A stretch of 64,000 nt of DNA, taken from positions 194,813-258,812 of the forward strand of contig JAHJQN010000004.1 of NCBI GenBank assembly GCA_018819225.1. Direction: 5' to 3'. Position 1 is the first letter of the stretch. Each line of letters opens with the position of its first letter. This stretch comes from Candidatus Micrarchaeota archaeon (lineage in GTDB: Archaea > Micrarchaeota > Micrarchaeia > Norongarragalinales > SBBD01). Below, piece by piece: positions 1 through 64,000 of this stretch. The translations under genes were made by a program, and so were the position numbers. Below the pieces are notes generated by a model. The model was not told where the DNA came from. It did no database searches and was given only the letters and a program-made list of their open reading frames with translations.

Positions 1-423
1 TCGATTACTCCTAGTAATAACATCTTTTATCGTTCCCAATCGAACATTTAAATCGGCCTGTTTCCCTTCTCGAATGGCATCTTTGAATGCAATAACTCGC
101 GGATTTTCCATACCGTGATCTCGTAAGTGATCATGAATAGCGGTTAAAACGGAGGACACACGTTCTGACGGAATTCGTGTCAAATGACTTTGTTCTATTT
201 GTAGCAATAGTTGATCTTCAACCATTTTTCCATGAAGGGCGGTCGTAATATCTCTAAAAGTTGCAGATGGAAAAATTTTTCTCATTAGTTTGGTATGCGA
301 CTCTCCATTTCGTCCCAACATTACTATTGGTTCGGTTGGATGCACTATAAAAGTAATGTCTGAAGTCGGGGTCCGAATTAATCGACTGCTTTTCCGAACT
401 ATAATTTCTTCATTCCGATTCAT
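1..423 (-). CDS. hypothetical protein, N-terminal part only (gene continues beyond window start); low-GC
   Basis: Minus-strand reading frame from ATG at 423..421 (MNRNEEIIVRKSSRLIRTP...) runs open to position 1; AT-rich codon usage like neighbouring island genes; no recognisable motif. Confidence 0.4.
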   Translation of the reverse strand, partial: MNRNEEIIVRKSSRLIRTPTSDITFIVHPTEPIVMLGRNGESHTKLMRKIFPSATFRDITTALHGKMVEDQLLLQIEQSHLTRIPSERVSSVLTAIHDHLRDHGMENPRVIAFKDAIREGKQADLNVRLGTIKDVITRSNR

Positions 424-643
424 AATTCCGTTTCTTGTTAAGGGTATTTAAATCAGGCGCTGGGGATGGGAGCAGGAAGAAAAGTTCCGGTCCCTCTCGC
501 AAAAGGAAAGCCCCGGCGGGAACCGACCAAAAAGGTCAAAGCCCTCAATAAAACGACTCGGAAGCGGGAAAAAAAGGCTAAATGAACCTATTCAATAGAT
601 ATACAATAATCAGATCCGCACCATTATTCATTTAAAGCCCTTA

Positions 644-1864
644 ATGAGTATTAAGTTGATGTTAATTGAGCTTCGAATAAAGCCAGGTAAGTTAAAGCTA
701 GTTCGAATGATAAACAAAATTTCTAAAAAATGTCATTTATCAAGTCGAAAAATACACAGAATACCTCACATTACAATATACGGCCCTTTCAAAGGTCGTG
801 GTTCAAATATTCGAAGTATTAATCAGATTTTAGCTCAAATTGGATCAAAATATGGACCATTGGAATTCCAAGTAAAAGGTTTCGAGTGGATGCAGGGCGA
901 GCATGGAAAAGTCATTTACTTCAACATTATACCTTCACCAGATTTAATAAAAATTCAAAAAGAACTTGCGTTTGAATTAAGTACAATTACGCCTAGTAAT
1001 AAAGAATGGGATAAATTTGGAAAATATACATTTCATTCTACTTTAGCATACCGACTAACTGATTCAGAGTTTAAACGCGTTTGGTCTTACGTAAATAGTG
1101 TTCCAAATTTTAAAACTAAAGTATTGAGTTATTTTGGAATTATTAGTCCTGATCGGAAATTTAAAATTAATGATTTTCATTTTCCAATGACTGCGTTCCG
1201 AATTACATTCCTCAACGACTATAGCAAAATCATTTCAGAATATGATTTTGTTACTCATCATATTCTAAATCGTTATGAAGCATTAAACCCAAAAGAATGG
1301 TCTAAAACTTTATGGAAATATCGCATAAATCGCGGAATAGAATTGTCTAACAATATTTCTTCAAAATCCTCTAGCGGACCGTACATAATTAGCGATACTC
1401 ATTTTGGTCATGAAAATATTATCGAGTATTGTATTCGTCCGTTTTCGTCTATTCATGAAATGAATCGAGTACTTATTTCAAATTGGAATCGGATTGTCAA
1501 ACCTAATGATATTGTTTATTTCTTAGGCGATTTATCGTTTGGAAGAAGTAAAAAACCTCCGTCTTATTGGCTAAACCAACTAAATGGAGATATTAGATTT
1601 ATTAGGGGAAACCACGATGACTTAGTTTTGTTAGGGAAAAAACACGAATACATTGATTTTGAAGGGGAAAAAATACTATTAGTACATGATCCAAAAGAAA
1701 AACCAAAAAATTGGAGTGGATGGATTATACACGGTCACAATCATAATAATGATCTTTCACGATATCCTCTGGTAAATAATACGAATAAAACAATCAACGT
1801 TAGCAGTGAACTAATCAATTATTCCCCGATTTCTCTTAAATATTTACTTTCTTTTCGAAAATAG
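644..1864 (+). CDS. 2H phosphoesterase (LigT/2',3'-cyclic phosphodiesterase-like) fused to calcineurin-like metallophosphoesterase
   Basis: N-terminal half has two H-x-T/S-x motifs (HITIYGPF, HSTLAY) typical of 2H phosphoesterases; C-terminal half has MPP motifs DTHFGH, GDLSFGR, GNHDD; AT-rich. Confidence 0.7.
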   Translation: MSIKLMLIELRIKPGKLKLVRMINKISKKCHLSSRKIHRIPHITIYGPFKGRGSNIRSINQILAQIGSKYGPLEFQVKGFEWMQGEHGKVIYFNIIPSPDLIKIQKELAFELSTITPSNKEWDKFGKYTFHSTLAYRLTDSEFKRVWSYVNSVPNFKTKVLSYFGIISPDRKFKINDFHFPMTAFRITFLNDYSKIISEYDFVTHHILNRYEALNPKEWSKTLWKYRINRGIELSNNISSKSSSGPYIISDTHFGHENIIEYCIRPFSSIHEMNRVLISNWNRIVKPNDIVYFLGDLSFGRSKKPPSYWLNQLNGDIRFIRGNHDDLVLLGKKHEYIDFEGEKILLVHDPKEKPKNWSGWIIHGHNHNNDLSRYPLVNNTNKTINVSSELINYSPISLKYLLSFRK

Positions 1865-2138
1865 ACGGTATTCATTCTTCTTTTAAAGAAAATCTATCTA
1901 GCTGCCTTCAATAACAAATCGGTGTATGGGAAGATAATATTCGTCATTCCCATCAACAATCCATAAATTAACGATATAAACTCCTGGCCCATCCGTTAAA
2001 TAATCACCAATTCCTGCTTCGACTTCAAATAAACCCGAAGGATTCGCATTCCATTTTCTTGGATACATGTATCGGGCATCATCTAGAAAATGACCGGGTT
2101 CGATAATTGCGGTTACATAATTATTTTCTAACTTAAAT

Positions 2139-2537
2139 TCACCAGCCGAATTTAATCGGCTTCATAGAAAAACCAAACGGCGATACCCGTTTTCTACGTT
2201 TTTTTCTTTTCATTTTCTTTCTTGGTTTAATCGCTTCTCGGGCATGCCTTTGCATTCGTTGAAACTCAGCCCACGATTTCCTTCCCATGTTCTTGTTACA
2301 TTGATAGCAGAGAACAACCGTGTTCTTAATCGTGGTTTTGCCTCCAGTTGACCAAGCCCGTTTATGTCCAAATTGAGCGGCAGGGTAATCCAATCGTTTT
2401 CGACAATTTTGACATCTTTTTCCTTGTTGAGCCCAAACGATTTGTTTCTGATTCGTCGGAAGTGTTCTTTTGTTATCCCTCCTCGGATCATTAGCCCCCC
2501 ATATCATGCGTTCAAAATTTCGGTTAGTTCCATACAT
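2139..2537 (-). CDS. HNH endonuclease
   Basis: C-x2-C ... H ... N ... C-x2-C arrangement (CQNCRKRLD...HKRAWSTGG...NTVVLCYQCN), basic C-terminal tail. Confidence 0.75.
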   Translation of the reverse strand: MYGTNRNFERMIWGANDPRRDNKRTLPTNQKQIVWAQQGKRCQNCRKRLDYPAAQFGHKRAWSTGGKTTIKNTVVLCYQCNKNMGRKSWAEFQRMQRHAREAIKPRKKMKRKKRRKRVSPFGFSMKPIKFGW

Positions 2538-2563
2538 CTAAATCCCCCATTAAATCTTGATCG

Positions 2564-2860
2564 TTAGAATCTCCAGACTTCATAGCTTCGCTTGTGCTTC
2601 CTATAAGTCTTCCGTTGTAATTTTGAAAGACGTGCTCTACCCGATTTGACTTCTACTAGTTTTTTCTTTTTCCTTCCAGTACGCCAACTACGCTTTGAAA
2701 CCTCGTAGTCAGACCCCCGACCTGTTCTTTTAATACTATAGCCGTGTAGTCCATAACGGGTAATTGCCAGGTCTTCCGCCATCTTGCCTTTTGTTTTATT
2801 TCGAACTAAACGTGTACGTTTTGCTTCTCGCAATAATCCGCCAAGAAGACCCAATTCCAT
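2564..2860 (-). CDS. hypothetical small basic protein
   Basis: 98-aa Lys/Arg-rich ORF co-directional and 27 nt upstream of HNH gene; no motif recognised. Confidence 0.35.
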   Translation of the reverse strand: MELGLLGGLLREAKRTRLVRNKTKGKMAEDLAITRYGLHGYSIKRTGRGSDYEVSKRSWRTGRKKKKLVEVKSGRARLSKLQRKTYRKHKRSYEVWRF

Positions 2861-2979
2861 CTCCTAATGGCAAAGCGTTAAACTCCTTTTTTAAGGCATA
2901 TCCTACAAGAGAGTACAGGGACCTTTTTATTAGAATAAAAATATGAAAATCGATAGTGCACTTTAATAGTTGACGACAA

Positions 2980-3948
2980 ATGGAAGTATATGAAATAATG
3001 TCAACTCCGCCAATAACGGTTAGATTAACGGATAGTGTACATAAAATTCAAAAATTATTTTACAGGCATAAAATTGCTAGTATTTTTGTCGTTGAAAATG
3101 GAAGAGTTGAAGGGCTAGTTACAAGAAAGAACTTTTTTTCAAGTAAACATTTTCTTAGACACAATTCAACTGCAAAAAATGTAATGACAAGAAACGCATA
3201 TACAATTCATTCAACTGCCGGCGTAGATACTGCTTCGGATTTAATGATTCAATATGGTGTCAATAGTCTTGCTGTAATCAGAAGTGGAAAAATTGTAGGG
3301 GTAGTCACCCGATTTGACTTTAATAAACGCAAACGAGAGCATAATCCGCCAACCTACATTCAGTATACGCCAAATCCGCCATCAAACAATAAAAGTTTTG
3401 GTTTTTATATTTTTATAAGCATTATTTTATTGTATCTAGGCTACACTTTTATCTACCCCATTATTGAATTTAGTAATACTAGTTCAATAGAATTTCTAAT
3501 ACACCAAAAAATCAATTATGAACGCGGTAAATACAGACTTCCACATTTAATGTACGATAGTTCATTACAAAGAACTGCAGACAAGCATAGTATAGATATG
3601 GAAGAAAATAATTTCTTCGACCATATTAATAAACAAGGGAAAGATCCCGCTCAAAGACTCTACGAACAAGGATTCTCGTGTTCAAAACAATACGGTAACC
3701 TAATTTATTCAGGCGTTGGCGAAAATATTGCAAAAGAACCAATTTTTAGCCAAAGGGGATTTTTAGCCATTTTTCCATACGTTATTTGGAACGATAAAGA
3801 AAAAATTGCCTCGGCAACAGTGGAAGGATGGATGAAAAGCCCAAGTCATAGAGAAAATATCTTAACTGCTCATTATTCGTCTGAAGGAATTGGTGTTCAT
3901 AGAAGTACTTTTGGAGAGTATTTCTATATAACTCAAAACTTCTGTTAG
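2980..3948 (+). CDS. CBS-pair domain / transmembrane / CAP (SCP, PR-1-like) domain protein
   Basis: Two CBS-like repeats at N-terminus (VVENGRVEGLVTRKNF; VIRSGKIVGVVTRFDF), central hydrophobic helix (FGFYIFISIILLYLGYTFIYPII), C-terminal CAP signature (HRENILTAHYSSEGIGV...GEYFYITQNF). Confidence 0.65.
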   Translation: MEVYEIMSTPPITVRLTDSVHKIQKLFYRHKIASIFVVENGRVEGLVTRKNFFSSKHFLRHNSTAKNVMTRNAYTIHSTAGVDTASDLMIQYGVNSLAVIRSGKIVGVVTRFDFNKRKREHNPPTYIQYTPNPPSNNKSFGFYIFISIILLYLGYTFIYPIIEFSNTSSIEFLIHQKINYERGKYRLPHLMYDSSLQRTADKHSIDMEENNFFDHINKQGKDPAQRLYEQGFSCSKQYGNLIYSGVGENIAKEPIFSQRGFLAIFPYVIWNDKEKIASATVEGWMKSPSHRENILTAHYSSEGIGVHRSTFGEYFYITQNFC

Positions 3949-4032
3949 ACCGTTTTATATTGAGTAGTTAGGGCATTGTGATATCGTGTTCAAACCCGGC
4001 CTGCGGCATAGACAACGGTATACGGAAAAAAG

Positions 4033-5796
4033 CTATTTCGTTGGAATCAATCTCTCCAGATCATGCAAAATATGGGCAACGGATGTCCTCAATTCGTCCA
4101 AAATGTTACTTAACTCCGCGATTGTTACTTCAAGTGTTCCTACCCGTCCTTCAAGATCGGAACTCCCAAAAGGGGTAACCGAAGTGCATCCCTTGCTTTG
4201 TTTCTGAAGCCCCACAAGAGTACACATGTATTCCGTCTGGAACTTATTATTTTTTCCTTCAATGCGACGATGAGTGTAAGCGTTCACACCCGTGCAATAG
4301 AAGTCATAAAACGTGTTGCAAACCTGATTATCGTTAATGATATTATTTCCACTGGATAAAACAATTCCCCTCTCATTTCTGGAAATATCGTTATTCGTAA
4401 TATTAGTATCGGAGGTCACTTCAAGAGCAAGAAATTGATCTCTGAACTTATTACGAAAGATCGTTAGTGTTCCCTCAGAATTACCTAAGTTGGATGCGAT
4501 ACCCACATAATTGTTGTTTATTGTATTGTTCTCAAATAGCGATTGGGAAGCCGAATAATTGTGCCAGTACAGGATGTATCGAATGCCGTACTTGAAGTCT
4601 TGGATGATGCAATTCTTAACTGTTAAATTGCCATGGTGCAAGCTGTCTACTCCGCTGCCGAATCCTGATTCATAACCCGGCCCAGTAATGGAATGACCCT
4701 GACAATCCAAGGTTACGTCGTCTGATCCGATTATGATACAGCTATCGTTGTAGGTATCCACATGCAAGTCTTCTTCCAAGTAAGTGTCTTCGAAAATAAT
4801 ACCGCACGCAGAAGGCTCCGGTTCAGTTTCGTTCTGGGAATTGATTACGAAGTTGTCGAAAACGGAGTCCACGACGCCATCATGGCCGGCAACCGTCTCA
4901 AAAGAAAAAGTGATGGGATACTGATCGGTAAAATCGGTAATAATTGGAGGAGAACCATACACGTGCCACTCATTCGTCTGCGTAATCGTTCCGTTCGGCA
5001 ATATGGTTGTTAAAACGGCGGAAGAGTTACTGAACGAAATGTGGAGCTGGTAGTCTCCCAAATCGTTCCCCAACTGAACTTCCCCGTTCCAATTACCAAC
5101 CCATTTCTCAACCAACGTGCCATCCCTGAGTTTCAAGACCGTGCGAATCAAGCGGTTGCCGGAACCACTCGGGTAATACACGTAATAGGAAAGCTCATTG
5201 CCAGGATAGAATGAATGATTAGTCATAGTCATTCGTGTGCGGGCGTCACGGGCACCAAGCTGGCTGAGCCGATAGTTTTGAGTGAAGTTGTCACGGTAAT
5301 GCAAGTCAACGTGCCCAGACCCAGGCGTGCTTTCGTTCCATAACAGGTTCGTAGCCACTTCGTTGGAAAAGTCGTCGTATAACTGCTCGCCTTCATCTAG
5401 AACTGGAAGAGTCGTAAAGTTCTGGTTAGATGAATTAAGACAACCGAATTCATTGCAGTTCATTGTCATGACGTGATAAGTCGTGTTCGGCTCAAGGTCA
5501 TCGGAAATATTGAAGAAAAATGTTTGATTATAAGGAATACCTGCCCTGTAGTAAGAATACGTGTAATTATTCCAACCGCTACCCTCACCACTTCCAACAA
5601 AAAGAGTTGAATTAGCTGGCTGGTTAGTATACCAAGCAAACCACGCACTCGAACTCGTAATAAAGTAGACAGACAAATTGATCAGTGCAGGCGGTTCCGA
5701 AGGAATGGAAGGCGCTGACCCGAAATCATCTCCAGAAACGTAAGGAAAACTCGCCGCTAAACACAGAATCAATGCCCAAAAGCTAAAACGGTTCAT
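4033..5796 (-). CDS. secreted right-handed beta-helix repeat surface protein with many N-glycosylation sequons
   Basis: Signal peptide MNRFSFWALILCLAASFPYVSG (start chosen at internal Met, codon 5796..5794); parallel beta-helix-like repeats (NNTINNNYVGIASN, NITNNDISRNERGIVLSSGNNIINDN); >25 N-x-S/T sequons. Confidence 0.7.
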   Translation of the reverse strand: MNRFSFWALILCLAASFPYVSGDDFGSAPSIPSEPPALINLSVYFITSSSAWFAWYTNQPANSTLFVGSGEGSGWNNYTYSYYRAGIPYNQTFFFNISDDLEPNTTYHVMTMNCNEFGCLNSSNQNFTTLPVLDEGEQLYDDFSNEVATNLLWNESTPGSGHVDLHYRDNFTQNYRLSQLGARDARTRMTMTNHSFYPGNELSYYVYYPSGSGNRLIRTVLKLRDGTLVEKWVGNWNGEVQLGNDLGDYQLHISFSNSSAVLTTILPNGTITQTNEWHVYGSPPIITDFTDQYPITFSFETVAGHDGVVDSVFDNFVINSQNETEPEPSACGIIFEDTYLEEDLHVDTYNDSCIIIGSDDVTLDCQGHSITGPGYESGFGSGVDSLHHGNLTVKNCIIQDFKYGIRYILYWHNYSASQSLFENNTINNNYVGIASNLGNSEGTLTIFRNKFRDQFLALEVTSDTNITNNDISRNERGIVLSSGNNIINDNQVCNTFYDFYCTGVNAYTHRRIEGKNNKFQTEYMCTLVGLQKQSKGCTSVTPFGSSDLEGRVGTLEVTIAELSNILDELRTSVAHILHDLERLIPTK

Positions 5797-6044
5797 GTAA
5801 CTACACCCCCTATTGGCTACGGACAAACAACATTTTTTAAGGAGTGGCTTTGGTCGATTTCGGTTTGTTCGAGCGCATAACGATTTCAAAGAGGCGAATC
5901 TCGTCGATGGCCAAATAGAGCAGGGCTTAAATAGGGGTTTGCGGTCAGGGCAAGCGGGTGCGAGGCCAAAAGCCAGCCGGAACCGGCTTGGGATAGTAGA
6001 TTATGAGGGAATTATGGCGGGGGGCTTCGCTACCGTGGGCTGAA

Positions 6045-6174
6045 AGCCCCCGGCGAGAATCGAACTCGCGACCTCCTGTTTTCTCGCTCTTGCTTTTTTG
6101 GTCGAGCTTTTCTTAAAGAAAAGGTCGGGTGGCAAGGTTACGAGACAGGCGCTCTTCCGCTGAGCTACGGAGGC
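6045..6174 (-). tRNA. tRNA-Thr(CGU) with ~57-nt intron at canonical 37/38 position
   Basis: Reverse complement reads GCCTCCG-TA-GCTCAGCGGAAGAGC-G-CCTGT-CTCGTA[intron]A-ACAGG-AGGTC-GCGAGTTCGATTCTCGC-CGGGGGC-T; acceptor, D, anticodon and T arms all pair; intron 3' region (GCAAGAGCGAG) pairs with anticodon-loop/exon (CTCG..CTTGC) as expected for BHB. Confidence 0.75.
6098..6129. repeat. palindromic T-rich hairpin motif copy 1 (TTGGTCGAGCTTTTCTT-AA-AGAAAAGGTCGGG), inside tRNA-Thr intron
   Basis: 8-9 bp stem CTTTTCTT/AAGAAAAG; same motif recurs at 6204-6240, 7584-7622, 7842-7882. Confidence 0.6.
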
Positions 6175-6203
6175 ATAAATGTTTTTTCAAATGCCCATTT
6201 CAT

Positions 6204-6240
6204 TTGGCGGAGCTTTTCTTTATAAAAGAAAAGGTCCGCG
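6204..6240. repeat. palindromic T-rich hairpin motif copy 2 (TTGGCGGAGCTTTTCTTTATAAAAGAAAAGGTCCGCG)
   Basis: Perfect 9-bp stem CTTTTCTTT/AAAGAAAAG extended by GCGGAC/GCTCCGC; lies between tRNA-Thr and a 21-nt partial copy of its 5' end. Confidence 0.6.
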
Positions 6241-6244
6241 CTTC

Positions 6245-6265
6245 CTTCCGCTGAGCTACGGAGGC
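6245..6265 (-). repeat. 21-nt partial duplicate of tRNA-Thr 5' end (acceptor + D-stem/loop)
   Basis: cttccgctgagctacggaggc identical to 6154-6174. Confidence 0.7.
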
Positions 6266-6304
6266 AACTTTATTTTTTATGAACCGTTTGTTTTAAATGG
6301 CAAT

Positions 6305-6353
6305 GGGGGGTAGGGGCGACCCGCGTAAGGGGAACTCCCCTTGGAGGGGGTCC
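6305..6353 (+). ncRNA. GC-rich structured element copy 1 (GGGGGGTAGGGGCGACCCGCGTAAGGGGAACTCCCCTTGGAGGGGGTCC)
   Basis: Two hairpins (GGG-GCGA-CCC GNRA-like; AAGGGGA-AC-TCCCCTT); second copy at 48061-48108 with two compensatory base-pair changes in the second stem. Confidence 0.45.
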
Positions 6354-6520
6354 TGGGGTGCGGAGGCATTCTGACAACAAAATGCGCATTGTTTATGGAC
6401 GGCTTTTGTTTAAAAAAACGTTGGATACTGGATCCGGGGATGCAACCAGACATTTAATAATATTCAGGCGCTCTTTTCAATCGTATTTCACGAACGAAAT
6501 CAAGGGAGGCTGATAAACGG

Positions 6521-7105
6521 ATGCCACACAAATGCGTCAAATGCGGAAAATTGTATCCGAACATGGCGCCAGAGCTCATGAAAGGCTGCGAATGCACGTC
6601 CCGCATCTTCTTGTTCTTGCGCGAAAGCCAAGTCAGCGTCAAGGAGACCATGGAGTTGCTGCAGGAAGAGAGCCAGAAGCTCGTGGAAGACACGAAAGCC
6701 ATTCAAGAACTCGCCGAAGCCACGCCCATCACCATAGAAAAAATCGAGCTGCCTTCCGTACCCGTCAAGTCCATGGTGGAACAACAGGACGTGCACGGCA
6801 AGCCCCACGTCATTCGAGTACAAGAAAAGAAGGATCCTGAAAAAGCCGTGGATGAAATCGAGGAAGCGGACATGGAATCCGATCAAGAAGATGACACGGA
6901 CGGGCTCGTGGACGGGGACATGGAGAAAACCGTTTTACCCGTTGACGCGGACGGAGAACCCGTTGAAAACATCACCATCCTGGAAAAGGGATCGTACGAG
7001 CTCAACATCGAGTCACTCATGGCGGGTAACCCGCTCGTCATCCGAACCGAACGCGGAATATTCTACATACGCATTCCGACGCCCGTCAACCAAAGGAATC
7101 GGTAA
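6521..7105 (+). CDS. Zn-ribbon domain protein with acidic C-terminal region
   Basis: N-terminal C-x2-C ... C-x-C (HKCVKCGKLY...GCEC), acidic low-complexity middle; ends overlapping next gene start (ATGG). Confidence 0.5.
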   Translation: MPHKCVKCGKLYPNMAPELMKGCECTSRIFLFLRESQVSVKETMELLQEESQKLVEDTKAIQELAEATPITIEKIELPSVPVKSMVEQQDVHGKPHVIRVQEKKDPEKAVDEIEEADMESDQEDDTDGLVDGDMEKTVLPVDADGEPVENITILEKGSYELNIESLMAGNPLVIRTERGIFYIRIPTPVNQRNR

Positions 7106-7401
7106 TGGCTATTAACGAGATCGCATCCAAACCGGCTATCGACGTAGCGGAAAGCGTGGCGTTTTCCGGAGCGGACTTGATCATCATCGCCGGAGTCGTC
7201 ATTATTCTGGCACTCATCGTCCTCTTTATTTTCCGGCGGTTTCTCATCAACTCCGTCATCGGAATCATCGCCCTCATCGTACTGAATTATGCGGGCGTAG
7301 AGATTCCGTTGAACGTGGCCACCATTGTCGTCACCGCGATTTTGGGTTTAGTGGGCGTGGCGCTGCTCATCATCCTCAAGCTATCGGGAATCGCCTTTTA
7401 A
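7105..7401 (+). CDS. small integral membrane protein (3 predicted TM helices)
   Basis: 98-aa hydrophobic ORF translationally coupled to upstream gene. Confidence 0.5.
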   Translation: MAINEIASKPAIDVAESVAFSGADLIIIAGVVIILALIVLFIFRRFLINSVIGIIALIVLNYAGVEIPLNVATIVVTAILGLVGVALLIILKLSGIAF

Positions 7402-7433
7402 TGGTTCCCGGGACTAATTTTGTTTCCAGGCAA

Positions 7434-7557
7434 GGGCCCGTAAGAGAAACCATCTCCGGGACGCTCAGCTTGGATAGAGCGATTGCCTCCTAATCACTCG
7501 CGGATTGCAAGTGGAGGGGAAAGCAATAGGTCGTGGGTTCGAATCCCACCGGGCCCG
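7434..7557 (+). tRNA. tRNA-Arg(CCU) with ~29-nt anticodon-loop intron and an unusual 20-nt insert between acceptor 5' strand and D stem
   Basis: GGGCCCG...[20 nt]...GCTC-AGCTTGGATA-GAGC-G-ATTGC-CTCCTA[intron]A-GCAAT-AGGTC-GTGGGTTCGAATCCCAC-CGGGCCC-G; acceptor strands complementary; canonical T loop. Confidence 0.6.
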
Positions 7558-7583
7558 CTTAATGCCAGTTCCCGTGGTTTCAT

Positions 7584-7634
7584 TGGTCGAGTTTCCTTCC
7601 CAAGAAAGGTCGTTCAGAATCCCGACCGGGCCCG
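7584..7634 (+). repeat. hairpin motif copy 3 plus degenerate partial copy of tRNA-Arg 3' end (GGTCGTTCAGAATCCCGACCGGGCCCG)
   Basis: TTGGTCGAGTTTCCTTCCCAAGAAAGGTCG followed by T-arm-like + acceptor-3'-like sequence sharing ACCGGGCCCG with tRNA end at 7547-7556. Confidence 0.55.
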
Positions 7635-7673
7635 TATATTAATTAAACTTGTTTTCCTGCAACCTATACCATT

Positions 7674-7790
7674 GCGGAGGTCGCATAGTGGCTATTGCGG
7701 CAGCCTGCTATCTTTTTGCAGCGAAGGCTGCGGAAGGTTGGAAAGCTGTTGGCGCTTCGCGCCTCGTGGGTTCGAGTCCCACCCTCCGCG
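7674..7790 (+). tRNA. tRNA-Ser(GCU), class II with long variable arm and ~16-nt intron
   Basis: GCGGAGG-TC-GCAT-AGTGGCTA-TTGC-G-GCAGC-CTGCTA[intron]G-GCTGC-variable arm (GGCGC-TTC-GCGCC)-GTGGGTTCGAGTCCCAC-CCTCCGC-G. Confidence 0.75.
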
Positions 7791-7841
7791 CTCAATAATG
7801 CGGTCGTTGGATACCATGGAACATATGGGTAACCGGTTTCT

Positions 7842-7897
7842 TTGGTCGAGCTTTCTTTACAAAGAAAGGTCGTTCGGAATCCTTACCCTCCGCGCTA
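7842..7897 (+). repeat. hairpin motif copy 4 plus degenerate partial copy of tRNA-Ser 3' end (GGTCGTTCGGAATCCTTACCCTCCGCGCT)
   Basis: TTGGTCGAGCTTTCTTTACAAAGAAAGGTCG (8-bp stem) then sequence sharing ACCCTCCGCGCT with tRNA-Ser 3' end. Confidence 0.55.
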
Positions 7898-7943
7898 TTA
7901 ACAGTTATGGATTGCGCGTAGGTTAATCATACAGGTAAAGCAA

Positions 7944-8882
7944 ATGAATTTCCGAAACGTATTGTATTTCATTGCGTTGATTGCCCTTGCGTACGCATTG
8001 CTCAAGATTTTTCAAGCCGAGCAGGCGCTCCCGAAACTCGATGCATTCATCGCGGCAGGCGCTATAGTCAGTTACTTGATCAGCATCGTGCTATGGAACG
8101 AAGCATGGGGCCAGTATTTGAAAATTGATTTTTGGAAAAGCAATACCATTGGATGGAGCGCGCAGTTCGCGGCATTGACGCCGTTAAGCATCGGAAACGA
8201 CGTATTGAGAGGTTATTTCGCGAAACAGCACGGCCACCGGTTTTCCGCAGGGATGGCGGCGAGCCTGGCCACCAAGTTTTATAAGATTGCGTTGGCACTC
8301 GTTTTTTCAGCTGCGGGTATCGCGTTATTGTTTTTGCGAAATGAAGAACTCCAGCAATGGATTGGATTAGGCGTCGTCGTACCGGTACTGCTGTTGCTGG
8401 GGCTATACGTTATCACGAAGGAAGGCTTCGCGGGAATCGTCAACAAGATCACGTTCAACCGTATCGCGAAAGGGCGTATGATCGAGTTCTCCGGCAAAAT
8501 GAAGTATTACGTTCACGCTCCATCGGGAAGCGTCTTGCTGATATTAATCACTTCACTCGCGTTCGAATTTCTGGCGTTCTACCTGTGTTTCCAGGCGTTC
8601 GGCGTGTTCTTGGAACCGTTCACCGCCTATTTGGCTTACGCGCTATTGTTCTTTTTGTCGAAAATTCCGTTGCTGCCGCAAGGCATCGTCATAACGGAGA
8701 TAGCGGGCGTCATGATTTTGAGGAGTGTCGCCGCGTTACCACTGGTGGCAGCAGGAATCCTGTTATGGAACGTTTCACGCGTGTGGGTTCCAGTCGTCAT
8801 GAGCTTTCTCGTTCTATCGTTATCAAAGCAAAAGTTGCCGGACTCCAACGAAATGAGGAAATGGGAGACCGAACGCCATTAA
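7944..8882 (+). CDS. polytopic membrane protein, UPF0104 / lysyl-phosphatidylglycerol-synthase-TM (flippase-like) family candidate
   Basis: ~8 hydrophobic helices, no soluble domain; family assignment by overall pattern only. Confidence 0.5.
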   Translation: MNFRNVLYFIALIALAYALLKIFQAEQALPKLDAFIAAGAIVSYLISIVLWNEAWGQYLKIDFWKSNTIGWSAQFAALTPLSIGNDVLRGYFAKQHGHRFSAGMAASLATKFYKIALALVFSAAGIALLFLRNEELQQWIGLGVVVPVLLLLGLYVITKEGFAGIVNKITFNRIAKGRMIEFSGKMKYYVHAPSGSVLLILITSLAFEFLAFYLCFQAFGVFLEPFTAYLAYALLFFLSKIPLLPQGIVITEIAGVMILRSVAALPLVAAGILLWNVSRVWVPVVMSFLVLSLSKQKLPDSNEMRKWETERH

Positions 8883-9523
8883 GCATCCGCAGCAGCGGCT
8901 TGAGCGAGGCGTTGCTTGGTGAGCTTCAAGGCGAAAAAGCGTTCGGATTCCAAGCGGTTCAAGTGATCGGAAATCGATTTGATCGTTGCTTTCAGTCGGG
9001 GCTGCACGTTGAATTCCAAGGCATTGACTTTGCGATTCGTGATCTCGATTTCCTTCAACAAACGTTTGAGAGCGGTTTCAAATTCGGCGAGCTTGATGAT
9101 GAGATTCAACGATTTTTCGAAGTGTTCGACGGCTTCATCGAATTTCGCGGAAGACCCTTGAAGACTGTAACCGCGGGAAAGCAAGTCCTTCGAGACATCG
9201 ACTCCGCGAATCTCGGCAATGCGCACGCCCATGATGTTCTTGGGTTTGACCTCGATTTCAGGCACTTTCTTGGAAGAAAGTGCAGCGGTTTCCACGAACA
9301 AATCGCCGTGGAACGCGCGGGCAATGGCGAGTGAACGAAAAGAAGATTTCAATTCACCATCGACTTCAGAACGCAGGTTCTTGGCTTTCTTTACCACTTG
9401 AAAGAACTCCAAAACAAGCGCATCACGTTTTTGTTTTAAAAGTTTGTGGCCTTTCGAGGCGAGAATAAGGCGTTGTTTCGTGTTCAACATTTCCATTCGA
9501 GTGGGCCTGACGCCTTCCACCAT
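8879..9523 (-). CDS. atpD: A/V-type ATP synthase subunit D
   Basis: N-terminal PTRMEMLNTKQRLILASKGHKLLKQKRDAL matches the conserved V-ATPase D start (PTRMELL..K.RL..A.KGHKLLK.KRD.L); coiled-coil, ~214 aa. Confidence 0.8.
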   Translation of the reverse strand: MVEGVRPTRMEMLNTKQRLILASKGHKLLKQKRDALVLEFFQVVKKAKNLRSEVDGELKSSFRSLAIARAFHGDLFVETAALSSKKVPEIEVKPKNIMGVRIAEIRGVDVSKDLLSRGYSLQGSSAKFDEAVEHFEKSLNLIIKLAEFETALKRLLKEIEITNRKVNALEFNVQPRLKATIKSISDHLNRLESERFFALKLTKQRLAQAAAADA

Positions 9524-9565
9524 ACGATTACACCAATCCGCAAGAAAAAGAATGCAGTAGAGGAA

Positions 9566-10378
9566 TTATAATCCTTTGGACGCGATTTCGATGCCATAGA
9601 TTCGGCGAGCGGTTTCCGATAGAACGCGGTCGACTTCAGAAATGGGAATGTTTCGTTTGGAAGAGATGCGCTCGTACACCTCCTGCACGTTCTTGGACTC
9701 GTTTCGGCCGTTCAACCATAAATAAGGGGAATCGGTTTCCGCTTGAAGCGAAGAAAGAGGGGCTTTCTTGATGATGGTGTCTCGGGCCTTGTTTTTCATA
9801 GTGCTTAAAGATAAGGTGTAATGGCGTCGAAGCGCTTCGGAGAGAAAAGGCGGGGCGTAGAAACAATGGAGAATCACGCTCAGCTTCGGGAATTCCGCCA
9901 ATATCTCGAAGGCAGGAGCGTGCGACTCGCGCAAGTGAATTTGGACGGGCTTGGAAAAGGATTCGGCGAGCTCGAGCTGCGCGCGGAACGCCTGAATTTG
10001 AACCGCATGATCTTTTTCCTTGAAATAATGGTATTCGAGACCGATTTCGCCGATGGCGATGGCCTGTTCCGCATGTTTCTTGAGAAAAGAGAGCTCGAGT
10101 GGAAGATTTTTTGTGACGGCGTCGTGCGGGGATAAGCCGATGACGGGATAGAGGAATCGGGGATGGCGTTGGCATAATGAAAGCACGTGCTCGGAATCGA
10201 TTTGAGACGTGCCAATGCATAAAACAGCGGATAGCGATTGGCGTGCCCGAGCGATTACGGACTCGACATCGGATTGAAATTTCTCATGCGTGAGATGAGC
10301 ATGGCCGTCGAACATACGGGTATATAGTTTCAATCGGAATAAAACGGTTTGGGGTGAAAGAAGAAGGTCAACTGCCAT
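9566..10378 (-). CDS. tatD: TatD-family metal-dependent hydrolase
   Basis: HAHLTHEKF near N-terminus, conserved His/Glu/Asp positions of TIM-barrel TatD fold, ~270 aa. Confidence 0.75.
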   Translation of the reverse strand: MAVDLLLSPQTVLFRLKLYTRMFDGHAHLTHEKFQSDVESVIARARQSLSAVLCIGTSQIDSEHVLSLCQRHPRFLYPVIGLSPHDAVTKNLPLELSFLKKHAEQAIAIGEIGLEYHYFKEKDHAVQIQAFRAQLELAESFSKPVQIHLRESHAPAFEILAEFPKLSVILHCFYAPPFLSEALRRHYTLSLSTMKNKARDTIIKKAPLSSLQAETDSPYLWLNGRNESKNVQEVYERISSKRNIPISEVDRVLSETARRIYGIEIASKGL

Positions 10379-10497
10379 GTATATAAATGTTTTACACCCT
10401 CAAAGAAAAACATCCGATTCCGTTTTTCCTAAGTGCCTGCAGACGCTTAGAAGGCAAGGGAAAAAAGGAAAACGATTCGATTGAAAGGATTGGAAAA

Positions 10498-12243
10498 ATG
10501 GCTGATTCGGCTTACCTATCCAAAATCGCGGGACCGGTGGTAGAAGCGACCAGCATCCGCGGATCTCAAATTAACGAACTGGTTCGAGTGGGGAGCGATC
10601 AGCTCATGGGCGAGATCGTCGCGCTAAAGGAAGATCGCGCGACCATTCAAGTCTATGAAGATACGAGTGGCTTGCGGCCCGGAGAAAAAGTCGAGCGGAC
10701 GGAACAGCCGTTAAGCGTGGAATTAGGACCCGGATTACTTTCGGGAATTTTTGATGGAATTCAACGCCCGCTGGATCGCATCAAGGAAATGGCGGGCGAT
10801 TACATTCCGAGAGGCATTGATGTCCCTGCACTGAATCGGAAAAAGAAGTGGACGTTCAAGGCATCCGTGAAAAAAGGGGATAGCGTCAAGGCAGGAGACG
10901 TGCTCGGAACCGTCAAGGAATTTGATTTCGAGCACCGGATTCTCGTCCCGTACGGGTTCGAGGGAGCGGTGAGTGACGTCAGGGACGGAGAGTTTACGGT
11001 GACTCAAAGCATTGCAAGCGTGGGAAAGAAGGATGTGACGATGATGCAGAAGTGGGGGGTGCGCACGCCGCGAAAGTCCAAGGAGAAACTGCGCATCGAT
11101 CGGCCGTTAATTACCGGGAAGCGTATTGTGGACACGTTCTTCCCGATTGCCAAAGGAGGGGTGGCGGCCATTCCCGGACCATTCGGAAGCGGTAAAACCG
11201 TTACCCAACAAGATTTGGCGAAGTATGCGGATGCGGATTTGATTGTGTACGTGGGATGCGGAGAGCGCGGGAACGAAATGACGGACGTGTTGTTCGAGTT
11301 CCCGAAGCTGCTGGACCCCAAGAACAAGAAACCGCTCATGAACCGAACCGTTTTGATCGCGAACACGAGCAACATGCCGGTCGCCGCCCGGGAAGCCAGC
11401 ATTTACACGGGGATCACGATTGCCGAGTATTATCGGGATATGGGTTATGACGTGGCGTTGATGGCGGATTCAACGAGCCGGTGGGCTGAAGCCATGAGAG
11501 AAATTTCAGGTCGCATGGAGGAAATGCCGGGGGAGGAAGGGTATCCGGCATACCTGGCCAAGCGTTTAGCGGAATTCTACGAGCGCGCGGGAAGAGTGCG
11601 CTGCCTGGGAACCAAAGACAGGTTCGGAAGCGTATCCGTTATCGGTGCCGTATCGCCGCCTGGAGGCGACATTTCGGAACCGGTTTCTCAATCCACGCTG
11701 CGCGTGACGAAAGTATTTTGGGCGTTGGACGCCGATTTGTCGCGTCGCAGACATTACCCGGCGATTCACTGGTTGAAAAGCTATTCGTTGTATTTAGACG
11801 ATCTCGAGAAATGGTATTTGGAGAACGTGGCCAGTGATTTTTACCAGATTCGCGGACAGTGCATGGCCTTGCTGCAGAAAGAAGCGGAACTGCAGAACAT
11901 CGTGCAATTGATTGGGCCGGACGCATTGCCGGACAAGGAGCGTTTGGTATTGGAAGTCACGAAAATGATTCGGGAAGATTTCTTGCAGCAGAACTCGTTT
12001 GAAGAGATTGACGTGTATTCCTCGTTGAAAAAACAGCACCTCATGTTGAAAACCATTCTCAAGTTCTATGACAAGGCGGAGCAAGCGCTGAAAATGGATG
12101 TGACGTTGGATCGCGTGTTGTTGGCGAAAGAGCGGCAGGTCATTGCCGGATTGAAACGGTTGAAGGATGAGGAAACCGTGAAGGCCGCGAACGGCGCCAT
12201 GAAGAGCTTGGAGACCTCTTTCGGAAAAGGGGAAAAGAAATGA
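10498..12243 (+). CDS. atpA: A/V-type ATP synthase catalytic subunit A
   Basis: Walker [12 protein letters not shown], catalytic-subunit-specific non-homologous insert; start set at [17 protein letters not shown] (internal Met of the 618-aa ORF). Confidence 0.9.
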
Positions 12244-13688
12244 TTAAGGAGTACCAAACCGTGCGGGAAATCTTCGGGCCGATTGTCTACGTCGAGGGCG
12301 TGGAGAATGCGGGGTACGGGGAAACCGTGGAAATCATTCTGCCGGACGGCACGAAAAAGAAGGGGCAAGTGCTTGAAACGCGTAAAGGGTTGGCGGCCGT
12401 ACAAATCTTCGGTAACACGGAAGGGTTGGATACCCAGGAAACGCGCATTCGTTTTACAGGGGATACGTTGCGGTTGGGCGTTTCCGAGGACATGCTGGGA
12501 CGCGTGTTCAATGGAAGCGGTGACCCCATCGACAAGGGATCACCCATCATCAGCAAGGAAAAGTCCGATATCAATGGTTCGGCATTGAATCCAGTGGCGC
12601 GGGACGAGCCCAAGGAATTCATTCAAACCGGCATCTCGACCATCGACACGATGAACACGTTAGTGCGGGGTCAAAAACTCCCGATTTTCTCGGGAAGCGG
12701 TTTGCCCCACAATGAGATTGCCGTGCAGATCGCGAGACAGGCAACGGTTCTCGGAAAGGAGGAAGCGTTTACCGTCGTGTTCGGAGCCATGGGAATTACG
12801 CACTCGGAAGCCTCCTTCTTCATGCAAAACTTTGAAAAAACCGGGGCCTTGGAACGAGCGGTCTTGTTCTTGAATTTGGCGAACGATCCGTCCATTGAAC
12901 GATTGATTACGCCGCGATTGGCGTTAACCACGGCCGAATACTTGGCGTTCGAAAAAGATTATCAGGTGCTGGTTATCCTCACGGATATGACGAATTACTG
13001 CGATTCGCTGCGCGAAATTGCGGCGGCACGACAGGAAGTGCCGGGACGACGGGGATACCCGGGATACATGTACACGGATTTGGCCAATATTTACGAGAGG
13101 GCCGGACGCGTGCGCGGCAAAAAAGGAAGCATTACCCAGCTCCCGATCCTGGCGATGCCGGACGATGACATTACGCATCCGATCCCGGACTTGACGGGAT
13201 ACATTACGGAAGGACAAATCGTGTTGTCGCGCGATTTGTATCGAAAAAACATTTATCCGTGCATAGACGTGTTGCCGTCGCTATCGCGATTAATGAATGC
13301 AGGAATCGGAAAAGGCAAAACGCGGGAAGATCACGCCGGAATTTCATCGCAACTGTACGCGTCGTACGCGGAAGGAAGGGATTTAAGAAACTTGGTCGCG
13401 GTCGTCGGGGAAGAAGCGTTGACGGAACGGGATAAGAAGTTCCTGAAGTTTGCTGACTTGTTCGAGAAACGGTTCGTGACGCAAGAACGCATGGAAAATC
13501 GCGGGATCGAAGAGTCATTGGATCTGGGATGGGAGCTGGCGAGCCTGCTTCCGGAAGAAGAGCTCAAACGCGTTAAACCGGAACACCAAGAGAAGTACGG
13601 GAAAAAGTTCCGGGGATCCGACCCTGAAAAGAACGTCGTGGAACACGAGGAACGCCAGGCCGCCAAACAGGAAGCGCGACCCCCGTGA
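12240..13688 (+). CDS. atpB: A/V-type ATP synthase subunit B, with ~35-aa charged C-terminal extension
   Basis: Overlaps atpA stop by 4 nt; conserved regulatory-subunit motifs ([33 protein letters not shown]). Confidence 0.9.
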
Positions 13689-13691
13689 AAA

Positions 13692-14357
13692 CTATTTGGG
13701 GACAACGCATTCGCCGTATCCGCTCGCCGGAACGCCCAAATGGTGCAGGCACGTATAACCCGACGGGCATAGCAGAGAGGTGACGCCTCCGCACGCCATA
13801 CCCTCGCTGGATTGAGAAACGAGCGGTTCGTTATTGAATGAAACGTGCACGGCATCCACGCGGTTATATACGGGGAGTACGGCGGAATAATGGGCGTTGC
13901 CCGTGCAGTCCTTGCATAACGCCGGATTCTCTGCAATCGTAATAAAGTTCACGGTGAGCTCCCGGTTTTTTAATTCCCATTCCGCGTTCGCGTAATGGGG
14001 ACACGTCGTCATACCGCGGACCACTGCAACGTATACGCCGTTGGAACGCCCGGAAATAATATTTCGGTTCATTTGGGGGCCGCAAGAGGATTGGACGCGC
14101 GCGGAAAGAACGCCGTTTCGATGCGGACCCGGAGGAACCGGGGTGGGAGTCACGTATTGCCAGGGATCCGGAACCCAGTAGACCAGAGATTGACTGCGAT
14201 CACCGCGGGCGGGATACGTGGGAATGGAGGTGGGTTCGATAGTGGACAAGACCGCGTGAGGTTCGGATTCCGTTGGAACTTTTTCCGAGGAAGCGACTTG
14301 AAGACAACCCGATAGGTATAAGGCGAAAATCAATAAGGAGAAGGTTGCGATCTGCAT
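13692..14357 (-). CDS. secreted cysteine-rich protein (lipoprotein-like signal peptide)
   Basis: MQIATFSLLIFALYLSGC signal/lipobox-like; 12 Cys in mature part. Confidence 0.5.
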   Translation of the reverse strand: MQIATFSLLIFALYLSGCLQVASSEKVPTESEPHAVLSTIEPTSIPTYPARGDRSQSLVYWVPDPWQYVTPTPVPPGPHRNGVLSARVQSSCGPQMNRNIISGRSNGVYVAVVRGMTTCPHYANAEWELKNRELTVNFITIAENPALCKDCTGNAHYSAVLPVYNRVDAVHVSFNNEPLVSQSSEGMACGGVTSLLCPSGYTCLHHLGVPASGYGECVVPK

Positions 14358-14387
14358 AACAGTCCGTAGACCATTCCAATCACAACC

Positions 14388-14400
14388 TTTATAAAGTATT
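14388..14400 (+). promoter_or_regulatory. TATA-box-like element upstream of r-protein operon
   Basis: ctttataaagtatttt ~90 nt upstream of Rpp29 start; archaeal TATA consensus-like. Confidence 0.3.
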
Positions 14401-14488
14401 TTCAGTACTTAGATGTTTCCGTCTCGTTGGATGGACTCCACCGGAGGGTTGAAAGCAACCGCGACGATTGCTCGAAAGCTGAGAGCCT

Positions 14489-14764
14489 ATGGATCCCAAT
14501 GTAAAGGCGTTCCTGCTCTCGGAATTCATTGGAGAAATGGTCCGCGTTCAAACCAGTAGTTGCAGAGACTTGCAAGGTGTCGAAGGCTTAATCCTGGACG
14601 AGACGAAATACACGTTCTTGCTGCATACCAGCAAAAAGCGTAAACGCGTTCCCAAAGCAGGTAACACGTTCTATTTTCCCGAAAGGAAAGTGGAAGCGAA
14701 AGGCTCTCTGTTGCTTTACAGGCCGGAGGACCGAACCAAGCTGTTGGGACGACGACTCCGATAA
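14489..14764 (+). CDS. rnp1: RNase P protein component 1 (Rpp29/Pop4)
   Basis: Sm-like fold pattern GLILDETKYTFLL; located immediately upstream of S17 as in archaeal spc-type clusters. Confidence 0.65.
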   Translation: MDPNVKAFLLSEFIGEMVRVQTSSCRDLQGVEGLILDETKYTFLLHTSKKRKRVPKAGNTFYFPERKVEAKGSLLLYRPEDRTKLLGRRLR

Positions 14765-14768
14765 GCGA

Positions 14769-15098
14769 GTGAACGATATGGCGAAGGAAATAACGCCTTC
14801 TCCCGAGAAGAAGGCATCCAAAACAGAATGCGCGGACCGACGGTGCCCAAAACACGGCGGCCTGAAGACGCATGGACGCATTTTTGAAGGCGTCGTGTCC
14901 AGTACGAAGGCGCCGAGTACGGCGAGCATCGTCATCTCGTTCCACCGGAAGGTCCCGAAGTACGAGCGGTTGGAAAAACGCCGCAGTAAATTGCACGTTC
15001 ATATTCCCGCTTGCAGGACCGTCAAAGAAGGCGACCGCATCAAAATCATGGAAACCCGCAAGCTCAGCAAGACCAAGAATTTTGTTATCATTGATTAA
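14769..15098 (+). CDS. rps17: 30S ribosomal protein S17
   Basis: OB-fold S17 pattern (GRIFEGVVSSTKAPSTASIVISF...RKLSKTK). Confidence 0.85.
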   Translation: MNDMAKEITPSPEKKASKTECADRRCPKHGGLKTHGRIFEGVVSSTKAPSTASIVISFHRKVPKYERLEKRRSKLHVHIPACRTVKEGDRIKIMETRKLSKTKNFVIID

Positions 15099-15108
15099 GG
15101 AATGGCGT

Positions 15109-15504
15109 ATGCTCGGAATGCCTGCTCGAATCACCAAAGCGTTGACCACGAAGAGTCGGCTCATCTGCGACGACAACAGCGGCGCAAAAATCGTGGAAAT
15201 CATTAACGTGAAAGGCGCGAAGGCGCGTGCGCGACGCTATCCCAAAGCGGGGATTGGCGACATCGTGATGGTGGCGGTCAAGAAAGGAAAACCGGAGATG
15301 GTCAAGCGAAAAGAATTGGCCGTCATCGTGCGCCAGAAAAAAGAATTTCGTAGAGGAAAAGGACGCGTTAAGTTCGAGGACAACGCCTGCGTATTAATCG
15401 ATGATCAGAACTTGCCGAAAGGAACCGAAATCAAGGGAGCCATCGCGCGTGAAATCGCGGACCGTTTCCCGAAAGTCGTGGCCATTGCCGCATCGGTCGT
15501 GTGA
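15109..15504 (+). CDS. rpl14: 50S ribosomal protein L14
   Basis: LICDDNSGAKIVEIINVKG motif; start set at MLGMPARITKAL (internal Met of longer ORF) directly after S17 stop. Confidence 0.9.
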   Translation: MLGMPARITKALTTKSRLICDDNSGAKIVEIINVKGAKARARRYPKAGIGDIVMVAVKKGKPEMVKRKELAVIVRQKKEFRRGKGRVKFEDNACVLIDDQNLPKGTEIKGAIAREIADRFPKVVAIAASVV

Positions 15505-15517
15505 GGAGAAACGATTC

Positions 15518-15925
15518 ATGAAATTGAATGCAACGATTACCAAACAACCGCGAAAGAAGCGCAAGGCCTTCTATCAAGGCGGGCTTCATCTCAAGCAGAA
15601 GAGCATTCACGTGCACTTGAGTAAGGACTTGAAAAAGAAATTCAACAAACGCTCCATGCTGGCGAAAAAAGGGGACACGGTGCGAGTGATGCGCGGCACC
15701 TTCCGAAAACGGGAAGGAAAGATTTCAAGCGTGGACACCAAACACGTGCAAGTGTTCGTGGAAGGCGTGATTCGCAAGCGTCAAGCGGGTCAAGAAGTAT
15801 TGGCCGCTTTTCATCCATCGAACCTCGTTATGTCAGAATATCAAGAACCGAAACACAAGATCAAGAAAAGCAAAAAGAAGGCGGTCAAACAGGAGACGGC
15901 TTCAAAATTGGAAATGAAAAGGTGA
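15518..15925 (+). CDS. rpl24: 50S ribosomal protein L24
   Basis: KOW motif KKGDTVRVMRGTFRKREGKI. Confidence 0.85.
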   Translation: MKLNATITKQPRKKRKAFYQGGLHLKQKSIHVHLSKDLKKKFNKRSMLAKKGDTVRVMRGTFRKREGKISSVDTKHVQVFVEGVIRKRQAGQEVLAAFHPSNLVMSEYQEPKHKIKKSKKKAVKQETASKLEMKR

Positions 15926-16656
15926 ATTGGGAGATGGCCCGCCATGGCAACTATCGACACTTGAAACGACTGGCTAAGAGCAAAGCGATTAAGATACCGA
16001 AAAAAGGAATGGTTTGGCTCGCGAAATCCGAACCCGGAAAGCACGAGAAAAACCATTGCATGCCGTTAGTGGTGCTCCTGCGGGATGTCATGAAGCTCAC
16101 TAAAAACGCGTCGGAAACCAAGACCGTGTTGAATGCGGGCCACGTGCTCGTCGATGGAGTCGTACAGAGAAAAACGGACGTCGGGATCGGTCTCATGGAC
16201 ATCGTGTCGTTCCCGAAACTCAAGAAGCATTACCAGATCTTTATGGTGAGGGGAGCGTTGGCCCCCGTCGAAATCTCGGATAACGAGGCGAAATTCAAGT
16301 CCTGCCGAGTCGTCAACAAAACGTTGATTAGCGGAAACAAGGTGCAATTGAACTTGCACGATGGACGCAACGTGATTATTGAAAAAGAGGAGGACCGCTT
16401 CCGGGTAGGGGATACGGTTCGCGTCACGATTCCGGACAACAAAATAGACTTGTTTATCAAGCTGGAGAAAGGCGTCAAATGCTACATTTTCAAAGGAAAG
16501 CACTCCGGCACGATCGGAGTCCTTGAAGAGATCGTGGCGATGCCCGGAGGACTGCCGTCGCAAGCCCATTTAAGCCTGGACGGTAAGCAGCTCATCACCC
16601 AAAAAAATTACTTGTTTGCCGTCGCGAAAGATTTTCCAGGAGTTGAAACGAAATGA
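15922..16656 (+). CDS. rps4e: 30S ribosomal protein S4e
   Basis: Archaeal/eukaryotic S4e N-terminus MARHGNYRHLKRL, S4 + KOW domains. Confidence 0.9.
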   Translation: MNWEMARHGNYRHLKRLAKSKAIKIPKKGMVWLAKSEPGKHEKNHCMPLVVLLRDVMKLTKNASETKTVLNAGHVLVDGVVQRKTDVGIGLMDIVSFPKLKKHYQIFMVRGALAPVEISDNEAKFKSCRVVNKTLISGNKVQLNLHDGRNVIIEKEEDRFRVGDTVRVTIPDNKIDLFIKLEKGVKCYIFKGKHSGTIGVLEEIVAMPGGLPSQAHLSLDGKQLITQKNYLFAVAKDFPGVETK

Positions 16657-17177
16657 ATCCCATGGAGGCCGTACGCCTCGAAAAAGTGACGTTGAATATC
16701 GGCATTGGAGGCGCCGGCGAGCGGCTGGACCAGGCGAAAGCGTTACTCGAACGCATTGCCAACCGAAAATCGATTTACACGCGAGCGAAAGCACGCAATT
16801 CAACGTTTAAAGTCCGGAAAGGACAGCCGATCGGAGTGAAGACGACGCTACGGGGAACCAATGCAAAGGAAGTGCTCACGCGTTGTCTGGAAACACTGGA
16901 CAATCTGCTTCGAACCACGAATTTCGATCGGTTTGGAAACGTGTCCTTTGGAATCAAGGAATACATTGACGTCCCGGGATTGAAATATGATCCGAAAATC
17001 GGTATGATGGGTTTCGACGTGAGCGTGACGCTGGCCAAACCAGGAAAACGCGTGTCGAGACGACGGATTGCCAAACGCAGGCTATCCATGAAACAGCGCG
17101 TGACCCCGCAGGAAGCCAAGGCCTACGTGGAAACGACGTACGGCGTCAAAGTCGAAGAACCCGAGGAAGAAGAATAA
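16653..17177 (+). CDS. rpl5: 50S ribosomal protein L5
   Basis: Conserved L5 core (NVSFGIKEYIDVPGLKYDPKIGMMGFDV). Confidence 0.9.
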   Translation: MNPMEAVRLEKVTLNIGIGGAGERLDQAKALLERIANRKSIYTRAKARNSTFKVRKGQPIGVKTTLRGTNAKEVLTRCLETLDNLLRTTNFDRFGNVSFGIKEYIDVPGLKYDPKIGMMGFDVSVTLAKPGKRVSRRRIAKRRLSMKQRVTPQEAKAYVETTYGVKVEEPEEEE

Positions 17178-17188
17178 AGGTGTGTTGG

Positions 17189-17350
17189 ATGACGAAGCTA
17201 AGCGTGGATTTGAAATTTAAACACCGCGGAAGACGCAAGTGCAAGTTCTGTGGAAACGTCAGCGGATTGATCCGCAAATACAACTTGTACGTTTGCCGAA
17301 AATGTTTCCGCGATAAAGCCGTTGAATTCGGTTTCAAAAAATTCGGTTGA
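17189..17350 (+). CDS. rps14: 30S ribosomal protein S14 (zinc-binding type)
   Basis: 53-aa ORF below ORF-track cutoff: MTKLSVDLKFKHRGRRKCKFCGNVSGLIRKYNLYVCRKCFR with C-x2-C...C-x2-C. Confidence 0.8.
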   Translation: MTKLSVDLKFKHRGRRKCKFCGNVSGLIRKYNLYVCRKCFRDKAVEFGFKKFG

Positions 17351-17742
17351 TGGATATGACGGACACCCTCGCCAACGTATTGAACACCATGAAGGTCGCG
17401 GAAATTCGAGGCAAGCAAGACACGCTCGTCCGGCCCGCTTCCAAAATGATCCGCAGCGTACTGGAAATCTTGAAGGAAGAAGGGTACATCGATGAATTCG
17501 AGCTGCTGAACAACGGATTGGACGGAGAGTTTTCCGTGAAACTGAGTGGAAAGATAAATGCGTGCGGAGCCGTGAAGCCGCGCTTCCCCGTTAAAACAAG
17601 TGATTGGGAAAAATATGAATCGCGATTTCTCCCCGCCAAAGGAATGGGAATCTTACTGGTATCCACGTCCAAAGGCATTGTAACGCACCAGAAAGCAAAG
17701 GAACAGAATGCGGGTGGACGATTGATCGCGTACGTGTATTAA
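17347..17742 (+). CDS. rps8: 30S ribosomal protein S8
   Basis: S8 signature DTLANVLNTMKVAE...GGRLIAYVY. Confidence 0.9.
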   Translation: MMDMTDTLANVLNTMKVAEIRGKQDTLVRPASKMIRSVLEILKEEGYIDEFELLNNGLDGEFSVKLSGKINACGAVKPRFPVKTSDWEKYESRFLPAKGMGILLVSTSKGIVTHQKAKEQNAGGRLIAYVY

Positions 17743-17746
17743 GGGA

Positions 17747-18262
17747 TTGAACATGATTTTAGAGTTGCCAAGCAACGTATCCGTCGAAGTCCAAGGTATG
17801 CGGATCGCCATCAAAACCCCGAAAGGAGAGGCGACGGTTAAATTTAACACGCGATTCACTTCCGTTAAAAAAAATGAGAAGGGACTGGAAATTCTTCCGG
17901 CTCGAAAGGAAAACCGTGCGTCGAAAGCGGCCATGAACAGCTTCAAGAAACACATTCAAAACGCCATCCAAGGATTGGAAACGCCTTTCCAAAAGAAAAT
18001 GCGCATCATATTTGCCCACTTTCCAATTTCCATCGAGGTTAAGGGCAATGAAATCTTGGTCAAGAATTTCCTGGGTGAAAAGGTGCCGCGCGTGGCCTAC
18101 ATCCAAGGAAACACGAAAGTGGAGATTAGGGGCCAGGAGGTTATCGTGAGTGGAAACAGCAAGGACGATGTGGGTCAAACCGCGGCCAACATCAGAAAAT
18201 CCGGACGCATTCGAAGAAAAGACGAACGCGTGTTCCAAGACGGCATTTACTACGATGAATAG
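17747..18262 (+). CDS. rpl6: 50S ribosomal protein L6
   Basis: Two-domain L6 pattern, position between S8 and L32e. Confidence 0.9.
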   Translation: MNMILELPSNVSVEVQGMRIAIKTPKGEATVKFNTRFTSVKKNEKGLEILPARKENRASKAAMNSFKKHIQNAIQGLETPFQKKMRIIFAHFPISIEVKGNEILVKNFLGEKVPRVAYIQGNTKVEIRGQEVIVSGNSKDDVGQTAANIRKSGRIRRKDERVFQDGIYYDE

Positions 18263-18265
18263 GTC

Positions 18266-18610
18266 ATGATCATGAAGAAACATCCAAAATTCCAACGCCC
18301 GAACCTGTCCGGTCGCAACATCAAGAAACGCGTCAAAGACTCGTGGAGGAAGCCGCGGGGTATTGACAGCAAACAGCGTCAAAAGCTCAAGTGGGCGGGA
18401 GCGGTCGTTAAAATCGGTTATCGAAGTCCGAGAAGCGAGCGCGGGAAACACCCGAAAGGGTTGCCGGAAGTCCTCGTGCATAATTTGAAGGAATTGGAAC
18501 TCGTCAAAGGAAATACGGTGGTGATCCGGTTGGGAGGAGCCCTCTCAAAGAGAAACAAAATAGTGCTAAGAACGAAAGCGAAAGAAAACAAGATGCATGT
18601 CGTCAACTAA
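18266..18610 (+). CDS. rpl32e: 50S ribosomal protein L32e
   Basis: KHPKFQRPNLSGRNIKKRVKDSWRKPRGIDSKQR typical L32e. Confidence 0.85.
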   Translation: MIMKKHPKFQRPNLSGRNIKKRVKDSWRKPRGIDSKQRQKLKWAGAVVKIGYRSPRSERGKHPKGLPEVLVHNLKELELVKGNTVVIRLGGALSKRNKIVLRTKAKENKMHVVN

Positions 18611-18627
18611 TGAAGGAGATCCCGGTT

Positions 18628-19074
18628 ATGGCTATACATACGGTTCGAAGACTGGCGGCGAAGATTTGGAGAAGCGGCGAGTCCCGCGTTCGGATTATGG
18701 ACGCGAAGCGCGCGGGCGAAGCGTTGACGACGGAAGACGTGAAACAATTGATTGAAGAAAAAGTCGTTATTCTGCTACCCAAACAAGGCGTTTCGAGAGG
18801 AAAAGCGCGCATCAAGCAATCCCGGAAAAAAATGGGGAGAGGTCGCGGTAAGGGAAGCCGTAAAGGCTCGAAATATGCCGGAATTTCCAAAAAAGACCGC
18901 TGGATTCGTAAAGTCCGAGCGCAACGAAGGCTGTTGAAATCCCGACAGGGAAAAATCCCGAATGCGGTGTACCGAAGCACGTACCGAATGATCAAGGGTA
19001 ACGCGTTCCCCGACAAGAAGCGTCTGGAGGACTATTTGAAGAAAATGGCGCCCATTAAAGGTGAAAAAGCGTGA
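18628..19074 (+). CDS. rpl19e: 50S ribosomal protein L19e
   Basis: TVRRLAAKIWRSGESRVRIMD matches L19e N-terminus; GGAG 8 nt upstream of this ATG. Confidence 0.85.
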   Translation: MAIHTVRRLAAKIWRSGESRVRIMDAKRAGEALTTEDVKQLIEEKVVILLPKQGVSRGKARIKQSRKKMGRGRGKGSRKGSKYAGISKKDRWIRKVRAQRRLLKSRQGKIPNAVYRSTYRMIKGNAFPDKKRLEDYLKKMAPIKGEKA

Positions 19075-19574
19075 CCGAAGCAACTGGAGCCATATTTGAT
19101 GTCCATTTTCGGAGGAGACGAGAAGGAAAGACGGATTACGTGAAGCGTCTTCACCACCTGAAATCCAGGAAAACGCGATTGATTGTGCGTCGAACGAATC
19201 GATTCATCATCGTGGCATTTGCCCAATATGATCCGAAAGGCGACCACATCATCGTGTCCAGGACCTCGAAAGAACTCAAGAAGATGGGCTTCGACGGGAA
19301 ATGCAATGTTCCGTCAGCCTACTTAACCGCGTATTGGTGCGCCAAAGAAGCGCAAAAGAAGAACGTGAAGGACGCCATTCTGGACATGGGGTTGCATGCC
19401 GCCACAAAAGGAAACGTGATTTTTGCGGCGCTGAAAGGCGCGGTGGATGGAGGCATTGCCATACCGATGGGTAACGACATTGCGCCGTCCGATGACCGGA
19501 TCAAAGGAAAGCACTTGAATGAAACGTTGCAGAATCAATTCGACGAATCCAAGAAGAAAATCGACGCTTCGTGA
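19071..19574 (+). CDS. rpl18: 50S ribosomal protein L18 (L5e family)
   Basis: RRRREGKTDYVKRLHHLKSRKTRLIVRRTNRFIIVAF. Confidence 0.85.
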   Translation: MTEATGAIFDVHFRRRREGKTDYVKRLHHLKSRKTRLIVRRTNRFIIVAFAQYDPKGDHIIVSRTSKELKKMGFDGKCNVPSAYLTAYWCAKEAQKKNVKDAILDMGLHAATKGNVIFAALKGAVDGGIAIPMGNDIAPSDDRIKGKHLNETLQNQFDESKKKIDAS

Positions 19575-19589
19575 ACAGGGGGATGACTT

Positions 19590-20426
19590 TTGGCAGAACG
19601 AGAATATCGAAAACGAACGATTGAAGCCCCTCCGTGGGTACCGCGAACGGAACTCGGAAAAAAGGTAGCCGCGGGACTGGTTACGAGTATCGATGAAGTC
19701 CTTAAAAGTGGAAAACCCATTCTGGAGACACAAATCGTGGACGCGTTGCTCCCCGACTTAAGGGAAGAGGTGCTGGATGTCACGAACACGCAACGCATGA
19801 CCTCCTACGGGCGAAAGATGACCATGCGCGCCATTGTGATCATCGGAAATCAGCGCGGATACGTTGGAGCCGGTGTCGGAAAATCGGCGGAAGCACGAGA
19901 TGCCATTCAAGAAGCCATTACGGATGCAAAGAAAAATATCGTTAAAGTCATGTTGGGATGCGGTTCATGGGAATGCGGTTGCGGAACCCCCCACAGTATT
20001 CTTCACAAAGGCAGTGGAAAGAGCTCGAGCACATCCATTCAAGTGATTCCGGCACCGAAAGGAGTGGGGATCGTGGCCGGTCAAACCTCCAAAAAAGTAT
20101 TGGAACTCGTGGGGATTAAGGACTGCTGGACGTTTACAAAAGGGCGCACCCGCAACATCCTGAACATGGTTCTCGCAACGCTGCACGCCCTGGATGCATT
20201 GAATCATTTCAAGAAAGGAAGAACGTACATGGAACCCGAACCCCTTCACGAAGGCGTGACTCAATCCATTGAACAGACTACGATTGAAGAGTCCCCGAAG
20301 AAAGAAGAAGCACCTGAAAAAGAAATAGCGGAAACCACTCCGAAACCTTCCAAGCCTAAAAAATCGCCCGTCAAGAAAAAAGACGTTGAAACGGATCAAG
20401 AAGTCAAGGAACCCGAGGAGGATTAA
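19590..20426 (+). CDS. rps5: 30S ribosomal protein S5 with ~55-aa Lys/Glu/Pro-rich C-terminal tail
   Basis: S5 dsRBD + S5 C-domain (VVIIGNQRGYVGAGVGKSAEARDAIQEAI...); tail KKEEAPEKEIAETTPKPSKPKKSPVKKKDVETDQEVKEPEED. Confidence 0.85.
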   Translation: MAEREYRKRTIEAPPWVPRTELGKKVAAGLVTSIDEVLKSGKPILETQIVDALLPDLREEVLDVTNTQRMTSYGRKMTMRAIVIIGNQRGYVGAGVGKSAEARDAIQEAITDAKKNIVKVMLGCGSWECGCGTPHSILHKGSGKSSSTSIQVIPAPKGVGIVAGQTSKKVLELVGIKDCWTFTKGRTRNILNMVLATLHALDALNHFKKGRTYMEPEPLHEGVTQSIEQTTIEESPKKEEAPEKEIAETTPKPSKPKKSPVKKKDVETDQEVKEPEED

Positions 20427-20428
20427 GC

Positions 20429-20899
20429 ATGAGCAACGTATTCGCCATTATTCGCATTCGAGGAAGCATGGAGACCCAACGAACCGTCGAGAAAGCACTC
20501 GTTCAATTGCACCTCACCCGCAAGAACCACTGCGTTTTCATAACGAACACGCCCTCTCACAAAGGAATCCTCCAAAAAGGAAAAGATTTTTTGACGTGGG
20601 GCGAAGTCTCCGCACCCGTTGTTCTTCAATTGTTGCAGAAAAGAGGCCGCGTCGCAGGAGATAGGCCGGTATCAGACGAATACGTGGAGAAAAACAGTCC
20701 GTTCAAGACCCTCAATGAATTGGCGGATGCTCTCGCACAAGGAACGGCGACCATGAAAACCGTGAAGGGATTGCGCCCCATGCTGCGTTTGTCTCCCCCG
20801 TTAAAAGGATTCAAGGCCAGCGTGAAACGCCCGTACCCGAAAGGCGTGTTAGGCTACCGCGGTGCCGACATCGAGAAACTGCTCGCGCGCATGATGTAA
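20429..20899 (+). CDS. rpl30: 50S ribosomal protein L30
   Basis: MSNVFAIIRIRGSMETQRTVEKALVQLHLTRKNHCVF ferredoxin-like L30 N-terminus. Confidence 0.85.
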   Translation: MSNVFAIIRIRGSMETQRTVEKALVQLHLTRKNHCVFITNTPSHKGILQKGKDFLTWGEVSAPVVLQLLQKRGRVAGDRPVSDEYVEKNSPFKTLNELADALAQGTATMKTVKGLRPMLRLSPPLKGFKASVKRPYPKGVLGYRGADIEKLLARMM

Positions 20900-21063
20900 A
20901 CCGTTTGGTTTGGAGATTAAATAGTTCATCACGAATAGCGTGCGCCTTAAACGCAATCCATATAAAACGGGAACGCGTATTCTTGTTAAGCGTTCATATT
21001 GGATAAAGAGGTGGAGCGAGATGAATGGACCAGGCGGGTGTTGTTAGACAAGTGACTTCCCAT

Positions 21064-21097
21064 GCGCGTTTCGGCGCGCCCTTTTTTCTTTTTTTTC
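21064..21097 (+). terminator. GC hairpin followed by 16-nt T-tract (putative operon terminator after L30)
   Basis: gcgcgtttcggcgcgc stem-loop then cttttttcttttttttcc; archaeal termination uses oligo-T tracts. Confidence 0.4.
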
Positions 21098-21230
21098 CAT
21101 CCACTCGAAGCATACCTTAATATTCTCAATTTTACCTATTTCTAATAGATGATGAGATTGCCCCAGACGGAGCCGAAAGGCTGTGACGAACGAGGTAGCT
21201 ACTGATAAATTCAATTAAAGTGATACCCGC

Positions 21231-21596
21231 ATGACCGTAGTGGAATACACGGATCCCAGAAGGCTGAAATCGCGGATTATGGAAATGAGGCCCATACTCG
21301 TGCATTTTGCGAACGAAGGAAGAATAAGGGGAGAAACCCATGCGACGGTATTCGAGCAGGTACCCCGGGGACTGCCGGTACGCCACGTGGATGTGGCACG
21401 CATACTAATAAAAGATCGACTGGGTGGATTAAAGTCAGCTGATCATTCCGATTTGGTTATGGGTCACCAGATACGCGAATTGCCTACGGTCGCGCTATTT
21501 CATATGGGAAAACTGATTGCGCAAACGTCCGAGCCCATCGACCGCACTCATTTTCCGACTTGGTTGAAACAGGCCTTGGAAAAAATTGGAAAATAG
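21231..21596 (+). CDS. thioredoxin-fold-like small protein lacking CxxC active site
   Basis: ILVHFANEGRIRGE resembles the Trx beta1-alpha1 segment but with no cysteines; lies adjacent to trxB. Confidence 0.35.
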   Translation: MTVVEYTDPRRLKSRIMEMRPILVHFANEGRIRGETHATVFEQVPRGLPVRHVDVARILIKDRLGGLKSADHSDLVMGHQIRELPTVALFHMGKLIAQTSEPIDRTHFPTWLKQALEKIGK

Positions 21597-22269
21597 GCGA
21601 TCTGAAATGAGAGCCATCGATATGCTGTCGGTTTCCCTCGTGATCATTGCATTTCTTTTAGCGATCGGTAGTTACGGAAATCTACCGGATCGGGTGCCCA
21701 CGCATTGGGACATTTCAGGCAAACCGGATAAGTACGATAGCCGGGAAATGGGGGCGTTTCTGATTCCAGGGATCATGGTCGTTCTGTTTGTTTTATGGGA
21801 ATTCATTCCCCGAATCGCCGTGTTTAAGAAAAATTTCAAGGCGCACATGAGTGAATACAAGCAGTTTCGAGCGGTATTCCTCTTGTTTTTCCTGCTTGTT
21901 TATGGCGCCATGCTCGCTCCGCATTACGGAATCTATTTTCACATGGGACAATCGATGCTAATAGGTATCGGCCTGCTCTTCCTGTATATTGGACAGGTGT
22001 TACCGCGTTTCAAGCGCAATTTCTTCGTAGGCATTCGGACTCCGTGGGCCATTGCCAGTGACGAAGTCTGGAAGAAGACGCACATCCTGGGAGGTAAGGT
22101 GTTCAAAGTTCTGGGAGTCATCATGCTGTTGTCTCTCTTCCTTGACCAAAAGGATGCGTTCCTCGTTATGATGGCGTCCATATTGGTAGGGGTATTCGGA
22201 TTATTCGTTTATTCGTATCTTGAATACCGAAAAATGCCTGCCAGCAAGCGAAACAACCGCTTTCAATAA
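21586..22269 (+). CDS. SdpI/YhfL-family membrane protein (DUF1648 + SdpI domains)
   Basis: PDRVPTHWDISGKPD (DUF1648-like) and GIRTPWAIASDEVWKKTH (SdpI-like), 4-5 TM helices. Confidence 0.6.
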   Translation: MENRRSEMRAIDMLSVSLVIIAFLLAIGSYGNLPDRVPTHWDISGKPDKYDSREMGAFLIPGIMVVLFVLWEFIPRIAVFKKNFKAHMSEYKQFRAVFLLFFLLVYGAMLAPHYGIYFHMGQSMLIGIGLLFLYIGQVLPRFKRNFFVGIRTPWAIASDEVWKKTHILGGKVFKVLGVIMLLSLFLDQKDAFLVMMASILVGVFGLFVYSYLEYRKMPASKRNNRFQ

Positions 22270-22343
22270 TGAATGGCTGCGGAACGAAAAGACTTAAAAT
22301 GGTTGTAATGCAATCATTATTGCACTGATAACGTTCAGCGCTA

Positions 22344-23288
22344 ATGGGTTTGGACATGTACGACGTGCTAATAGTAGGTGCTGGTGCGGCAGGGCTCACG
22401 TCCGCGTTGTATACGGCAAGGAAGAAACTCAAAACCCTTGTGATCAGTGCCGATGTGGGAGGACAGATGAATTTGACCTCGCATATCGAGAATTATCCGG
22501 GAGTGAGCACGTCAACCGGGCCGGGTTTGATGAAAAAGTTTCAGGACCAAGCCGTGAGGCACGGCGCCGAAATCGTGATCGGACACGTTAAAAAAGTCGA
22601 GAAGAATGAGAAGGGATTCAAGTCGTTGATGGCGAACGGACAGAGCATTGAAAGTAAAACGGTGATCCTCGCGTTCGGATTGGTGCCGCGAACGCTCGGT
22701 ATCCCCGGAGAAGAGCAATTCATCGGAAAAGGCATTTCGACTTGCGTAACGTGCGACGGCCCCCTGTTCAAAAACAAGACCGTGGCCGTCGTCGGCGGCG
22801 GCAACTCGGCCATCGAAGGCGTTTTGGAATTGGCCGAGTATTGCGAAAAGGTTTATTCCATTCACAGGCGAGATAAATTTACGGCGGACGCGCATACCAT
22901 TGACAAGCTCAAGCATACCCGAAACGTGGAAATGATTATGCACAGTGCGCTCAAGGACGTGAGAGGCTCTCCATTCTTGAAAAGCACGACGGTTATCGAC
23001 GTGAATACGCACAAGACGCGAGACATCGACGTGAGCGGAATATTCCTGCAGATTGGTCACGTGGTGGATACGGCCCTTGTCAAAGGAATCGTGGAACTGA
23101 CGAATCGAAACGAGGTCGTCATCAACGACCGGAACGCCACATCCGTTCCCGGCATCTTCGCAGCTGGCGATTGCACGAATATCCCGTTTAAACAAACGGT
23201 GATTTCAGCCGGGGAAGGCGCGAAAGCCGGTTTGGAGGCACAGCGCTATTTGAAAGGAGGCAAAGGGGTCTCCATCGACTGGAGTTAA
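22344..23288 (+). CDS. trxB: thioredoxin-disulfide reductase
   Basis: FAD site VLIVGAGAAGLTSALY, redox-active CVTCDG, NADPH site VAVVGGGNSA. Confidence 0.85.
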   Translation: MGLDMYDVLIVGAGAAGLTSALYTARKKLKTLVISADVGGQMNLTSHIENYPGVSTSTGPGLMKKFQDQAVRHGAEIVIGHVKKVEKNEKGFKSLMANGQSIESKTVILAFGLVPRTLGIPGEEQFIGKGISTCVTCDGPLFKNKTVAVVGGGNSAIEGVLELAEYCEKVYSIHRRDKFTADAHTIDKLKHTRNVEMIMHSALKDVRGSPFLKSTTVIDVNTHKTRDIDVSGIFLQIGHVVDTALVKGIVELTNRNEVVINDRNATSVPGIFAAGDCTNIPFKQTVISAGEGAKAGLEAQRYLKGGKGVSIDWS

Positions 23289-23351
23289 GGGGCTCCGAGT
23301 CTCCGCGAACCCTTTTTAATTTGCTTCACGTCTACCCCCACGGGTCTCATC

Positions 23352-24026
23352 ATGAATTCCATCAACGAACGGTTAATGCAGGTGGAGAAACGAATCGCGG
23401 CCAGTTGCGCGAAAGCCGGGCGTGATTTCGGAGAGGTTCGCATTGTCGCCGTTAGCAAGGGAAGGACGTTCGACGACATGCGGGAAGCTTATGACAATGG
23501 AGTACGATTTTTCGGAGAAAATCGTCTTAAAGAAGCAGAAGAAAAGTGGCCGTTGATGCCGGCGGAAGCGGAATTGCACATGGTGGGATCGCTGCAAAAA
23601 AATAAGGTCAAGAAGGCCGTGCAGATGTTCGAAACCATTCATTCACTGGATGACGAGGATCTGGCAAAGAAATTAAATCGGCACGCGGAAGACCAACAAA
23701 AACGCCTGAAAGTATTACTGCAAGTGAACATTTCGGGCGAAACCAGCAAACACGGTTTTTCCGTGAATGAAGCCTCACGGGCCGCGGAACGAATCTTGGA
23801 TTTCAAGAGCTTAGACTTACAAGGGCTCATGACTCTGGCGCCGTTCACGAAGAACGCGGAGGAGTCTCGCCCGGTCTTCAAAAACCTTCGCGAAATAAGG
23901 GACGGTATGGAAAAGGATATGGGATTGCGTCTGCCTGAATTATCTATGGGTATGAGTCAAGACTTTGAAGTCGCGATTGAGGAAGGGGCAACGTATATTC
24001 GTTTGGGCACCGCCATCTTCGGATAA
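23352..24026 (+). CDS. yggS: YggS-family pyridoxal-phosphate homeostasis protein
   Basis: VAVSKGRTF...HMVGSLQKNKVKKAV...YIRLGTAIFG family pattern. Confidence 0.8.
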   Translation: MNSINERLMQVEKRIAASCAKAGRDFGEVRIVAVSKGRTFDDMREAYDNGVRFFGENRLKEAEEKWPLMPAEAELHMVGSLQKNKVKKAVQMFETIHSLDDEDLAKKLNRHAEDQQKRLKVLLQVNISGETSKHGFSVNEASRAAERILDFKSLDLQGLMTLAPFTKNAEESRPVFKNLREIRDGMEKDMGLRLPELSMGMSQDFEVAIEEGATYIRLGTAIFG

Positions 24027-24446
24027 TTACAGCTTTTCCTTGATCTTATTGCGGTACGAATCCATCTCTCCTTCCTTATACAAGTTGCGCGGCCATTTGA
24101 GTTCAAGATCATCGCCCTTGAACCGCGGAATCACGTGAAGGTGGTTGTGGAAGATCAATTGGCCCGCGGATTCCCCGTTATTCTGAAGAATATTCACTCC
24201 GTCGCACTGAAGAGCGTCTTTCAATGCTTTCGCTATGCGCTGCGCCAATAACGCCATGCCAGCCAACTCCTCCTCGGAAAGATTCCATACGGATTCCGAA
24301 TGTTTTTTGGGAGATATTAATACGTGGCCTTTGTTGGCCGGATACAAATCCAGAAAGGCCATGAAAAGAGAATCCTCGTACACTTTAGAGGAAGGCACTT
24401 CCCCCGAAGCCACTTTGCAAAAAAGACAATCCGCCATCGCATTCAC
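24027..24446 (-). CDS. HIT-family nucleotide hydrolase
   Basis: Histidine triad HNHLHVIP, CLFCKV zinc-binding N-terminus. Confidence 0.8.
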   Translation of the reverse strand: MNAMADCLFCKVASGEVPSSKVYEDSLFMAFLDLYPANKGHVLISPKKHSESVWNLSEEELAGMALLAQRIAKALKDALQCDGVNILQNNGESAGQLIFHNHLHVIPRFKGDDLELKWPRNLYKEGEMDSYRNKIKEKL

Positions 24447-24491
24447 CCCCTAATCCACTCATGACTTAAAGAGCGGCGAATCTTTTATAAA

Positions 24492-24767
24492 CTAGGCGTT
24501 CTTCCAACAGCGAAACATGCCTCTGGCGACCGGCGTCAACGAGTAGCGTGAAGACAGGGGACGCTTACGGAGAATGTGGCGGTTGACCAAACCGCGTTTT
24601 TCAAGTTCGCGCAGGCGCGAGCTTAATACGCCTTGCGTAATACCCCGAAGCGCATGCTTTAATTCGTTAAATTGACTGGGATGGCGGTGTAAGTTCCGGA
24701 TAATGCGTACGGTCCACCGTTTTTCCAGAACGTCAAAATTGAGCACAATAGGACAATCCGGATGCAT
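24492..24767 (-). CDS. HxlR/MarR-type winged-helix transcriptional regulator, divergent from suf operon
   Basis: CPIVLNFDVLEKRWTVRIIRNLHRHPSQFNELKHALRGITQGVLSSRLRELEKRGLV; shorter start (Met at 24767) chosen because the longer ORF would overlap sufC. Confidence 0.6.
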   Translation of the reverse strand: MHPDCPIVLNFDVLEKRWTVRIIRNLHRHPSQFNELKHALRGITQGVLSSRLRELEKRGLVNRHILRKRPLSSRYSLTPVARGMFRCWKNA

Positions 24768-24872
24768 GTTATCGACCCGATGCGACCATTTACCGAAAGG
24801 TATTAATAGGGTCAAAGGTATTAAAAACATACCTATTGGCGACTCCTTTTTAATCCGTAGTGGGAGAGATTC

Positions 24873-25616
24873 ATGAGCGTTCTCGAAATTAAGAACCTGC
24901 ACGCAAGCGTGGACGGGAAGAAAATCCTTAACGGATTAACCCTTACGATACGCGCGGGAGAACGCCACGCGCTCATGGGTCCGAATGGATCGGGAAAAAG
25001 CACGTTGAGTCACCTCATCATGGGACACCCGAAGTATGAAGTGACGAAGGGAGACATTCGGTTGAACGGAAAAAGCGTATTAGAATGGCCTCCGGATGTT
25101 CGTGCCCGAAACGGAATCTTCCTGGCATTTCAGTACCCGGAGGAGGTTCCCGGCGTATTGCTTCCGAGCTTTCTTAGAAATACGTATACGGCGGTACACC
25201 CGAACGAAAAATTGCTTTCCGTTAAAGAATTCATGGATCGATTGCGAAAACAAATGAAGCTCATCCAAATGGATGAGAGCTTTATTGACCGTTACCTCAA
25301 CGAAGGATTCTCAGGCGGAGAGAAAAAAAGAAACGAGATTCTTCAAATGGCACTGATACAACCCCAAATCGCGATCCTCGACGAAACCGATTCGGGGTTG
25401 GATGTGGATGCCCTCAAAACCGTGGCTGAAAACGTGAAGCGAATAGCCCATGAGGATATCGGGCTGCTCATTATCACGCATTACCCCCGGATATTGAAAT
25501 ACATCCGGCCGGCATTCGTCCACCTAATGGTTAAGGGAAAAATCATCAAGTCGGGCGGACTCGATTTAGCCACGGAACTGGAAGAAAAAGGGTATGCGAA
25601 AACGCTTCGAGCGTGA
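24873..25616 (+). CDS. sufC: Fe-S cluster assembly ATPase SufC
   Basis: Walker A GPNGSGKST, ABC signature FSGGEKKR, Walker B ILDETDSGLD. Confidence 0.9.
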   Translation: MSVLEIKNLHASVDGKKILNGLTLTIRAGERHALMGPNGSGKSTLSHLIMGHPKYEVTKGDIRLNGKSVLEWPPDVRARNGIFLAFQYPEEVPGVLLPSFLRNTYTAVHPNEKLLSVKEFMDRLRKQMKLIQMDESFIDRYLNEGFSGGEKKRNEILQMALIQPQIAILDETDSGLDVDALKTVAENVKRIAHEDIGLLIITHYPRILKYIRPAFVHLMVKGKIIKSGGLDLATELEEKGYAKTLRA

Positions 25617-27079
25617 AGACCATGAAAACGCAAGGATATCGCGATTCATACACTAAAAAATACGGGTTCAAAACCCGGGCGAAAGTGGAGTACGAAACCG
25701 AAAAAGGATTATCGCCGTCCGTAGTCGGAACGATTTCCAAAACGAAAACGGAAGCCCATTGGCTCACTCGTTTTCGATTGAATGCATTGCAACATTTCGA
25801 GAAACGAACCCTGCCGCAATGGGGCGCTGATTTGTCAGAAATCGACTTCAATGATGTGGTATATTACTCGAAGGCCACGGAATCTCAAGCCAATCAATGG
25901 GAAGACGTGCCAGTCGAAATCAAGAACACATTCGAAAGACTCGGCATCCCCGAGGCGGAACGAAAATTCCTCGCCGGAGTCGGAGCCCAATTCGACAGTG
26001 AAAACGTGTATCATAGCCTACAACAAGCCCTTCACAAAAAAGGCGTCGTATTTGTGGATCCGGATACCGCGCTGAACCCGACTCCCGAACGCCTGAAAAC
26101 GCTGGGTTTGAAAGCCGGTGCCATGAAAAAAGCCTCCCAAAAATTCAGGGAGTGGTTTGGAAAAATCGTCCCGTTCCAAGACAATAAGTTCGCCGCACTA
26201 AATAGTGCCGTGTTTTCAGGCGGCAGCTTCATTTACATTCCACCGCACGTGGACGTCCAACTCCCACTTCAAGCCTATTTCCGAATCAACCGCGAAGGCG
26301 TTGGTCAATTCGAAAGAACGTTAATCATTGCAGATGAAGGCAGCAAAGTCCATTACATTGAAGGATGCACCGCCCCCACGTATCAAGACAAGAGCCGCTC
26401 ATTGCACACAGCAGTCGTCGAACTGGTCGCGCTTCCAGGAGCCCAAGTCCGTTATACGACACTGCAAAACTGGTCGAACAACGTGTACAATTTAGTCACG
26501 AAACGCGCATTCGCTTACGAAAATGCGGTGGTGGAATGGCTGGATTCCAATATCGGGAGCCGCGTGACCATGAAATACCCTAGCGTGCACCTTAAAGGCG
26601 CTCACGCAAAAGCCGACATATTATCGGTTACCTACGCAGGCGAAAACCAATATCAAGACGCTGGAGGAAAAGTCCTTCATCTCGCTCCGTACACGTCATC
26701 CAAAATCGTTTCCAAATCCGTCAGTAAAGACGGCGGGCATTCGTCATACCGAGGATTGCTTCATGTCGCGAAAGGGGCCACGAACGCCACCTCGTCCGTG
26801 CGCTGCGACGCCTTGTTATTAGACGAAAAATCGACCACCGACACCTACCCGTATAATATCATTCGCGACGAATCCGCCACCGTGTCTCATGAAGCCAGCG
26901 TCGGAAAAATCAGCGAAGACACCGTCTATTACTTGATGAGTCGAGGCTTAAGTGAACCTCAAGCACTCAGTCTCGTCGTCAACGGATTTCTCGAGATATT
27001 CAGCAAGGAACTTCCCATGGAATACGCTGTTGAATTCAACCGCCTCATCCAACTCGAAATGGCGGGATCCGTAGGTTAA
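25613..27079 (+). CDS. sufB: Fe-S cluster assembly protein SufB
   Basis: SufB/D beta-helix core, overlaps sufC stop by 4 nt. Confidence 0.9.
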   Translation: MKTMKTQGYRDSYTKKYGFKTRAKVEYETEKGLSPSVVGTISKTKTEAHWLTRFRLNALQHFEKRTLPQWGADLSEIDFNDVVYYSKATESQANQWEDVPVEIKNTFERLGIPEAERKFLAGVGAQFDSENVYHSLQQALHKKGVVFVDPDTALNPTPERLKTLGLKAGAMKKASQKFREWFGKIVPFQDNKFAALNSAVFSGGSFIYIPPHVDVQLPLQAYFRINREGVGQFERTLIIADEGSKVHYIEGCTAPTYQDKSRSLHTAVVELVALPGAQVRYTTLQNWSNNVYNLVTKRAFAYENAVVEWLDSNIGSRVTMKYPSVHLKGAHAKADILSVTYAGENQYQDAGGKVLHLAPYTSSKIVSKSVSKDGGHSSYRGLLHVAKGATNATSSVRCDALLLDEKSTTDTYPYNIIRDESATVSHEASVGKISEDTVYYLMSRGLSEPQALSLVVNGFLEIFSKELPMEYAVEFNRLIQLEMAGSVG

Positions 27080-27083
27080 CGCA

Positions 27084-28400
27084 ATGAAGAATCTACCGAT
27101 ATCCGAACAACAGATACGGGCCATTTCAACCGGTAATAACGAACCCGCTTGGATGCGTCAACGACGGATCAGCGCATTCAAGAAATATGACGAGCTGCCT
27201 CCCGAAACTTCCCCGCTTTTTAAAAAGAATTTAGACTTATCGGACATCCCGTGGAATCAATATCAGTTAAAACGAGCGGTACCTAATCCAACCAAACCGC
27301 TCATGCCGCAACCCGCGAACGCCATTATACTCGATTGGCCGACCGCGCTAAAAAAACACGAAAAGACCGTCCGGACGACGTTGAAAACATTATATTTGCA
27401 CGAACCCGAGAATGCGTTCACGGCATTAAATGATGCGGTTTTTCAAAACGGCTACGTCGTCATCATACCCGATAACACGCAATTAGAGACGCCCATTTAC
27501 CTTCCTGCTTACGTTAAAGGAACGAATGGAATTCAAGGGGTTCAAAACCTGATTATCGCGGGGAAAAAAAGCCGTTCTACTTTGATACAAGAAACCGTTA
27601 ACCAACTTCCCATCGGTAAAGGCACGTGTTTTCTATCGATGACGCGAATAGTCGCTCAAGAAAACGCGCACGTCAACGAAGGAACCTTGAGCGCACTCAA
27701 TTCGCAAACCGTATCCTTCACGCATAAAATGGCGGTGGCCGGACCCCGTGCCCAACTGGCGCTAGCCAACGGATTATTCGGAGGAAAAACCAGCATGTCA
27801 AGAACCGAAATCATGTTGCTCGGCGAACGCTCGCACGTTCTGGATGCGGAACTTTCATTTAGCGACGGAAACCAGCGAACCAATAGCACGGCAAATTTGC
27901 ATTTTAAAGGATTCAATGCGACTGGAAAAATAGTGCATAAGAGTATTTTTACGGACCATGCTAAAGGCGTATTCAAGGGAATTATCTCCATTCCGGAAAA
28001 AGCATTCGGTTCCAGTGCGTATCTTTCCAGCCATTCCGTTCTATTAAGCCCATACGCTCAAGCGGATACCATCCCGGCCCTTGAAATTAAAAACAATAAC
28101 GTGAAGGCAACCCACGCCGCATCCGTCGCACGATTGAATGATGAGACCTTATTTTACATCATGAGTCGCGGCATTCGATTGGAAGCCGCGAAAAAAATGG
28201 TCGTCCAAGGTTTCATGGAACCGGTGTTGCGCCAAATCCAAGTACCGGAAGTCCGGCAACACGTCCGGCAATTCATTGCACGAAAAATGGATGGAGAAAG
28301 CATTGAAAATGCGAAACCGACCTGCGTTTCCTATCTGAAAGAAATTCCCGTTAACGCGCCTGCTCCTCCACAATTCGAACGCCACTATAAATACCGGTAA
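27084..28400 (+). CDS. sufD: Fe-S cluster assembly protein SufD
   Basis: SufB/SufD-family paralogue directly after sufB. Confidence 0.8.
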   Translation: MKNLPISEQQIRAISTGNNEPAWMRQRRISAFKKYDELPPETSPLFKKNLDLSDIPWNQYQLKRAVPNPTKPLMPQPANAIILDWPTALKKHEKTVRTTLKTLYLHEPENAFTALNDAVFQNGYVVIIPDNTQLETPIYLPAYVKGTNGIQGVQNLIIAGKKSRSTLIQETVNQLPIGKGTCFLSMTRIVAQENAHVNEGTLSALNSQTVSFTHKMAVAGPRAQLALANGLFGGKTSMSRTEIMLLGERSHVLDAELSFSDGNQRTNSTANLHFKGFNATGKIVHKSIFTDHAKGVFKGIISIPEKAFGSSAYLSSHSVLLSPYAQADTIPALEIKNNNVKATHAASVARLNDETLFYIMSRGIRLEAAKKMVVQGFMEPVLRQIQVPEVRQHVRQFIARKMDGESIENAKPTCVSYLKEIPVNAPAPPQFERHYKYR

Positions 28401-28425
28401 CGAAACCGTATCGAAGGTTAATAAA

Positions 28426-29652
28426 ATGATCAACGCCGAACACGTACGAAATGATTTTCCCATTCTAAACAAGAAAAAACAAGGTCAGCGATTCGTCTAT
28501 TTAGACTCCGCGGCCAGTTCTCAAAAACCAATGTCCGTCATCGAATCCATGTCAAACTATTACAAGGAAACGCATTCGAATGTGCATCGCGGACTCTATG
28601 ATGCCAGCGTGGAAGCCACGCGACTCTATGAAGAAAGCCGGAAGAAACTGGCCCGTTTCGCGAATAGCCAACCGGAGGAAATGATTTTTACACGAAACGC
28701 CACGGAGTCCCTCAACCTCGTTGCCCGCTCGTTAGGCGATCAGCTCATCACCAAAGATGATTGCGTGCTCACCACGTACCTCGAACACCATAGTAACCTC
28801 GTGCCTTGGCAACTCCTCGTTCAAAGAAAAAAAGCCCGGCTCGTCGCCGCCCGCATCACTCGTGAAGGCACTCTCGACATGGCCGATTTTGAAAAGAAAT
28901 TGGACGAACAGCCCAAATTGGTCGCGATTACGCTTTGCTCGAATGTGACCGGAACGCTACCGGATATTAAAAAAATGGTCATGAAAGCCCACCAACAGGG
29001 AGCCGTAGTCGTTGTGGACGGAGCGCAAGGCGTTCCCCATATGGAAGTCGACGTGAAATCCATGGGAATGGACTTCATGGCCATAACGGGTCACAAAATG
29101 CTGGGCCCGACTGGAATCGGGGCCCTGTACGGAAAAAAAGAGTGGCTTGAAAACATGCCCCCCTTTCTAGGCGGAGGGGACATGATCAAGGAAGTGAAAA
29201 TCCAGCAATCCACTTGGAACGATTTGCCGTTCAAGTTCGAAGCCGGCACGCCCAATATTTCCGGAGCCATCGGACTCGGAACCGCCATAGACTATTTGAA
29301 CGATCTCGGCATGCATCAGGTTCGCGACCATGAAAAGAAATTATTCAAACACGCGTATGGGGCGTTATCGGAGAGGGGAATGACCGTTTACGGACCATCG
29401 GATGCGGATGAAAAAAGTGGCATCATCGCATTCAACATCGAAGGCCTTCACAGTCACGATATCGCGAGCATTCTCAATGAACGAAACATCGCGATTCGCG
29501 CAGGACATCATTGCGCGCAACCCCTCGTCAACGCGTTGGGGGCCGTGGCGATGGCCCGTGCCAGTTTTTACGTTTACAACACGGAAGACGACATTGATCA
29601 AATGGTTCTCGCGCTATCACACGCCCAGCGCATTCTAGGGAAATCCAAATGA
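28426..29652 (+). CDS. sufS: cysteine desulfurase SufS
   Basis: Class V aminotransferase; PLP lysine region ITGHKMLGPTG; RAGHHCAQP persulfide-cysteine motif. Confidence 0.9.
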   Translation: MINAEHVRNDFPILNKKKQGQRFVYLDSAASSQKPMSVIESMSNYYKETHSNVHRGLYDASVEATRLYEESRKKLARFANSQPEEMIFTRNATESLNLVARSLGDQLITKDDCVLTTYLEHHSNLVPWQLLVQRKKARLVAARITREGTLDMADFEKKLDEQPKLVAITLCSNVTGTLPDIKKMVMKAHQQGAVVVVDGAQGVPHMEVDVKSMGMDFMAITGHKMLGPTGIGALYGKKEWLENMPPFLGGGDMIKEVKIQQSTWNDLPFKFEAGTPNISGAIGLGTAIDYLNDLGMHQVRDHEKKLFKHAYGALSERGMTVYGPSDADEKSGIIAFNIEGLHSHDIASILNERNIAIRAGHHCAQPLVNALGAVAMARASFYVYNTEDDIDQMVLALSHAQRILGKSK

Positions 29653-30050
29653 ATTTGTATCAAGAAAACATTTTAGACCATTACCAGCACCCGCGCAATA
29701 AACGCGTAATGAAGAAAGCGGACATTCGCCGCCGGGAACCGAACCCCGTTTGTGGCGATGATATCGAGATATTCATCAAATTACGAAACGGAAAAGTGGC
29801 CGAAGCGCAGTTCGAAGGAAACGGATGCGCGATTTCCATGGCGGCCGCGTCGATGTTAACGGAAGAACTCATTGGAAAAACGCCGAAAGTCATTTTAAAA
29901 ATGAATCAAAAAAGCATGGTGCAATTATTGGGAGTCGATCCCGGTACGGCTCGAATCTCATGCGCGACCTTGGCATTAAAAGCCACTCAAAATGGGTTGA
30001 TTGCATCCTTGAATAAAACCAATAAACGTCATTCCAAAAAGGGGAAGTGA
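29649..30050 (+). CDS. sufU: SufU/NifU-like Fe-S scaffold/sulfur acceptor
   Basis: NPVCGDDIEI...GNGCAISMAAASM...RISCATLAL with three conserved Cys. Confidence 0.8.
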   Translation: MNLYQENILDHYQHPRNKRVMKKADIRRREPNPVCGDDIEIFIKLRNGKVAEAQFEGNGCAISMAAASMLTEELIGKTPKVILKMNQKSMVQLLGVDPGTARISCATLALKATQNGLIASLNKTNKRHSKKGK

Positions 30051-30051
30051 T

Positions 30052-30882
30052 ATGGATCGATTACGATTCGGAACCGCCGGCATTCCTTTGAAGACCGTCC
30101 AACGGAAAACCGTCTTCGGTATTGAAACGGTTCGATCCCTTCATCTCGATGCCATGGAACTCGAGTTCGTTCATAGCGTCCACGTCACGCCGGAAAAGGC
30201 CCCGTGGATCAAAGAGGCAGCGAAAAAAAACGGTGTCGCGCTCACGTGCCACGCCCCATACTACATGAACCTGAACGCGCAAGAAAAACCCACGTTGGAA
30301 GCCAGCAAGCAACGGCTCATAAAAAGTGCGCGTATCCTGGATCTCTGCGGAGGAAAAAGCGTAGCGTTTCATGCCGCGTTCTACATGAAACAAGAAAAGG
30401 AAACGGTTTATCAAAACGTACGACACGCTCTGAAAGAGATCATGCAGGTTCTGAAGGATGAAAGTATCCCGGTCATCATGCGTCCGGAACTCATGGGCAA
30501 ACCCAAACAGTTTGGATCCTTGGAAGAGATCATTCGTCTCTGCGAAGAAATTGAAAACGTTCAACCCTGTATCGACTGGGGGCATTTCATTGCCCGAACG
30601 AACGGGAAAACCAATTCGAAGGAAGCGTTTGTTGAAGTGCTGGAAACCATGGAAAACCGCCTGGGCCGTGAAACCCTCGACCACGTGCACTTTCACGTGG
30701 AAGGCATTGAATTCGCGGAAAACGGAGAGCGTCGTCATGTGGCGCTCAAGGATTCTCCTCTCAAGTACAAGGACTTGGCGAGCGTGTGGAAGACCTTCAA
30801 GCTCAAGGGAATCGTCATCAGCGAAAGTCCGAACATTGAATCGGACGCGCTATTAATGCAAAAACTCGTCCTCTCGAAATAA
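30052..30882 (+). CDS. xylose-isomerase-like TIM-barrel protein (AP endonuclease family 2 / endonuclease IV-like)
   Basis: Metal-ligand His/Glu/Asp pattern (HAPYYMNL...HAAFY...DWGHF...HFHVEG). Confidence 0.55.
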   Translation: MDRLRFGTAGIPLKTVQRKTVFGIETVRSLHLDAMELEFVHSVHVTPEKAPWIKEAAKKNGVALTCHAPYYMNLNAQEKPTLEASKQRLIKSARILDLCGGKSVAFHAAFYMKQEKETVYQNVRHALKEIMQVLKDESIPVIMRPELMGKPKQFGSLEEIIRLCEEIENVQPCIDWGHFIARTNGKTNSKEAFVEVLETMENRLGRETLDHVHFHVEGIEFAENGERRHVALKDSPLKYKDLASVWKTFKLKGIVISESPNIESDALLMQKLVLSK

Positions 30883-30991
30883 ACGAGACTCGGGAACGGT
30901 ATACAGGCGGTCCGCGTCCTCATTCCTTAGAGCGAAATGGCCCATAATCACTGGAAAAAAGGACCGGAGTTAAACCTTATCCATAATAACC

Positions 30992-31522
30992 ATGAGATTC
31001 ATATCCCTACTCGAACGGATATTGAAACAAGCTCTACGGAGCGATAGGTGGAATCCCATGTTAAACGAAGGAGACAAGGCTCCGGCATTCACGACCAGGG
31101 ACACGAATGGAAAAACCATTTCATCAAGCCAATTCAAAGGAAAACGATTCGTGCTCTATTTCTACCCTAGAGATGACACGCCGGGTTGCACCATCGAAGC
31201 CTGCAGTTTTCGAGATCATTTCAAGGAATTCAAGAAAAGAAAAATAGAGATTCTGGGCGTCAGCATGGACAATGAAACGTCTCACCAGAAATTCTCGAAA
31301 CGCTTCCAGCTTCCCTTCCCGCTATTAGTGGACGAACACGGGGAAATCGCTCAGGCGTACGGAGCGTACGGTGAAAAGAAGTTCTTGGGAAGAACGTTTC
31401 AAGGCGTCAAACGCATGACGTTCATCATCGATAAAAAAGGCCGAATCGCAAAAATATACTGGAAAGTGAAAACGTTCAACCACGCACAGGAAGTCATGGA
31501 ATTCGCCCAGACTCTCCAATAG
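30992..31522 (+). CDS. bcp: peroxiredoxin (Bcp / thiol peroxidase type)
   Basis: FVLYFYPRDDTPGCTIEACSFRD peroxidatic-Cys motif. Confidence 0.85.
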   Translation: MRFISLLERILKQALRSDRWNPMLNEGDKAPAFTTRDTNGKTISSSQFKGKRFVLYFYPRDDTPGCTIEACSFRDHFKEFKKRKIEILGVSMDNETSHQKFSKRFQLPFPLLVDEHGEIAQAYGAYGEKKFLGRTFQGVKRMTFIIDKKGRIAKIYWKVKTFNHAQEVMEFAQTLQ

Positions 31523-31619
31523 ATCATGTGAAAATAACTCGCGCCGTAGAAAAGGTTTACGGAGAACGTTTTAAAAATCCCATTTCCGTAAAGCGGTTAT
31601 TCAAAAAGAATGACGAGGG

Positions 31620-32810
31620 GTGGGATACGTCATGCAGATCGCAGACCGGCAACGACGACTCGGAACCGAAACCGCATTTGAAGTCTTGGCCAAAGCCAAG
31701 GCACTCGAAGCCCAAGGAAAGAATATCGTGCACCTTGAAATCGGGGAACCTGACTTTGACACGCCCCAAAACATCAAGAATGCAGGAAAAAAAGCCATTG
31801 ACAACGGTTTCACGCATTACGGGCCATCGAACGGGCTCGCGGACTTCCGAAACGTCATTGCGGAAGACGCGGGAAAAGCACGCGGAATCGAATATTCACC
31901 TGACGAAGTCGTCGTCGTACCCGGTGCAAAACCCATCATGTTCTACGCGATGCTCGCCTGCATCAACCCCGGGGACGAAGTCATTTACCCCAACCCCGGA
32001 TTTCCCATTTACGAAAGCATGATCGAATACGTGGGTGCAAAAGCCGTGCCCATTAAAATCAAGGAAGAAAAAGAATTCCGGCTGGACGTCGAGGATCTTT
32101 CGAAACTCATTACCCCGAAAACCAAAATGATCATCGTCAATTCTCCTGCGAACCCCACGGGAGGCGTGCTCGAAAAAAGCGACTTGGAAGCCGTTGCCGA
32201 GATCGCGAAAAAACATAACTTGTGGGTGTTAAGCGACGAAGTGTACAAGGAAATCCTGTACGAAGGAAAACATTATAGTATTGCGTCACTGCCGGAAATG
32301 AAGGAGCGCACCATTCTCCTCGATGGATTCAGTAAAACGTTTGCCATGACGGGATGGAGGCTGGGATACGGCATCATGAACAAGACATTGGCGCCTCACA
32401 TGACGCGGCTCATGACCAACTCGAACTCGTGCACGGCCAGCTTTACGCAAATGGCGGGAATCGAAGCGCTCAAAGGACCGCAAGACAGCGTAAAAAAAAT
32501 GGTGTCGGAATTCAAGCGGCGCCGGGACGTGATTGTGGACGGACTGAATGATATCCCGGGGGTTAGCTGTCTGAAGCCGAAAGGCGCGTTCTACGTATTT
32601 CCGAACGTGAAAGAGCTTACGAAAAACGAGAAAACCTCTCAAGAGCTTTCGGACTTCATCATGTACGAGGCCAACGTGGCGTGCTTGCCAGGCACCTCGT
32701 TCGGCGCTTCCGGCGAAGGATATTTGCGTTTCTCGTACGCGAACTCCGTGGAAAATATCCACGAGGCACTCAAGCGCATTCGGGAAGCACTTGAAAACAA
32801 AGGATTCTAG
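31620..32810 (+). CDS. class I pyridoxal-phosphate aminotransferase (aspartate/aromatic type)
   Basis: NPTG, SKTFAMTGWRLGY (PLP lysine), fold-type I pattern. Confidence 0.85.
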   Translation: MGYVMQIADRQRRLGTETAFEVLAKAKALEAQGKNIVHLEIGEPDFDTPQNIKNAGKKAIDNGFTHYGPSNGLADFRNVIAEDAGKARGIEYSPDEVVVVPGAKPIMFYAMLACINPGDEVIYPNPGFPIYESMIEYVGAKAVPIKIKEEKEFRLDVEDLSKLITPKTKMIIVNSPANPTGGVLEKSDLEAVAEIAKKHNLWVLSDEVYKEILYEGKHYSIASLPEMKERTILLDGFSKTFAMTGWRLGYGIMNKTLAPHMTRLMTNSNSCTASFTQMAGIEALKGPQDSVKKMVSEFKRRRDVIVDGLNDIPGVSCLKPKGAFYVFPNVKELTKNEKTSQELSDFIMYEANVACLPGTSFGASGEGYLRFSYANSVENIHEALKRIREALENKGF

Positions 32811-32833
32811 TTTAACCGAGAGGCGAAACGGGC

Positions 32834-34294
32834 TTGAATCTTTCAGGAAAAGAACTGATCGCTCTCGCAGAAATAAAGGAAAAATGGACCTACATGGGAC
32901 GATGGCTCCAACCCACGCTTTCCATGTGTTTCTGGCCGTTATGGGGACATCGACGTACCTATAACGATTTGGGTTTACCGCCCATTCCTGGCTATAATTT
33001 GCAACTGGACGGACATTACGTTGAGTTCAATCCGGACTTCCAGGTCATCGAGCAAGCGTGCCTCGAGGCCTGCGAGAAACACGATGACTCCTTTTTCCGA
33101 CAATACGTAAAAACGGCCGAGCGAACGTGCCGGAATCATCTGGATCTCGCCGGTAAACTGGATTCCAAAAAATCACCTTTGAAGGAAACACTTAAGGCGT
33201 TTTTTGATTCAACCAACCAGCTCGTTGTGCCATGGATTGCGGTCTTTCCGGTTGGTATGGGGGTTGATAAGGCGCTTTCAAAGCAACTGAAGAAAGAAGG
33301 AATCCGACAAATCGAGCTGTTAAGTCACTTCGAGCCTCCAAAGCCAACCATGCTTATGCAACAAGAAAGACAGGCGCGGGAGTTCGCCGAATACGTGAGG
33401 GACGCAGGCGTAATGCACGTTCTTGAAGAACCGCCTGAAAAAATCATGGACGTGCTTTCAATCAATCATGAACAACTGGCCAACCGCATTTCATCGCACT
33501 TGGAGGAATTCGAATGGGTCGGAACGCATCACTGCTGGGGCGAACCCCTTACGGCGGATCGGTTATTCACTCAAATAAAAGAGATGCCCCCAAAAAAAGA
33601 AGAAAAAGAGGAAATGAAAAAGATTTCTGAAGAACTTCAATGGCTTATCCGCTGGCAAAACGAACTCGCTTACTGGAGGCAATACTGTGCCGAAACCTCG
33701 GATGTAGGATTCTTCAAAGCAAGATCCGTATTGAACGAAGCGGCAGCCCAACTCGAATTGTCGTACGAGGAAATCATTTGGTTATCGGACCAGGAAATTC
33801 TCAAGGGACTCGAGAACGCAACCATTCCTTCCAAAGATGAATTGAAAGCAAGAGAAAGAGGGTTCGGGCTGACGGAAGGATTTGCGGACGATGAAATCAT
33901 TATTACGGGCGAAAAGCTGGAACATTTAAAGCGTATTCTGATCCCAACGGTCGACACAACCGTTCAAGAATTCGTTGGAACCGTTGGAAGCAAGGGATTG
34001 GTGATTGGAAAGGCGTTCGTCGCGTTCACGCCACAGGAAGCGGCACCCATGCAGAAAGGAAGCGTATTGGTGGTGCCGCAAACCACGCCCGATTACGTCG
34101 TGGTCATGAAAAAAGCGAAGGCCATCGTAACCGATGAAGGCGGCATGACGTGCCATGCAGCGGTGGTAAGTAGGGAGTTGGGCGTGCCGTGCGTCGTGGG
34201 AACGAAAGTAGCCACGCGAGTGCTCAAAACAGGGGATCTAATCGAAGTGGATGCCCACTCGGGAATCATCAGAAGAATCCGTTCCGGCGAATAG
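32834..34294 (+). CDS. protein with C-terminal PEP-utilising-enzyme mobile (swivel His) domain and uncharacterised ~380-aa N-terminal region
   Basis: C-terminus GGMTCHAAVVSRELGVPCVVG matches PEP-utilizers phosphohistidine domain; no ATP-grasp or TIM-barrel PEP-binding domain recognisable. Confidence 0.55.
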   Translation: MNLSGKELIALAEIKEKWTYMGRWLQPTLSMCFWPLWGHRRTYNDLGLPPIPGYNLQLDGHYVEFNPDFQVIEQACLEACEKHDDSFFRQYVKTAERTCRNHLDLAGKLDSKKSPLKETLKAFFDSTNQLVVPWIAVFPVGMGVDKALSKQLKKEGIRQIELLSHFEPPKPTMLMQQERQAREFAEYVRDAGVMHVLEEPPEKIMDVLSINHEQLANRISSHLEEFEWVGTHHCWGEPLTADRLFTQIKEMPPKKEEKEEMKKISEELQWLIRWQNELAYWRQYCAETSDVGFFKARSVLNEAAAQLELSYEEIIWLSDQEILKGLENATIPSKDELKARERGFGLTEGFADDEIIITGEKLEHLKRILIPTVDTTVQEFVGTVGSKGLVIGKAFVAFTPQEAAPMQKGSVLVVPQTTPDYVVVMKKAKAIVTDEGGMTCHAAVVSRELGVPCVVGTKVATRVLKTGDLIEVDAHSGIIRRIRSGE

Positions 34295-34331
34295 TATTTA
34301 AGTTGCGTGTTCATGAAAGATTGGAATCGTT

Positions 34332-35057
34332 ATGAAAATCGCGGCGCGTATCCGGAAAGCGTGGAGGAAGCTCAGGAAAGAGAAGCCACAAAACGGGATA
34401 TTATTTGAAAAAGAAAAAGGCCGCGTGGAACTCGAAGTCGCTAATGATTTCAAGATCCGACTCGATTTGTTCAAGGAATTCAAAGGCAGGAATCGATGGG
34501 GATTCGAGCTGACGGCCATGAACAAAAGCGACATTAAATACGCGGAAATCGTGGTCGCGTTCAATCGGAAAAAAGGAGTGCAAATCAAGGAGTTGCCTCC
34601 GGAAAGCATGCGCGTTAAATCCGTCGAGTTCACGAAAGACGAACTCTCCATCAACAACGTGCTCGTGGAAGTCTACCGATTATCCGGAAACGAAAAACAA
34701 AAGAAGAGTTTTGTCGTGCCCATGCACGAATACTTTGAAACCTTGCGCGGAACCAAATATTTGACGGTCGTGGAAGGTGCTGGAAACGACTCGGAAATCG
34801 AACGGCAAAAGCAGGCCTGGCGAACCGCCAACGCCGCCACGCTGAAAGGCTTGAGCTTGCCCCGCGTCCACACGGAAACCACGCTGGATTTGCAGGCTCG
34901 CATTCAAGAACTCGAAGAACAAAAACAGAATTTAACCAAACAATTCATGAAACGGGAAATCAGTTACAACGAGTACGCCGAAGTATTGAACTCGATCTCC
35001 AGGGAATTGAATGCGTCGAAAACCAAGCTCGACCACATGAAAAAGGATTTAGAGTAA
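34332..35057 (+). CDS. hypothetical coiled-coil protein
   Basis: 241-aa ORF, C-terminal heptad-like region; no motif. Confidence 0.4.
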   Translation: MKIAARIRKAWRKLRKEKPQNGILFEKEKGRVELEVANDFKIRLDLFKEFKGRNRWGFELTAMNKSDIKYAEIVVAFNRKKGVQIKELPPESMRVKSVEFTKDELSINNVLVEVYRLSGNEKQKKSFVVPMHEYFETLRGTKYLTVVEGAGNDSEIERQKQAWRTANAATLKGLSLPRVHTETTLDLQARIQELEEQKQNLTKQFMKREISYNEYAEVLNSISRELNASKTKLDHMKKDLE

Positions 35058-36518
35058 CTAGCCGCTACGCAATAACTCCACGAGCAAGCGTACCCCGAAA
35101 CCCGTTCCGCCTTTCGCCAGACCCGGTTTATCCCGCGTCGTCCATGCCACACCCGCTATGTCCAAGTGAGCCCACGGAATCCCTTCTTTCACGAACGCGT
35201 GCAAGAAAGAGGCGCCTGCAATGGTTCCGGCGGCTCCATTCGCACCAACATTCTTAACATCCGCGACATCGCTTTTCACGTGTTCCAAGTACTCGGGCCA
35301 TAATGGAAGTCTCCAGACGCGTTCGCCTGACACGCGTCCGGCTGATTCCAGTTTGGTTAAAAGCGGATCGTCCGTGCCCATGAGTCCGGCGGCCAAGTCT
35401 CCTAAAGCGACGACACACGCACCCGTAAGAGTCGCCAAATCCACGATGGCTTTCGGATTCATTTCGCTCGCAAATGCCAGCGCGTCCGCCAACGCCAAAC
35501 GACCTTCCGCATCCGTATTAAGAATTTCAATGGTTTTGCCGTTCCTCGCGGTAATAATGTCTCCGGGCTTGCTCGCCGAACCGGACGGCAAATTCTCGGA
35601 CAGTGCGAGGATGCCGATCACGCGTTGCTTAATTTTTAGTTCGGCAGAGGCTTGCAACACGCCGAGTACCGCGATGGCACCTGCCTTGTCAAACTTCATT
35701 TGATCCATGTCTTTCGAAGGCTTGAGGGAAATGCCTCCCGAATCAAAGGTAATCCCTTTTCCAACAAAAATGACGGGTTTTCCGGCGCCGGCATGCTCGA
35801 GGACCACGAGCACCGGCGGTTGTACGCTGCCCTGCGATACGCTAAGGAGCGCATTCATCCTCATTTTCTGCAATTCCGATTTTCCGTAAACCGTGCATTT
35901 GAGGCCGTGGCTTTTCGCCATTTTACCCGCAATATCCGCTACGTTCATGGGCGTCATCTGATTCGCCGGTTCATTTAACACGGCACGCGTCTCGTTCTGC
36001 ACGCGTGCCAACGCGCCGCCGAAACGAACCGCTTTATCGGTGCGCGCTATGTCTCGCTTTTCCACGAGCACATCCACGCGTTCCAGTTGCCCTTCTTTTT
36101 CCTCCTGACTCGTCCGATATTTATCAAACCGGTAAGACGCCAGCTCAACGCCTTCGGCAACGGCTTGCGCATGATTCGCAAGCGCCGGATGCAACAGCCA
36201 TGCGACGTGTTTGCGCTTAAGGCGAGACAGATGAAGAGTCGCTATACCAGCGGTTTCGCGGACTCGATCGCTGGAAAGTTCCTTCTTTTTTCCCATGCCG
36301 ATAGCGAGCAAGCGCTTCCAAGCCGCGTCGCACCTCAAAACAATAACCTGACCTTTTTTCCCGGTAAACTCCTCTTCCTTGAACGCGTTAGCAAGCTGCC
36401 CGCTGACCTGCGAATCGAACGGTTTAACGAAAACGGGAACGCCTTCATTCTCGAAGAGCGGTACAATGAGCGCATCGCACGCGTGTTTATGATCAACGGG
36501 TTGAACAGCCATTTTCAT
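35058..36518 (-). CDS. pepA: leucyl aminopeptidase (M17 family)
   Basis: NTDAEGRLALADAL and DxAG metal-binding region of M17 peptidases. Confidence 0.85.
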   Translation of the reverse strand: MKMAVQPVDHKHACDALIVPLFENEGVPVFVKPFDSQVSGQLANAFKEEEFTGKKGQVIVLRCDAAWKRLLAIGMGKKKELSSDRVRETAGIATLHLSRLKRKHVAWLLHPALANHAQAVAEGVELASYRFDKYRTSQEEKEGQLERVDVLVEKRDIARTDKAVRFGGALARVQNETRAVLNEPANQMTPMNVADIAGKMAKSHGLKCTVYGKSELQKMRMNALLSVSQGSVQPPVLVVLEHAGAGKPVIFVGKGITFDSGGISLKPSKDMDQMKFDKAGAIAVLGVLQASAELKIKQRVIGILALSENLPSGSASKPGDIITARNGKTIEILNTDAEGRLALADALAFASEMNPKAIVDLATLTGACVVALGDLAAGLMGTDDPLLTKLESAGRVSGERVWRLPLWPEYLEHVKSDVADVKNVGANGAAGTIAGASFLHAFVKEGIPWAHLDIAGVAWTTRDKPGLAKGGTGFGVRLLVELLRSG

Positions 36519-36600
36519 GAATCATACACCTATCAGCGCAAACACTGAAACCAGCCTCGTATATAAAGGATTTCATCTCCTGAAGCGGAAGCAAAATGAA

Positions 36601-37122
36601 TCAGATTTTACGCATGTGAAGCCCTTGCAGGAAAGGCCCGTAGTTCTCGCCGAACGTGACCGCTACGGCTCTCGCGCGCAAGGGATTCATGTAACGCATC
36701 GCGACTTTCTCCGTCGCAATCGCGACCGCGTACCGCGTATTGTAAACGATATGGTTCCACCGAGCGTGGTCGCGCAAGCTCACGGGACCGTGACGTTCGT
36801 GCATACGCAACGCGTATAACCGTTTGACCAACGGGGAATGGCGAATCGCTTTCAAAATGGTGTGCACGCGTCTCTGCGGTAATTTAGCAAAGCCTTCTTC
36901 AACGAGGTGCGCGCGATGCGACTCCGTGTCCATGCGTTTCAAGCGTTCGAGCGCCTCCGTTGCAATCTGGGGGTTCTGGCCGATCAGGCCCCAAGTGACC
37001 GCGCGCCATAAGTTAATATCCTTCTCGAGGAAGTGGCCGACGAACAAGTGTCTGCGTGCAGCACGGGTATGCATTTCCAAGGGTTTAACGCGTTCCATGA
37101 ACCGCATTATTGAAAAGCCCAA
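36601..37122 (-). CDS. hypothetical protein
   Basis: 173-aa ORF, helical, His/Arg-rich; no motif. Confidence 0.35.
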   Translation of the reverse strand: MGFSIMRFMERVKPLEMHTRAARRHLFVGHFLEKDINLWRAVTWGLIGQNPQIATEALERLKRMDTESHRAHLVEEGFAKLPQRRVHTILKAIRHSPLVKRLYALRMHERHGPVSLRDHARWNHIVYNTRYAVAIATEKVAMRYMNPLRARAVAVTFGENYGPFLQGLHMRKI

Positions 37123-37155
37123 TAAAAGGGTTTGCTTTCAATGAATTAATGTGAA

Positions 37156-37953
37156 ATGGAAAGCATGCAGAAAAAAGAAATCGATCGCAATCAAAAAGAA
37201 ATTGTTCAGCGGGTATACTATCTTCAACCCGTTCTTCCACCCGGGCCATCGATTCAACTGATTGGAATCCCTCACGGAACTCATCGATCAGCCATTCCAA
37301 GAGCAGTCTCTAGGTTTTTGAATAAAGCTCTATTGGACTATCCAGGACGGATTTATACGGAAGGGGCTATGAAAGGACCATCGTACGCTCTTCCGCGGGT
37401 TTATCGATCATCCGCAAAAGGAATCGAATCTCGCTCGGTCATGAATCATTCCTGGAGATTATTGACTCACGATCGGAAAAAAGGATGGCAAAGCGTATGG
37501 GGAACCATAACGAGTCCGTTATTTGATCGGGCAACAGGAGCGGTCGATTATTTTAAGCTCGGGAAACAAATTGCAACGAATCCTCTCAGCGATCGTCAAT
37601 TGGAATTAAATCGGAATTGGTTTAAATATCACCTAAAAAAAGAAACCAGCTTGCCGGATAAAGCCATTGCCCATCGCGCTGAATTCATCACGTCCATTCG
37701 AAGCGTGATGATGGCCGGACGGTTATTACAACATCGAAGACGTCATCAGCAACCCATCGTATTTGTTTCAGGTAGTATTCATGCAAGTGAAATTCACCAA
37801 TTTCTCAAGAACCCAGCTAAAACGTTGGAATACGTCAAAGGAGCCCATCCACGTTTTGGAGAAGATAATATGAGTGCACGAATGGGTTTGCTGGTTGCGG
37901 AAAGGGAGTTCACGAGATTGCGAAGAGAAAAGGAGCGAAGGGGTGCCTCGTAA
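37156..37953 (+). CDS. hypothetical protein (weak TraB/GumN-like resemblance), lower GC than flanks
   Basis: IGIPHGTH and VSGSIHASE segments faintly resemble GumN/TraB motifs; GC ~45% versus ~55% nearby. Confidence 0.3.
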   Translation: MESMQKKEIDRNQKEIVQRVYYLQPVLPPGPSIQLIGIPHGTHRSAIPRAVSRFLNKALLDYPGRIYTEGAMKGPSYALPRVYRSSAKGIESRSVMNHSWRLLTHDRKKGWQSVWGTITSPLFDRATGAVDYFKLGKQIATNPLSDRQLELNRNWFKYHLKKETSLPDKAIAHRAEFITSIRSVMMAGRLLQHRRRHQQPIVFVSGSIHASEIHQFLKNPAKTLEYVKGAHPRFGEDNMSARMGLLVAEREFTRLRREKERRGAS

Positions 37954-38069
37954 CGCCCTCGCAAGCACAAGCCATTGTTTAAAAATATTGTGTCCCCAAT
38001 ACTTTTCTCTTCTGCTAGAACTCGTCCGACGAGTAGCTGCAAGTGTGAATATCATCAAAGGGAGGGCAT

Positions 38070-38498
38070 ATGGCAAGACGAATTAAATCGCATAAACGAA
38101 AGCATTACGGTAACCGCACGTTCGGCCATGGAAACAAGAAGAACTGGCGCGGCAAGGGAAGCCGCGGTGGAACCGGTCGAGGAGGATACCACAAACAAAA
38201 CTGGATGCGTACCTTAAAGACCGAAGGCCCCAGGCAAACGGCTTCCGGATTCGTCAATCCGACCACCCGCCGGATCATCGCCGTACCCCTGACGCACGTG
38301 TCCACGCGAATCGAGAAAGGCGCGTTCAAGCAGGAAGGGAACGCGTACAACATCGACTTGACCCGCAAAGGCAAGCTCGTAAAAGTACTCGGAAACGGAG
38401 CGTTTTCATATAAGGCACACGTGAAAGCCAACGCGTTTACAGGAAGTGCGAAAGTAAAAATTGAGAAAGCCGGGGGAAGCGTGCTCGTCGCCCAATAA
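38070..38498 (+). CDS. rpl15: 50S ribosomal protein L15
   Basis: Gly/Arg-rich N-terminus GKGSRGGTGRGGYHKQNW, position directly upstream of secY. Confidence 0.85.
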   Translation: MARRIKSHKRKHYGNRTFGHGNKKNWRGKGSRGGTGRGGYHKQNWMRTLKTEGPRQTASGFVNPTTRRIIAVPLTHVSTRIEKGAFKQEGNAYNIDLTRKGKLVKVLGNGAFSYKAHVKANAFTGSAKVKIEKAGGSVLVAQ

Positions 38499-38569
38499 AT
38501 GCGGCGGAGTAAAACGCTTATAAACCCCGTTCAAGAAAAGCATTGAAAGAGGGAGAGAGGGTTCGAATC

Positions 38570-39997
38570 ATGAGCTGGCTGCAATCACTGGCGCCCATCA
38601 TCAACAATTTGCCGGAAGTAAAATCTCCGATCCGCGCGCCATCCCTCAAAGAAAAACTACTTTGGACCGGAGCCATCCTCCTCCTATTTTACATTCTAGG
38701 ACAAATCTATCCTTTGGGCGTTGATGCCTCGAGATTGGTGCGTTTCGAACGACTTGAAATCTTGCTCGGCAGCCGAACCGGAACCCTGATTACAACGGGA
38801 ATTGGACCCATCGTGCTCGCCAGTATCTTCTTGCAACTAGCGGTCGGCTCGAAACTCATCAATATTGATTTGAGCCAGCAGGAAAACAAGAAGTTGTTTC
38901 AGGGACTGCAAAAGCTTCTCGCCATCGGACTGAGCATCATTGAAGGATTCATTTACGCGAAAAGCATCGTGGTATCCACGGATGCCGCAACACCGGCATT
39001 GTACGCAGCCAACATGGTACTGGGCTTTGCTACGCCGGGCCAGCTTGCAATCGCCGCACAACTCGCACTCGGCTCGATCATGCTGCTGTATATGGACGAG
39101 GTCACGCAAAAATACGGAATCGGCTCAGGCATCTCGCTCTTTATTGCAGCAGGAGTTACGCAAGCCGTTTTCATTGGAGCGTTCAGTATTGCTTCGGAAG
39201 GAACGGCCATAGCCGGGCTTATACCGCAAGCGTTCATTGAAGTGTTCGGCGGTAACGTCGCTACCGCGTTTTGGGCGATTGTCCCCATCCTGTTCACGAT
39301 AGGCGTGTTCCTCGTCGTCGTTTATGCGGAAGGCATGCGCATCGAACTGCCTCTATCGTATGGAGGAGCACGGGGATTGGGAGCGCGCTACCCCATCAAA
39401 TTCCTTTACGTTTCAGTTATCCCCGTCATTCTGGCAACGGCCGTGCTGCTTAACATACAGGTATTCGGTTTATTCTTGTTCAACGCAGGCATGCCCATTT
39501 TCGGCAATTATCAAAACAACCAGCCCGTGGACGGCCTCGCCTACTTTACGACGGCATTACCCTCGCCATTGTTAATCGTGGGAGGCTATCCGGCGTATCT
39601 GGCGTTCATTTCCAACCCGCGCGAAATTCTTCATATTGTTACGTACGGTATAGCGCTAGTGTCGCTATGCATGGTATTCGGATGGTTCTGGATCGAAAGC
39701 ACGGGAGCCAGTGCAGCCAACGTCGCGCAGCAGCTTGAAAAGACCGGTTTGCAAATACCGGGATTCCGGCAAGACACGCGCGTCACGGAAAGGATTTTGA
39801 ACCGGTACATCCCAGTCATTACGGTTCTAGGGAGTTTGTTCGTGGGATTGCTGGCGTGGTTTGCGGACATCACGGGCGCTCTGGGAACCGGTACCGGAAT
39901 TCTTCTGACCGTCGGAGTATTATACCGATTCTACGAAGACTTGGCGAAACAGCAAGTATTTGAATTGTATCCCGCGCTTAAACGCGTCGTGCAATAA
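38570..39997 (+). CDS. secY: preprotein translocase subunit SecY
   Basis: 10 TM helices, conserved SecY segments; start at MSWLQSL preceded by GGAGAGAGGG. Confidence 0.9.
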   Translation: MSWLQSLAPIINNLPEVKSPIRAPSLKEKLLWTGAILLLFYILGQIYPLGVDASRLVRFERLEILLGSRTGTLITTGIGPIVLASIFLQLAVGSKLINIDLSQQENKKLFQGLQKLLAIGLSIIEGFIYAKSIVVSTDAATPALYAANMVLGFATPGQLAIAAQLALGSIMLLYMDEVTQKYGIGSGISLFIAAGVTQAVFIGAFSIASEGTAIAGLIPQAFIEVFGGNVATAFWAIVPILFTIGVFLVVVYAEGMRIELPLSYGGARGLGARYPIKFLYVSVIPVILATAVLLNIQVFGLFLFNAGMPIFGNYQNNQPVDGLAYFTTALPSPLLIVGGYPAYLAFISNPREILHIVTYGIALVSLCMVFGWFWIESTGASAANVAQQLEKTGLQIPGFRQDTRVTERILNRYIPVITVLGSLFVGLLAWFADITGALGTGTGILLTVGVLYRFYEDLAKQQVFELYPALKRVVQ

Positions 39998-40020
39998 ATG
40001 GAGCAGGTGAATCGACAAAC

Positions 40021-40503
40021 ATGGTTTTAGGACTCGAGGACTGGATCATTATTTTCCTTGCTGCAGGCGTGTTTTCGCTCATCGTCAACTTCGCGAACCG
40101 AATTCTGGGAATCCGAAAACGCACCAACGAATTGCAGAAACAAGTAAATGCGTACCAGAAAGAGTATCAGGAAGCAGTCAAGAAGAACGATGAAACGGAA
40201 ATGGCGCGCCTGAAGAAACGAGAACCCGAAGTCATGAAAATGATGCAAGAAATGCTATTCCTCCCGTTCAAGAACATGATCGTCGTCATCCCCATGTTTT
40301 TGATCGTGATCTGGATGGTCGGATCCGCGCTGCCGAACTTTGTCATCGATCTGCCCATTGCCCTTCACTTGAACGGAAACGAGTTGTTGGGATTAAACGT
40401 GTTCCAGTCGAGCACATACGGATCCCGAGGATTCTTCATCCTTTCCTCCGTGATATCGGGACTCGTCATTGAAGGCATTGCCGGAAAGCTTTTGAAACAA
40501 TAA
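40021..40503 (+). CDS. DUF106-family membrane protein (archaeal Oxa1/YidC/EMC3-like insertase candidate)
   Basis: 3 TM helices with coiled-coil cytoplasmic loop; conserved position after secY in archaea. Confidence 0.65.
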   Translation: MVLGLEDWIIIFLAAGVFSLIVNFANRILGIRKRTNELQKQVNAYQKEYQEAVKKNDETEMARLKKREPEVMKMMQEMLFLPFKNMIVVIPMFLIVIWMVGSALPNFVIDLPIALHLNGNELLGLNVFQSSTYGSRGFFILSSVISGLVIEGIAGKLLKQ

Positions 40504-40520
40504 AGAGTTGAGCAAACACC

Positions 40521-40850
40521 ATGGTCGCACCAAGATTTAAGAGAATGAAACGCCGCGTCAAGAAGAGTCCTAAAGGACGACGGGTCGTCATATACAAACC
40601 CGGAAAGCCCGCAGGCGCGGTATGCGCGATATGCGACGCGCGATTGAATGCCGTCCCCAAACGGGATCCGACCGCGATGCGCAAGCTGGCCAAGACCGAA
40701 AAAAGGCCTGAACGAATCTTCGGAGGCGTCCTCTGCCACGCATGCGTCGAACAATTGATTAAAGAACGCATTCGTCTCCAATCCGGAGACTTGCAGAAAG
40801 AAGATGTCGACCTCCTGCATCTGAAATACTTGGAGCGCATGAAAGGGTGA
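40521..40850 (+). CDS. rpl34e: 50S ribosomal protein L34e
   Basis: Zn-ribbon CAICDARL...CHAC and basic N-terminus typical of L34e. Confidence 0.8.
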   Translation: MVAPRFKRMKRRVKKSPKGRRVVIYKPGKPAGAVCAICDARLNAVPKRDPTAMRKLAKTEKRPERIFGGVLCHACVEQLIKERIRLQSGDLQKEDVDLLHLKYLERMKG

Positions 40851-41446
40851 ACCATGGCGTGCGCATTGCTATCTCGGGACTCGCCGGTTGTGGTAATACG
40901 ACCGCGTGCAAGAATGTCGCTAAAACCTTGAAATTGAAGGTCGTAAACTTCACGCTCCGAAATCTCGCGGAAGAAATGGGCATGACGCTAGATGAAATAC
41001 TGGATAAACGCAAAGACGACCCCAAATACGATTACCTGCTCGACCGAAAACAGATCAGCCTCGTTTCATCGGAAGACGACACGATTCTGGGAAGCCGGCT
41101 ATCCAGCTGGCTCATCTACGCGGACTTGAAAGTATGGTTGGATGCGTCCCTGCGTGAACGAGCCGCCCGCATCGTGGAACGGGAAGAACGCGAGTATTAC
41201 GAAGTGCTGGTAGAAACCAAGAAACGGGACGAGGAAGACATTGCCACGTACAAAAAGCTATATGGAATCGACATCATGAAACACGATGAAATCGATCTCA
41301 CGATCAACACGGAACGGTTTGATGCCAACGAGGTCGCGCAAATCATCATCAACACGGTACGCGTTCTCGAGGCCCGCAAGCCCAAGCACAACCGATACAC
41401 GCAACGCATCATGGACACCATCAACAAAAAAATCGGTAGAAGTTAG
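40847..41446 (+). CDS. cmk: cytidylate kinase (archaeal type)
   Basis: P-loop ISGLAGCGNTT; position after L34e as in many archaea. Confidence 0.8.
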   Translation: MNHGVRIAISGLAGCGNTTACKNVAKTLKLKVVNFTLRNLAEEMGMTLDEILDKRKDDPKYDYLLDRKQISLVSSEDDTILGSRLSSWLIYADLKVWLDASLRERAARIVEREEREYYEVLVETKKRDEEDIATYKKLYGIDIMKHDEIDLTINTERFDANEVAQIIINTVRVLEARKPKHNRYTQRIMDTINKKIGRS

Positions 41447-41467
41447 ATCATTCAACAGGTGACGAAA

Positions 41468-41632
41468 ATGCCAGCCATTCAAGTCGGACAGAAATGCGTA
41501 AAAACGCGCGGCCGGAAAGCCGGAAAAACCGTGGAAGTCGTCAAAATCGTGGACGGCAGCTTCGTGCAAGTCAAGGACGCCAAAGGCAAAGTCAATCGCT
41601 GCAATGTCCTGCATTTGGAGCCGCTTCCTTAA
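41468..41632 (+). CDS. rpl14e: 50S ribosomal protein L14e
   Basis: 54-aa ORF below ORF-track cutoff: MPAIQVGQKCVKTRGRKAGKTVEVV...NVLHLEP matches L14e (MPAIEVGRICVKTAGREAG...NILHLEP). Confidence 0.8.
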   Translation: MPAIQVGQKCVKTRGRKAGKTVEVVKIVDGSFVQVKDAKGKVNRCNVLHLEPLP

Positions 41633-41726
41633 ACCCGCAGTCTTTCTCTCTTAAACGGGTGTACGGCATTTGCACATCCTCCAAAAGCGTGAAGGAAAAA
41701 AAGGCGTTCGACCCCCAGAACGCTCG

Positions 41727-42605
41727 ATGTCCGAACGGCTCCGATACGGCGTGGTCTGCATCAACAAGCCCCCGGGACCCTCTTCCCACGAAGTATCGGC
41801 GTTCGTAAAGAAATTGCTTCGCGTGGAACGCACCGGCCATACGGGTACTTTGGATCAAAACGTTTCCGGCGTGCTCGTCGTCCTCATAAACGAATCCCGA
41901 AAAAGCGCGACGTATTTGATGCAAAGCCGCAAAACGTATGTCTGCGTCATGCGCACGGCTCAAGCCGTATCAAAAAGCGATTTGGAAGACGCGTTTCAGC
42001 ATTTCCGGGGGCCCATTTTTCAAAAACCGCCTGAAGCCAGCGCCGTACGAAGAGTCTTGAGAGTACGCCGCATCCATTCCCTTCAATTACTGGAGATGGA
42101 AGGCAAATCGGTATTGTTCCAATGCGAATGCGATGCCGGAACCTATATCCGAAAACTCGTTTATGATATCGGAGAAATTCTCGGGATGGAAACCGAGATG
42201 AAGGAACTGCGAAGAATTGAAGCCGCCGGACTATCGGAATCGCGCGGCATCACGTTGCAACAGTTGGCCGACTATTACTGGCTCGCAACAGAAAAAGGAC
42301 GGCCAAAACACCTGGAAAGCGCCTTAATTCCCATCGAAGAAGTCATCGAAAAAGCGCTAAAGAAAGTCGTGGTGACGGATGAAGCCCTTTCCAGCATCAG
42401 TCACGGCGTTCCTCCACGCGTTTCCCAAATCGTGGAGATGCCCGATCGAATTCACGTCGGCGAAACGCTCTCAGGATTTACGCTGAAAGGCGAGCTCGCA
42501 TTCATTCTGCAGGCGACGCTCTCCGAAAAAGAGATTCTCGAATTGCATGAAAAAGAGCACGACACGGAATTCGCGCGCGTGGTGCGAGTCGTGCACGCAT
42601 TCTAG
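41727..42605 (+). CDS. cbf5: tRNA/rRNA pseudouridine synthase Cbf5 (TruB family) with PUA domain
   Basis: VVCINKPPGPSSHEV...TGHTGTLDQNVSGVLVV catalytic Asp motif; C-terminal PUA. Confidence 0.85.
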   Translation: MSERLRYGVVCINKPPGPSSHEVSAFVKKLLRVERTGHTGTLDQNVSGVLVVLINESRKSATYLMQSRKTYVCVMRTAQAVSKSDLEDAFQHFRGPIFQKPPEASAVRRVLRVRRIHSLQLLEMEGKSVLFQCECDAGTYIRKLVYDIGEILGMETEMKELRRIEAAGLSESRGITLQQLADYYWLATEKGRPKHLESALIPIEEVIEKALKKVVVTDEALSSISHGVPPRVSQIVEMPDRIHVGETLSGFTLKGELAFILQATLSEKEILELHEKEHDTEFARVVRVVHAF

Positions 42606-42703
42606 CGAAAGACGTTCGCTTATTAAACGTTGGCGTTTACAAACCTTCTTGCGCTACTGCTTTTGTTTGGTGTCGCTCTTTCGAAGCGCTAGCGAGGAAT
42701 ATT

Positions 42704-43930
42704 ATGACTCAAGCAGCCGTTAACATCGGAACCATCGGACACGTGGATCACGGAAAAACCACGTTAGTATCCGCTCTCACGGGCAAATGGACGGACACGC
42801 ACAGCGAAGAACTCAAGCGCGGCATTACCATTAAATTGGGTTACGCGGACGTGGAATTTCGTAAGTGCCCCAAATGTCCAGCGCCCCAACAATACACCAT
42901 AAAAAAAGTATGCGAAGAATGCAAATCGAAAACCGAGCCGCTGAGAAAAGTCTCTTTTTTAGACGCCCCCGGACACGAAACGCTGATGGCCACCGTCATT
43001 GCCGCTAGCAGCATCATGGACGCCGCGCTCTTCGTCATTTCCGCCAACGAAAAGTGTCCGCAACCCCAAACCATCGAACATTTAGCGGTATTGGAAGCCG
43101 CAGAAATCGAACACGTGGTGATCGCGCAAAGCAAAGTGGATTTGGTTCCTAAAAGCCGCGCGCTCGAACACTATAAGGAAATCAAAGCGTTCTTGAAAGG
43201 CACGCGGTATGAAAACTCGGTCATTGTTCCGACGGCCGTCACCGCCCCGAAAAGCTTGCACTCACTCATTCAAGCCATTGAAGAAAACATTCCCACGCCC
43301 AAACGAGAGAACGATAAGCCCGCCCGGATGCTGATCGCACGCAGTTTTGACGTCAACAAACCCGGTACCGCGATAACGAAAATCGTGGGAGGCGTTCTCG
43401 GAGGCAGCATCGTGACCGGAACATTAAAAGTAGGGGACGAAATCGAAATTTCTCCCGGAATACTCAAGAAGAAAAAGGATCGCGAAGAATACGAGCGTTT
43501 CCAGACGCGCATTGTTTCCTTGAACGCGGGAGGAGAAATGCTGCAGAAAGCGTTTCCAGGCGGTCTGATCGGAGTCGCCACTTCCGCGGATCCTGCTCTG
43601 ACGAGAGCCGATTCGGTCGGAGGCAATCTGTTGGGCATGAAAGGTTCTTTACCGCCGGTTCAAAAACAAGTGCGCGTCGACATTGAACCGTTGAAACGAA
43701 CGCTGGACCTATTCAAGGCGGCTGCGGGCATCAACGAACCGCTGGTGCTCGGAATCGGTACGAACACGACCATAGGATTCATCGTCGATCGCAAGAAAAA
43801 AATTGCCACCATCAAGCTCAAGAAACCGATTTGCGCCAACGTGGGAGAGAAAATGGCCGTCATGCGGCGAGCCAACAACCGCTGGCACTTATACGGAACC
43901 GCGACCATATTGGAGGATAAAAACCCTTAG
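42704..43930 (+). CDS. eif2g: translation initiation factor aIF-2 gamma subunit
   Basis: G1 GHVDHGKTT, Zn-ribbon insert CPKCPAPQQY...CEEC, G4 QSKVD. Confidence 0.9.
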   Translation: MTQAAVNIGTIGHVDHGKTTLVSALTGKWTDTHSEELKRGITIKLGYADVEFRKCPKCPAPQQYTIKKVCEECKSKTEPLRKVSFLDAPGHETLMATVIAASSIMDAALFVISANEKCPQPQTIEHLAVLEAAEIEHVVIAQSKVDLVPKSRALEHYKEIKAFLKGTRYENSVIVPTAVTAPKSLHSLIQAIEENIPTPKRENDKPARMLIARSFDVNKPGTAITKIVGGVLGGSIVTGTLKVGDEIEISPGILKKKKDREEYERFQTRIVSLNAGGEMLQKAFPGGLIGVATSADPALTRADSVGGNLLGMKGSLPPVQKQVRVDIEPLKRTLDLFKAAAGINEPLVLGIGTNTTIGFIVDRKKKIATIKLKKPICANVGEKMAVMRRANNRWHLYGTATILEDKNP

Positions 43931-43937
43931 AAAAAAA

Positions 43938-44039
43938 GCGGGCCCGCCGGGATGTTCGCGGTCAAGAGCATTCGACCGATTCGAACCCGGATCTAAAGCT
44001 CCGCAAGCTTCCGTTCTGTCCAGGTTATACTACGGGCCC
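43938..44039 (-). tRNA. tRNA-like gene (possibly tRNA-Arg GCG) with ~27-nt insertion in the T-loop; D-arm pairing poor
   Basis: Reverse complement GGGCCCG-TA-...-GAAGC-TTGCGGA-GCTTT-AGAT-CCGGG-TTCGAATC[insert]CCCGG-CGGGCCC-G; acceptor and T stems complementary, D stem not. Confidence 0.4.
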
Positions 44040-44106
44040 AATAAAAAACGTTAATGCATTTACACGAAAAAGAATTTAAAGTCATGGACCAATGAGGAAT
44101 GGAACT

Positions 44107-44259
44107 ATGAAAGCATGTACCTCTTGTGGAAGAACAACGGAAGACTTCACGGCATTCCCGTGCCCGAAATGCGGACAAAAGGAACTCGTCCGTTGTAAGG
44201 CCTGCCGGGAAAACGTGAACGCCTACTCGTGCACCGAATGCGGCTTCGAAGGACCATAA
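44107..44259 (+). CDS. small Zn-ribbon protein (four C-x2-C pairs)
   Basis: 50-aa ORF below ORF-track cutoff: MKACTSCGRTTEDFTAFPCPKCGQKELVRCKACRENVNAYSCTECGFEGP; resembles the archaeal Zn-ribbon protein often found next to aIF2gamma. Confidence 0.5.
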   Translation: MKACTSCGRTTEDFTAFPCPKCGQKELVRCKACRENVNAYSCTECGFEGP

Positions 44260-44274
44260 GGCGATCCGCGCACA

Positions 44275-44703
44275 ATGAAAAAGCGCAAAGTCATGGCCTT
44301 TGGAGGCTTCGACGTACTGCACCTTGGCCACGTCCAGTTCCTGAAAGAAGCAAAAAAGAAGGGGGACGAACTCGTCGTCGTGGTCGCGCGAGACCGCGTG
44401 CTCCGACACGTCAAACACCACGAACCCTATTTCAAGGAAGCCGAGCGCCTGGAACTCCTTTCGAGCTTAAAATGCGTGGACCGCGCCATTCTAGGAGACC
44501 AACACAACACGTTGCTACCCATTAAATGGGAACGCCCCCAAGTCATCGTTCTCGGATACGATCAACCTAAACGCATTCCGGAATTGAGACGCGAGCTCCT
44601 CGCGATGGGCATCCGCATCGAAAAAATCGTGCGGGCAAAACCGTACGGCACCCGAAGGCATAAAAGCAAGAAAGTCAAGCACTATTTCGAACGATTCGTT
44701 TAG
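44275..44703 (+). CDS. ribL: cytidylyltransferase-family FAD synthase (RibL-like)
   Basis: AFGGFDVLHLGHVQFL (HxGH nucleotidyltransferase motif). Confidence 0.7.
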   Translation: MKKRKVMAFGGFDVLHLGHVQFLKEAKKKGDELVVVVARDRVLRHVKHHEPYFKEAERLELLSSLKCVDRAILGDQHNTLLPIKWERPQVIVLGYDQPKRIPELRRELLAMGIRIEKIVRAKPYGTRRHKSKKVKHYFERFV

Positions 44704-44737
44704 CACGGGATGTTATCGCACGCGCATGACCGAATAG

Positions 44738-45832
44738 TCAGAGCATGAATCCATACGCGTCCTCTAACAAACCGGCCCCCTTCTTCAACGTTCGACCGGC
44801 TAACGCGATTCCTCCCTCCTCCGGATAGGCATCGACCGCATACTGATCGTAAAGGAATTCACCCGTGCTCTTGAACAAGAAGCGATGCTTCGCCTTGGGA
44901 TACAAGTGTAATAACAAACGCCCCTTTCCATCGCGAATCACCCAGGAAGAACGATCCGCATCCCGCGAAATGGACGTCCCGGAAAGCGTGCGCTGTCGGC
45001 CGGTACGCGCGTCCCAGAACGTGGAGCGAGAAGGCGATATGGAACCGAACGAGTGACTCGGAACGAATCGCAGAGAAAACACGTCGAGTATGCTGCCGTC
45101 TGGAAAGTGAATGCGCGCCCAATTCCAGGGAATAAACGGACCCACCGCCACGACTTTCTGCAAATATCCGTGACCGGAAACCGGTTTTCCGTAAAGCGTT
45201 CCCTTGAATGTCGGGAATACATTCACGAGCTCGAAACCGAATACCGACGTCGAAAAATGTCCGATTTCATACGGTTTTCCGGATCGAGGAGCGGAAAACG
45301 AGATCGATGCAATCCGTTGACCGTTCTCTCGAATGGAAAACGAGTAGAACGGGTATTTTCCAGTAAGCGAAACGCGTTTCGAACGATCTTCCAGCGCGTT
45401 TTCAGGAGAATTTCGAACGGAAAAAACGGATTGAAATCCTTTAGAACGTTTTTTCTTTCCGGAGTACGACCAGTACTCGCATACGAGCGGGATCTCGGTT
45501 TTCGGCGACGCGGCATGCGATTCCTTCAAGCGACGCCGATTGATATTTACGGTTCCTTGCGCTCGACCGAACATGACCACGAGATGATTTAGGGTTTTCG
45601 CGTCCGACACGTAAAGAAACCAGTACTCTTTACCGAATACCGGCAGTTCCTCGAATTGGAAGAACATGCGATCAACCCCGGCGTGGCGATGCCTTTGGGA
45701 AAACAGGAGGGATAACGGTTTAATTTTTTGCAGAGGCCACTCAAAATCATGCAGGTGCCGGCGTTGGGACCGCGATAAACGCGCGATCACGCGATTCAAG
45801 GAAGGAAACCGGGCACGAGAGGGCATGAACAC
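44738..45832 (-). CDS. hypothetical protein
   Basis: 364-aa ORF; no confident motif (faint lipocalin/CrtC-like impression only). Confidence 0.35.
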   Translation of the reverse strand: MFMPSRARFPSLNRVIARLSRSQRRHLHDFEWPLQKIKPLSLLFSQRHRHAGVDRMFFQFEELPVFGKEYWFLYVSDAKTLNHLVVMFGRAQGTVNINRRRLKESHAASPKTEIPLVCEYWSYSGKKKRSKGFQSVFSVRNSPENALEDRSKRVSLTGKYPFYSFSIRENGQRIASISFSAPRSGKPYEIGHFSTSVFGFELVNVFPTFKGTLYGKPVSGHGYLQKVVAVGPFIPWNWARIHFPDGSILDVFSLRFVPSHSFGSISPSRSTFWDARTGRQRTLSGTSISRDADRSSWVIRDGKGRLLLHLYPKAKHRFLFKSTGEFLYDQYAVDAYPEEGGIALAGRTLKKGAGLLEDAYGFML

Positions 45833-45874
45833 CCTTCACCCTCGCGAAATAAATAGGTTTTGTCTTTCGCGAAA

Positions 45875-46253
45875 CTAATGATGCGCGTCGATTTTAATGG
45901 CCGCAATAATTAACAGGGCGATAAAAACCATGCCCGCGTTCATGAAGCTGCCGATACGGTAGTGAGAATTAATGATTAGAATTCCCAGTAGCGCGACAAC
46001 GATCCAGTTCCAGCTTGAATCCCAAACGAATACCATTTCGAACGCCTTATCCCGCAAACCAGTCTTTTCCCACCCAAACAACGAGAATCAAGAGCACTAA
46101 GAAAAACGAAGGCGTCCACATGTCGACGTACTGCGTACCAATTACCGTTAAAAATAAGAGCCCGGCTAACCCCCACAACACGTTGTCGTCCATCATGTCC
46201 ACGAGATATTCACACGCTATTCCCGAAAATGCAGGTATATATGCATTTTCCAC
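45875..46253 (-). CDS. two overlapping 68-aa hydrophobic ORFs, possibly one membrane-protein gene split by a frameshift
   Basis: ORFs 46047..46253 and 45875..46081 overlap by 35 nt in different frames; each has 2 predicted TM helices. Confidence 0.3.
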
Positions 46254-46405
46254 GCGTCGAACGGGAAAACCTTTTTAAACGTTCAATGGCAATAAATTTG
46301 AGCAGTCGATAGGCTTAACATGGCTGATTCTGAAGGGCAACCAATGCACCCTAAAGGGGTTACGCGGCGCGTCCTTCCAAAAAACGATATAGTGGGTGGG
46401 AAAAC

Positions 46406-47677
46406 ATGGCAGATAAACCGCATCTGAATCTCATTTTTACGGGTCACGTGGACCACGGTAAGTCGACGCTAGTCGGCCGCCTGTTGTACGATACAGGCGC
46501 ATTATCCGAGAACGACCTCCGCAAGCTTAAGGAGGAAGCCGAAAAAGTTGGAAAAGCGACTTTCGAATTCGCTTTCGCTATGGACCAACTCAAGGAAGAG
46601 CGCGAACGAGGCGTCACGATCGATATTGCGCACAAAGACTTTCACACGCAAAAGTACTACTTTACGATCATTGACGCGCCTGGACACAAGGACTTCGTCA
46701 AGAACATGATTACGGGGGCATCGCAAGCCGACGCAGCCGTACTCGTGTGTTCAGCGAAGGATGGGGTGCAGGCTCAAACCATCGAGCACGCGTTCTTGCT
46801 GAAAGTGTTAGGGGTACAACAATTCATCTTCGCGATCAACAAGATGGACGCCGTCAATTTTGATAGTGCAAAGTACGAGGAAACGAAGAACGCCTTGCAT
46901 ACAAAGCTCAAGCCCATGGGATACCCCGTGGACAAGATCGCCACCATTCCCGTGAGCGCGTATACGGGAGACAACGTGGCCAAGAGAAGCGAGAAAATGG
47001 CGTTTTATACGGGACCGACGTTCATCGAGGCGTTGGACGCGTTGAACATTCCCAAGAAGGCTACGGACAAGCCATTGCATCTCCCCATCCAGGAAGTGTT
47101 CACGATCACGGGACAAGGAACGGTTCCCGTCGGCCGCGTAGAATCCGGAATCATGAAACCCAACCAGAAAGTGATTATCATGCCGGAAGGCTCGATTGGG
47201 GAAGTGAAAAGCATTGAAATGCATCACCAGCAGCTCGAGCAAGCGGTTCCCGGAGACAACGTGGGATTCGCGTTGAAGGGAATTGACAAGAAAAGCATTC
47301 GGAGAGGCAGTGTCGTAGGCGAACCCGCGAACCCGCCGACCGTTGTCGAAGAGTTCACCGCTCAAATCGTGGTGTTAAACCATCCGACCGCAATCGGTAA
47401 GAACTACACGCCGGTATTCCACCTGCATACGGCTCAAGTAGCGTGCGCAATAACGGAGATCCTTGAAAAGAAGGATCCCAAGACCGGTCAAACCATGCAG
47501 AAGAATCCGGACTTCCTCAAGACCGGGGATGTAGCGATCGTCAAGATCAAGCCCTCGCGCGCCATCTCGTGCGAGAAGTACTCGGAATACCCTGCACTCG
47601 GCCGGTTCGCCATGCGCGACATGGGTCAAACCGTGGCCGCAGGAATTATTCTGGACGTGGTGCCTCGAAAAGCTTGA
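46406..47677 (+). CDS. tuf: translation elongation factor EF-1alpha
   Basis: [26 protein letters not shown] motifs. Confidence 0.95.
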
Positions 47678-47749
47678 TTCAGTAAGTGGATAGGGTCCTT
47701 CGTCTTTGCAAAGGGCCTCTTTCAACTTTTTTGGTTTTATGGGATCTTT

Positions 47750-48055
47750 ATGAACCGCGCTCGCATCAAACTCGAAAGCAAGGAATACACGGACTTGGAC
47801 GCGGTCTGCGTTCAAATCAAGGATATTGCCAGGAAAGCGGGCGTTGAGCTCAAGGGACCCATTCCACTGCCGACAAAAAAACTTCGCATCTCTACGCGGA
47901 AGACGCCGTGCGGGGATGGAAGCGACACGTACGAAAAGTGGGAAATGCGCGTGCACAAGCGCTTGATCGAGATCAAGGCAGACGACCGCGTGCTGCGCGA
48001 CATCATGCGCATCCGCATTCCTGATAGCGTCCACGTCGAAATGCTTCTAAACTAG
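47750..48055 (+). CDS. rps10: 30S ribosomal protein S10
   Basis: RIKLESKEYTDLDAVCVQIKDIARKAG...THKRLIEIKA typical S10; tuf-rps10 adjacency. Confidence 0.9.
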   Translation: MNRARIKLESKEYTDLDAVCVQIKDIARKAGVELKGPIPLPTKKLRISTRKTPCGDGSDTYEKWEMRVHKRLIEIKADDRVLRDIMRIRIPDSVHVEMLLN

Positions 48056-48060
48056 TTTAC

Positions 48061-48108
48061 GGGGGTAGAGGCGACCCGCGTAGGGGGTGGAACCCCCTGG
48101 AGGGGTCC
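48061..48108 (+). ncRNA. GC-rich structured element copy 2 (GGGGGTAGAGGCGACCCGCGTAGGGGGTGGAACCCCCTGGAGGGGTCC)
   Basis: Same architecture as 6305-6353; second hairpin AGGGGGT-GGA-ACCCCCT carries two compensatory pair changes relative to copy 1. Confidence 0.45.
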
Positions 48109-48114
48109 GCAGAT

Positions 48115-48168
48115 ATCATGCGCATCCGCATTCCTGATAGCGTCCACGTCGAAATGTTGCTTAACTGA
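48115..48168 (+). pseudogene. displaced duplicate of the S10 gene 3' end (last 17 codons + stop)
   Basis: 41 nt identical to 48003-48043, then ATG TTG CTT AAC TGA versus ATG CTT CTA AAC TAG: same peptide IMRIRIPDSVHVEMLLN* with synonymous changes only; out of frame with rps10. Confidence 0.7.
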
Positions 48169-48198
48169 TTCCGCTCAACGAATACGCTTTTCAACGAA

Positions 48199-48735
48199 CT
48201 ACTTCTTTTCGTTCATCAGCTTCTGGACGACATCATCCGACGTCGTGAAGCGGGCAAACTTTTCAGACTCCTTGACCTCCACGGCTTTCTTTCCCGCTTT
48301 TTTCTCGGGAGTCCTCGAGAAATAGAAGAGCAACGTTGCCGCGGAAACGGAGAACAATAGGAGTGAAAGCGTGAGGTTCAACTGGGCTTTCGAGCCCATT
48401 CCTAACGGTTCCTCCTCCTCACCCAAAATGTCATTTAACTGGGATTGCGCCTCCACGAGCTTGTCATACGCTTCCTGCTGTCGTCCCTGCGCTTTCAATA
48501 GTTTCGCGTGCGCCAGCAACACCTCCACTTCCGTTATTTGCTCGCCGCTATCTTTTGCCGCGCGTATAGCGGATTCGACTTCCACTTGCGTTTCCTGAAG
48601 CTCTTCAGCAGTCAACGCCCCCGTCAATGAAAGGCGACCTCCTCCAGGAGTTGCAATATACGCGTCATAGATCAAATAGAGTCCTGCAAATGAGGAGAGG
48701 AAGAAGAATATCAGCACGACGCTTTTGACGTTCAT
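48199..48735 (-). CDS. membrane protein with N- and C-terminal TM helices and coiled-coil/TPR-like middle
   Basis: Hydrophobic segments at residues ~6-24 and ~115-135; last gene of the giant-protein co-directional set. Confidence 0.45.
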   Translation of the reverse strand: MNVKSVVLIFFFLSSFAGLYLIYDAYIATPGGGRLSLTGALTAEELQETQVEVESAIRAAKDSGEQITEVEVLLAHAKLLKAQGRQQEAYDKLVEAQSQLNDILGEEEEPLGMGSKAQLNLTLSLLLFSVSAATLLFYFSRTPEKKAGKKAVEVKESEKFARFTTSDDVVQKLMNEKK

Positions 48736-48739
48736 GGCC

Positions 48740-49357
48740 TTACCCGCACTCGAGTGTTGAAATCATGTAGTCGGCTAGCTCCAAATCAGGGGCCAGCGGT
48801 TCAGAGATCGCTGCCGTGAACACGATCCAGTAGCTCGGGCACTCGTAAAACGCCTCTCTAACGAAAATAGTCTGGCCATCTACTGCTAGCTCGTCGTTTT
48901 CAATGGTAGTCATGTAGAGTTTGCGGCCGCGCTGTTCATATTCCGTCAATACGACGCCTTCACTTGTTGCTGACGCGCGAATCAATTGAGGAGTGAGTTC
49001 GTCTGGTCTCAAAATGCGTAGATCCATGATCTCGGATGAAAACGGGGGATAGAATGCCGCAATTCGCAAACGAATCGTGAATGCGGGTTCTAATTGAATG
49101 GAATACCCAACGGGATAACGAATGCGGTACCCGTAATCAGGATCGTAATAGGAAATGGTTTTTGATGCATATTTTTCATCCAGTTTCGGTAATTGTTCCA
49201 AACGCATCTCCTGAACAGACTCTGTGGCAACCGGAATGCGCTCCACCAGTTGTTGAGGAGCAGTATAAAGAGAGTAAGCAAAATAACCAAACACAATAAC
49301 CAACACAACCACTAGGAATACGTTCAAGAACGCTGAGGTTTTATGTTTCAAAGGCAT
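48740..49357 (-). CDS. N-terminally anchored membrane protein with extracytoplasmic domain
   Basis: TM FLNVFLVVVLVIVFGYFAYSL then 175-aa soluble domain; 4-nt gap to next gene. Confidence 0.45.
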   Translation of the reverse strand: MPLKHKTSAFLNVFLVVVLVIVFGYFAYSLYTAPQQLVERIPVATESVQEMRLEQLPKLDEKYASKTISYYDPDYGYRIRYPVGYSIQLEPAFTIRLRIAAFYPPFSSEIMDLRILRPDELTPQLIRASATSEGVVLTEYEQRGRKLYMTTIENDELAVDGQTIFVREAFYECPSYWIVFTAAISEPLAPDLELADYMISTLECG

Positions 49358-49405
49358 TTATGGATCCCTTATCGAAAAGTCATAATGTAATTGTTGGTAA
49401 TAAAA

Positions 49406-49681
49406 CTATCTTCTCACTTCAAACGAAGAAAAAGAACCCGTTGGTTCTGAATACGTCACGGAAGCATCTTGGACGTGCACGTAACCATCTTGAATCTTAA
49501 TCGCATCAACTAAATGCTTCAAAGCGTTTTCCTCTCCCTCCGCTTGGATTTCCACACGGCCGTCAGACAAATTCCTTACAAAACCTGCTACTGGAAAACG
49601 AGCTGCAATGCGTAAAACAGAATAACGATATCCAACTCCTTGAACGCTCCCCGAAACAATAACATGAACCGCTTTATTCAT
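49406..49681 (-). CDS. acyP: acylphosphatase
   Basis: VSGSVQGVGYRYSV...GFVRNLSDGRVEI acylphosphatase signatures. Confidence 0.8.
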   Translation of the reverse strand: MNKAVHVIVSGSVQGVGYRYSVLRIAARFPVAGFVRNLSDGRVEIQAEGEENALKHLVDAIKIQDGYVHVQDASVTYSEPTGSFSSFEVRR

Positions 49682-49692
49682 TTTCTCACGCG

Positions 49693-50496
49693 TTACTCAT
49701 GATGAACAGGGGGCATATGTTGTTGTAATAACCGCATTAATTCTTCATTCACTCCTCTTTGAATGCGCGCGGTCCCCCTTCCTTGCTGACGAGCCTCCTG
49801 ACTTGCCGCTAAATTTCCGATTTCATGCTGAGCCGTGTTCAATTGCTCTAACATTCTTTTAAGTACTCGATTGCGTTTATAAACTTCTAAAAACGATTGA
49901 CCCATCTCGACCCCGTGATTATTGATTATCGATCGTACGTTACGACGAACAGTAAAGAAATTGGTTTTACCCACAAAGGCGTTAACGAGATACGATTGGT
50001 TCTGGTGAGCACGACTTCTTACGGGACCCAAATCCGCTTGAACCGCTGCCTTGAACAAATCAGGATTTCTACGCAAATTTCCAGCGATTTCCGAATACTT
50101 GTCCACGATGCGCTGAACTTCCGTTAATTGGGTTCCTCGAAGTCCATGAAGTGCGCGTTGAAATTCAGCTGCGCGGGAAGCAAAATACTCGTAATCGCCT
50201 GCCGCCATTCGACTCGCCTCATTCACGTGATGCTCAGTACCAAACGTACGACCTAGACCTCGAAACATCTGGTTGTGAAGGGCTTGCCACTCTTCATTCG
50301 TGCTTGCTATGCTGTGCAAATCATGTTGAATGACGCTTCGGCGACGTCTCCCGAACCCGAAAAGCCTTCCGAGACGGCCAAAAACTCCCGTACGCGATTG
50401 CGGCACCTCCATTTCTTCCGTGTGCAACTTCAACCGCGTCGGTGGACGCGCCCCTTCTTCAAGGGGGCCATGATACTGGACCCGTGCTCTAGCCAT
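49693..50496 (-). CDS. hypothetical alpha-helical protein downstream of giant gene
   Basis: 267 aa, no TM, Arg/Gln-rich helical; 10-nt spacing to neighbours. Confidence 0.45.
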   Translation of the reverse strand: MARARVQYHGPLEEGARPPTRLKLHTEEMEVPQSRTGVFGRLGRLFGFGRRRRSVIQHDLHSIASTNEEWQALHNQMFRGLGRTFGTEHHVNEASRMAAGDYEYFASRAAEFQRALHGLRGTQLTEVQRIVDKYSEIAGNLRRNPDLFKAAVQADLGPVRSRAHQNQSYLVNAFVGKTNFFTVRRNVRSIINNHGVEMGQSFLEVYKRNRVLKRMLEQLNTAQHEIGNLAASQEARQQGRGTARIQRGVNEELMRLLQQHMPPVHHE

Positions 50497-50506
50497 ATCG
50501 AATCAC

Positions 50507-51190
50507 TTACGGAGCGGCCCCTCCTCCTGCAGGCGGAATTCTTCTAGAGCGTAGCTTCCGCATCCTTGAATCGCTTTGTTGGGCATATGCGCGAAGTAAA
50601 TCCAAAGCTTCTCGAGCAGCATGCCTTCTTGGAATTTCTGCGTTAATGCTTCGAGCCAGCAAATCAGGATTCTCAGTTAAAAATTTCTCTACCGTATGTC
50701 CGGAATATTCTTCACTTCGACCCGAATCCACCAATCGTTTAGCAATGGCATTGGCTCGGCTAGTAAATACCTGCTGAAAATGGCTATAACGAGTGGCCGG
50801 CAAACGTCGACTCACCATGACCTCGTGAAGTGCAGCTAAAGTTTCTCTACGCGGATCGCCGTGTCGAAGCTCATCACGCATACTCTCAATAGTCATATGA
50901 TCTCCCGCCACCCATGCACGCAGGACGTCCATGGTACGCCGCGTTTTTATCATATCTCGACGCGATCCAAAAACAGTTTCAACAACGGGCTCCAGATTCA
51001 TAGCTGGTTCTCGAGCAATTTTCTGAAGGACCGGTAATATCTGAGATTGATGCACAGTTGGATCCGTATTCAATAACTCTCTTGCTTCTTTAAAGGGATA
51101 AAGTGCTCTCCGTTTACCTCGTGCGCTTAGTTCTCCTTCCCGAGAGATCATTCGTTCACGCATTTGTTTCGGACCGGAAGGGGTCGCCAT
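50507..51190 (-). CDS. hypothetical alpha-helical protein immediately downstream of giant gene
   Basis: 227 aa, no TM, Arg-rich; 11 nt after giant-gene stop. Confidence 0.45.
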   Translation of the reverse strand: MATPSGPKQMRERMISREGELSARGKRRALYPFKEARELLNTDPTVHQSQILPVLQKIAREPAMNLEPVVETVFGSRRDMIKTRRTMDVLRAWVAGDHMTIESMRDELRHGDPRRETLAALHEVMVSRRLPATRYSHFQQVFTSRANAIAKRLVDSGRSEEYSGHTVEKFLTENPDLLARSINAEIPRRHAAREALDLLRAYAQQSDSRMRKLRSRRIPPAGGGAAP

Positions 51191-51201
51191 TCTACTTCAC
51201 C

Positions 51202-54200
51202 TCATGGTTCAATGGGAACTCCTGCGGATTGTCGCAGGGTGTTCAATGCTTCAGGATACTTCGTATCATCAAACTGTTTTTGCGCCACAGGAATCGCGTC
51301 TTCCACAGCCTGCGGGCATCCATCGTTGATACACCATTCGCGGAAACGCTTTAATAAAGCCTCCACTGCCTCTTTCGGCGATGCTGGAACCAAAGTCACT
51401 GCGTTCGTAACCGTTGCACCCGTGACCGTCGTGAAAACAGGTGAACGGAAGTCCAGTGGATCCGAGTAAGAATGAACAAGAGAAGGATCGGGAACAAACG
51501 AAGAGGCAACAGGAACATTAGGATCAAACATCGACGTAATGAAATAATCAGGGGACACTCCTTTGTTGAAAGAGGTCACTAAATTGTATTGAGGAATTCC
51601 GGCCAAAACCGTTCCTTCAGTAAGATAAAGGCACGCGTGTTCGGAATCCGGACACAATTCTTCCGTGTCCACCCGGTTCGCGCATTCATTCAAATCCTTT
51701 TCATTGCGGAAACAGTATTCTTTCATGGAAGCGGCTTGGCCTTCCTCATTATGGTATACGACGAGATGGTTCCCGAAACGGTAATCCAATTCAGCGCGCA
51801 CGGGACGCACTTCCGTGTAAAACAGCAAGGGCGCAACCAGTGATCCTATCAAGCTGATACCCCGGAAACTTTTCTTTGTAAACGACGACTCCTTAACTGC
51901 GTTCCCAACGGAGCGGAAACGTCCGGAGCGGGAACGAACCGCATCGAAATCATCGGCAAGCGTTTTGGATGCTTGTTCAACGGCATCGTCGAATTTAGTC
52001 AGGGTTCTAGCTTTCGTGGCGCGATCGCGTACGTGCTCAATGATTGCGCGTTCTTCCGTATTTGTCAATGCGCCACCCAAAGCATTCCGCAGTTTACCGT
52101 TCAATGAAGTGCGAACAAATCTGCCACTTCCGCCTTTGATTTCATTGACGGCCACTTCATCGTAATTGCGCAATACGTTTGCAAGTTCGTCGGGGGTGAG
52201 AATGCGTCTGAAATCGAGGTCAATAGGTCCTGCAGTTTGAGAATATAATTTCCATAATTCATCCGACACCGCTGACGGTCGGGCATCGCTCCTAAGGAAA
52301 GCAGATAACGTTTCCGATTTTCCATATAAATTATAATTTGGAGGCAGACGATTATTAATTAATTCATCCACTACTTTTTCTCGTATATTTGGATCCCTAT
52401 CAAGGGCGGTGAATAAACTTCTAATCTTGGTATTGAATTGATCTTGCGTCGGGGCTATTGTCCGAGATACGTCGGTGAGTTCATTATAGAGCGTCGTACG
52501 AGTTCCGGGTGCGGTAAGATCCACCCAGGCATTCATTCGCGCCCGTCCGTCCGCTCCAGAAAGGAGTTGAGTGAAATCATTGACGCTGCTTCTTGGCACA
52601 AGAGCAGTTTCTCCCGGGGTATGAATCAAGTTGACGAGCGCACGAGAAATCGTTGAGGAACTAATCGTGCCGCCGGCTGTTTGGGTATAACGAGTGACCA
52701 AAGCGTCCGCGAATTCAAGCGACATGCCTTGGTGCATGAAGTAATCGGTCATAAACGCTCGGCTGCCGAACGGACGGAATACTTTGGAAGCGCCCGCCAC
52801 AATGGGAACCGTAGCAGGAGTAATACCTGGTGCGAACTCGCTATCTAGGACCGTATTCGAGCCTCCGAGAATGGCACTTAATGCACCAGTAACCGCCAAA
52901 TTACCGATCAATTCATTACCTCCTCGACGTGCCACCTGACTGGCAAATGTACTAGAGAGTAAGCCGCTGGCTCCAGTTATTGAATTGACTCCAGGAACAG
53001 CACCGGTTGGAAGAACCAAGTTAAGATAGAAATCAGTTAGAGCAAATGTTTGGAACGAAATACATGCATTGATTCCTTCGCATATTCCGACGCGTGAAGG
53101 CGCAAGGGAATCAACGGCAATGGATGCGGTACAACCCGTGATTCCGGTAACCAAGCTGTAAACGCCCTGCGCAAGACGAGGGGCGAATACGGGAGCGGCA
53201 AAAATGCTTCCGACAATTGCGACTAATGCGCCCGGAGCACCAGCTAATAATAATGCACCGGTTGCTTTTCCTCCGTTTTCAATGCAGGCACCCGTATCTT
53301 CGAATGGAACCGCCTGTGATAAGGGGTAATCGTTGTATCCGTAAAGGGTGTTCAACAGCAAATCGGCGTGCCGTTCATCATCCGCGCTGGGCGCTTCGCG
53401 GTATGGACCAATAGAGAATATGCGGAATTTTTCAAAAAATCCAGTATCCCCTTCCCGTTTCTTATTGGTCCAAATAATGTGCGGATTCGGTTCTCTTCCA
53501 ATGATGACTTCCGGCGTGTCCGCGGTCAACAGGTTCGTGTTGTACAATTTTTCCTCGCATGCAAGAAAACGAGTTGGAGAAGGCAAAGAGCTGTCCACAT
53601 GCATTTCAATGAATGAAGATTTCAACCACTCCTCCTTATTAGGTCGTAGCTCACATAGACCCAGGCGCGCAGTTGCAATGTAAATACCGCATTGATCGGC
53701 AGTACCCGTTGCAGTATATTTGATTGATTTCTTGCCGCCGACAAAACCGAATTCACCTAAACCTTCTTGGAAAGCGGTTTGAAGATCGTTCAAATTGATT
53801 TTCGTGTTCGCCATTTGAACGACAACGCTTTTACGGTAATCGCGGTTGAATGCGCGAACAACGGGATCGGATGGATTGCAGAACTTATTGAGCTCTTCAT
53901 TGAATTTTTCGTCTTCTTGTGTATAGAAGGTTGTTATGAGTTGAGCCACTTGTGCTCCGAATCCCTTGAAAGCTGCTTTCGCCTCATCTGCAGTGCAGAA
54001 GTTTGTGGAACAGGGTATGACCGCGTCAGCCACTCGAATAATCCCTGACGGAACAACAGAAACTGGAGTGGTTGGAGCACTTGCAGGCGGAACAGATGGT
54101 GCAGAATGTGCCGGCACTGCTGGTGCGGGTGTTCCCGGGGGCACACCACTCGCAGGCGTTAATGATGGAGGCATAGCGGGTGGATCGCGGAGTATAAGAT

Positions 54201-57200
54201 CCCCAAGCGGTGTGCCGGAAAAGAGGTTTTTCATAGCAGGGTTCGCGGGATCGATTTCATACGATTCAACATTTACGAACTTGGAGTCCGTTTTTCCGTT
54301 GATGGATCCTTTGAACTTGATCTCCATGTATCCACTCCACGGGCGCAGAGACTCGCATTCTGAAATATAGCCTTCTCCGGCACGCAACGAAGTGGGAATG
54401 TCGCATCGTAAGAAACCGGTTCCGTTAGCGGAATAGGTTTGATAGTTAAGCGTCACCGACTCATCGAGATTGTTGGCCATGGAAATCCATCGCTTGTGAC
54501 CCAAATCCTTGAACACCAGTTTTTGGGGCGCCGTGGTTTTCACGTTTTGTTGCGAGCGGTCATAATTTACGTAGAAACCACCCAGCGCGTCTCGAAGTTG
54601 AGCGCGAAGAGAGCCTACGCACGAACCGGTTTTCTCGAAGGTGAGAATCAGTTTAGCGGGAACGAATTGCGCGCCGCTTCCCCGGTAATCATAAAATATT
54701 TTGACGTCGCCTTCCAAGGGACCGAGTTCATCCAACTTCTCTTGAGGCAACAAACAGCCATCATCATCCGTATACTGTTGAGGTACTTGAACCGAGAACA
54801 AGAATTGCTGCACCTGGCAAGCCGCATCCTCATTCTTATCCTGTTGGGCTTTACCCGCCAGAATCATGTGCGCGCCTTCATCCCAAGCGCTGGGTTTGCG
54901 AATCTTTCGAATCACGCCCTCCAACTCGGAACTAATGGACTCGCCAGAAAGCGCGTTACGGCTTTCCGCAGTCCAGCTCTTCTCGTCCTCATCACCGGAA
55001 ATATCCATGTAAACGCTTACTTCCGAAGGAGCGTCATTCAATACGCAGAATCCTTTCTCCACGATTCCTTCCACGTTCGAATCCGTGAACTCAAAGGTTT
55101 GCTCCTTGGGCTTGATGCGAATGGGCACGAAATTATCGGTAATCATGGCGAAGCCATCCGGATTGCGGGATGGACGCTCGCATAAAATCAAGGTAGTCTT
55201 CGAATCGGCGGGAACGGAGATCTGCTGGGGTTCGTCCTTCTCTTTCGGAAACGGATTCATGTCAGAGAACCAAATCTCTTTCACTTGAGGCAATTGATAA
55301 CTCGTTTCGCCGCGGACATTGATTTGTATTTCGCGGCACCCCTGCAAGTCAACGCGTTTCGTCATGCTATGGATTTCCGTGCTCACCTCCGGCGCGTCCT
55401 CAGGCAATAAGTATACGACGTCATCCGTGAACGTGGCGTGGAACTTGTATTTCTTGTCCGTATCCTGGCAGATGCGCGTCACGAACCGCGTGTCGACCGG
55501 AATGGAGAACGTGACCGCGTCTTCCGTTTCATCCGCTTTTTCGACGTCATCCGCCATCAAACGCATGCCATTGAATTCAAACAAATCATTCTCCGCGTTG
55601 TCTTCCATTGCGAGCTCCGTGCAAATGCTCAAGCGGTAAGACTGCATGATGTCGCCATTCTTTTCGAACGGTTCCTCAAGGAACTTGTCGAATGTTTCTT
55701 GCGGAACATTCACGTCCACATCATTCGGGAAGTGATGAAAAACAAAGTCAACGCCTTGCAAGCCCGCAAGGTCCTCATCGATCATGACGAACGTGATGGG
55801 AACATTGCGTTCCACGAACAAATCCTTGTACGGTTCAGCGGCTTGCAATACCGGTCGGAAGGGAAGCTCAACGTTGTAACTGTACGTCGTAACCGCGTTC
55901 TTGACCACGCGGGCGTTCACCGGAAAGTGCAAGACGACATCCTGCGGGAACGTGACCGTAAAGCGGTCCTCCCCGAAGCGTTGTTCCTCTTCCTGTAACA
56001 TGCTGTAATCGAATACGATGGACACGGATGGCGGTACTTTGAGGTCGCGGCGTTCGCCGAATTCCTCATCTTCAATCGAAGCGCCTTTGACGAGCATGCG
56101 TTGGTTGGACGGGAATTCTAACAGATGGCGGTCATCCTTTACGCTATAGCGCGCGTTGACGTTGAACGGCAACGTCATGTCGAAACCGACTGGCAAGCGC
56201 TTTTCATTACCCGTCATGCCAAAGTCAGGGCGACCGAAAATAATTTGAGTGAGAGGCATGACTTCGACCGTCCGGGAACCGTCCGGCGCTTTCAAGCCCG
56301 CACGAGCGACTCCGTTCAAGAAACTCATTTCCAGGTAATCCGTGGAAATGCTTTTCGCGCGCACGCCATCCGGAGCAATATTCAAGGATACTTCAGGGCC
56401 GTCGCGTACCAAGAATAGGACGCGGAAAGGCAGGCTCAGAACGATCTCGCCGTTATAGGTTCGTAATGCGAACGGCGATGGAATGCGCAAGGCACTACCG
56501 GCTGGAATCGTGACGCGTTTGAAATCACGCGCGTCCATTGAAATAATGGCATCGGAAGGCAACGAAATCGTGTTTCCGCTTTGGAATTGAAGGGCTTTTC
56601 CTCCGCTAAAACTGTCTTTCTTGACGCGAATGAATTCCTCGATGATGAACGTGGCTTCAACGGGGAACTCGACTTCTAAAGCGTCTTGAGAGGAAATGAT
56701 GGGCGTCAACGAAATCTGAATGGGTTGGTGCGCGTTGACGCGGACGCGGCGTTCTTCACCCGAATAGGGGCGATATTGAGTGGAACTCGTCGGGTACTTG
56801 ATGTCGAAATCGTTGATGGAAGCCGTTTCAAAAGCCCCTTCGCGAGCAAACTCGGTTTCCGTTGGGAAATCGAGGTATACGACGACGGGCAAGCGGAGTT
56901 CCCAACCGTATTGCATGAAGTTGCGCTGGTAAGGCGATAGGTAACTACGGTACGTATTGTAACCTTGCACGGGAATGCGTCGCGCATAGCGGGCGGGAAC
57001 TTCAAAGAAAGCGCCGGAAGGAATGACGGCCACTAGACTGCCGCCTCCTTGCTCGATGGAAAACGTGAAGGTGCTCGAGTAAGGCGAGGATTGTTGCAAA
57101 TCGTTGAGATCTCCCACGCGAACGTCTGCATCAAACAGCATGGTGTCCCCGCTCGGAAGCTCAATGAAAGTCGAGCCATCCGGATTAGTATGCGTAAGCG

Positions 57201-60200
57201 TATTGGGAGGCAATTGCAAGACGATTTGCATGGGAAGCGATATGCGCACGCCTCCACTCACGCTTTTCACTTCGGGTTCGACGGCTTGGCAAGTGTGATC
57301 AATGGCGGCCTCGCTTTCTCCGCATTCGAGGAACTCGCACACTCCCGAAGAACAGATTTCATCATTGGAACATTCATCATCGGCAACACAGCCGGGTTCA
57401 GGGGTCGGAGTGAACGTGACTCCTGCCGGATAGATTTCCACGCGAGTGGAAAGGCAAGCGAGATTGCCGGCTTGTGCGCGAACCTCGTAACGACCCTTCG
57501 AACTGTAGTAACAGGAGGCCGTGCAGCTACCCGTGGTTCCCGTGCAACTCACGGCATTGGATGTGCGGCCGTTACCGCAATTTACGACAACGACGTTTGG
57601 GGCGCGATTCAAGTCATAATAGTCAACAGTAATGGTACTCGTCCCTTCTTCCTCAATGCGGTTCGGATCCGCATTTAATGCACAAGTGGGTACTAACGGA
57701 GTGGGAACCGGAGTCGGCGTCACGAATTCCGTTGGTTCGGGAGTTGACGTCGGATCCTCATCGCCCGCATGCACGTCCCTGCAATTTTCGGATGAAGACG
57801 CGGTATACGTAAGTCCGACGCGCTTGCGGGACGTGATTCCGAGCGTGCTCGCGTAAAGCGTTAATGTACCGTCGCGTTCATCGTCCTCTAGATCGCACGG
57901 ATCCACGGGATACGCGCGCGCCACCACCTTAAATTCCGCTGAATCCCCTGCGGCAATGGTTTGCGAAAGCGGTTCCATGTATACGTTGGAGAGCGTGCTC
58001 TGGTAATTGATGAGAATGGGATAATCGGCGTCGTTGGTAACGACCATGGTTTGCGTGTCACGGGGTTCGCGAGGCGGTTTCAAGGTAAACTGCAGGGAAT
58101 CAGCTGAAGCAGACCACAACGCCTCCAAGTCCTGTTGGGTAAACGAAGAGGCGATCGTGAACGGAACGGATTCCTCTTGGTCGTAGCTGCCCAAGCGAGC
58201 TCGTACGAGGAGGCGGCCGGAAACGGTTTCGGATAGAGTGTTCGCACGAGCTGCAACGGGCAAAATAGTATCGAGAATGCGGGCTCGCAAATTGATGGAT
58301 TGGGTATCGCGCGCTTTCAAACGGAAGGAGGAAAGGTCGACGGATACGTCCGTATACTGGGGGTTGCGTCCAAACTGCATTTGAACGGAAACGCGTACTT
58401 CATTATCCAATAGGTTAGTGACGCTGAAACCTTGTTCTTGATTGTCGGTCGAATCAACGGTTAATGACAAGGTTTCCCCTTCCACGGAAATGAGTTCATC
58501 GCCAGTGACGCGCAGGAAACCGCGTTTGACCTTAAAGCCTTCGGCCTCGACCTGGTAGGTGACGGTCCCGATCGCGACGGGGTGAATGCCTTCCACGCGG
58601 TACTGGGCACTGCCATCCCGACCCTCGGAAAAAACGCCTTCAATGATGGCGCCGCGGAGGGCATCATTCCCGTTTCCAACGGATACGTAGGCATGAGAAA
58701 CCGGCAGCCCCAATGAATCTTCGACGGCAAACGTCACCATGTTGTCTTGAAGTGCTTGCAATGAAGACGGACGATTCGTCACTTTGAGATCGGGTTTGGT
58801 GCCGACCACGCGGACGTACAGCGAACGAGTGATCACGGTTTCCGCGTTGCGTACTTGAAGCTGCAATGCCACGTCATTCGAGAGACGCTGGGCTTGAATC
58901 AAGAACTGGCCTTCCGCATTGTCTTCAGAAGTCGTAATAGTGATCAGTTCCTGATCGCCTGCGGAACGCGCCACCGCGCGACTTCCACCGGATGAACCTT
59001 CCGTTAACGTGATCGATTCGTCGAGAGCAGATGAAGAAAGCTCGACCACGGTTCCTCTTGGAGCCGCTACGTGGAATTGAAGCGAAAAGGTTTCGCGAAT
59101 TTCCGCCTCATAATTATCCAAAGCGCGCCCATTTTGTCCTTCGAAGAAGTAATCCAAACAAAGATCGTCTTCACATAATCCACCAAATGAAATGGGTGCG
59201 GTAATCGTTTTCATGTTCGCGAGAATGGAAGATGTCGAAGCGGTTTCGTCGAGGGGATCGCGAAGGGTTTCGCGCGCGGTGTCGAAAGCCGAACGGTATT
59301 GCAACATAGCCGTTCCATCGGAAACCGCTTTGGTTCGCACAAACACCGCGATTTCCTTCGTGCCTTCAAACGGTTGGAACGTGAAATGAACGTATTTATA
59401 CGCGGGCTGGAATTCCGGATCCGCGAACTCCAATTCCTCCGCAGGCGTCGGGGAAGGCGTTTCCGTAGGGACATCCGTAACGATAACGGGGGACAAATCG
59501 TATAACGTTCCTTTTGTGACGAAAGCCGTGCCGGCTTCGTAACCAACGATTTCAACGAGCTCGTTATCCAGCGAAGAATCCGCTGAACCGACGCGCACGT
59601 GAACTTCAGCCCTTGAAACGTCGACATTGGGGCGAGTCAACAAGAATTTGGCTTTGTAAACCGTTGAAGGCGATAACGAAGAGGCTTTGTTGCTCTTCAA
59701 ATCATACAATCCCTGGAAAACGATTTGCGATCCTCGGGCGCCGGAAGGCAGCAGTTCAAACGAATCCCGATTCGTGATCCCGGGAATGACTTCAAATTCA
59801 GACGATAGCAAGGTTTCATACCCTTCCAGGGAAACGCGAGCAACATAAAACCCTTCCAAGATATCCACCGCGCATTTACCGCGTTCCGTGACGCACGAAT
59901 CCTCTTTAATAAACGTTCCGCCGGAAAACGATAATTCAACGAGGGCACCATCCAGAGATTGATTCGTAAAGTAATCATAAACGGAGACGACGAGCTTGGC
60001 TTTTCCGGGCTGCAAGATCACTTCAATCAAGTTGACTTCAGGTTCTTCCCCGGTTCCGTCAATCGAAATCAATTCCGGATTACTTTTTCCTTCCCGGCCC
60101 GCGAAACTGGCTTTGACAAAAATGCGTTCCAACGGAACATCGGGAAAATCAGCGGATCCATCGGCGGACGTGAACTTTTCGGAGATGCCCATGGGTTTCC

Positions 60201-61563
60201 CGTTCTCCCAGAATAATCCAACCGAAGCCTCGGGAATCGATTCCAGGGATTGGTCAATCACATTCACTTCCACTAACGCCGAATTTTCGTCGTTCGCCTT
60301 AACTAAAACCATTTCGTAACGTTCTCCGCGACGCGCCTCTTCAACGAACGCCGGAAGGAAACCGAACTTGTAAGCCGTAACATAATAGGTTCCGGGGTCC
60401 ACGTTCTCGAATGCGGCCGAGCCATTGCTCGGAATCTGTTCCTCAATGCGAGCCCCCTTGCTGTCATAAAGCCGCACAATCGGGTTCAACACATGGGTGC
60501 CGCCTTCATCGTTCACTTGAACCATGATGGACCGCTGAGCCGACTCGGGAATCGCGTGCAATGAGAGTTCAATAACCGTATCCTTTTCCACGAACACGGG
60601 AATGGAGGATAAGGACTCAAAACCGGCCGCTCGCGCGGATACGATGATGCGGGTGCCCAACAGAACGTCTTGAACCGGAATCCGGCCGTTTTCTCCGGTG
60701 AGGAGATTCGTATACAAGGCCTTTCCAGAAATGGCATCTGCAATGTCTACGCTGGCATTCGCAATGCTTTCATCGTTCGCGTCATCCGATACCAGGACGC
60801 GGACTTTTCCCAAAACGTCTCGATCCTTCGGAAGCAAAACAAAGGGCGTGAAGACCTCGTCACGCGTCCCAACCGAAATTTCACGGGAATCGTCAACGTA
60901 CCCTTCAGCGGAAACAATGATTTTATACGTGTTTTCGGGCTCGACTTCAAACGTCACCGATGAACCGGATTTTGAATCCTGAACGGGCACCAGCGTATCG
61001 GAATCCACGATCCAGAAAACCGCCGAAGGCGGGCCTTGAACCGACAAACTGATGCTCACGGTTTGTTTAACGACTTCTTCCACTAAACGTAAAGAAACAA
61101 TGTTATCGGAAGCGTCTTTCTCGATGGTCACGGTCTTACCCGCCGTAGAAAACTCGAGCGTTTCCTCATCCGAATTCAATGCCGAAATGCGGAACGTGAC
61201 CCCGATCGGCACATTCGAAAAAAAGGCGACGCCCTCGGAATCCGTGATGCCCTCCAATCGTTCGTGAATGCCTTCCGTGTCCACCAAATAAACGGCGGCA
61301 TTGATGACGGGAAATCCGTCGGCCGTCTGAATTTCGATGGCGACGTCCGATTGCTGAGGCCCTAACAGCGCGGTCCCCCCCAGTAAAAAGAATCCGGCGC
61401 CGCCGATCAGAAGCAGCAATATTAAAACAAACGCGGGTAGCGACGGAATGCCTTTTTCTTCAAGGGTTTCGGCAACGCTCTTGAACGGCAGTCCTTTTTC
61501 CTCGCTCCAATCCAAGAAATTGGCCCAACCATCCTGGATTTTTTCAAATAAGTCTTCTAGCAT
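51202..61563 (-). CDS. giant (3453 aa) signal-anchored multidomain surface protein: CarboxypepD_reg/Ig-like repeat array, Cys-rich modules, Pro-rich linker, ~950-aa C-terminal module with glycine-zipper hydrophobic segment
   Basis: Single uninterrupted frame of 10.4 kb; N-terminal cytoplasmic acidic 40 aa then TM (LPAFVLILLLLIGGAGFFLLGGTALLG); >=6 repeats of the DG.P...A.V.L.D..G....TD..G.A.F..V..G.Y pattern; PT-rich linkers; DPPAMPPSLTPASGVPPGTPAPAVPAHSAPSVPPASAPTTP linker; GALLLAGAPGALVAIVGSIFAAPVFAP GxxxG-rich segment. Confidence 0.8.
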   Translation of the reverse strand: MLEDLFEKIQDGWANFLDWSEEKGLPFKSVAETLEEKGIPSLPAFVLILLLLIGGAGFFLLGGTALLGPQQSDVAIEIQTADGFPVINAAVYLVDTEGIHERLEGITDSEGVAFFSNVPIGVTFRISALNSDEETLEFSTAGKTVTIEKDASDNIVSLRLVEEVVKQTVSISLSVQGPPSAVFWIVDSDTLVPVQDSKSGSSVTFEVEPENTYKIIVSAEGYVDDSREISVGTRDEVFTPFVLLPKDRDVLGKVRVLVSDDANDESIANASVDIADAISGKALYTNLLTGENGRIPVQDVLLGTRIIVSARAAGFESLSSIPVFVEKDTVIELSLHAIPESAQRSIMVQVNDEGGTHVLNPIVRLYDSKGARIEEQIPSNGSAAFENVDPGTYYVTAYKFGFLPAFVEEARRGERYEMVLVKANDENSALVEVNVIDQSLESIPEASVGLFWENGKPMGISEKFTSADGSADFPDVPLERIFVKASFAGREGKSNPELISIDGTGEEPEVNLIEVILQPGKAKLVVSVYDYFTNQSLDGALVELSFSGGTFIKEDSCVTERGKCAVDILEGFYVARVSLEGYETLLSSEFEVIPGITNRDSFELLPSGARGSQIVFQGLYDLKSNKASSLSPSTVYKAKFLLTRPNVDVSRAEVHVRVGSADSSLDNELVEIVGYEAGTAFVTKGTLYDLSPVIVTDVPTETPSPTPAEELEFADPEFQPAYKYVHFTFQPFEGTKEIAVFVRTKAVSDGTAMLQYRSAFDTARETLRDPLDETASTSSILANMKTITAPISFGGLCEDDLCLDYFFEGQNGRALDNYEAEIRETFSLQFHVAAPRGTVVELSSSALDESITLTEGSSGGSRAVARSAGDQELITITTSEDNAEGQFLIQAQRLSNDVALQLQVRNAETVITRSLYVRVVGTKPDLKVTNRPSSLQALQDNMVTFAVEDSLGLPVSHAYVSVGNGNDALRGAIIEGVFSEGRDGSAQYRVEGIHPVAIGTVTYQVEAEGFKVKRGFLRVTGDELISVEGETLSLTVDSTDNQEQGFSVTNLLDNEVRVSVQMQFGRNPQYTDVSVDLSSFRLKARDTQSINLRARILDTILPVAARANTLSETVSGRLLVRARLGSYDQEESVPFTIASSFTQQDLEALWSASADSLQFTLKPPREPRDTQTMVVTNDADYPILINYQSTLSNVYMEPLSQTIAAGDSAEFKVVARAYPVDPCDLEDDERDGTLTLYASTLGITSRKRVGLTYTASSSENCRDVHAGDEDPTSTPEPTEFVTPTPVPTPLVPTCALNADPNRIEEEGTSTITVDYYDLNRAPNVVVVNCGNGRTSNAVSCTGTTGSCTASCYYSSKGRYEVRAQAGNLACLSTRVEIYPAGVTFTPTPEPGCVADDECSNDEICSSGVCEFLECGESEAAIDHTCQAVEPEVKSVSGGVRISLPMQIVLQLPPNTLTHTNPDGSTFIELPSGDTMLFDADVRVGDLNDLQQSSPYSSTFTFSIEQGGGSLVAVIPSGAFFEVPARYARRIPVQGYNTYRSYLSPYQRNFMQYGWELRLPVVVYLDFPTETEFAREGAFETASINDFDIKYPTSSTQYRPYSGEERRVRVNAHQPIQISLTPIISSQDALEVEFPVEATFIIEEFIRVKKDSFSGGKALQFQSGNTISLPSDAIISMDARDFKRVTIPAGSALRIPSPFALRTYNGEIVLSLPFRVLFLVRDGPEVSLNIAPDGVRAKSISTDYLEMSFLNGVARAGLKAPDGSRTVEVMPLTQIIFGRPDFGMTGNEKRLPVGFDMTLPFNVNARYSVKDDRHLLEFPSNQRMLVKGASIEDEEFGERRDLKVPPSVSIVFDYSMLQEEEQRFGEDRFTVTFPQDVVLHFPVNARVVKNAVTTYSYNVELPFRPVLQAAEPYKDLFVERNVPITFVMIDEDLAGLQGVDFVFHHFPNDVDVNVPQETFDKFLEEPFEKNGDIMQSYRLSICTELAMEDNAENDLFEFNGMRLMADDVEKADETEDAVTFSIPVDTRFVTRICQDTDKKYKFHATFTDDVVYLLPEDAPEVSTEIHSMTKRVDLQGCREIQINVRGETSYQLPQVKEIWFSDMNPFPKEKDEPQQISVPADSKTTLILCERPSRNPDGFAMITDNFVPIRIKPKEQTFEFTDSNVEGIVEKGFCVLNDAPSEVSVYMDISGDEDEKSWTAESRNALSGESISSELEGVIRKIRKPSAWDEGAHMILAGKAQQDKNEDAACQVQQFLFSVQVPQQYTDDDGCLLPQEKLDELGPLEGDVKIFYDYRGSGAQFVPAKLILTFEKTGSCVGSLRAQLRDALGGFYVNYDRSQQNVKTTAPQKLVFKDLGHKRWISMANNLDESVTLNYQTYSANGTGFLRCDIPTSLRAGEGYISECESLRPWSGYMEIKFKGSINGKTDSKFVNVESYEIDPANPAMKNLFSGTPLGDLILRDPPAMPPSLTPASGVPPGTPAPAVPAHSAPSVPPASAPTTPVSVVPSGIIRVADAVIPCSTNFCTADEAKAAFKGFGAQVAQLITTFYTQEDEKFNEELNKFCNPSDPVVRAFNRDYRKSVVVQMANTKINLNDLQTAFQEGLGEFGFVGGKKSIKYTATGTADQCGIYIATARLGLCELRPNKEEWLKSSFIEMHVDSSLPSPTRFLACEEKLYNTNLLTADTPEVIIGREPNPHIIWTNKKREGDTGFFEKFRIFSIGPYREAPSADDERHADLLLNTLYGYNDYPLSQAVPFEDTGACIENGGKATGALLLAGAPGALVAIVGSIFAAPVFAPRLAQGVYSLVTGITGCTASIAVDSLAPSRVGICEGINACISFQTFALTDFYLNLVLPTGAVPGVNSITGASGLLSSTFASQVARRGGNELIGNLAVTGALSAILGGSNTVLDSEFAPGITPATVPIVAGASKVFRPFGSRAFMTDYFMHQGMSLEFADALVTRYTQTAGGTISSSTISRALVNLIHTPGETALVPRSSVNDFTQLLSGADGRARMNAWVDLTAPGTRTTLYNELTDVSRTIAPTQDQFNTKIRSLFTALDRDPNIREKVVDELINNRLPPNYNLYGKSETLSAFLRSDARPSAVSDELWKLYSQTAGPIDLDFRRILTPDELANVLRNYDEVAVNEIKGGSGRFVRTSLNGKLRNALGGALTNTEERAIIEHVRDRATKARTLTKFDDAVEQASKTLADDFDAVRSRSGRFRSVGNAVKESSFTKKSFRGISLIGSLVAPLLFYTEVRPVRAELDYRFGNHLVVYHNEEGQAASMKEYCFRNEKDLNECANRVDTEELCPDSEHACLYLTEGTVLAGIPQYNLVTSFNKGVSPDYFITSMFDPNVPVASSFVPDPSLVHSYSDPLDFRSPVFTTVTGATVTNAVTLVPASPKEAVEALLKRFREWCINDGCPQAVEDAIPVAQKQFDDTKYPEALNTLRQSAGVPIEP

Positions 61564-61595
61564 GGGGCTATCGTAGAAAATACTATTAACTCAGC

Positions 61596-61603
61596 TATTT
61601 AAA
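61596..61603 (-). promoter_or_regulatory. TATA-box-like element upstream of giant gene
   Basis: TTTAAATA on minus strand ~35 nt upstream of the ATG at 61563. Confidence 0.3.
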
Positions 61604-61639
61604 GGCTTACGAAAGCCGAAAAAAGCAACGGAATAATGG

Positions 61640-61978
61640 TTAAGAAAACCGGCGAGGCAACGCGTAAATGGAACCGCATTTCTTGCATACCTTCTCCTTG
61701 TGCTTCCAATTTAATTCAAACGAAGTCGATCCACATTCATTGCACGCCTTCACATCCGTTTTGTGAAAGTCTTTCCAGCCCGCCTTCCCCTCACGAGCCA
61801 CAAACGATTGATGCGAATAAGCCACGCGTTCTTTGTGGAGAGGCGACGGATGATCGGGTCGACCGCGTTTTTCGATCGCACGACGAACTTTCCGAGAACT
61901 GCAGCGCGGGCAATTCATCGGATCTTCTGCATCAAACTCCAACTTGCAATTTTCGCACGAGTACTTATCGGATTTCAT
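61640..61978 (-). CDS. double Zn-ribbon protein
   Basis: CENC...CPRC and CNEC...CKKC pairs. Confidence 0.5.
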   Translation of the reverse strand: MKSDKYSCENCKLEFDAEDPMNCPRCSSRKVRRAIEKRGRPDHPSPLHKERVAYSHQSFVAREGKAGWKDFHKTDVKACNECGSTSFELNWKHKEKVCKKCGSIYALPRRFS

Positions 61979-61984
61979 GGGGCA

Positions 61985-62263
61985 TCACGTCGAAAACGCC
62001 TTGGTAGACGTTTTAAATTCAAGATATGCCTTCGCGAGATCGGGGTCTCGGGCCTTTAACAAATCGCCGACTTCTTCTTTCACGCATAACGTACTGATGA
62101 CGCCGCCGTGCGTACGATCCTTTAATTTGGGAATCAGCTGCTCAAGGAGTTCCCGCGCGGTCGATTCCGAACCCCCGGCGTTCAAAATACTTTTCATCAC
62201 CTTGTCCGGTGAAAACGGTTCGACGCTGCCGTCAAATTTTCGAACGTTTTGAATCTCTTCCAC
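61985..62263 (-). CDS. stand-alone ATP-cone domain protein
   Basis: VRKFDGSVEPFSPDKVMKSILNAG matches ATP-cone N-terminal pattern (V.KRDG..E.F...KI...I..AG). Confidence 0.6.
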   Translation of the reverse strand: MEEIQNVRKFDGSVEPFSPDKVMKSILNAGGSESTARELLEQLIPKLKDRTHGGVISTLCVKEEVGDLLKARDPDLAKAYLEFKTSTKAFST

Positions 62264-63260
62264 GCGGAATTTCCCTCAAAATATAGCGTACAAAGCGCGC
62301 CATTCCCTCATGCAAAAGAATACGGGGACGGAATCCCAGCACCCGTTTCGCCTTGGAAATGTCGTACCGACGATCTTCAGTAAGCGTATGCAAATACGCA
62401 TTATAAAATCTTTGCTTGCGTCCAAGCAACCGGTCGCGAAAACGGAATCCCGCGAACAGGATGAAGGCGGCCGACCGCGAAATATGTTTCGTGGGAGGCG
62501 ATGCACCGAAAGCCGTCGCCAATTCCGAAAACAATTGTTTCTGGGTGTGCGTTTCGCCGGAAGTAATGATGAAATCCTCCCGGCCTTTTTTCAACATCAA
62601 CGCGCGGCGTATCGCTTGCACCACATCGTCCACGAAAATCAAGGGAATCGCATTCTCACCGGATCCGATCGTGCGCAATTGTCCTTTACGCAGCATGCGC
62701 ACCATGAATTCAAATCCGGATGTGAATCCTTCGCCGTAGATAATGGGCGGGCGTAAAATCACGTAGTCCAAATGACTTTCCTTCAACGCGGTTTCGGATG
62801 CCCGCTTGCTTCGACCGTACGGGCTAACGGGTTGGAACGGCGTGCGTTCATCGATGCGTTTTCCGCGAGGAGACTTAATGCCTCGGTAGACCGAGGTGGA
62901 TGAAAGAAATACGAATCGCCTCACGCCCTTCAATTCAGCCGCCCGAATCAATTGAAGCGTCCCTTTGTAATTAACCGTCCAATGGCGGGTCTCCGGAGCC
63001 CCGTAATCGATGAGAGCCGCCAAGTGAATCAGGCGATCCACGTGTTGGCAGGCTTCCGTCAACCCAATAAAGTCCGAAGAAGACAGGTCGTGGGAAACGA
63101 CTTGAACGCGATTTCCGAACAAGCGCTTCGCTTTAATGGGATCACGGACCAGAACGCGAATCCTTTTGCGAAAATTTTTTTGCGCTAATAAGTCGTTGAC
63201 GATCGCGGTTCCTAAACGACCCGTCGCTCCGGTCACCAGAATCCAGCCGTTCCGAGTCAT
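62232..63260 (-). CDS. NAD-dependent epimerase/dehydratase family protein
   Basis: Rossmann GxxGxxG ILVTGATGRLGTAIVNDLL, extended SDR YxxxK region. Confidence 0.8.
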   Translation of the reverse strand: MTRNGWILVTGATGRLGTAIVNDLLAQKNFRKRIRVLVRDPIKAKRLFGNRVQVVSHDLSSSDFIGLTEACQHVDRLIHLAALIDYGAPETRHWTVNYKGTLQLIRAAELKGVRRFVFLSSTSVYRGIKSPRGKRIDERTPFQPVSPYGRSKRASETALKESHLDYVILRPPIIYGEGFTSGFEFMVRMLRKGQLRTIGSGENAIPLIFVDDVVQAIRRALMLKKGREDFIITSGETHTQKQLFSELATAFGASPPTKHISRSAAFILFAGFRFRDRLLGRKQRFYNAYLHTLTEDRRYDISKAKRVLGFRPRILLHEGMARFVRYILREIPRGRDSKRSKI

Positions 63261-63304
63261 GAACTACAACAGAAATCTCCGATATATAAACCTCAAGGAG
63301 AGCG

Positions 63305-64000
63305 CTAATCGTGCAGCGCGTTCAACGATACCAACGAGAAAGGCGAGCGAACCACGCGCATCGAACGAGCCAGTTGAAGCGCCAAATACGCGCTCGTGAG
63401 CACGGGCAGGCCTCGTTGAACCGCTTCCCTGCGCAATGCAGAATCAGATCGAGCGTTGGAGCGGCTGCGAATCCCGTCAATGATGAACGAGATCTCTCCG
63501 TTCCTCAGATGAGTAAGCGCTTCTTCGGGGGACCACGCCGGTAAAACGCGAATGCCCGCTTCCCTGAACGCATTGACCAACGCCTTGCGCCACTTTCCGC
63601 ATGATCCGATGTAAACGGTTGGACCGAAGGAATGCCCTGCGGCGCTCATGGCCTTCAAGAATGCTTCTTCAAAAGTCGGCGCGACGCCCATGACTTCTCC
63701 CGTGCTCTTCATTTCAGGCGACAACACGGGATCGACATCCGCAAATTTTCGAAACGGAAACACGGGGGCTTTCACCGCATAGTATCCTTTCGGGGGAATC
63801 AGTTCGCGATCGAAATCCTTGAAGTATTCCGTCAGCTTCCCGCCCACTTGAATGGATGCCGCAATTTTCGCTAATGGAATGCCGGTCGCCTTACTCAAAA
63901 AAGGAATCGTGCGGGAAGCCCGCGGATTCACTTCCAAAACGTATACCGCATCGCCTTTCACGGCCATTTGAATGTTGACGAGTCCAAGAATATGAAACGA
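63305..64000 (-). CDS. carB: carbamoyl-phosphate synthase large subunit, C-terminal part (gene continues beyond window end)
   Basis: YVLEVNPRASRTIPFLSKATGIPLAKIAA (ATP-grasp end) followed by MGS-like domain (VYIGSCGK...IRVLP). Confidence 0.8.
   Translation of the reverse strand, partial: SFHILGLVNIQMAVKGDAVYVLEVNPRASRTIPFLSKATGIPLAKIAASIQVGGKLTEYFKDFDRELIPPKGYYAVKAPVFPFRKFADVDPVLSPEMKSTGEVMGVAPTFEEAFLKAMSAAGHSFGPTVYIGSCGKWRKALVNAFREAGIRVLPAWSPEEALTHLRNGEISFIIDGIRSRSNARSDSALRREAVQRGLPVLTSAYLALQLARSMRVVRSPFSLVSLNALHD

Follow-up and report, generated by a model that had tools for sequence, protein, structure and literature searches.

The AT-rich block at the left end of the window (the stretch of 64 kb of Ca. 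Micrarchaeota DNA analysed here) is best read as a patchwork of separately acquired stand-alone accessory genes and not as one machine, a reading to which we assign a probability of roughly two in three. In several independent horizontal transfers, whose order of insertion and sources we infer, AT-rich donors would have contributed a fusion of a 2H phosphoesterase with a calcineurin-like metallophosphoesterase (2H-MPP), a unit of a VRR-NUC-like and an HNH nuclease, a CBS-TM-CAP membrane protein and two ORFs without a family. Extending from about -100 to about 4000-4600 in window coordinates, the block probably belongs to the flexible part of the chromosome, of which it forms a small patch. It appears to lie in a variable stretch that opens directly behind a conserved tRNA-Thr gene and in which large surface, RHS-type and unknown proteins are encoded as well. 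The islet can be regarded as an ordinary example of gene flow.

A horizontal origin, which the sequence-only reading had proposed, is supported because the deviation in composition and at the codon positions is extreme and locally confined, because the islet genes are absent from the corresponding site of a relative (L010), and because the fusion gene occurs in deviant islets of two other genomes (L132 and L140). The nearest relatives differ gene by gene across the islet. Since the nearest homologue of each islet gene is at most 53% identical, no donor can be named.

Composition and borders of the AT-rich block

Positions 1-4000 have a GC content of 35.7%, versus 50.4 +/- 1.3% in the 4-kb windows elsewhere (minimum 47.6%), in line with the 30-35% and ~50-55% that had been estimated by eye. 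At a resolution of 500 nt, two stretches (500-2000 and 2750-3750) have 31-35% GC and two others (1-500 and 2000-2750) have 41-42%. On the right side the GC content rises through 40% at 3750-4750 to ~50% from ~5750, and the remainder of the 64 kb stays at 47-55%, the low block being found at the left only. For the tetranucleotide distance to the background, z is 8.8-18 (9-18 SD above background) for the 1.5-kb windows spanning -356 to 4643, about 6 at 3644-5643, and at background level from ~4644, and no further window of the 64 kb exceeds 3. The third codon positions deviate as well, with a GC3 of 24% for the 2H-MPP fusion, 25% for the CBS-CAP gene, 28% for orf56, 29% for orf149, 34% for the VRR-NUC-like gene, 38% for the HNH gene and 48% for the adjoining surface-protein gene, versus 57-70% in core genes (OapC, BofA, AtpA/B/D, TatD). 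By GC content, codon position, k-mers and definable borders, the block has the composition of a genomic island. At least two compositional classes can be distinguished within it, the 2H-MPP and CBS-CAP genes (31-33% GC) and, between them, the VRR-NUC-like and HNH genes (42%). The strand order across the islet and the surface-protein gene is -, +, -, -, -, +, -.

The parent contig (L001, 709 kb, Ca. Micrarchaeota; window position x corresponds to its position x+9357) has a GC content of 50-55% up to ~9250, which puts the left border ~100 nt before the start of the window, and the whole islet therefore measures ~4.2-4.7 kb. On the right, the composition break had been placed at the boundary of the surface-protein gene. 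A step is indeed found there, at 3950-4030, but the gene boundary is only roughly the border, as low values continue into the surface-protein gene, through its 3' third (4033-4540). This gene (4033..5889, minus strand) encodes a secreted parallel-beta-helix surface protein of 618 aa (587 as called) with a para_beta_helix repeat. Its GC3 amounts to 38-46% over the C-terminal third and to 39-41% at the N-terminal end, with 53-59% in between, and the gene is a transition zone between islet and host composition.

A chimera in the metagenome assembly, in which DNA of a low-GC organism was misjoined into a contig of 50% GC, would also leave such a block, and the source is a metagenomic contig whose left junction is covered by one assembly only. 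We nevertheless consider a chimera very improbable. An independent assembly of another run (Logan contig L183, 7.3 kb, same strain) is 100% identical from inside orf149 across the right junction into OapC/BofA. Moreover, the borders are intergenic, the transition is graded inside the surface-protein gene with no abrupt within-gene break, and the CBS-CAP protein is recorded for a Micrarchaeota MAG under NCBI, JGI and GEM sources alike.

The 2H-metallophosphoesterase fusion

The gene at 644..1864 (plus strand, 31% GC) encodes a protein of 406 aa, whose N-terminal half is a 2H domain of the LigT/YjcG-like type (PF13563, 2e-15, 57.5 bits versus a cutoff of 27) and whose C-terminal half is a metallophosphoesterase of the Aq_1665 / phrog_547 type (PF12850, 6e-6, 26.8 bits, just below the cutoff of 27; phrog_547, 1.8e-42). 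In the family alignment (A2) the histidines of both 2H motifs, H42-I-T and H131-S-T, are invariant and the metal motifs DTHFGH, GDLSF, GNHDD, VHDP and HGHNH are conserved; a C-terminal tail of ~20 aa that is conserved in the family is lacking here. The AF2 model (pLDDT 84.7) was matched by Foldseek to 1xm7 (E 8e-8, TM 0.66), YjcG (2d4g), Usb1, CPDase and LigT. The protein belongs to both the 2H phosphoesterase and the calcineurin-like metallophosphoesterase superfamily.

The intact catalytic motifs and the folds suggest that both halves are active enzymes. The 2H domain would open 2',3'-cyclic phosphate (or other cyclic or 2'-5' phosphodiester) ends, and the metallophosphoesterase domain would then take off the resulting phosphomonoester. 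Together, the two domains could convert a 2',3'-cyclic phosphate via a 2'- or 3'-phosphate to a hydroxyl, and it may act as a one-polypeptide "cleaner" of RNA 3' ends or of nucleotide signals. No biochemistry of the fusion family was found in the literature searched. Among RNA end-healing enzymes, the LigT/YjcG 2H cyclic phosphodiesterases and, for the second domain, the metallophosphoesterase of Clostridium thermocellum Pnkp come closest (PMC2190708; PMC4201822). The N-terminal 2H half, with its two HxT motifs, can be superposed on YjcG, archaeal LigT-like proteins, the LigT of E. coli, Usb1 and the CPDase of plants, and the C-terminal half carries a complete set of dinuclear metallophosphoesterase motifs. 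Unlike in those enzymes, both predicted activities reside on one polypeptide, without a kinase or ligase domain and without a neighbouring ligase gene, and the metallophosphoesterase falls in the small Aq_1665 / phrog_547 clade, not in the lambda-phosphatase/Pnkp clade. The fusion also resembles phage Acb1, a viral 2H phosphodiesterase that destroys immune nucleotide signals (PMC9117128), and the poxvirus cGAMP PDE, in its 2H fold, in its location in DNA of foreign composition and, in some genomes, in its conflict-system neighbours. However, its structural similarity to the cGAMP PDE (TM 0.41-0.42) is weaker than that to YjcG/LigT (0.57-0.71), and a CBASS or type III CRISPR context is lacking at the islet.

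The fusion family, with at least 359 matches of ~410 aa, is taxonomically patchy (Micrarchaeota, Methanoregulaceae, Methanocella and Chloroflexi/Dehalococcoidia are among the names), and the best non-self match is 52% identical. The fusion gene averages 4.3 GC points under its flanks (40 loci). It lies in a two-sided low-GC islet in L132 (37% within 60-63%), and in L140 in a two-sided islet of ~40% GC that is flanked by purP and purA and also holds ImmA/IrrE-DUF4411 and an HNH gene. L132 and L140 are unrelated genomes; the arrangement in L140 is convergent, as it is here. The metallophosphoesterase domain alone is common in phages and haloarchaeal megaplasmids, and the best 80 IMG/VR matches cover only this domain and never the full fusion.

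The sequence-only reading had further suggested, as a possibility, a defence or RNA-repair cassette. In such a unit the nucleases would attack the nucleic acid of an invader or of the cell itself, the 2H-MPP fusion would repair RNA ends or silence a nucleotide signal, and the CBS-CAP protein would perhaps act as the controlling sensor. Nucleic-acid phosphodiesters are indeed the substrate of all predicted enzymes, two of the three closest fusion homologues sit among Fic, AbiE, Imm5-like, R-M and transposase genes, and the L140 arrangement as well as CAP-domain membrane proteins near the fusion in four of the 83 fetched loci (L139, L170 and the duplicates L176/L177, hence three independent cases) fit such a unit. 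In L170 the CAP-domain gene even overlaps the start codon of the fusion, and some functional tie between the two proteins is conceivable. A single co-functional cassette is nonetheless improbable. The neighbours of the fusion vary by locus, and in 77 distinct other loci it has no conserved partner gene; there, the small neighbours fall into 116 Pfam families (LemA with four and NUDIX with three cases on top), an HNH gene occurs once, and tblastn found no homologue of the VRR-NUC-like protein, orf149, orf56 or the surface protein near the fusion. The closest CAP relatives, likewise, have no 2H-MPP nearby. The predicted fusion alone would provide the end-healing phosphoesterase of an RNA-repair system; RNA ligase, 5'-kinase (polynucleotide kinase), Hen1 and RtcA/B are absent from 21 kb of L001, and neither RNA ligase with 5'-kinase nor RtcB is among the most frequent neighbour families of the 77 loci. 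PADLOC, run on eight proteins, yielded weak, isolated single-domain matches for the HNH protein and the mini-nuclease (REase_II 2e-6 and TmtA C-terminus 3e-6) and nothing for the other six, and no described system was matched in its set of components. The alternating gene orientations and the differing GC classes also argue against one cassette and in favour of the patchwork.

Nucleases, membrane protein and orphan ORFs

The genes that had been listed from the sequence (2H-phosphoesterase/MPP fusion, HNH endonuclease, CBS/TM/CAP protein and an ORF of unknown function at the left edge) were all recovered with the same annotations. The ORF described as a small basic protein is present too, and probably encodes a second nuclease, a predicted minimal PD-(D/E)xK enzyme of the VRR-NUC/Hjc type of 98 aa (2564..2860, minus strand, 42% GC) with the motif E29, D51, E70-x-K72 and LSxLQ. 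It scores 9e-4 and 19.7 bits with Pfam VRR_NUC (PF08774), below the curated cutoff of 23.8. A full HMMER search gave a family of 208 representatives, the nearest being from Woesearchaeota and marine MAGs, and the residues G25, E29, G49, D51, E70, K72, S79 and Q82, including the motif, are invariant in 37 family members. With the AF2 model (pLDDT 92.8) as query, Foldseek placed mostly PD-(D/E)xK nucleases and the related tRNA-splicing endonuclease at the top of the PDB matches, among them VRR_NUC 4qbn, Hjc 4tkd, FAN1 and SPARDA DREN, all with E >= 0.01. The E...D...ExK and LSxLQ motifs and the alpha-beta-beta-beta-alpha-beta core resemble those of the VRR-NUC/Hjc minimal nucleases, but the protein is under the Pfam threshold and belongs to an unannotated family of ~90-150 aa, whose members come mostly from DPANN and marine MAGs.

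The HNH (ββα-Me) endonuclease gene (2139..2537, minus strand, 42% GC) is preceded by the mini-nuclease gene on the same strand, 26 nt upstream. Its product of 132 aa has two CxxC pairs, as in the T4 endonuclease VII-like HNH nucleases of phages and mobile elements, the motif string CQNC...GH...N...CYQC and a basic tail ending in FGW. It matches HNH (PF01844; 7e-9, 36.1 bits versus a cutoff of 21.4, profile positions 1-45 of 47), HNH_5 (3e-7), Endonuclease_7 (1e-5) and 20 PHROG HNH families. Its single match in the phage database is a weak one (29% identity) to a thaumarchaeal Nitrosopumilaceae spindle-shaped virus. The run VRR-NUC, HNH ends with orf56 (1898..2068, minus strand, 56 aa), for which Pfam, PHROG and NCBIfam profile searches detected no family, and the nucleases likely form a two- or three-gene unit. 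The pairing of a VRR-NUC/Hjc-like with an HNH nuclease is characteristic of selfish or viral DNA. Being small, basic and adjacent, the two nucleases resemble phage recombination or homing modules, but differ from homing nucleases in that a homing target or an intein/intron context is lacking. The 42% GC of the nuclease block, between two genes of 31-33%, suggests that the pair was inserted between the 2H-MPP and CBS-CAP genes.

The CBS-TM-CAP protein (2980..3948, plus strand, 322 aa, 33% GC) consists of a cytoplasmic CBS pair (6e-24, 84.5 bits versus a cutoff of 24), one TM helix (~aa 139-165) and an outside CAP/SCP/YkwD domain (2e-15, 58.1 bits versus 21.1). Only one of its 120 best matches also combines CBS and CAP. 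The nearest CAP domains (43-50% identity) are found in core-like bacterial contexts of arginine decarboxylase, CAP and TIM, with Acidobacteria among the names. The leftmost low-GC gene, orf149 (1..423, minus strand, 149 aa, 40% GC; full gene L001 9331-9780), starts inside the window and has its last nine codons left of position 1; it has no match in Pfam, PHROGs, PADLOC, NCBIfam, phages, plasmids or IMG/VR. It is followed by a spacer of 46% GC with a very basic 39-codon ORF (MGAGRKVPVPLAKGKPRREPTKK..., 466..585, plus strand), the coding status of which is doubtful.

The tRNA-Thr neighbourhood

The closest AtpD matches are from Micrarchaeota, and the order TatD-AtpD-LPG synthase-tRNAs-BofA-OapC(-tRNA-Thr) is kept in two relatives (L008 and L010). 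The tRNA-Thr gene (6045..6174, minus strand; Rfam 54.2 bits), with the anticodon CGU read from the sequence and an intron of ~58 nt, adjoins OapC in L010 as well, as seen in the tRNA alignment, and marks the end of the conserved synteny. Past it, the genes of L010 are unrelated ones (MacB/FtsX, GNAT, arginase), with no islet gene among them. As L010, the sole relative with enough flank, is distant (AtpD 78% identical, 61% GC), a rearrangement without horizontal transfer could also account for this difference.

With its sharp bounds, deviant GC, codon and k-mer composition, nucleases, nearby tRNA and absence from one relative, the islet resembles the classical tRNA-linked genomic islands and integrated elements of archaea and bacteria. 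It differs from them in being only ~4.5 kb long and mosaic, in not directly adjoining the tRNA, and in lacking an integrase or transposase and flanking direct repeats. A rival reading is that the block is the decayed remainder of a virus or plasmid that entered the chromosome at tRNA-Thr, and from which the integrase and structural genes have since disappeared. From the 3' end of tRNA-Thr it is ~2 kb downstream to the block, the tRNA gene has beside it a duplicate of its own 5' part that is missing in L010, and HNH, VRR-NUC and phrog_547-type phosphoesterase genes are typical of phages and mobile elements. In addition, a weak direct repeat of 14 nt, CCCGGCGGGAACCG (D5), brackets orf149, with one copy within the 466..585 ORF; the 14-mer occurs once in the window, where 0.05 is expected by chance, and beyond this core the two copies are hardly similar. 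We still judge such a remnant unlikely. Integrase, capsid, terminase and replication genes are all absent, and the ORFs from a 1356-aa protein to tRNA-Thr gave no Pfam, PHROG or NCBIfam match to an integrase, a transposase or another mobility gene. The 3' end of tRNA-Thr is not repeated at the far border and, apart from the 14-nt repeat, no att-type repeat or target duplication flanks the islet. The tRNA fragment and the islet lie on opposite sides of tRNA-Thr, and a surface-protein gene of host-like to intermediate composition separates the tRNA from the islet. Searches of IMG/VR gave no close relatives of the HNH protein, the mini-nuclease or orf149, and, as noted above, matched the fusion by its metallophosphoesterase domain only. 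Finally, the internal GC heterogeneity points to several sources, as in the patchwork of separate acquisitions.

The tRNA-Thr fragment itself (6203..6265, minus strand; repeats D2 and D3) consists of the first 21 nt of the gene followed by a hairpin that resembles the intron hairpin, and it has a folding z of -4.0. Among the fetched loci only this genome carries such a partial duplicate, which is possibly the scar of a past rearrangement or integration at tRNA-Thr.

Composition and borders of the islet

An AT-rich islet occupies the left end of the window. The GC content is 35.7% in window 1-4000, against a mean of 50.4 +/- 1.3% (minimum 47.6%) for 4-kb windows elsewhere, and the other 58 kb stay at 47-55% throughout. 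In 500-nt windows, values of 31-35% were found at 500-2000 and 2750-3750 and of 41-42% at 1-500 and 2000-2750, after which the GC content climbs rightward, to ~40% at 3750-4750 and ~50% from ~5750. The tetranucleotide distance to the rest lies 8.8-18 SD above background in windows spanning -356 to 4643 and ~6 SD above it at 3644-5643, and background level is reached from ~4644; beyond the islet zone the 64 kb hold no further outlier of >3 SD. The deviation of the islet is located at synonymous sites, as GC3 is 24% in the gene for a fusion of a 2H phosphoesterase and a calcineurin-like metallophosphoesterase (2H-MPP), 25% in the CBS-CAP gene, 28-29% in orf56 and orf149, 34% in the gene for a mini-nuclease and 38% in the HNH gene, versus 57-70% in neighbouring core genes. 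The sequence-only reading had described the first ~4 kb as markedly more AT-rich than the rest, and the sliding-window analysis confirmed that the difference is far beyond chance.

In the 709-kb parent metagenome contig from ENA (L001; window position x corresponds to L001 x+9357) the GC content left of the islet is 50-55% up to ~9250. This host-like composition places the left border ~100 nt to the left of window position 1, where the 149-aa orf149 has its 3' end. The right border is a composition step at 3950-4030, and to this extent the break does coincide with the gene boundary before the beta-helix surface protein (window 4033-5889, minus strand), as had been proposed; the 3' third of the surface-protein gene, however, still has a low GC3 (38-46%, versus 53-59% in mid-gene), so that the coincidence is incomplete. 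From both borders it follows that the islet measures ~4.2-4.7 kb in all, mostly within the window. An identical contig from Logan (L183) matches at 100% over 7.3 kb, with the same genes, and is an independent assembly spanning the right border. Because of this complete identity it was rejected as an independent strain or lineage, and it is no evidence for conservation.

Genomic setting and route of entry

The closest matches of AtpD are found in metagenome-assembled genomes named Candidatus Micrarchaeota (63-80% identity), and the gene order TatD-AtpD-LPG synthase-tRNAs-BofA-OapC is common to the window and two relatives of this type (L008 and L010). Both in the window and in L010 the OapC gene is followed by an intron-containing tRNA gene. 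Past that tRNA, L010 encodes a 395-aa protein of unknown function, a MacB/FtsX permease, a GNAT protein and an arginase-family enzyme, none of which has a counterpart in the 73 kb around the islet. The unrelated genes past the tRNA indicate that conserved synteny stops at this tRNA-Thr, and that the islet lies in a variable stretch. To the left of orf149 there is a gene for a 1356-aa protein without Pfam match (L001 5053-9123, plus strand) and, further left, one for a YD/RHS-repeat protein of >1853 aa (L001 1-4776, minus strand), both with host-like GC content. Another very large ORF, of 3453 aa, is found at window 51202-61563 (minus strand).

None of 15 related loci has a counterpart of any islet gene, of the 1356-aa protein or of the RHS protein, and for the surface protein there is just one match, a weak one to the beta-helix, in L012; of these loci only L010 is informative, and it is distant (78% AtpD identity, 61% GC). 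Together with the deviant composition, this agrees with the earlier suggestion that the DNA is foreign, and the compositional island is best read as horizontally acquired. It is a small flexible-genome islet of a known kind in a Micrarchaeota genome. In genomic terms the feature is ordinary and by itself raises no new question; it does offer a clean, bounded case in which a reduced DPANN genome has recently received genes, beside a conserved tRNA/OapC/V-ATPase core.

The nearest tRNA gene (window 6045-6174, minus strand) encodes a tRNA-Thr with, as read from the sequence, the anticodon CGU. All three tRNA genes identified with Rfam (6045-6174, 7458-7557 and 7674-7790) have long insertions or introns (100-130 nt in total); ARAGORN reported no tRNA over the whole window. 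At window 6203-6265 (minus strand), 91 nt upstream of the intact gene, there is a partial duplicate of the tRNA-Thr(CGU) gene, consisting of its first 21 nt and a hairpin that resembles the intron hairpin of the tRNA; it folds better than shuffled sequences do (z = -4). The duplicate is absent from L010 and is a hint of earlier rearrangement at this tRNA, although duplicate and islet are on opposite sides of it. No integrase or transposase gene was found in the islet. An att site derived from the tRNA-Thr gene was rejected, as its 3' end has no second copy in the parent contig with up to 3 mismatches allowed, and so was the sole bracketing repeat, of 14 nt around orf149, as evidence of integration, because the similarity does not extend. 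The cumulative GC skew has its minimum at window ~4700-5100, just left of the gene for the origin-associated protein OapC (6521-7105), so that the islet may be only a few kb away from a replication origin.

The 2H-MPP fusion and its family

The fusion (window 644-1864, plus strand; 406 aa) matches PF13563 in its N-terminal part (2e-15) and PF12850 (6e-6), phrog_547 (1.8e-42) and Aq_1665 (PDB 1xm7) in its C-terminal part. In an alignment with 20 homologues the 2H histidines H42 and H131 and the MPP motifs DxH, GD, GNHD, H and GHxH are conserved. The window protein ends ~20 residues short of the conserved C-terminal tail of the family (consensus ...SIKRMDTIDSxPxR), and only 33 nt separate its stop codon from the next gene. 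An AF2 model (pLDDT 84.7) matches Aq_1665 and Vps29-type small MPPs with one half; structures similar to the remaining half are those of YjcG, archaeal LigT-like proteins, E. coli LigT, plant CPDase and Usb1.

Most plausibly the two domains of the fusion would treat one substrate in succession: a 2',3'-cyclic phosphate, or else a different cyclic or a 2'-5' phosphodiester, would be hydrolysed by the 2H domain, and the dinuclear metallophosphoesterase would then strip the monoester that is left. This would parallel RNA end healing, in which CPDase and phosphatase are separate activities (PMC4201822, PMC2190708); here the two are predicted on one polypeptide. Alternatively, the fusion might destroy nucleotide immune signals, as does the 2H enzyme Acb1 (PMC9117128). 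The TM-scores of the model are 0.57-0.71 to YjcG and LigT, versus 0.41-0.42 to the poxvirus cGAMP phosphodiesterase. A literature search for a paper describing a 2H-MPP fusion found none among the papers covered.

The family counts at least 359 matches that share the ~410-aa architecture, from sources named, among others, Micrarchaeota, Methanoregulaceae, Methanocella arvoryzae and Chloroflexi/Dehalococcoidia; apart from itself, the window protein has its best match at 52% identity. We gathered 83 fusion-carrying loci (647 kb in total), 77 of them distinct. The three closest homologues differ in context: two lie amid Fic, Imm5-like, AbiE, restriction-modification and transposase genes and one amid housekeeping genes. 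In the 40 loci whose flanks are long enough, the GC content of the fusion gene is on average 4.3 points lower than that of its surroundings. Two-sided islets were found in two unrelated genomes: in L132 (4300-6600) the fusion stands nearly alone at 37% GC in a genome of 60-63%, and in L140 (4371-8210) a ~3.5-kb islet of ~40% GC, between purP and purA, contains ImmA/IrrE-HTH, DUF4411, the fusion and a convergent HNH gene. As only these two are two-sided, the generalization that the fusion always resides in low-GC islands was rejected. Four further loci (L107, L121, L139 and L141) have long syntenic low-GC neighbourhoods in common and one high-GC flank each, which is ambiguous, since the high-GC side may be the insert. 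Phages and haloarchaeal megaplasmids commonly carry the MPP half alone. The fusion family, large, uncharacterised and repeatedly located in foreign-looking DNA, is worth biochemical study.

Nuclease pair, CAP protein and make-up of the islet

All gene calls of the sequence-only reading stand (2H/MPP fusion, HNH endonuclease, small basic protein and CBS/TM/CAP protein), and the small basic protein is probably a second nuclease. This mini-nuclease (window 2564-2860, minus strand; 98 aa) found only itself in a word-index homologue search, and a full HMMER search placed it in an unannotated family of ~90-150 aa with 208 representatives. The family invariants E29, D51, E70-x-K72 and S79/Q82 correspond to a PD-(D/E)xK signature with the LSxxQ motif of VRR-NUC. 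The core of the model (pLDDT 92.8) has the order alpha-beta-beta-beta-alpha-beta, and the best PDB matches of the model, weak ones with E >= 0.01, are mostly PD-(D/E)xK nucleases (SPARDA DREN, VRR_NUC 4qbn, Hjc, FAN1 and EcoRV); the Pfam VRR_NUC score is under threshold. These unannotated ~100-aa VRR-NUC-like nucleases, too, are a family worth biochemistry. A bona fide HNH nuclease gene (window 2139-2537, minus strand) starts 26 nt downstream on the same strand, and the two proteins are predicted to be DNA nucleases of a type that is found in viruses and selfish elements. A viral origin of the islet was rejected: IMG/VR scans with the HNH nuclease and the mini-nuclease (single sequence and alignment) gave no match, nor did orf149 in IMG/VR, phage and plasmid databases, and among the 80 best IMG/VR matches of the fusion alignment the full fusion is absent, only stand-alone MPP genes being found.

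The CBS-TM-CAP protein (window 2980-3948, plus strand) consists of a CBS pair, one hydrophobic helix and a CAP/YkwD domain. Its nearest CAP-domain relatives (43-50% identity) occur in an arginine decarboxylase - CAP - TIM arrangement on Acidobacteria-named contigs. When every other islet protein was compared by tblastn with the 83 fusion loci, CAP-domain matches alone were obtained, in 4 loci (3 independent). Membrane proteins with an extracellular CAP domain thus adjoin 2H-MPP homologues recurrently but rarely (3 independent cases in 77 loci), the CAP and fusion genes lying at 30-1052 and 1049-2221 in L170, 439-1569 and 2152-3405 in L177, and 8001-9269 and 10789-12225 in L139. In L170 and L177 an N-terminal AN1-like zinc finger takes the place of the CBS pair, and in L170 the stop codon of the CAP protein overlaps the fusion start. 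For orf149, orf56 and a 39-codon basic ORF no relatives were detectable.

The islet had also been suggested to be possibly a defence or RNA-repair cassette, which these data do not support. No RNA ligase, kinase, Hen1 or RtcA/B gene is present in the 21-kb locus, and PADLOC gave only weak single-domain matches. The 150 small ORFs within 2.5 kb of the fusion in the 77 distinct loci match 116 Pfam families, the commonest being LemA (4) and NUDIX (3), without any recurrent partner; HNH is not among the families matched by at least two of them, the one HNH neighbour seen being that of L140. As, moreover, no fusion gene lies close to the nearest CAP relatives, a conserved cassette was rejected. Gene orientation alternates along the islet, and its genes form two classes by GC content, the fusion and CBS-CAP genes at 31-33% and the nuclease pair at 42%. 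The combined evidence favours a patchwork of independent acquisitions; on a simple reading, two AT-rich genes were separated by insertion of the nuclease pair.

Among the ideas that survive, the most novel is that the 2H-MPP fusion is a conflict or repair enzyme that roves as a single gene and is at times coupled to a CAP protein in the membrane. A fuller version, to which we would give roughly one chance in seven, is that it is a widely travelling, self-sufficient "conflict" enzyme that heals RNA ends cut by RNase toxins or destroys cyclic or 2'-5' oligonucleotide immune signals, passes between archaea (Micrarchaeota, methanogens) and Chloroflexi in low-GC islets of one or a few genes, and is coupled to a membrane CAP-domain sensor in some lineages; the window copy would be one of these islets, next to which a nuclease pair was inserted.

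The HNH protein has a strongly basic C-terminal tail, ending in ...KPIKFGW, and in many members of the mini-nuclease family the C-terminal tail is likewise rich in K/S/G and has W or F as its last residue; these tails may represent a shared interaction or targeting motif. The ENA gene call at L001 11567-11848 (window 2210-2491, minus strand) specifies a 93-aa ORF that overlaps the true HNH gene but is read in an incorrect frame, and the Logan call on the identical sequence (L183 1827-2225) is in the HNH frame.

Follow-up and report, generated by a model that had tools for sequence, protein, structure and literature searches.

A widely conserved fusion of 2H phosphoesterase and metallophosphoesterase domains in archaea, possibly a two-step cyclic phosphatase

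The gene described here encodes a 2H phosphoesterase domain followed by a binuclear metallophosphoesterase (MPP) domain in one open reading frame, and it is a genuine fusion that is widely conserved. It lies in a 64-kb stretch of DNA, hereafter the window. We consider that the protein may be a bifunctional two-step cyclic phosphatase with RNA 3' ends as the most likely substrate (probability about 0.42), a reading in which the activities, their order and the substrate are all predictions.

The open reading frame at positions 644-1864 (+) was listed with 406 amino acids, and the ENA gene call also uses 644. The true start of the fusion gene is probably the ATG at 659, because all homologues begin with the common N-terminus MLIE.R, which corresponds to this ATG in the alignment, and because TTTAAA (631-636, +), read from the sequence as a candidate archaeal TATA box, is located approximately 25 nt upstream of it. 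The probable coding sequence is thus 659-1864 (+), 401 aa plus stop, the length also given by the Logan gene call P0001 (401 aa), and the residue numbers used below refer to this 401-aa protein. Archaeal promoter geometry suggests that the mRNA is leaderless. Two further assemblies carried the same sequence with 100% identity. The source of the window is a Micrarchaeota MAG.

The N-terminal half (aa 1 to approximately 205; 659-1273, +) was assigned as a 2H phosphoesterase domain with a bilobed alpha+beta fold. PF13563 (2_5_RNA_ligase2) matched aa 38-159 with an E-value of 2e-15 and 57.5 bits (cut-off 27), and the 2H protein YjcG (2d4g) was matched by the family profile (E=7e-6). The two H-x-T/S-x motifs read from the sequence were H37-I-T39-I (767-778, +) and H126-S-T128-L (1034-1045, +). 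Residue conservation was examined in 120 aligned homologues: the His of the first motif was retained in all 112 non-gap sequences and S/T at position +2 in 110 of them, while the second motif kept its His in 119 of 120 sequences and T/S at position +2 in every one. Foldseek against the PDB gave 2d4g, 1vdx, 1jh6, 5v1m, 9bkq, and 8tly for this half, with a probability of 1.00 for 2d4g, 1vdx, 1jh6, 5v1m, and 8tly; the fold relatives were LigT, YjcG, CPDase, and Usb1. Three features of the 2H superfamily, namely the two H-x-T/S-x motifs, the profile match and the fold match, were found. On the other hand, the protein scored 14.3 bits with TIGR02258 (ThpR/LigT) and 29.3 bits with PRK13679 (YjcG) against NCBIfam equivalog cut-offs of 65.7 and 129, respectively. 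Judging by these scores, the domain is a superfamily member and an orthologue of neither ThpR/LigT nor YjcG. Across the family the 2H domain is basic (median pI 9.6, above 8 in 97% of members), which is compatible with polyanion binding, and the MPP domain is near neutral.

The C-terminal half (aa approximately 241-401; 1379-1861, +) was assigned to the AQ1575/COG4186/phrog_547 family of binuclear metallophosphoesterases. The PHROG profile phrog_547 ('phosphoesterase') matched aa 222-399 with E=1.7e-42, and the Aquifex MPP aq_1665 (PDB 1xm7) was matched with E=4e-8 from the single sequence and 1e-12 from the family profile. PF12850 (Metallophos_2) matched aa 248-372 with E=6e-6 and 26.8 bits, 0.2 bits under the cut-off, and PF00149 or PF12850 was found in many homologues. 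Foldseek with this half returned the MPP folds 1xm7 (aq_1665), Vps29, and LpxH, and the structural matches in BFVD included phage metallophosphatases, one of them labelled COG4186. All five MPP motifs (DxH, GD, GNH[DE], H, and GHxH) are present in order on the forward strand at 1394-1744 and are conserved in the family. Motif I is D246-T-H248 (1394-1402), with D and H each in 120 of 120 sequences; motif II is G290-D291 (1526-1531; G in 120 and D in 109 of 120); motif III, G317-N318-H319-D320 (1607-1618), is canonical in the window protein; motif IV is His343 in LVHD (1685-1687; 119 of 120); and motif V is H358-G-H360-N-H362 (1730-1744), in which G359 and H362 are found in all 120 sequences and H360 in 109. 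An earlier note on this DNA had proposed 2H and MPP domains in one reading frame from the motifs HITI, HSTL, and DxH/GD/GNHD. The motifs are located exactly as it claimed, both catalytic sets are intact and conserved in the 120 homologues, and both domains were borne out by Pfam, PHROG, and PDB profiles and by the AlphaFold (AF2) model with Foldseek searches of its halves.

The AF2 model of the whole protein had a pLDDT of 91.1 and a pTM of 0.88; in the 2H part the pLDDT was mostly above 90 and was lower at aa approximately 150-170. The inter-domain segment (aa approximately 206-240; 1274-1378, +) was modelled as a helix (aa 211-225) containing R222, followed by a low-confidence loop. In the alignment, R181, E194-Y195-D196, and R222 formed invariant columns flanking the 2H/MPP junction. 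The same 2H-MPP architecture was shared by more than 100 full-length homologues, which are about 400-425 aa long, and relatives were found in at least 531 stretches scanned from a species-representative genome collection, mainly in archaea plus Dehalococcoidia; the taxa with the fusion include methanogens, ammonia-oxidising archaea, DPANN archaea, and Dehalococcoidia, and one homologue is WP_012036120.1 of Methanocella arvoryzae. Around the fusion gene the GC content falls abruptly (31% versus 50%), which speaks for an artefact, either two genes joined by a frameshift or an assembly error or a chimera of AT-rich and GC-rich DNA. However, the homologues are alike in architecture and length, the inter-domain region is highly conserved, and the single model is confident. 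Furthermore, a 709-kb ENA contig was identical across both GC boundaries, and a 7.3-kb Logan contig was identical through the transition from island to chromosome on the side of the tRNA. A frameshift or chimera was thus ruled out by the homologues, the model and the identical independent contigs, and the probability that we leave to such an artefact is negligible; the fusion stands on the point that the earlier note had singled out for checking. Its view that the architecture is not a standard one was not supported, since hundreds of genomes of archaea and Dehalococcoidia encode the fusion, which automatic annotation already labels 'calcineurin-like phosphoesterase family protein/2'-5' RNA ligase'. 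We found no paper on the fusion or on the function of aq_1665 or COG4186, nor any characterised close relative of the MPP domain, and an earlier purely computational mention is possible.

In the reading that we prefer, the enzyme would be cytosolic and stand-alone and would work in two steps. In the first, metal-independent step, the 2H domain (His37/Thr39 and His126/Thr128) would hydrolyse the 2',3'-cyclic phosphodiester on a ribose, giving a phosphomonoester; in the second, metal-dependent step, the MPP domain, with D246, H248, D291, N318, H343, H360, and H362 as predicted metal ligands, would remove the monoester to leave a 2',3'-diol. As substrate, the most likely candidates would be RNA 3' ends generated by transesterification or by RNases that need no metal. 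Removal of the cyclic phosphate (>P) would unblock the end for users of a 3'-OH, such as ATP-dependent RNA ligase, the CCA-adding enzyme, tailing enzymes, and 3' exonucleases, and would also withdraw it from RtcB. A small Nudix protein, which is encoded beside the fusion or fused to it in some lineages, may act on the same substrate. This diesterase-then-monoesterase logic is plausible by analogy with known enzymes. The 2H CPDases yield 2'-PO4 and lack monoesterase activity, and the MPP module of CthPnkp removes both 2'-PO4 and 3'-PO4 (PMC3592404). A 2H+MPP fusion would accordingly complete the conversion of >P to OH, because the 2H domain would stop at the 2'-PO4 that the MPP domain would remove. 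Work on the 2H enzyme CNP and on ANGEL2 indicates that >P removal from RNA ends is physiological and competes with RtcB (PMC10630183). On the other side, 30 of the 120 family sequences have S, R, or C in place of the metal-ligand Asn of the GNH motif (N318), which would count against a cyclic phosphatase. MPP enzymes can also be diesterases or nucleases instead of monoesterases, and this likewise speaks against it. Archaeal tRNA splicing proceeds by RtcB, which requires a cyclic or 3'-phosphate, so that 'healing' to an OH end is unneeded in the main archaeal ligation pathway.

The fusion gene is located in an AT-rich island (1-4600; about 4.5 kb, 31-41% GC) of a chromosome with approximately 50% GC, as the base composition along the window and along a longer contig (L092) shows. 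Besides the fusion gene, the island contains a gene for an HNH endonuclease of 132 aa (2139-2537, -; PF01844, E=7e-9, and several PHROG HNH families), one for a PD-(D/E)xK or VRR-NUC-like protein of 98 aa (2564-2860, -; weak PF08774 match, E=9e-4, and the C-terminus of PADLOC TmtA, E=3e-6), and one for a CBS-CBS-TM-CAP protein of 322 aa (2980-3948, +; PF00571 and PF00188, GC approximately 33%). In an all-versus-all BLAST of the ORFs of 88 loci, the HNH ORF had no homologue in any other clustered locus; HNH was absent from the top neighbour families and did not recur in a Pfam census of 106 flanking ORFs. Among the cellular loci examined, an HNH neighbour is thus peculiar to the present one, and the functional link with the adjacent HNH nuclease implied by the earlier note was not supported. 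An operon of the fusion gene with the HNH and PD-(D/E)xK genes was rejected; the small nuclease recurred once, in L036, where a homologue lies approximately 1.3 kb upstream of the fusion gene. That homologue adjoins an ORF that, judged by eye, resembles an IS200-type transposase. The BLAST-cluster component of the CBS-CAP protein had members in six other loci, with direct BLAST similarity of the CAP part in three. Neither an integrase nor a tRNA-derived att repeat was found, and a tRNA-integrated element was rejected, the tRNA 3' end having no second copy within 21 kb. A non-coding RNA in the GC-richer spacer at 452-600 was also rejected (folding z-scores of -0.9 and +0.7, no Rfam match).

In the 88 cellular loci, the sole recurrent partner of the fusion gene was one orthologous group of small Nudix hydrolases. 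It was adjacent in six distinct contexts (seven loci), lying immediately upstream in the same orientation in L010 (L010:5583-6014), L045, L052, L068, and L076 and two genes downstream in L006/L007, and it was fused in two architectures, 2H+MPP+Nudix (P0174/L086; a triple fusion is also recorded as MDG6964754.1) and Nudix+MPP (P0221). Extending the census further out from the six Nudix-linked loci revealed no second recurrent family. The only large neighbour clusters (PNPOx-like, thioredoxin-domain, MBL-rhodanese, and MutS) were discarded as functional links, as they reflect Methanoregula-specific synteny. Near the fused gene, the 88 loci contained no gene for an RNA ligase, a kinase, RtcA, or Hen1, and tblastn detected neither RtcB nor RNA ligase near it in the cellular loci or the window.

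This partner, recurrent both as a neighbour and in fusions, points to a second way of reading the protein, as a clean-up enzyme for small molecules: the 2H domain would open ADP-ribose 1'',2''-cyclic phosphate (Appr>p) or 2',3'-cNMPs, the MPP domain would remove the phosphate, and the Nudix enzyme, in lineages that have it, would split the ADP-ribose or nucleotide so formed. In the cytosol, such a route would parallel CpdB or the pathway from Cpd1 to Poa1. Appr>p contains both a pyrophosphate and a cyclic phosphate, the 2H half matched the Appr>p cyclic phosphodiesterase of Arabidopsis (1fsi/1jh6) in Foldseek, and NAMPT and PARP-like genes adjoin viral homologues of the MPP domain. Moreover, published predictions place 2H, Nudix, and calcineurin-like enzymes in the processing of ADPr>P (PMC9503650). 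The Nudix partner and the viral NAMPT/PARP neighbours would fit a small-molecule substrate derived from ADP-ribose just as well as RNA. However, no Nudix gene was found in the 64-kb window or in approximately 90% of the loci; the best PDB relative of the Nudix partner, 3f13, does not fix its specificity, and its similarity to YtkD, RppH, and MutT is weak. RtcB-type splicing makes no 2'-phosphate junctions, so that a source of Appr>p in such archaea is not evident, and a nucleotide substrate does not require a strongly basic 2H domain. We regard small-molecule clean-up as rather unlikely.

The Nudix partner also allows the two-step cyclic phosphatase to be placed in a broader, quite unlikely scheme, in which it would form with Nudix an archaeal 'RNA end-deprotection' module governing RNA fate. 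Nudix would turn 5'-triphosphate or NAD-capped ends into 5'-monophosphate and the fusion would turn >P into 3'-OH, and jointly they would decide between re-ligation by RtcB, Rnl3-type ATP-dependent circularisation or ligation, and exonucleases.

Stand-alone viral homologues of the MPP domain were found in 1522 phage records and 525 IMG/VR loci, and phage homologues carry the CDD label MPP_AQ1575. The annotated immediate neighbours of the viral MPP genes included cREC 'cyclic-phosphate processing' domains (3), AAA_33 kinase-type domains (2), RtcB (L165:2355-3575), an RNA ligase (L134:6777-8057), and HAD_PNKP; in phage CcrColossus, the MPP gene comes two genes after RtcB. These RNA-repair genes indirectly reinforce the cyclic-phosphatase logic; they make up only about 8 of 115 viral MPP neighbours, and the viral genes are distant one-domain paralogues.

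The abundance of the MPP domain in phages is also consistent with a role in the degradation of signal nucleotides, in which the enzyme would act as an off-switch or anti-defence factor, its 2H domain cleaving cyclic oligoadenylates, cGAMP-type or 2'-5' messengers and its MPP domain trimming the phosphorylated products. Acb1, the poxvirus cGAMP PDE, and NS2/AKAP7 are 2H precedents for messenger cleavage. The 2H half resembles in structure the cGAMP PDE of penguinpox (9bkq, E about 8e-4) and, more weakly, Acb1 models (E about 2e-3), the gene lies in an AT-rich island together with nucleases, and one related locus (L002) is a Fic/Imm5/Vsr/methylase region. The structural likenesses to cGAMP PDE and Acb1 are exceeded by those to LigT, YjcG, and CPDase. 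Furthermore, the PADLOC models gave no match for the fusion protein, no CRISPR, CBASS, Thoeris, or Pycsar genes were present among the immediate neighbours examined in the 88 cellular loci, and among the best 80 viral relatives there was neither the fused form nor a 2H domain of the fusion's family within 8 kb of the MPP gene. The alternative of cA3/cA4 degradation raised by the earlier note thus lacks contextual support, and a signalling role appears very unlikely.

Enzymes that remove >P decide the fate of cleaved RNA in repair, tRNA maturation, decay, and stress signalling. The known solutions are T4 Pnkp (HAD), CthPnkp (MPP), ANGEL2 (EEP), and the 2H enzymes that stop at the 2'-phosphate; if the cyclic-phosphatase reading is true, the 2H+MPP fusion would be a fifth, modular one. 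In the literature we found no dedicated archaeal cyclic phosphatase described. The same reading would give a first functional handle on two orphan families, the YjcG-like 2H proteins and the AQ1575/COG4186/phrog_547 family (more than 1500 phage genomes), and the enzyme might serve as a single-protein reagent in preparing cP-RNA sequencing libraries. If the substrate were instead Appr>p or a signalling nucleotide, archaeal NAD/ADP-ribose metabolism would be linked to the 2H and MPP families, and the end-deprotection scheme, if true, would add a hitherto undescribed point at which archaea and Dehalococcoidia control the fate of RNA.

Among known proteins, B. subtilis YjcG and the LigT/ThpR group (2d4g, 1vdx, 2fyh) share the bilobed fold and the two HxT/S motifs with the fusion, and they match aa 1-205 best both by sequence profile and in Foldseek. 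They are single-domain proteins of about 170-190 aa, whereas the fusion adds an MPP domain and the conserved junction (EYD, R222). The MPP domain shares its motif set, including H-x-N-I-I...RPF after DxH, with aq_1665, MPP_AQ1575, COG4186, and PHROG 547; those proteins are stand-alone (160-245 aa) and very common in phages, whereas here the domain follows a 2H domain. The earlier note had compared the MPP half with the phosphatase module of bacterial Pnkp. That of Clostridium thermocellum Pnkp is alike in principle, as a binuclear MPP converts RNA 2',3'>P, 2'-P, and 3'-P ends to OH (PMC3592404). The comparison held at the superfamily level but not at the family level, since the present MPP domain belongs to AQ1575/COG4186/phrog_547 and is not lambda-phosphatase-like. 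CthPnkp also differs in its kinase-MPP-ligase arrangement, in performing both steps with the MPP itself, and in its Hen1 partner; in the fusion, 2H and MPP were the only domains detected, and kinase, ligase, and Hen1 neighbours were absent from the window and the cellular loci examined. The CPD domain of yeast and plant Trl1 and vertebrate CNPase are 2H enzymes that open RNA 2',3'>P to 2'-PO4 without metal (PMC3592404). They have no phosphomonoesterase, and in the fusion a phosphatase-type domain takes the place of the kinase and ligase. In the Trl1 route, the 2'-PO4 is kept for ligation and removed later by Tpt1. E. coli CpdB is an MPP-based bifunctional enzyme that converts 2',3'-cyclic nucleotides to nucleosides, as predicted for the fusion, but it is periplasmic and combines its MPP with a 5'-nucleotidase C-terminal domain rather than with 2H. 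Finally, human ANGEL2 (EEP fold) and the T4 Pnkp phosphatase (HAD) share the predicted net reaction, RNA>p to RNA-OH, by which ANGEL2 antagonises RtcB ligation (PMC10630183). These two enzymes have unrelated folds and a single active site, whereas the fusion would divide the reaction between two fused catalytic domains.

The open reading frame at 644..1864 (+) carried two sets of phosphoesterase motifs, placed as the earlier note had claimed: HxT/S motifs in the N-terminal half, and DxH, GD, and GNHD in the C-terminal half. The 2H motifs read from the forward-strand sequence were HITI (nt 767-778) and HSTL (nt 1034-1045), and those of a metallophosphoesterase (MPP) were DTH (nt 1394-1402), GD (nt 1526-1531), GNHD (nt 1607-1618), the lone His of LVHD (nt 1685-1687), and HGHNH (nt 1730-1744). 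PF13563 (2'-5' RNA ligase/2H superfamily) matched the protein well over its cut-off (E=2e-15), PF12850 (Metallophos_2) scored 26.8 bits against a cut-off of 27, and residues 222-399 matched PHROG 547 'phosphoesterase' (E=1.7e-42). A profile of 120 family members hit PDB 1xm7 (the MPP Aquifex aq_1665, E=1e-12) and 2d4g (the 2H protein B. subtilis YjcG, E=7e-6). The AlphaFold2 model built from the same 120-member alignment had a mean pLDDT of 91.1 and a pTM of 0.88; Foldseek matched its N half to 2H folds (YjcG, LigT, plant CPDase, Usb1, ASCC1, and poxvirus cGAMP PDE) and its C half to MPP folds (aq_1665, Vps29, and LpxH). In a viral structure library, phage metallophosphatases (one labelled COG4186) came first, followed by viral LigT-like proteins and, much weaker, Acb1. 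The profile searches (Pfam, PHROG, and PDB) and structure prediction thus bore out both domains proposed in the earlier note, and by motif, profile, and fold the protein belongs to both the 2H and the MPP superfamily.

Among the 359 matches found when 5.8 billion proteins were searched, the best 120 were almost all 385-435 aa long with both domains and 38-52% identity. The fusion is therefore genuine, and the frameshift or assembly artefact that had been considered was excluded by these nearly always full-length homologues. A 709-kb ENA contig contains window positions 1-11864 at 100% identity, and positions 313-7612 recur at 100% identity in an independent Logan contig. Because every homologue opens with MLIE.R, matching the ATG at 659, this is probably the true start codon rather than 644; a TTTAAA box at 631-636, ~25 nt 5' of this ATG, would have the spacing expected of an archaeal promoter with a leaderless transcript.

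The architecture, which had been thought unusual, was not rare: at least 531 scanned stretches of a species-representative genome collection encode a relative. Among the matches listed from this collection were Dehalococcoidia/Chloroflexota in bacteria; Methanoregula, other Methanomicrobiales, Methanosarcinales, and Methanocella among methanogens; and Micrarchaeota, Nitrososphaerales, Bathyarchaeia, Hadarchaeota, and Woese-, Aenigm-, and Iainarchaeota among other archaea. When 1.84 billion cluster representatives were searched exhaustively with a profile, 479 proteins reached E<=1e-30. Public databases already annotate the architecture, as 'calcineurin-like phosphoesterase family protein/2'-5' RNA ligase' at JGI and '2'-5' RNA ligase family protein' at NCBI. 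Further architectures with the same MPP subfamily (proteins P0157, P0228, P0257, and P0205) were 2H+MPP+DnaJ, VWA+MPP, and zf-AN1+MPP+transglutaminase, and one 764-aa protein among these had the reversed order, MPP then 2H. In Methanocella arvoryzae (L005) the second gene upstream of the fusion gene encodes a DnaJ-HEAT protein.

In the 120-sequence alignment (numbered on the 401-aa protein starting at 659), the 2H catalytic histidines were retained in 112/112 non-gap sequences (H37) and 119/120 (H126); the MPP residues D246, H248, G290, G359, and H362 in 120/120 each; and H343 in 119/120. The inter-domain junction contained invariant R181, E194-Y195-D196, and R222. These conserved residues and the invariant junction argue that both active sites are under selection, and the domains appear rigidly coupled. 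The Asn of GNH[DE] is a metal ligand in MPP enzymes; in this alignment (A2), Asn318 (nt 1610-1612) was Ser, Arg, or Cys in 30/120 members. The remaining MPP ligands were conserved despite these changes, and the window protein keeps the canonical Asn.

2H CPDases convert RNA 2',3'-cyclic phosphate (>P) to 2'-PO4 without metal and do not remove the monoester, and the binuclear MPP of CthPnkp takes off both 2'-PO4 and 3'-PO4 (PMC3592404, Table 1). Since the former stop at the 2'-PO4 that the latter removes, a 2H-MPP fusion would take >P all the way to OH, with a separate site for each of the two steps. The substrate available to RtcB is reduced by ANGEL2 and also by CNP, a 2H enzyme (PMC10630183). 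Throughout the family the 2H domain was strongly basic, with a median pI of 9.6, which would be compatible with RNA binding without proving it, and the MPP domain was near neutral. Our preferred reading, to which we assign a probability of roughly 40%, is that the fusion protein is an RNA 3'-end cyclic phosphatase, for which we infer activity, step order, and substrate alike.

Genomic context was sampled in 88 loci, with all ORFs clustered and 106 directly flanking ORFs scanned against Pfam. No general neighbour of the fusion gene was found among the 88 loci, and the big neighbour clusters were ruled out as functional links, reflecting only Methanoregula-lineage synteny. The sole recurrent partner was one orthologous group of small Nudix hydrolases (RRRGTAIV[DE]T...LPGGGA.RGE[ST]R..AA.REL.EETGL). 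Its genes immediately precede the 2H-MPP gene in the same orientation, touching or overlapping its start, in Methanosarcinales (L010:5583-6017 and L076:5581-5883), Nitrososphaerales (L045:5401-5985), and Chloroflexota/Dehalococcoidia (L052:1693-2172 and L068:5132-5593), and lie two genes downstream in L006 (10310-10708) and L007. Fused forms were 2H+MPP+Nudix in Nitrososphaerota (P0174, L086:1028-2731) and Nudix+MPP (P0221), so that adjacency or fusion spans several unrelated lineages. The group showed weak similarity to YtkD, RppH, and MutT, its nearest solved structure being the uncharacterised 3f13; no member is encoded in the 64-kb window. This partner keeps alive a rather doubtful small-molecule alternative, in which ADP-ribose 1'',2''-cyclic phosphate (Appr>p) would be processed via Appr-1''p and ADP-ribose to AMP and ribose-5-phosphate, or cNMPs would be salvaged. 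A role in degrading signal nucleotides, to which the genomic context gives no backing, is unlikely.

The earlier note had stressed the adjacent HNH gene (2139-2537, -). No counterpart occurred in any other clustered locus, and this emphasis is dropped. The HNH gene forms a tight pair with a gene for a 98-aa PD-(D/E)xK/VRR-NUC-like protein (2564-2860, -; GSDY...E.K), and ENA gene calls place an alternative-frame 93-aa ORF where HNH stands. The single homologue of the 98-aa protein (L036:4336-4611, ~1.3 kb upstream of the 2H-MPP gene) adjoins an ORF resembling, by eye, an IS200-type transposase. In Thaumarchaeota and Methanosphaerula, CAP-domain membrane proteins recurred close to the 2H-MPP gene. 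Of the directly flanking ORFs scanned, 3 had Pfam CAP matches. BLAST clustering put the window CBS-CAP protein (2980-3948) into a single group with ORFs that lie close to the 2H-MPP gene in six other loci from Thaumarchaeota and Cenarchaeum-like MAGs and Methanosphaerula (L028:4564-5775; L066:1178-2074 and 2082-3782; L067:4096-5850; L070:1321-2286 and 3885-5459; L075:7078-8709; L086:274-1014), with direct similarity to its CAP part in L028, L066, and L070. We regard this recurrence as co-location that is no evidence of shared function and has no evident functional rationale. HEPN RNases produce 2',3'-cyclic phosphate ends; a 143-aa ORF, HEPN-like by eye only, overlaps the 2H-MPP start by 7 nt in a Methanoregulaceae locus (L060:5552-5983), and a HEPN_Cthe2314 protein (Pfam) lies ~4.4 kb upstream of the gene in L010. 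By tblastn, neither RtcB nor an RNA ligase was found near the fused gene in the cellular loci and the window. No PADLOC model matched the fusion protein, which is outside any known defence system.

Stand-alone MPP relatives of 160-245 aa were present in 1522 phage records and 525 IMG/VR loci. Among the best 80 viral relatives none was fused, and no family 2H domain occurred within 8 kb of their genes. When 115 immediate same-strand neighbours were scanned against Pfam, most had no match; the commonest annotated ones were the cREC 'cyclic-phosphate processing receiver' (3), other MPPs (3), and AAA_33 kinase-type proteins (2), with single cases of RtcB (L165), RNA ligase with an OB domain (L134), HAD_PNKP, NAMPT (L157), and a PARP-like ADP-ribosyltransferase (L155). 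The MPP gene of Caulobacter phage CcrColossus is the second gene after RtcB and immediately precedes an HD phosphohydrolase gene; in other phages the MPP gene sits in replication or nucleotide-metabolism modules. These annotated neighbours lean modestly to RNA-end repair and NAD/ADP-ribose chemistry.

The window is archaeal chromosome of ~50% GC, with genes for A-type ATPase A/B subunits, OapC, SufBD, and intron-containing tRNAs, and the 90%-identity cluster of the fusion protein includes MBU1197475.1 ('Candidatus Micrarchaeota archaeon'). The fusion gene (31% GC) lies in an AT-rich island of roughly 4.5 kb (window 1-4600; 9300-14000 of the longer contig L092) with 31-41% GC and 50% GC on both sides. 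The island also holds a 56-aa ORF, the HNH and small PD-(D/E)xK-like genes, the CBS-CBS-TM-CAP gene (33% GC), and the 3' part of a gene for a 618-aa secreted-looking protein; upstream of the window are 149-aa and 1356-aa proteins (no Pfam match) and a giant RHS/YD-repeat protein. The island was likely acquired horizontally; no integrase was found at it, nor an att-like copy of the neighbouring tRNA 3' end within 21 kb. Three tRNA genes, found by Rfam and missed by ARAGORN, carry introns, as judged from their length of 100-130 nt: 6045-6174 (-), with a ~55-nt insertion after the anticodon loop, 7458-7557 (+), and 7674-7790 (+). Upstream of the first, at 6190-6267 and 6353-6369 (-), its 5' end (GCCTCCGTAGCTCAGCGGAAG...) is twice partially repeated at a spacing of 91-102 nt, with an intron-like hairpin in the first copy; these copies may be fragments of tRNA genes, pieces of a split tRNA, or scars of recombination. 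The largest ORF of the window encodes 3453 aa (51202-61563, -).

The fusion is a logical, conserved, and so far uncharacterised combination of two known catalytic modules. Our literature search found no experimental or descriptive paper on the 2H-MPP architecture; an earlier computational mention is possible. Its nearest parent families, YjcG-like 2H and AQ1575/COG4186 MPP, are both functional orphans, and the protein offers a clean candidate, easy to test, for the 2',3'-cyclic phosphatase still missing from archaea and a way into a very large orphan phage phosphoesterase family. It is an orthologue of neither ThpR/LigT nor YjcG, because it scores far below their NCBIfam cut-offs. It differs from Pnkp in having no kinase, ligase, or Hen1 partner and in its MPP subfamily. 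The net chemistry proposed for it would be that of T4 Pnkp, the CthPnkp phosphatase, and human ANGEL2, and its proposed first step would resemble that of Trl1-CPD and CNPase.

Follow-up and report, generated by a model that had tools for sequence, protein, structure and literature searches.

Fujishima et al. are said to have described, in 2010, transposing archaeal tRNA introns in the Thermoproteales, with intron families reportedly shared between different tRNAs and different positions. The two elements considered here, E1 and E2, resemble those introns in that one core recurs across tRNA species and positions and in that removal is predicted to proceed via a bulge-helix-bulge motif, but they also occur outside genes with displaced gene ends, in a 16S rRNA gene and beside protein genes, and E2 copies in T-loops bring along a segment for pairing with the universal UUCG. 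The cores of E1 and E2 make up new sequence families in DPANN archaea, and the host clade has a splicing endonuclease of broad specificity (PMC3488258). Fragments of tRNA genes left behind by integrative elements of the SSV and pNOB8 type are known from tRNA-Thr-F of Caldiarchaeum (PMC3293823) and from the Thermococcaceae (PMC9897764), and in Caldiarchaeum the tRNA-Thr 5' fragment has been connected with the gain of an intron close to position 24/25 (Sugahara et al. 2012, PMC3293823). In those systems the insert is 1.8-23 kb long and encodes a recombinase, with one target per element, whereas here the repeat is non-coding and 30-50 nt long, many different genes are flanked by the same families and no recombinase was detected in the 64 kb. 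The direct repeat of part of a tRNA that marks integration at a tRNA att site is present, but the recombinase-encoding insert and the single-target specificity are not. Replacement gene ends carried by prophages are known from e14 and phage 21 at icd/icdC of E. coli (PMC13626634); the e14 prophage is 15 kb long and encodes an integrase of its own, whereas only ~50 nt separate the copies here. REP and MITE-like repeats are likewise short, non-coding, dispersed and hairpin-forming with many variants per genome, but the elements here lack terminal inverted repeats around a body as well as a short target duplication of constant length, are strongly associated with stable-RNA genes and introns, and have long and variable flanking repeats at gene ends.

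The host of the tRNA-Thr locus is a DPANN archaeon in which many tRNA genes are disrupted, and the features found in the window, by which we mean the whole 64-kb stretch of DNA that was analysed, are collected in Table 1. ARAGORN made no tRNA call in the window, and Rfam searched at E<=10 over 5-9 kb returned three tRNAs and otherwise weak noise only; neither element matched a known RNA family in that search, and a YrlA match of 19.8 bits was explained by the T-arm. According to Rfam the tRNA-Thr has the anticodon CGT and a 58-nt intron at the canonical position 37/38. In the predicted fold the anticodon stem, an AAA bulge, a central helix and a 3x1 loop together would form a relaxed bulge-helix-bulge motif. 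Within this intron lies an E2 hairpin that was absent from the earlier note; the syntenic intron of L002 is without it, while the JGI contig L184 is identical to the window across it. The tRNA-Arg and tRNA-Ser genes are 1.3-1.7 kb from tRNA-Thr, each with E2 downstream and then a copy of its own 3' end, which the earlier note also did not mention. Rfam matched tRNA-Arg only over 7458-7557 with a broken acceptor, and its 5' end was reset by comparison with L003 and L002; in L005 the tRNA-Arg has the same layout, with 17 nt of the spare 3' end exact. The window holds exactly four E2 copies, all at these three tRNA genes. At a distance of 2-4 kb from the tRNA-Thr 3' end there is a segment of 35% GC that contains an HNH endonuclease.

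Table 1. Positions of the tRNA genes, spare gene ends, elements and associated segments in the window
Feature	Position	Strand	Remarks
tRNA-Thr(CGU)	6045-6174	minus	intact, intron-containing; Rfam RF00005, 54.2 bits
tRNA-Thr exon 1	6139-6174	minus	
tRNA-Thr intron	6081-6138	minus	
tRNA-Thr exon 2	6045-6080	minus	
E2 copy A	6100-6128	plus	T-rich hairpin in tRNA-Thr intron, antisense to the tRNA
Spacer	6175-6205	minus	31 nt, between hairpin B and tRNA-Thr
E2 copy B	6206-6240	plus	T-rich hairpin, 14 bp, one G.G mismatch
Spare copy 2, tRNA-Thr 5' end	6238-6265	minus	21 nt exact (6245-6265)
AT-rich promoter-like segment	6266-6304	minus	upstream of copy 2; TATA-like ATTTAAAA at 6291-6298
E1	6305-6352	minus	GC-rich two-stem element; core 6318-6352, C-rich tail 6305-6317
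Spare copy 1, tRNA-Thr 5' end	6353-6369	minus	degenerate, 14/17 positions
AT-rich segment	6388-6418	minus	precedes copy 1; related to 6272-6297
tRNA-Arg(CCU)	7434-7557	plus	extra intron(s); true 5' acceptor strand GGGCCCG, 7434-7440
E2 copy C	7585-7613	plus	abuts spare tRNA-Arg 3' end 7613-7634, TTCAGAATCCCGACCGGGCCCG
tRNA-Ser(GCU)	7674-7790	plus	intron-containing; Rfam 44.2 bits
E2 copy D	7844-7872	plus	abuts spare tRNA-Ser 3' end 7873-7894, TTCGGAATCCTTACCCTCCGCG
uS10, last 18 codons and stop	47999-48055	plus	functional copy of 57-nt repeat; PF00338
Second E1	48061-48107	minus	directly past uS10 stop codon
Spare uS10 3' end	48112-48168	plus	differs at 6 sites, each silently, TAG to TGA among them

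Nested partial copies of the tRNA-Thr 5' end on the minus strand had been reported from inspection of the sequence, and they are present as one exact and one degenerate copy. The 21-mer GCCTCCGTAGCTCAGCGGAAG has two exact occurrences, at 6154-6174 and 6245-6265, where none is expected by chance, and with an indel of 2 nt admitted in the alignment the spare copy reaches ~26 nt. The identity over 21 nt could reflect gene conversion instead of history. The degenerate copy, ATGCCTCCGcAcCcCAG, is ~15-17 nt long and was found as a 17-nt match with 3 mismatches, there being 3 such matches against 0.07 expected; the 7-nt copy of the earlier note is real and part of this longer match, but it lies at 6361-6367 and not at 6360-6366. 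The GC-rich hairpin element and the palindromic hairpin (6305-6352 and 6207-6239) were as that note described them. The inserts between the repeats are E1 with 48 nt and E2 copy B with 33 nt, the latter having a predicted folding energy of -19.7 kcal/mol. The AT-rich stretches that precede the two copies are related to one another, a further feature that had gone unreported: alignment of the segment before copy 2 with 6388-6415 scored 31, a value that the best of 300 shuffles also reached. Relatives have a TATA-like box directly before the tRNA, in the same position as the AT-rich segment of the window, and we infer that the AT-rich segments act as promoters. The 31-nt spacer resembles the AT-rich region before copy 2, in an alignment that was borderline against shuffles, as well as the conserved A-rich flank of the E2 family, and L016 has a homologous spacer.

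Comparison with relatives had been set beforehand as a check on the locus, and presence and absence of its modules do differ. Upstream of tRNA-Thr, L002 has neither insert, L005 has the GC element only, and the window and L016 have both; E1 is also present there in L006 and L007. The modules of the window and L016 are colinear over ~230 nt and copy 2 carries the same 2-nt indel in both, while L005 is without the E2 unit and L002 without everything. The partial copies do flank inserted DNA, and L002, L005 and L016 show the indel polymorphism that the earlier note had looked for. Spare copies decay, as seen in copy 1 of the window and in L007. An assembly artefact, which the earlier note had named as a case that would undo its reading, was rejected: the independent Logan assembly L001 is 100% identical to the window over 7.3 kb, so that the locus is not the product of one assembler, and L184 matches at the intron hairpin. 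The reading that we prefer, to which we give about an even chance, is that mini-elements of intron type were inserted by recombination twice, in nested fashion, and that a displaced gene end was left each time. The two successive events would have taken place where an essential tRNA gene has its 5' edge. Each stub of spare end plus element would be one half of a gene end that the element had interrupted and that recombination with an uninterrupted version then bypassed or, in an equivalent view, the element would have arrived together with a replacement gene end; in either case the gene would be kept intact while its displaced terminus and promoter-like segment stayed behind. E1 would have been inserted first, because it is common to L005, L006 and L007, and the 91-nt unit of spare copy 2, E2 and spacer would be either later or more labile, because it is absent in L005 and present in L016. 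The third E2 would sit harmlessly in the canonical intron of tRNA-Thr.

That the window and L016 share their architecture down to the 2-nt indel would also suit functional RNA modules, that is, parts of the pre-tRNA leader or trailer that guide processing or termination, decoys, or a 91-nt unit that is spliced out. The TATA-like box upstream of copy 2 indicates that copy 2 and E2 are probably transcribed as a leader, the T-runs of E2 could end archaeal transcription and the repeated UCCGUAGCUCAGCGGA segment is self-complementary. However, the modules come and go among close orthologous loci (L002, L005), spare copies decay, the same signature is found at the ends of protein genes, the orientation rule given below tracks the layout of the DNA and not the direction of transcription, and the archaeal E2 copies have no wobble-pair strand bias, so that a strand preference at the RNA level was rejected. 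Cofolding of the two 5' copies for splicing of the 91-nt unit gave 2x2 loops and not clean 3-nt bulges, and we regard a role as RNA modules as very unlikely. It is harder still to credit that the 5' fragments are halves of split tRNAs joined in trans to 3' halves elsewhere. They begin exactly at tRNA position 1 with promoter-like regions upstream, in a host whose tRNA genes are often disrupted, but they end at position 15-26 without an anticodon and would therefore add no decoding capacity; copy 1 is degenerate and the trailer of the stub is a self-folding hairpin with no leader for pairing in trans. Moreover, split tRNA genes are those for which no intact gene exists and whose 5' and 3' pieces have complementary flanks for a splice motif in trans, whereas an intact tRNA-Thr lies 91 nt away.

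Both E1 and E2 proved to be dispersed families in many contigs of Micrarchaeota/DPANN. E1 is ~48 nt long with a GC-rich double stem, and an alignment of 20 copies shows covariation in its outer stem. E2 is a T-rich hairpin of ~30 nt with a conserved foot that has a constant G.G mismatch and a hypervariable tip; among the matches listed, 84 distinct tips were present in 92 hairpins while the base was conserved. For E2 at least 118 loci were obtained in a metagenome scan. Bias is present in the sample of loci, since these were collected via the elements themselves or via synteny, and the matches listed for E1 in GTDB genomes were mostly chance ones in GC-rich bacteria, of which only contigs labelled Micrarchaeota or 'archaeon' were kept. 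Three matches to the two element patterns were found in IMG/VR, in unrelated context with no tRNA; they were taken as chance, and a viral origin was rejected. The E2 core is found within T-loop introns of at least 6 tRNAs with a predicted canonical bulge-helix-bulge fold, among them those of L246, L221, L196 and L166, and in the anticodon-loop introns of L168, L158 and the window. The hosts of such introns are tRNA-Thr, Asn, Gly, Met and Leu, a Gln-like tRNA and a spacer tRNA-Ala, and a 56-nt insert with the E2 core lies in a 16S gene; E1 is found in T-loop introns of L036 and L105, in tRNA-Asn and tRNA-Leu. For both families the same intron core is thus found in different genes and positions, as in mobile intron families, and E1 and E2 are primarily cores of archaeal introns that the splicing endonuclease would cut at a bulge-helix-bulge motif. 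The two stubs upstream of tRNA-Thr lie outside the gene and do not qualify as such introns, and no intact gene was found with an intron at exactly the sites that the stubs imply (~15/16 and ~26/27 in tRNA-Thr, 53/54 in tRNA-Arg and tRNA-Ser).

The end of the element that abuts the exon is fixed (GGAC... in E1, ...GGTCG in E2), and where the element lies outside a gene the same end abuts the truncated terminus of the neighbouring gene, with the intact gene on the other side. The two families combined occur at tRNA-Arg, tRNA-Ser, tRNA-Lys, 5S rRNA, 16S rRNA, a ribosomal protein gene and another protein gene. The order gene, flank, E2, spare end and the same flank again was found at tRNA-Lys, a Leu-type tRNA, tRNA-Arg and 5S rRNA, and the order spare 5' end, E1, TATA-like box and gene at tRNA-Thr, tRNA-Arg and a protein gene. 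Spare copies were on the expected side in 9/25 tRNAs and on the wrong side in none, and the orientation of E2 is sense where it follows a gene and antisense where it precedes one. Flanking repeats exceeded the 95th percentile of shuffles in 10/20 E1 copies and were 16-59 nt long where found, but none was detectable at half of the E1 copies and at 32/34 low-GC E2 copies, so that insertion does not automatically bring about a duplication. With flanking repeats in only 2/34 low-GC copies a fixed long target-site duplication was rejected for E2, as was a MITE or an IS-derived element, the flanking repeats being mostly absent and otherwise 16-59 nt long with no fixed target duplication. Origin-recognition boxes (ORB) beside OapC were likewise rejected; ORB repeats cluster around an origin, typically inverted about an AT-rich unwinding region, whereas E1 is dispersed (at 6.3 kb and 48 kb in the window) and occurs in introns and before many unrelated genes.

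An integrase att site at tRNA-Thr was what the earlier note had proposed, and in its classical form a plasmid or virus bearing an integrase would have entered the 5' part of the gene repeatedly, with deletions leaving 50-90 nt each time. The direct repeats of the tRNA end, one complete and one partial, the signatures of replacement ends at the coding repeats, the published cases in which repeats of 44 bp or a tRNA-Thr 5' fragment adjoin a recombinase insertion (PMC9897764, PMC3293823) and the 35%-GC segment with its HNH endonuclease all fit such scars, and an integrase-bearing element whose attP carries GCCTCCGTAGCTCAG adjoining E1 or E2 would favour them. Against this, in the independent loci of L179, L136 and L009 the repeats are separated by the element of 30-50 nt and nothing else, and the inserts are dispersed families found at the ends of many genes and in introns, for which one att-specific integrase is insufficient as an explanation. 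The earlier note saw no integrase nearby, and no integrase, transposase or Cas1 was found among the ORFs of the 64 kb with Pfam, PHROGs and NCBIfam, nor was a distal copy of the tRNA-Thr 3' end marking a larger island found in the window. We consider att scars to be quite unlikely. A recombinase, a reverse transcriptase and a Y1 (HUH) transposase of the REP/RAYT or IS200/IS605 type were likewise not detected in the 64-kb window, which counts against the insertions that we prefer; their route would be recombinational, by enzymes encoded outside the window.

The nested insertions may be part of a more general process, which we put forward tentatively and as somewhat doubtful, in which E1 and E2 would be active mobile archaeal introns whose unspliceable insertions survive only if the gene is rebuilt, leaving stubs at tRNA, rRNA and even protein genes. 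Rebuilding would proceed by recombination with an uninterrupted allele or through a co-transferred replacement end. E2 copies in T-loops carry the segment CGGAAA, and since this guide pairs with the universal T-loop UUCG we propose that such an E2 could be spliced in any tRNA. How archaeal tRNA introns are gained and move, and how multi-intron and split tRNAs arise, is a long-standing question with little direct evidence; if the proposal is true, these loci would be direct genomic footprints of the spread of protein-spliced introns and of the origin of disrupted and split tRNAs. Two compact families tie together introns with splice motifs, gene-end duplications of the kind attributed to integrases and dispersed hairpin repeats, and in practice account for the failure of standard tRNA finders and for assembly breaks at these genes.

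Local tandem duplication, in which the hairpins would halt replication or favour template switching where highly transcribed genes begin or end, would place the element at the junction of short duplicates that later gene conversion keeps alike. The 2.5 units at the 5S gene of L136, the 47-nt arrays in L178 and L216, the variable repeat length (16 to 59 nt) and the microhomologies that E2 ends share with the junctions (T-runs; GGTCG against AGGTCG, GGTTCG and CGTCGG) point in this direction. However, in L136 different variants of E2 lie between flanks that are nearly identical, and the recurrence of the same family at unrelated junctions needs the added assumption of templated insertion. The protein genes bear on the matter as well. 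Past the uS10 stop codon lies the second GC element of the window (48061-48107), which the earlier note had not listed, and look-up of the exact protein for polymorphism of this element in close relatives gave the source contig as sole match. An 'interrupted allele' of a protein gene needs a tolerated insertion in the coding region. All 6 of the 6 differences between the two uS10 ends are silent (P = 2.5e-5 under random substitution), and the differences in the coding repeat of L115 are also silent only (P ~1e-3). A fresh duplicate that drifts should not show such a pattern, and neutral drift was rejected for the coding repeats; we consider tandem duplication to be unlikely. The functional and displaced ends of the uS10 and L115 repeats differ almost only synonymously, as do those of icd and icdC (PMC13626634).

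The intact tRNA-Thr gene is preceded by two partial duplicates of its own 5' end, copy 1 and copy 2, which are followed respectively by a GC-rich two-stem element (E1) and a T-rich hairpin (E2). The locus described in the earlier note is genuine, an independent Logan assembly being 100% identical over 7.3 kb. The reported 21-nt exact copy, GCCTCCGTAGCTCAGCGGAAG, was found exactly twice (6154-6174 and 6245-6265; 0 expected by chance), and copy 2 reaches about tRNA position 26 if a 2-nt indel is allowed. The reported 7-nt copy also exists, one base away from where it had been placed (at 6361-6367), and belongs to a 17-nt match with 3 mismatches (3 hits against 0.07 expected). The AT-rich stretches preceding copies 1 and 2 are similar to each other, with a score of 31 that the best of 300 shuffles also reached, and the spacer before the real gene weakly resembles both. 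That the copies are pieces of a split tRNA is extremely improbable, given the adjacent intact gene and a trailer that folds on itself. Protein neighbours of the locus include an A-type ATPase and an OapC homologue. Homologues of the latter carry the label 'Candidatus Micrarchaeota' in their sources, which places the window in a DPANN archaeon.

Features of the window and of the comparison loci
Feature	Locus	Position	Strand	Remarks
tRNA-Thr, intact	window	6045-6174	minus	anticodon CGT; Rfam, 54.2 bits
E2 copy A	window	6100-6128		inside tRNA-Thr intron
E2 copy B	window	6206-6240		palindromic hairpin after copy 2
E1	window	6305-6352		after copy 1
tRNA-Arg (CCU)	window	7434-7557		intron-containing
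E2 copy C	window	7585-7613		downstream of tRNA-Arg, then TTCAGAATCCCGACCGGGCCCG, copy of tRNA-Arg 3' end
tRNA-Ser (GCU)	window	7674-7790		intron-containing
E2 copy D	window	7844-7872		downstream of tRNA-Ser, then TTCGGAATCCTTACCCTCCGCG, copy of tRNA-Ser 3' end
uS10 gene	window	47750-48055		ribosomal protein
Second E1	window	48061-48107		just after uS10 stop codon
LigT-like 2'-5' RNA ligase fused to metallophosphatase	window	644-1864		low-GC segment
HNH endonuclease	window	2139-2537	minus	low-GC segment
VRR-NUC-like ORF	window	2564-2860	minus	weak match; low-GC segment
E2 in tRNA-Asn	L168/L241			anticodon-loop intron
E2 in tRNA-Gly	L158			anticodon-loop intron
E2 in 16S-23S spacer	L166			
E2 adjoining tRNA ends	L143, L224			
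E2 in 16S gene	L146	about 1815-1870 (gene 966-2518)	minus	56-nt insert, helix-23 region
E2 stub, tRNA-Lys	L179			recurrent layout; 36-nt perfect repeat
E2 stub, 5S rRNA	L136			recurrent layout; three units with two different E2 variants between
E2 stubs	L140, L250			recurrent layout

Indel polymorphism of the kind anticipated in the earlier note was seen among syntenic loci of relatives, retrieved via OapC homologues. One of these (L002, 55% OapC identity) has a tRNA-Thr(CGU) with an intron without E2, and the upstream copies are absent. Three others (L005, L006 and L007) have a spare 5' copy, E1, a TATA-like box and tRNA-Thr, and lack the 91-nt unit of copy 2, E2 and spacer; the spare copy of L007 is degenerate. 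The full arrangement was found at a tRNA-Thr(GGU) gene (L016) from the same MAG as L005: copy 1 and E1 come first, then the TATA-like box, copy 2 (sharing the 2-nt indel) and a reversed E2, and a homologous spacer leads to the gene. L016 and the window are colinear for about 230 nt. A tRNA-Arg(CCU) with a 20-nt exact 5' copy and E1 occurs at L009 and L061, and a tRNA-Arg of L005 has a T-rich hairpin and a 17-nt exact 3' copy. This gain and loss shows that each insert is a unit separable from the other. In L006, 15 nt at about 5545-5562 also match the tRNA-Thr 3' end exactly, 119 nt downstream of the gene (5681-5752, minus strand), so that this tRNA has stubs on both sides.

The E2 family has the plus-strand form TTGG(T/C)(C/G)GAGCTTT...AAAGGTC(G/C), and its four copies near the window's tRNA genes are the only ones within the 64 kb. 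A pattern search of JGI metagenomes with the E2 base gave at least 118 loci. The 92 distinct hairpins among the matches listed bear 84 different tips on an invariant foot of 3 bp, a G.G mismatch and CUUU/AAAG. About a third of the matches listed fall on contigs of low GC content that also carry archaeal rRNA, tRNAs and RNase P RNA; the E2 loci tabulated outside the window are on such contigs. A layout recurring downstream of genes is gene, trailer, E2, spare 3' end and the same trailer again. Hairpin tandem arrays with a 47-nt period fall at contig ends (L178 13426-13542 and L216 1-130, on 173-kb and 268-kb contigs of Ga0180009), 77-nt units follow the 5S gene at L136 330-440, and these arrays lie at assembly breaks; L184 likewise ends within the tRNA-Thr 5' repeat.

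Members of both families also lie within tRNA introns. Among the matches listed, seven E2 copies had a T-loop-like sequence right after ...GGTCG (control rate 0.001-0.007), and on the opposite strand these proved to be intact tRNAs with a T-loop intron at about 59/60 that starts with the reversed hairpin, of the form ...TTCGAA/CGACC...CTCGACCAA...GGAAA/TC... (slashes at the junctions). The introns are predicted to fold as a canonical bulge-helix-bulge motif, in which the intron's own 3' segment would pair with the T-loop's universal UUCG. E1 was found in T-loop introns of a tRNA-Asn (L036) and a tRNA-Leu (L105). Shared intron families moving between tRNAs are known from the Thermoproteales. 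The insert in the archaeal 16S gene of L146 combines a reversed hairpin with an A-rich flank. It lies in the conserved loop region of helix 23, bordered by GTAAAA/CTCAAAA, and must either be removed by splicing or be a tolerated expansion.

The E1 form is GGAC(A/C)CC..GGGG-loop-CCCC..ACGCG(T/G)GTC GCCyCTACCCCC. When 20 copies taken from contigs of Micrarchaeota were aligned, two nested stems emerged, and in the outer one an A-U pair is exchanged for C-G. In most copies a TATA-like box follows the C-rich tail 0-20 nt later (L042, L102, L115, L126, L016, L005, L041 and window 6291-6317), several genes downstream of E1 look leaderless, and a possible role of E1 is to deliver promoters or to mark them.

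Where the elements lie in genuine introns, it is the ...GGTCG end (E2) or the GGAC... end (E1) that adjoins an exon, and the same ends adjoin the spare fragments. With every locus turned to the E2 orientation, the complete gene lies left of the element and the spare fragment right of it, regardless of gene strand, E2 being sense in 7/8 downstream and antisense in 4/5 upstream cases; E1 follows the mirror image of this rule. A strict survey of a biased sample of 25 archaeal tRNAs found a 5' copy upstream of four, a 3' copy downstream of five and wrong-side copies at none. Flanking repeats were significant for 10/20 E1 copies and only 2/34 low-GC E2 copies, so duplication is not automatic upon insertion. 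That the stubs are functional leader or trailer modules is very unlikely, in view of their presence and absence among orthologous loci, the decay of spare copies, an orientation rule centred on DNA and the occurrence of stubs at protein genes as well. The att-site integration proposed in the earlier note, with the copies as classical integrase scars, is distinctly unlikely too: the inserts are of unsuitable size, the targets are many and different, and no distal tRNA-Thr repeat was found. The note rightly reported no integrase nearby, which also counts against such scars; none was detected anywhere in the window, nor were a transposase, a reverse transcriptase or Cas1.

The last 18 codons and stop of uS10 (47999-48055) recur at 48112-48168, and all six differences, those turning TAG into TGA among them, are silent (P = 2.5e-5 if substitutions were random). 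At L115 a spare copy of the first 16 codons of a protein gene is followed by E1, and 9 of its 14 differences from the gene are at third positions, with 5 amino-acid changes (P about 1e-3). These patterns imply that both copies of each pair evolved as coding sequence; fill-in target duplication, or slippage followed by drift, is for this reason unfit for the coding repeats. Such repeats carry the hallmark of replacement gene ends, known from the e14/icd-icdC system of E. coli (PMC13626634), or of recombination between diverged alleles. Hairpin-induced local duplication accounts for tandem arrays and for microhomologies at junctions, but is an unlikely explanation overall, as it leaves unexplained why the differences are silent only and why identical flanks enclose different E2 variants.

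We infer a recombination mechanism for the stubs. The tRNA-Thr locus would consist of two nested stubs, each a spare gene end with an element, plus one element within the intron. Each stub would be half of an element-interrupted 5' region, bypassed via recombination with an uninterrupted version, with the junction falling within two A/T-rich stretches, the remainder beside the element and the promoter region; alternatively, the element may have come along with a replacement end. Such a route would explain the hybrid-looking spacer and the promoter-like segment before each copy, together with the orientation rules, allelic-type differences and patchy distribution in relatives. The E1 event would be older and the 91-nt E2 unit younger or more labile. 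Since copy 2 now has the ancestral TATA-like box upstream of it, tRNA-Thr is probably transcribed with a leader of roughly 91 nt, which RNase P would remove.

Tracts of tRNA left after integration are a general phenomenon (PMC9897764), and the closest published case is the tRNA-Thr 5' fragment of Caldiarchaeum, beside a recombinase insertion of 1.8 kb and accompanied by the gain of an intron at 24/25 (PMC3293823). In contrast to this and other published cases, the inserts here are miniature and non-coding, double as intron cores and gene-end stubs, occur also at rRNA and protein genes and have a self-contained T-loop splice design. A description of the E1 and E2 families was not found in a full-text literature search, which is weak negative evidence.

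DPANN archaea have many disrupted tRNA genes. The tRNA-Thr insert is 58 nt at the canonical 37/38 position (Rfam), and ARAGORN detected no tRNAs across the whole window, including any of the three present. The true 5' acceptor strand of tRNA-Arg(CCU) lies ~20 nt upstream of the Rfam match (window 7434-7470), implying that a non-canonical intron interrupts the gene near position 9/10; its L003 orthologue (1611-1760) carries introns at three places (about 9/10, 37/38 and T-loop). The tRNA-Thr 3' trailer contains AAGCCCCCCGCCATAAT, complementary to the gene's own 3' acceptor/T-stem strand (6011-6027 / 6044-6060; inverted repeat of 17 nt, 82%), and could fold back onto the precursor 3' end. Window positions 1-4400, 2-4 kb past the tRNA-Thr 3' end, have a GC content of 31-41% against about 50% elsewhere, also encode a CBS-CAP protein and hold the window's only nuclease-like genes (the HNH endonuclease and the weak VRR-NUC match). 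This segment is possibly foreign DNA; no tRNA-Thr repeat bounds it. A single 3453-aa ORF (51202-61563, minus strand), a giant protein typical among DPANN surface proteins, includes, at 59036, a match to the hairpin foot that is due to chance.

High-GC bacterial contigs hold 83/122 of the hairpin matches listed, followed by genes such as bL20, uL24 and cytidylate kinase. The bacterial hairpin (e.g. L192 6306-6343, L204 8859-8892 and L153 3337-3374, within the range L133-L250) has the same foot and a GC-rich tip, ends 1-3 nt before ATG/GTG and is always gene-sense, with wobble pairs favouring the sense strand (15 vs 7). It is a separate 5'-UTR element, possibly regulatory or mobile, with a foot in common with the archaeal family. 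CGCTAR...GGAGG occurs ~45 nt upstream, possibly with a tiny leader ORF (..FWSSFC..).
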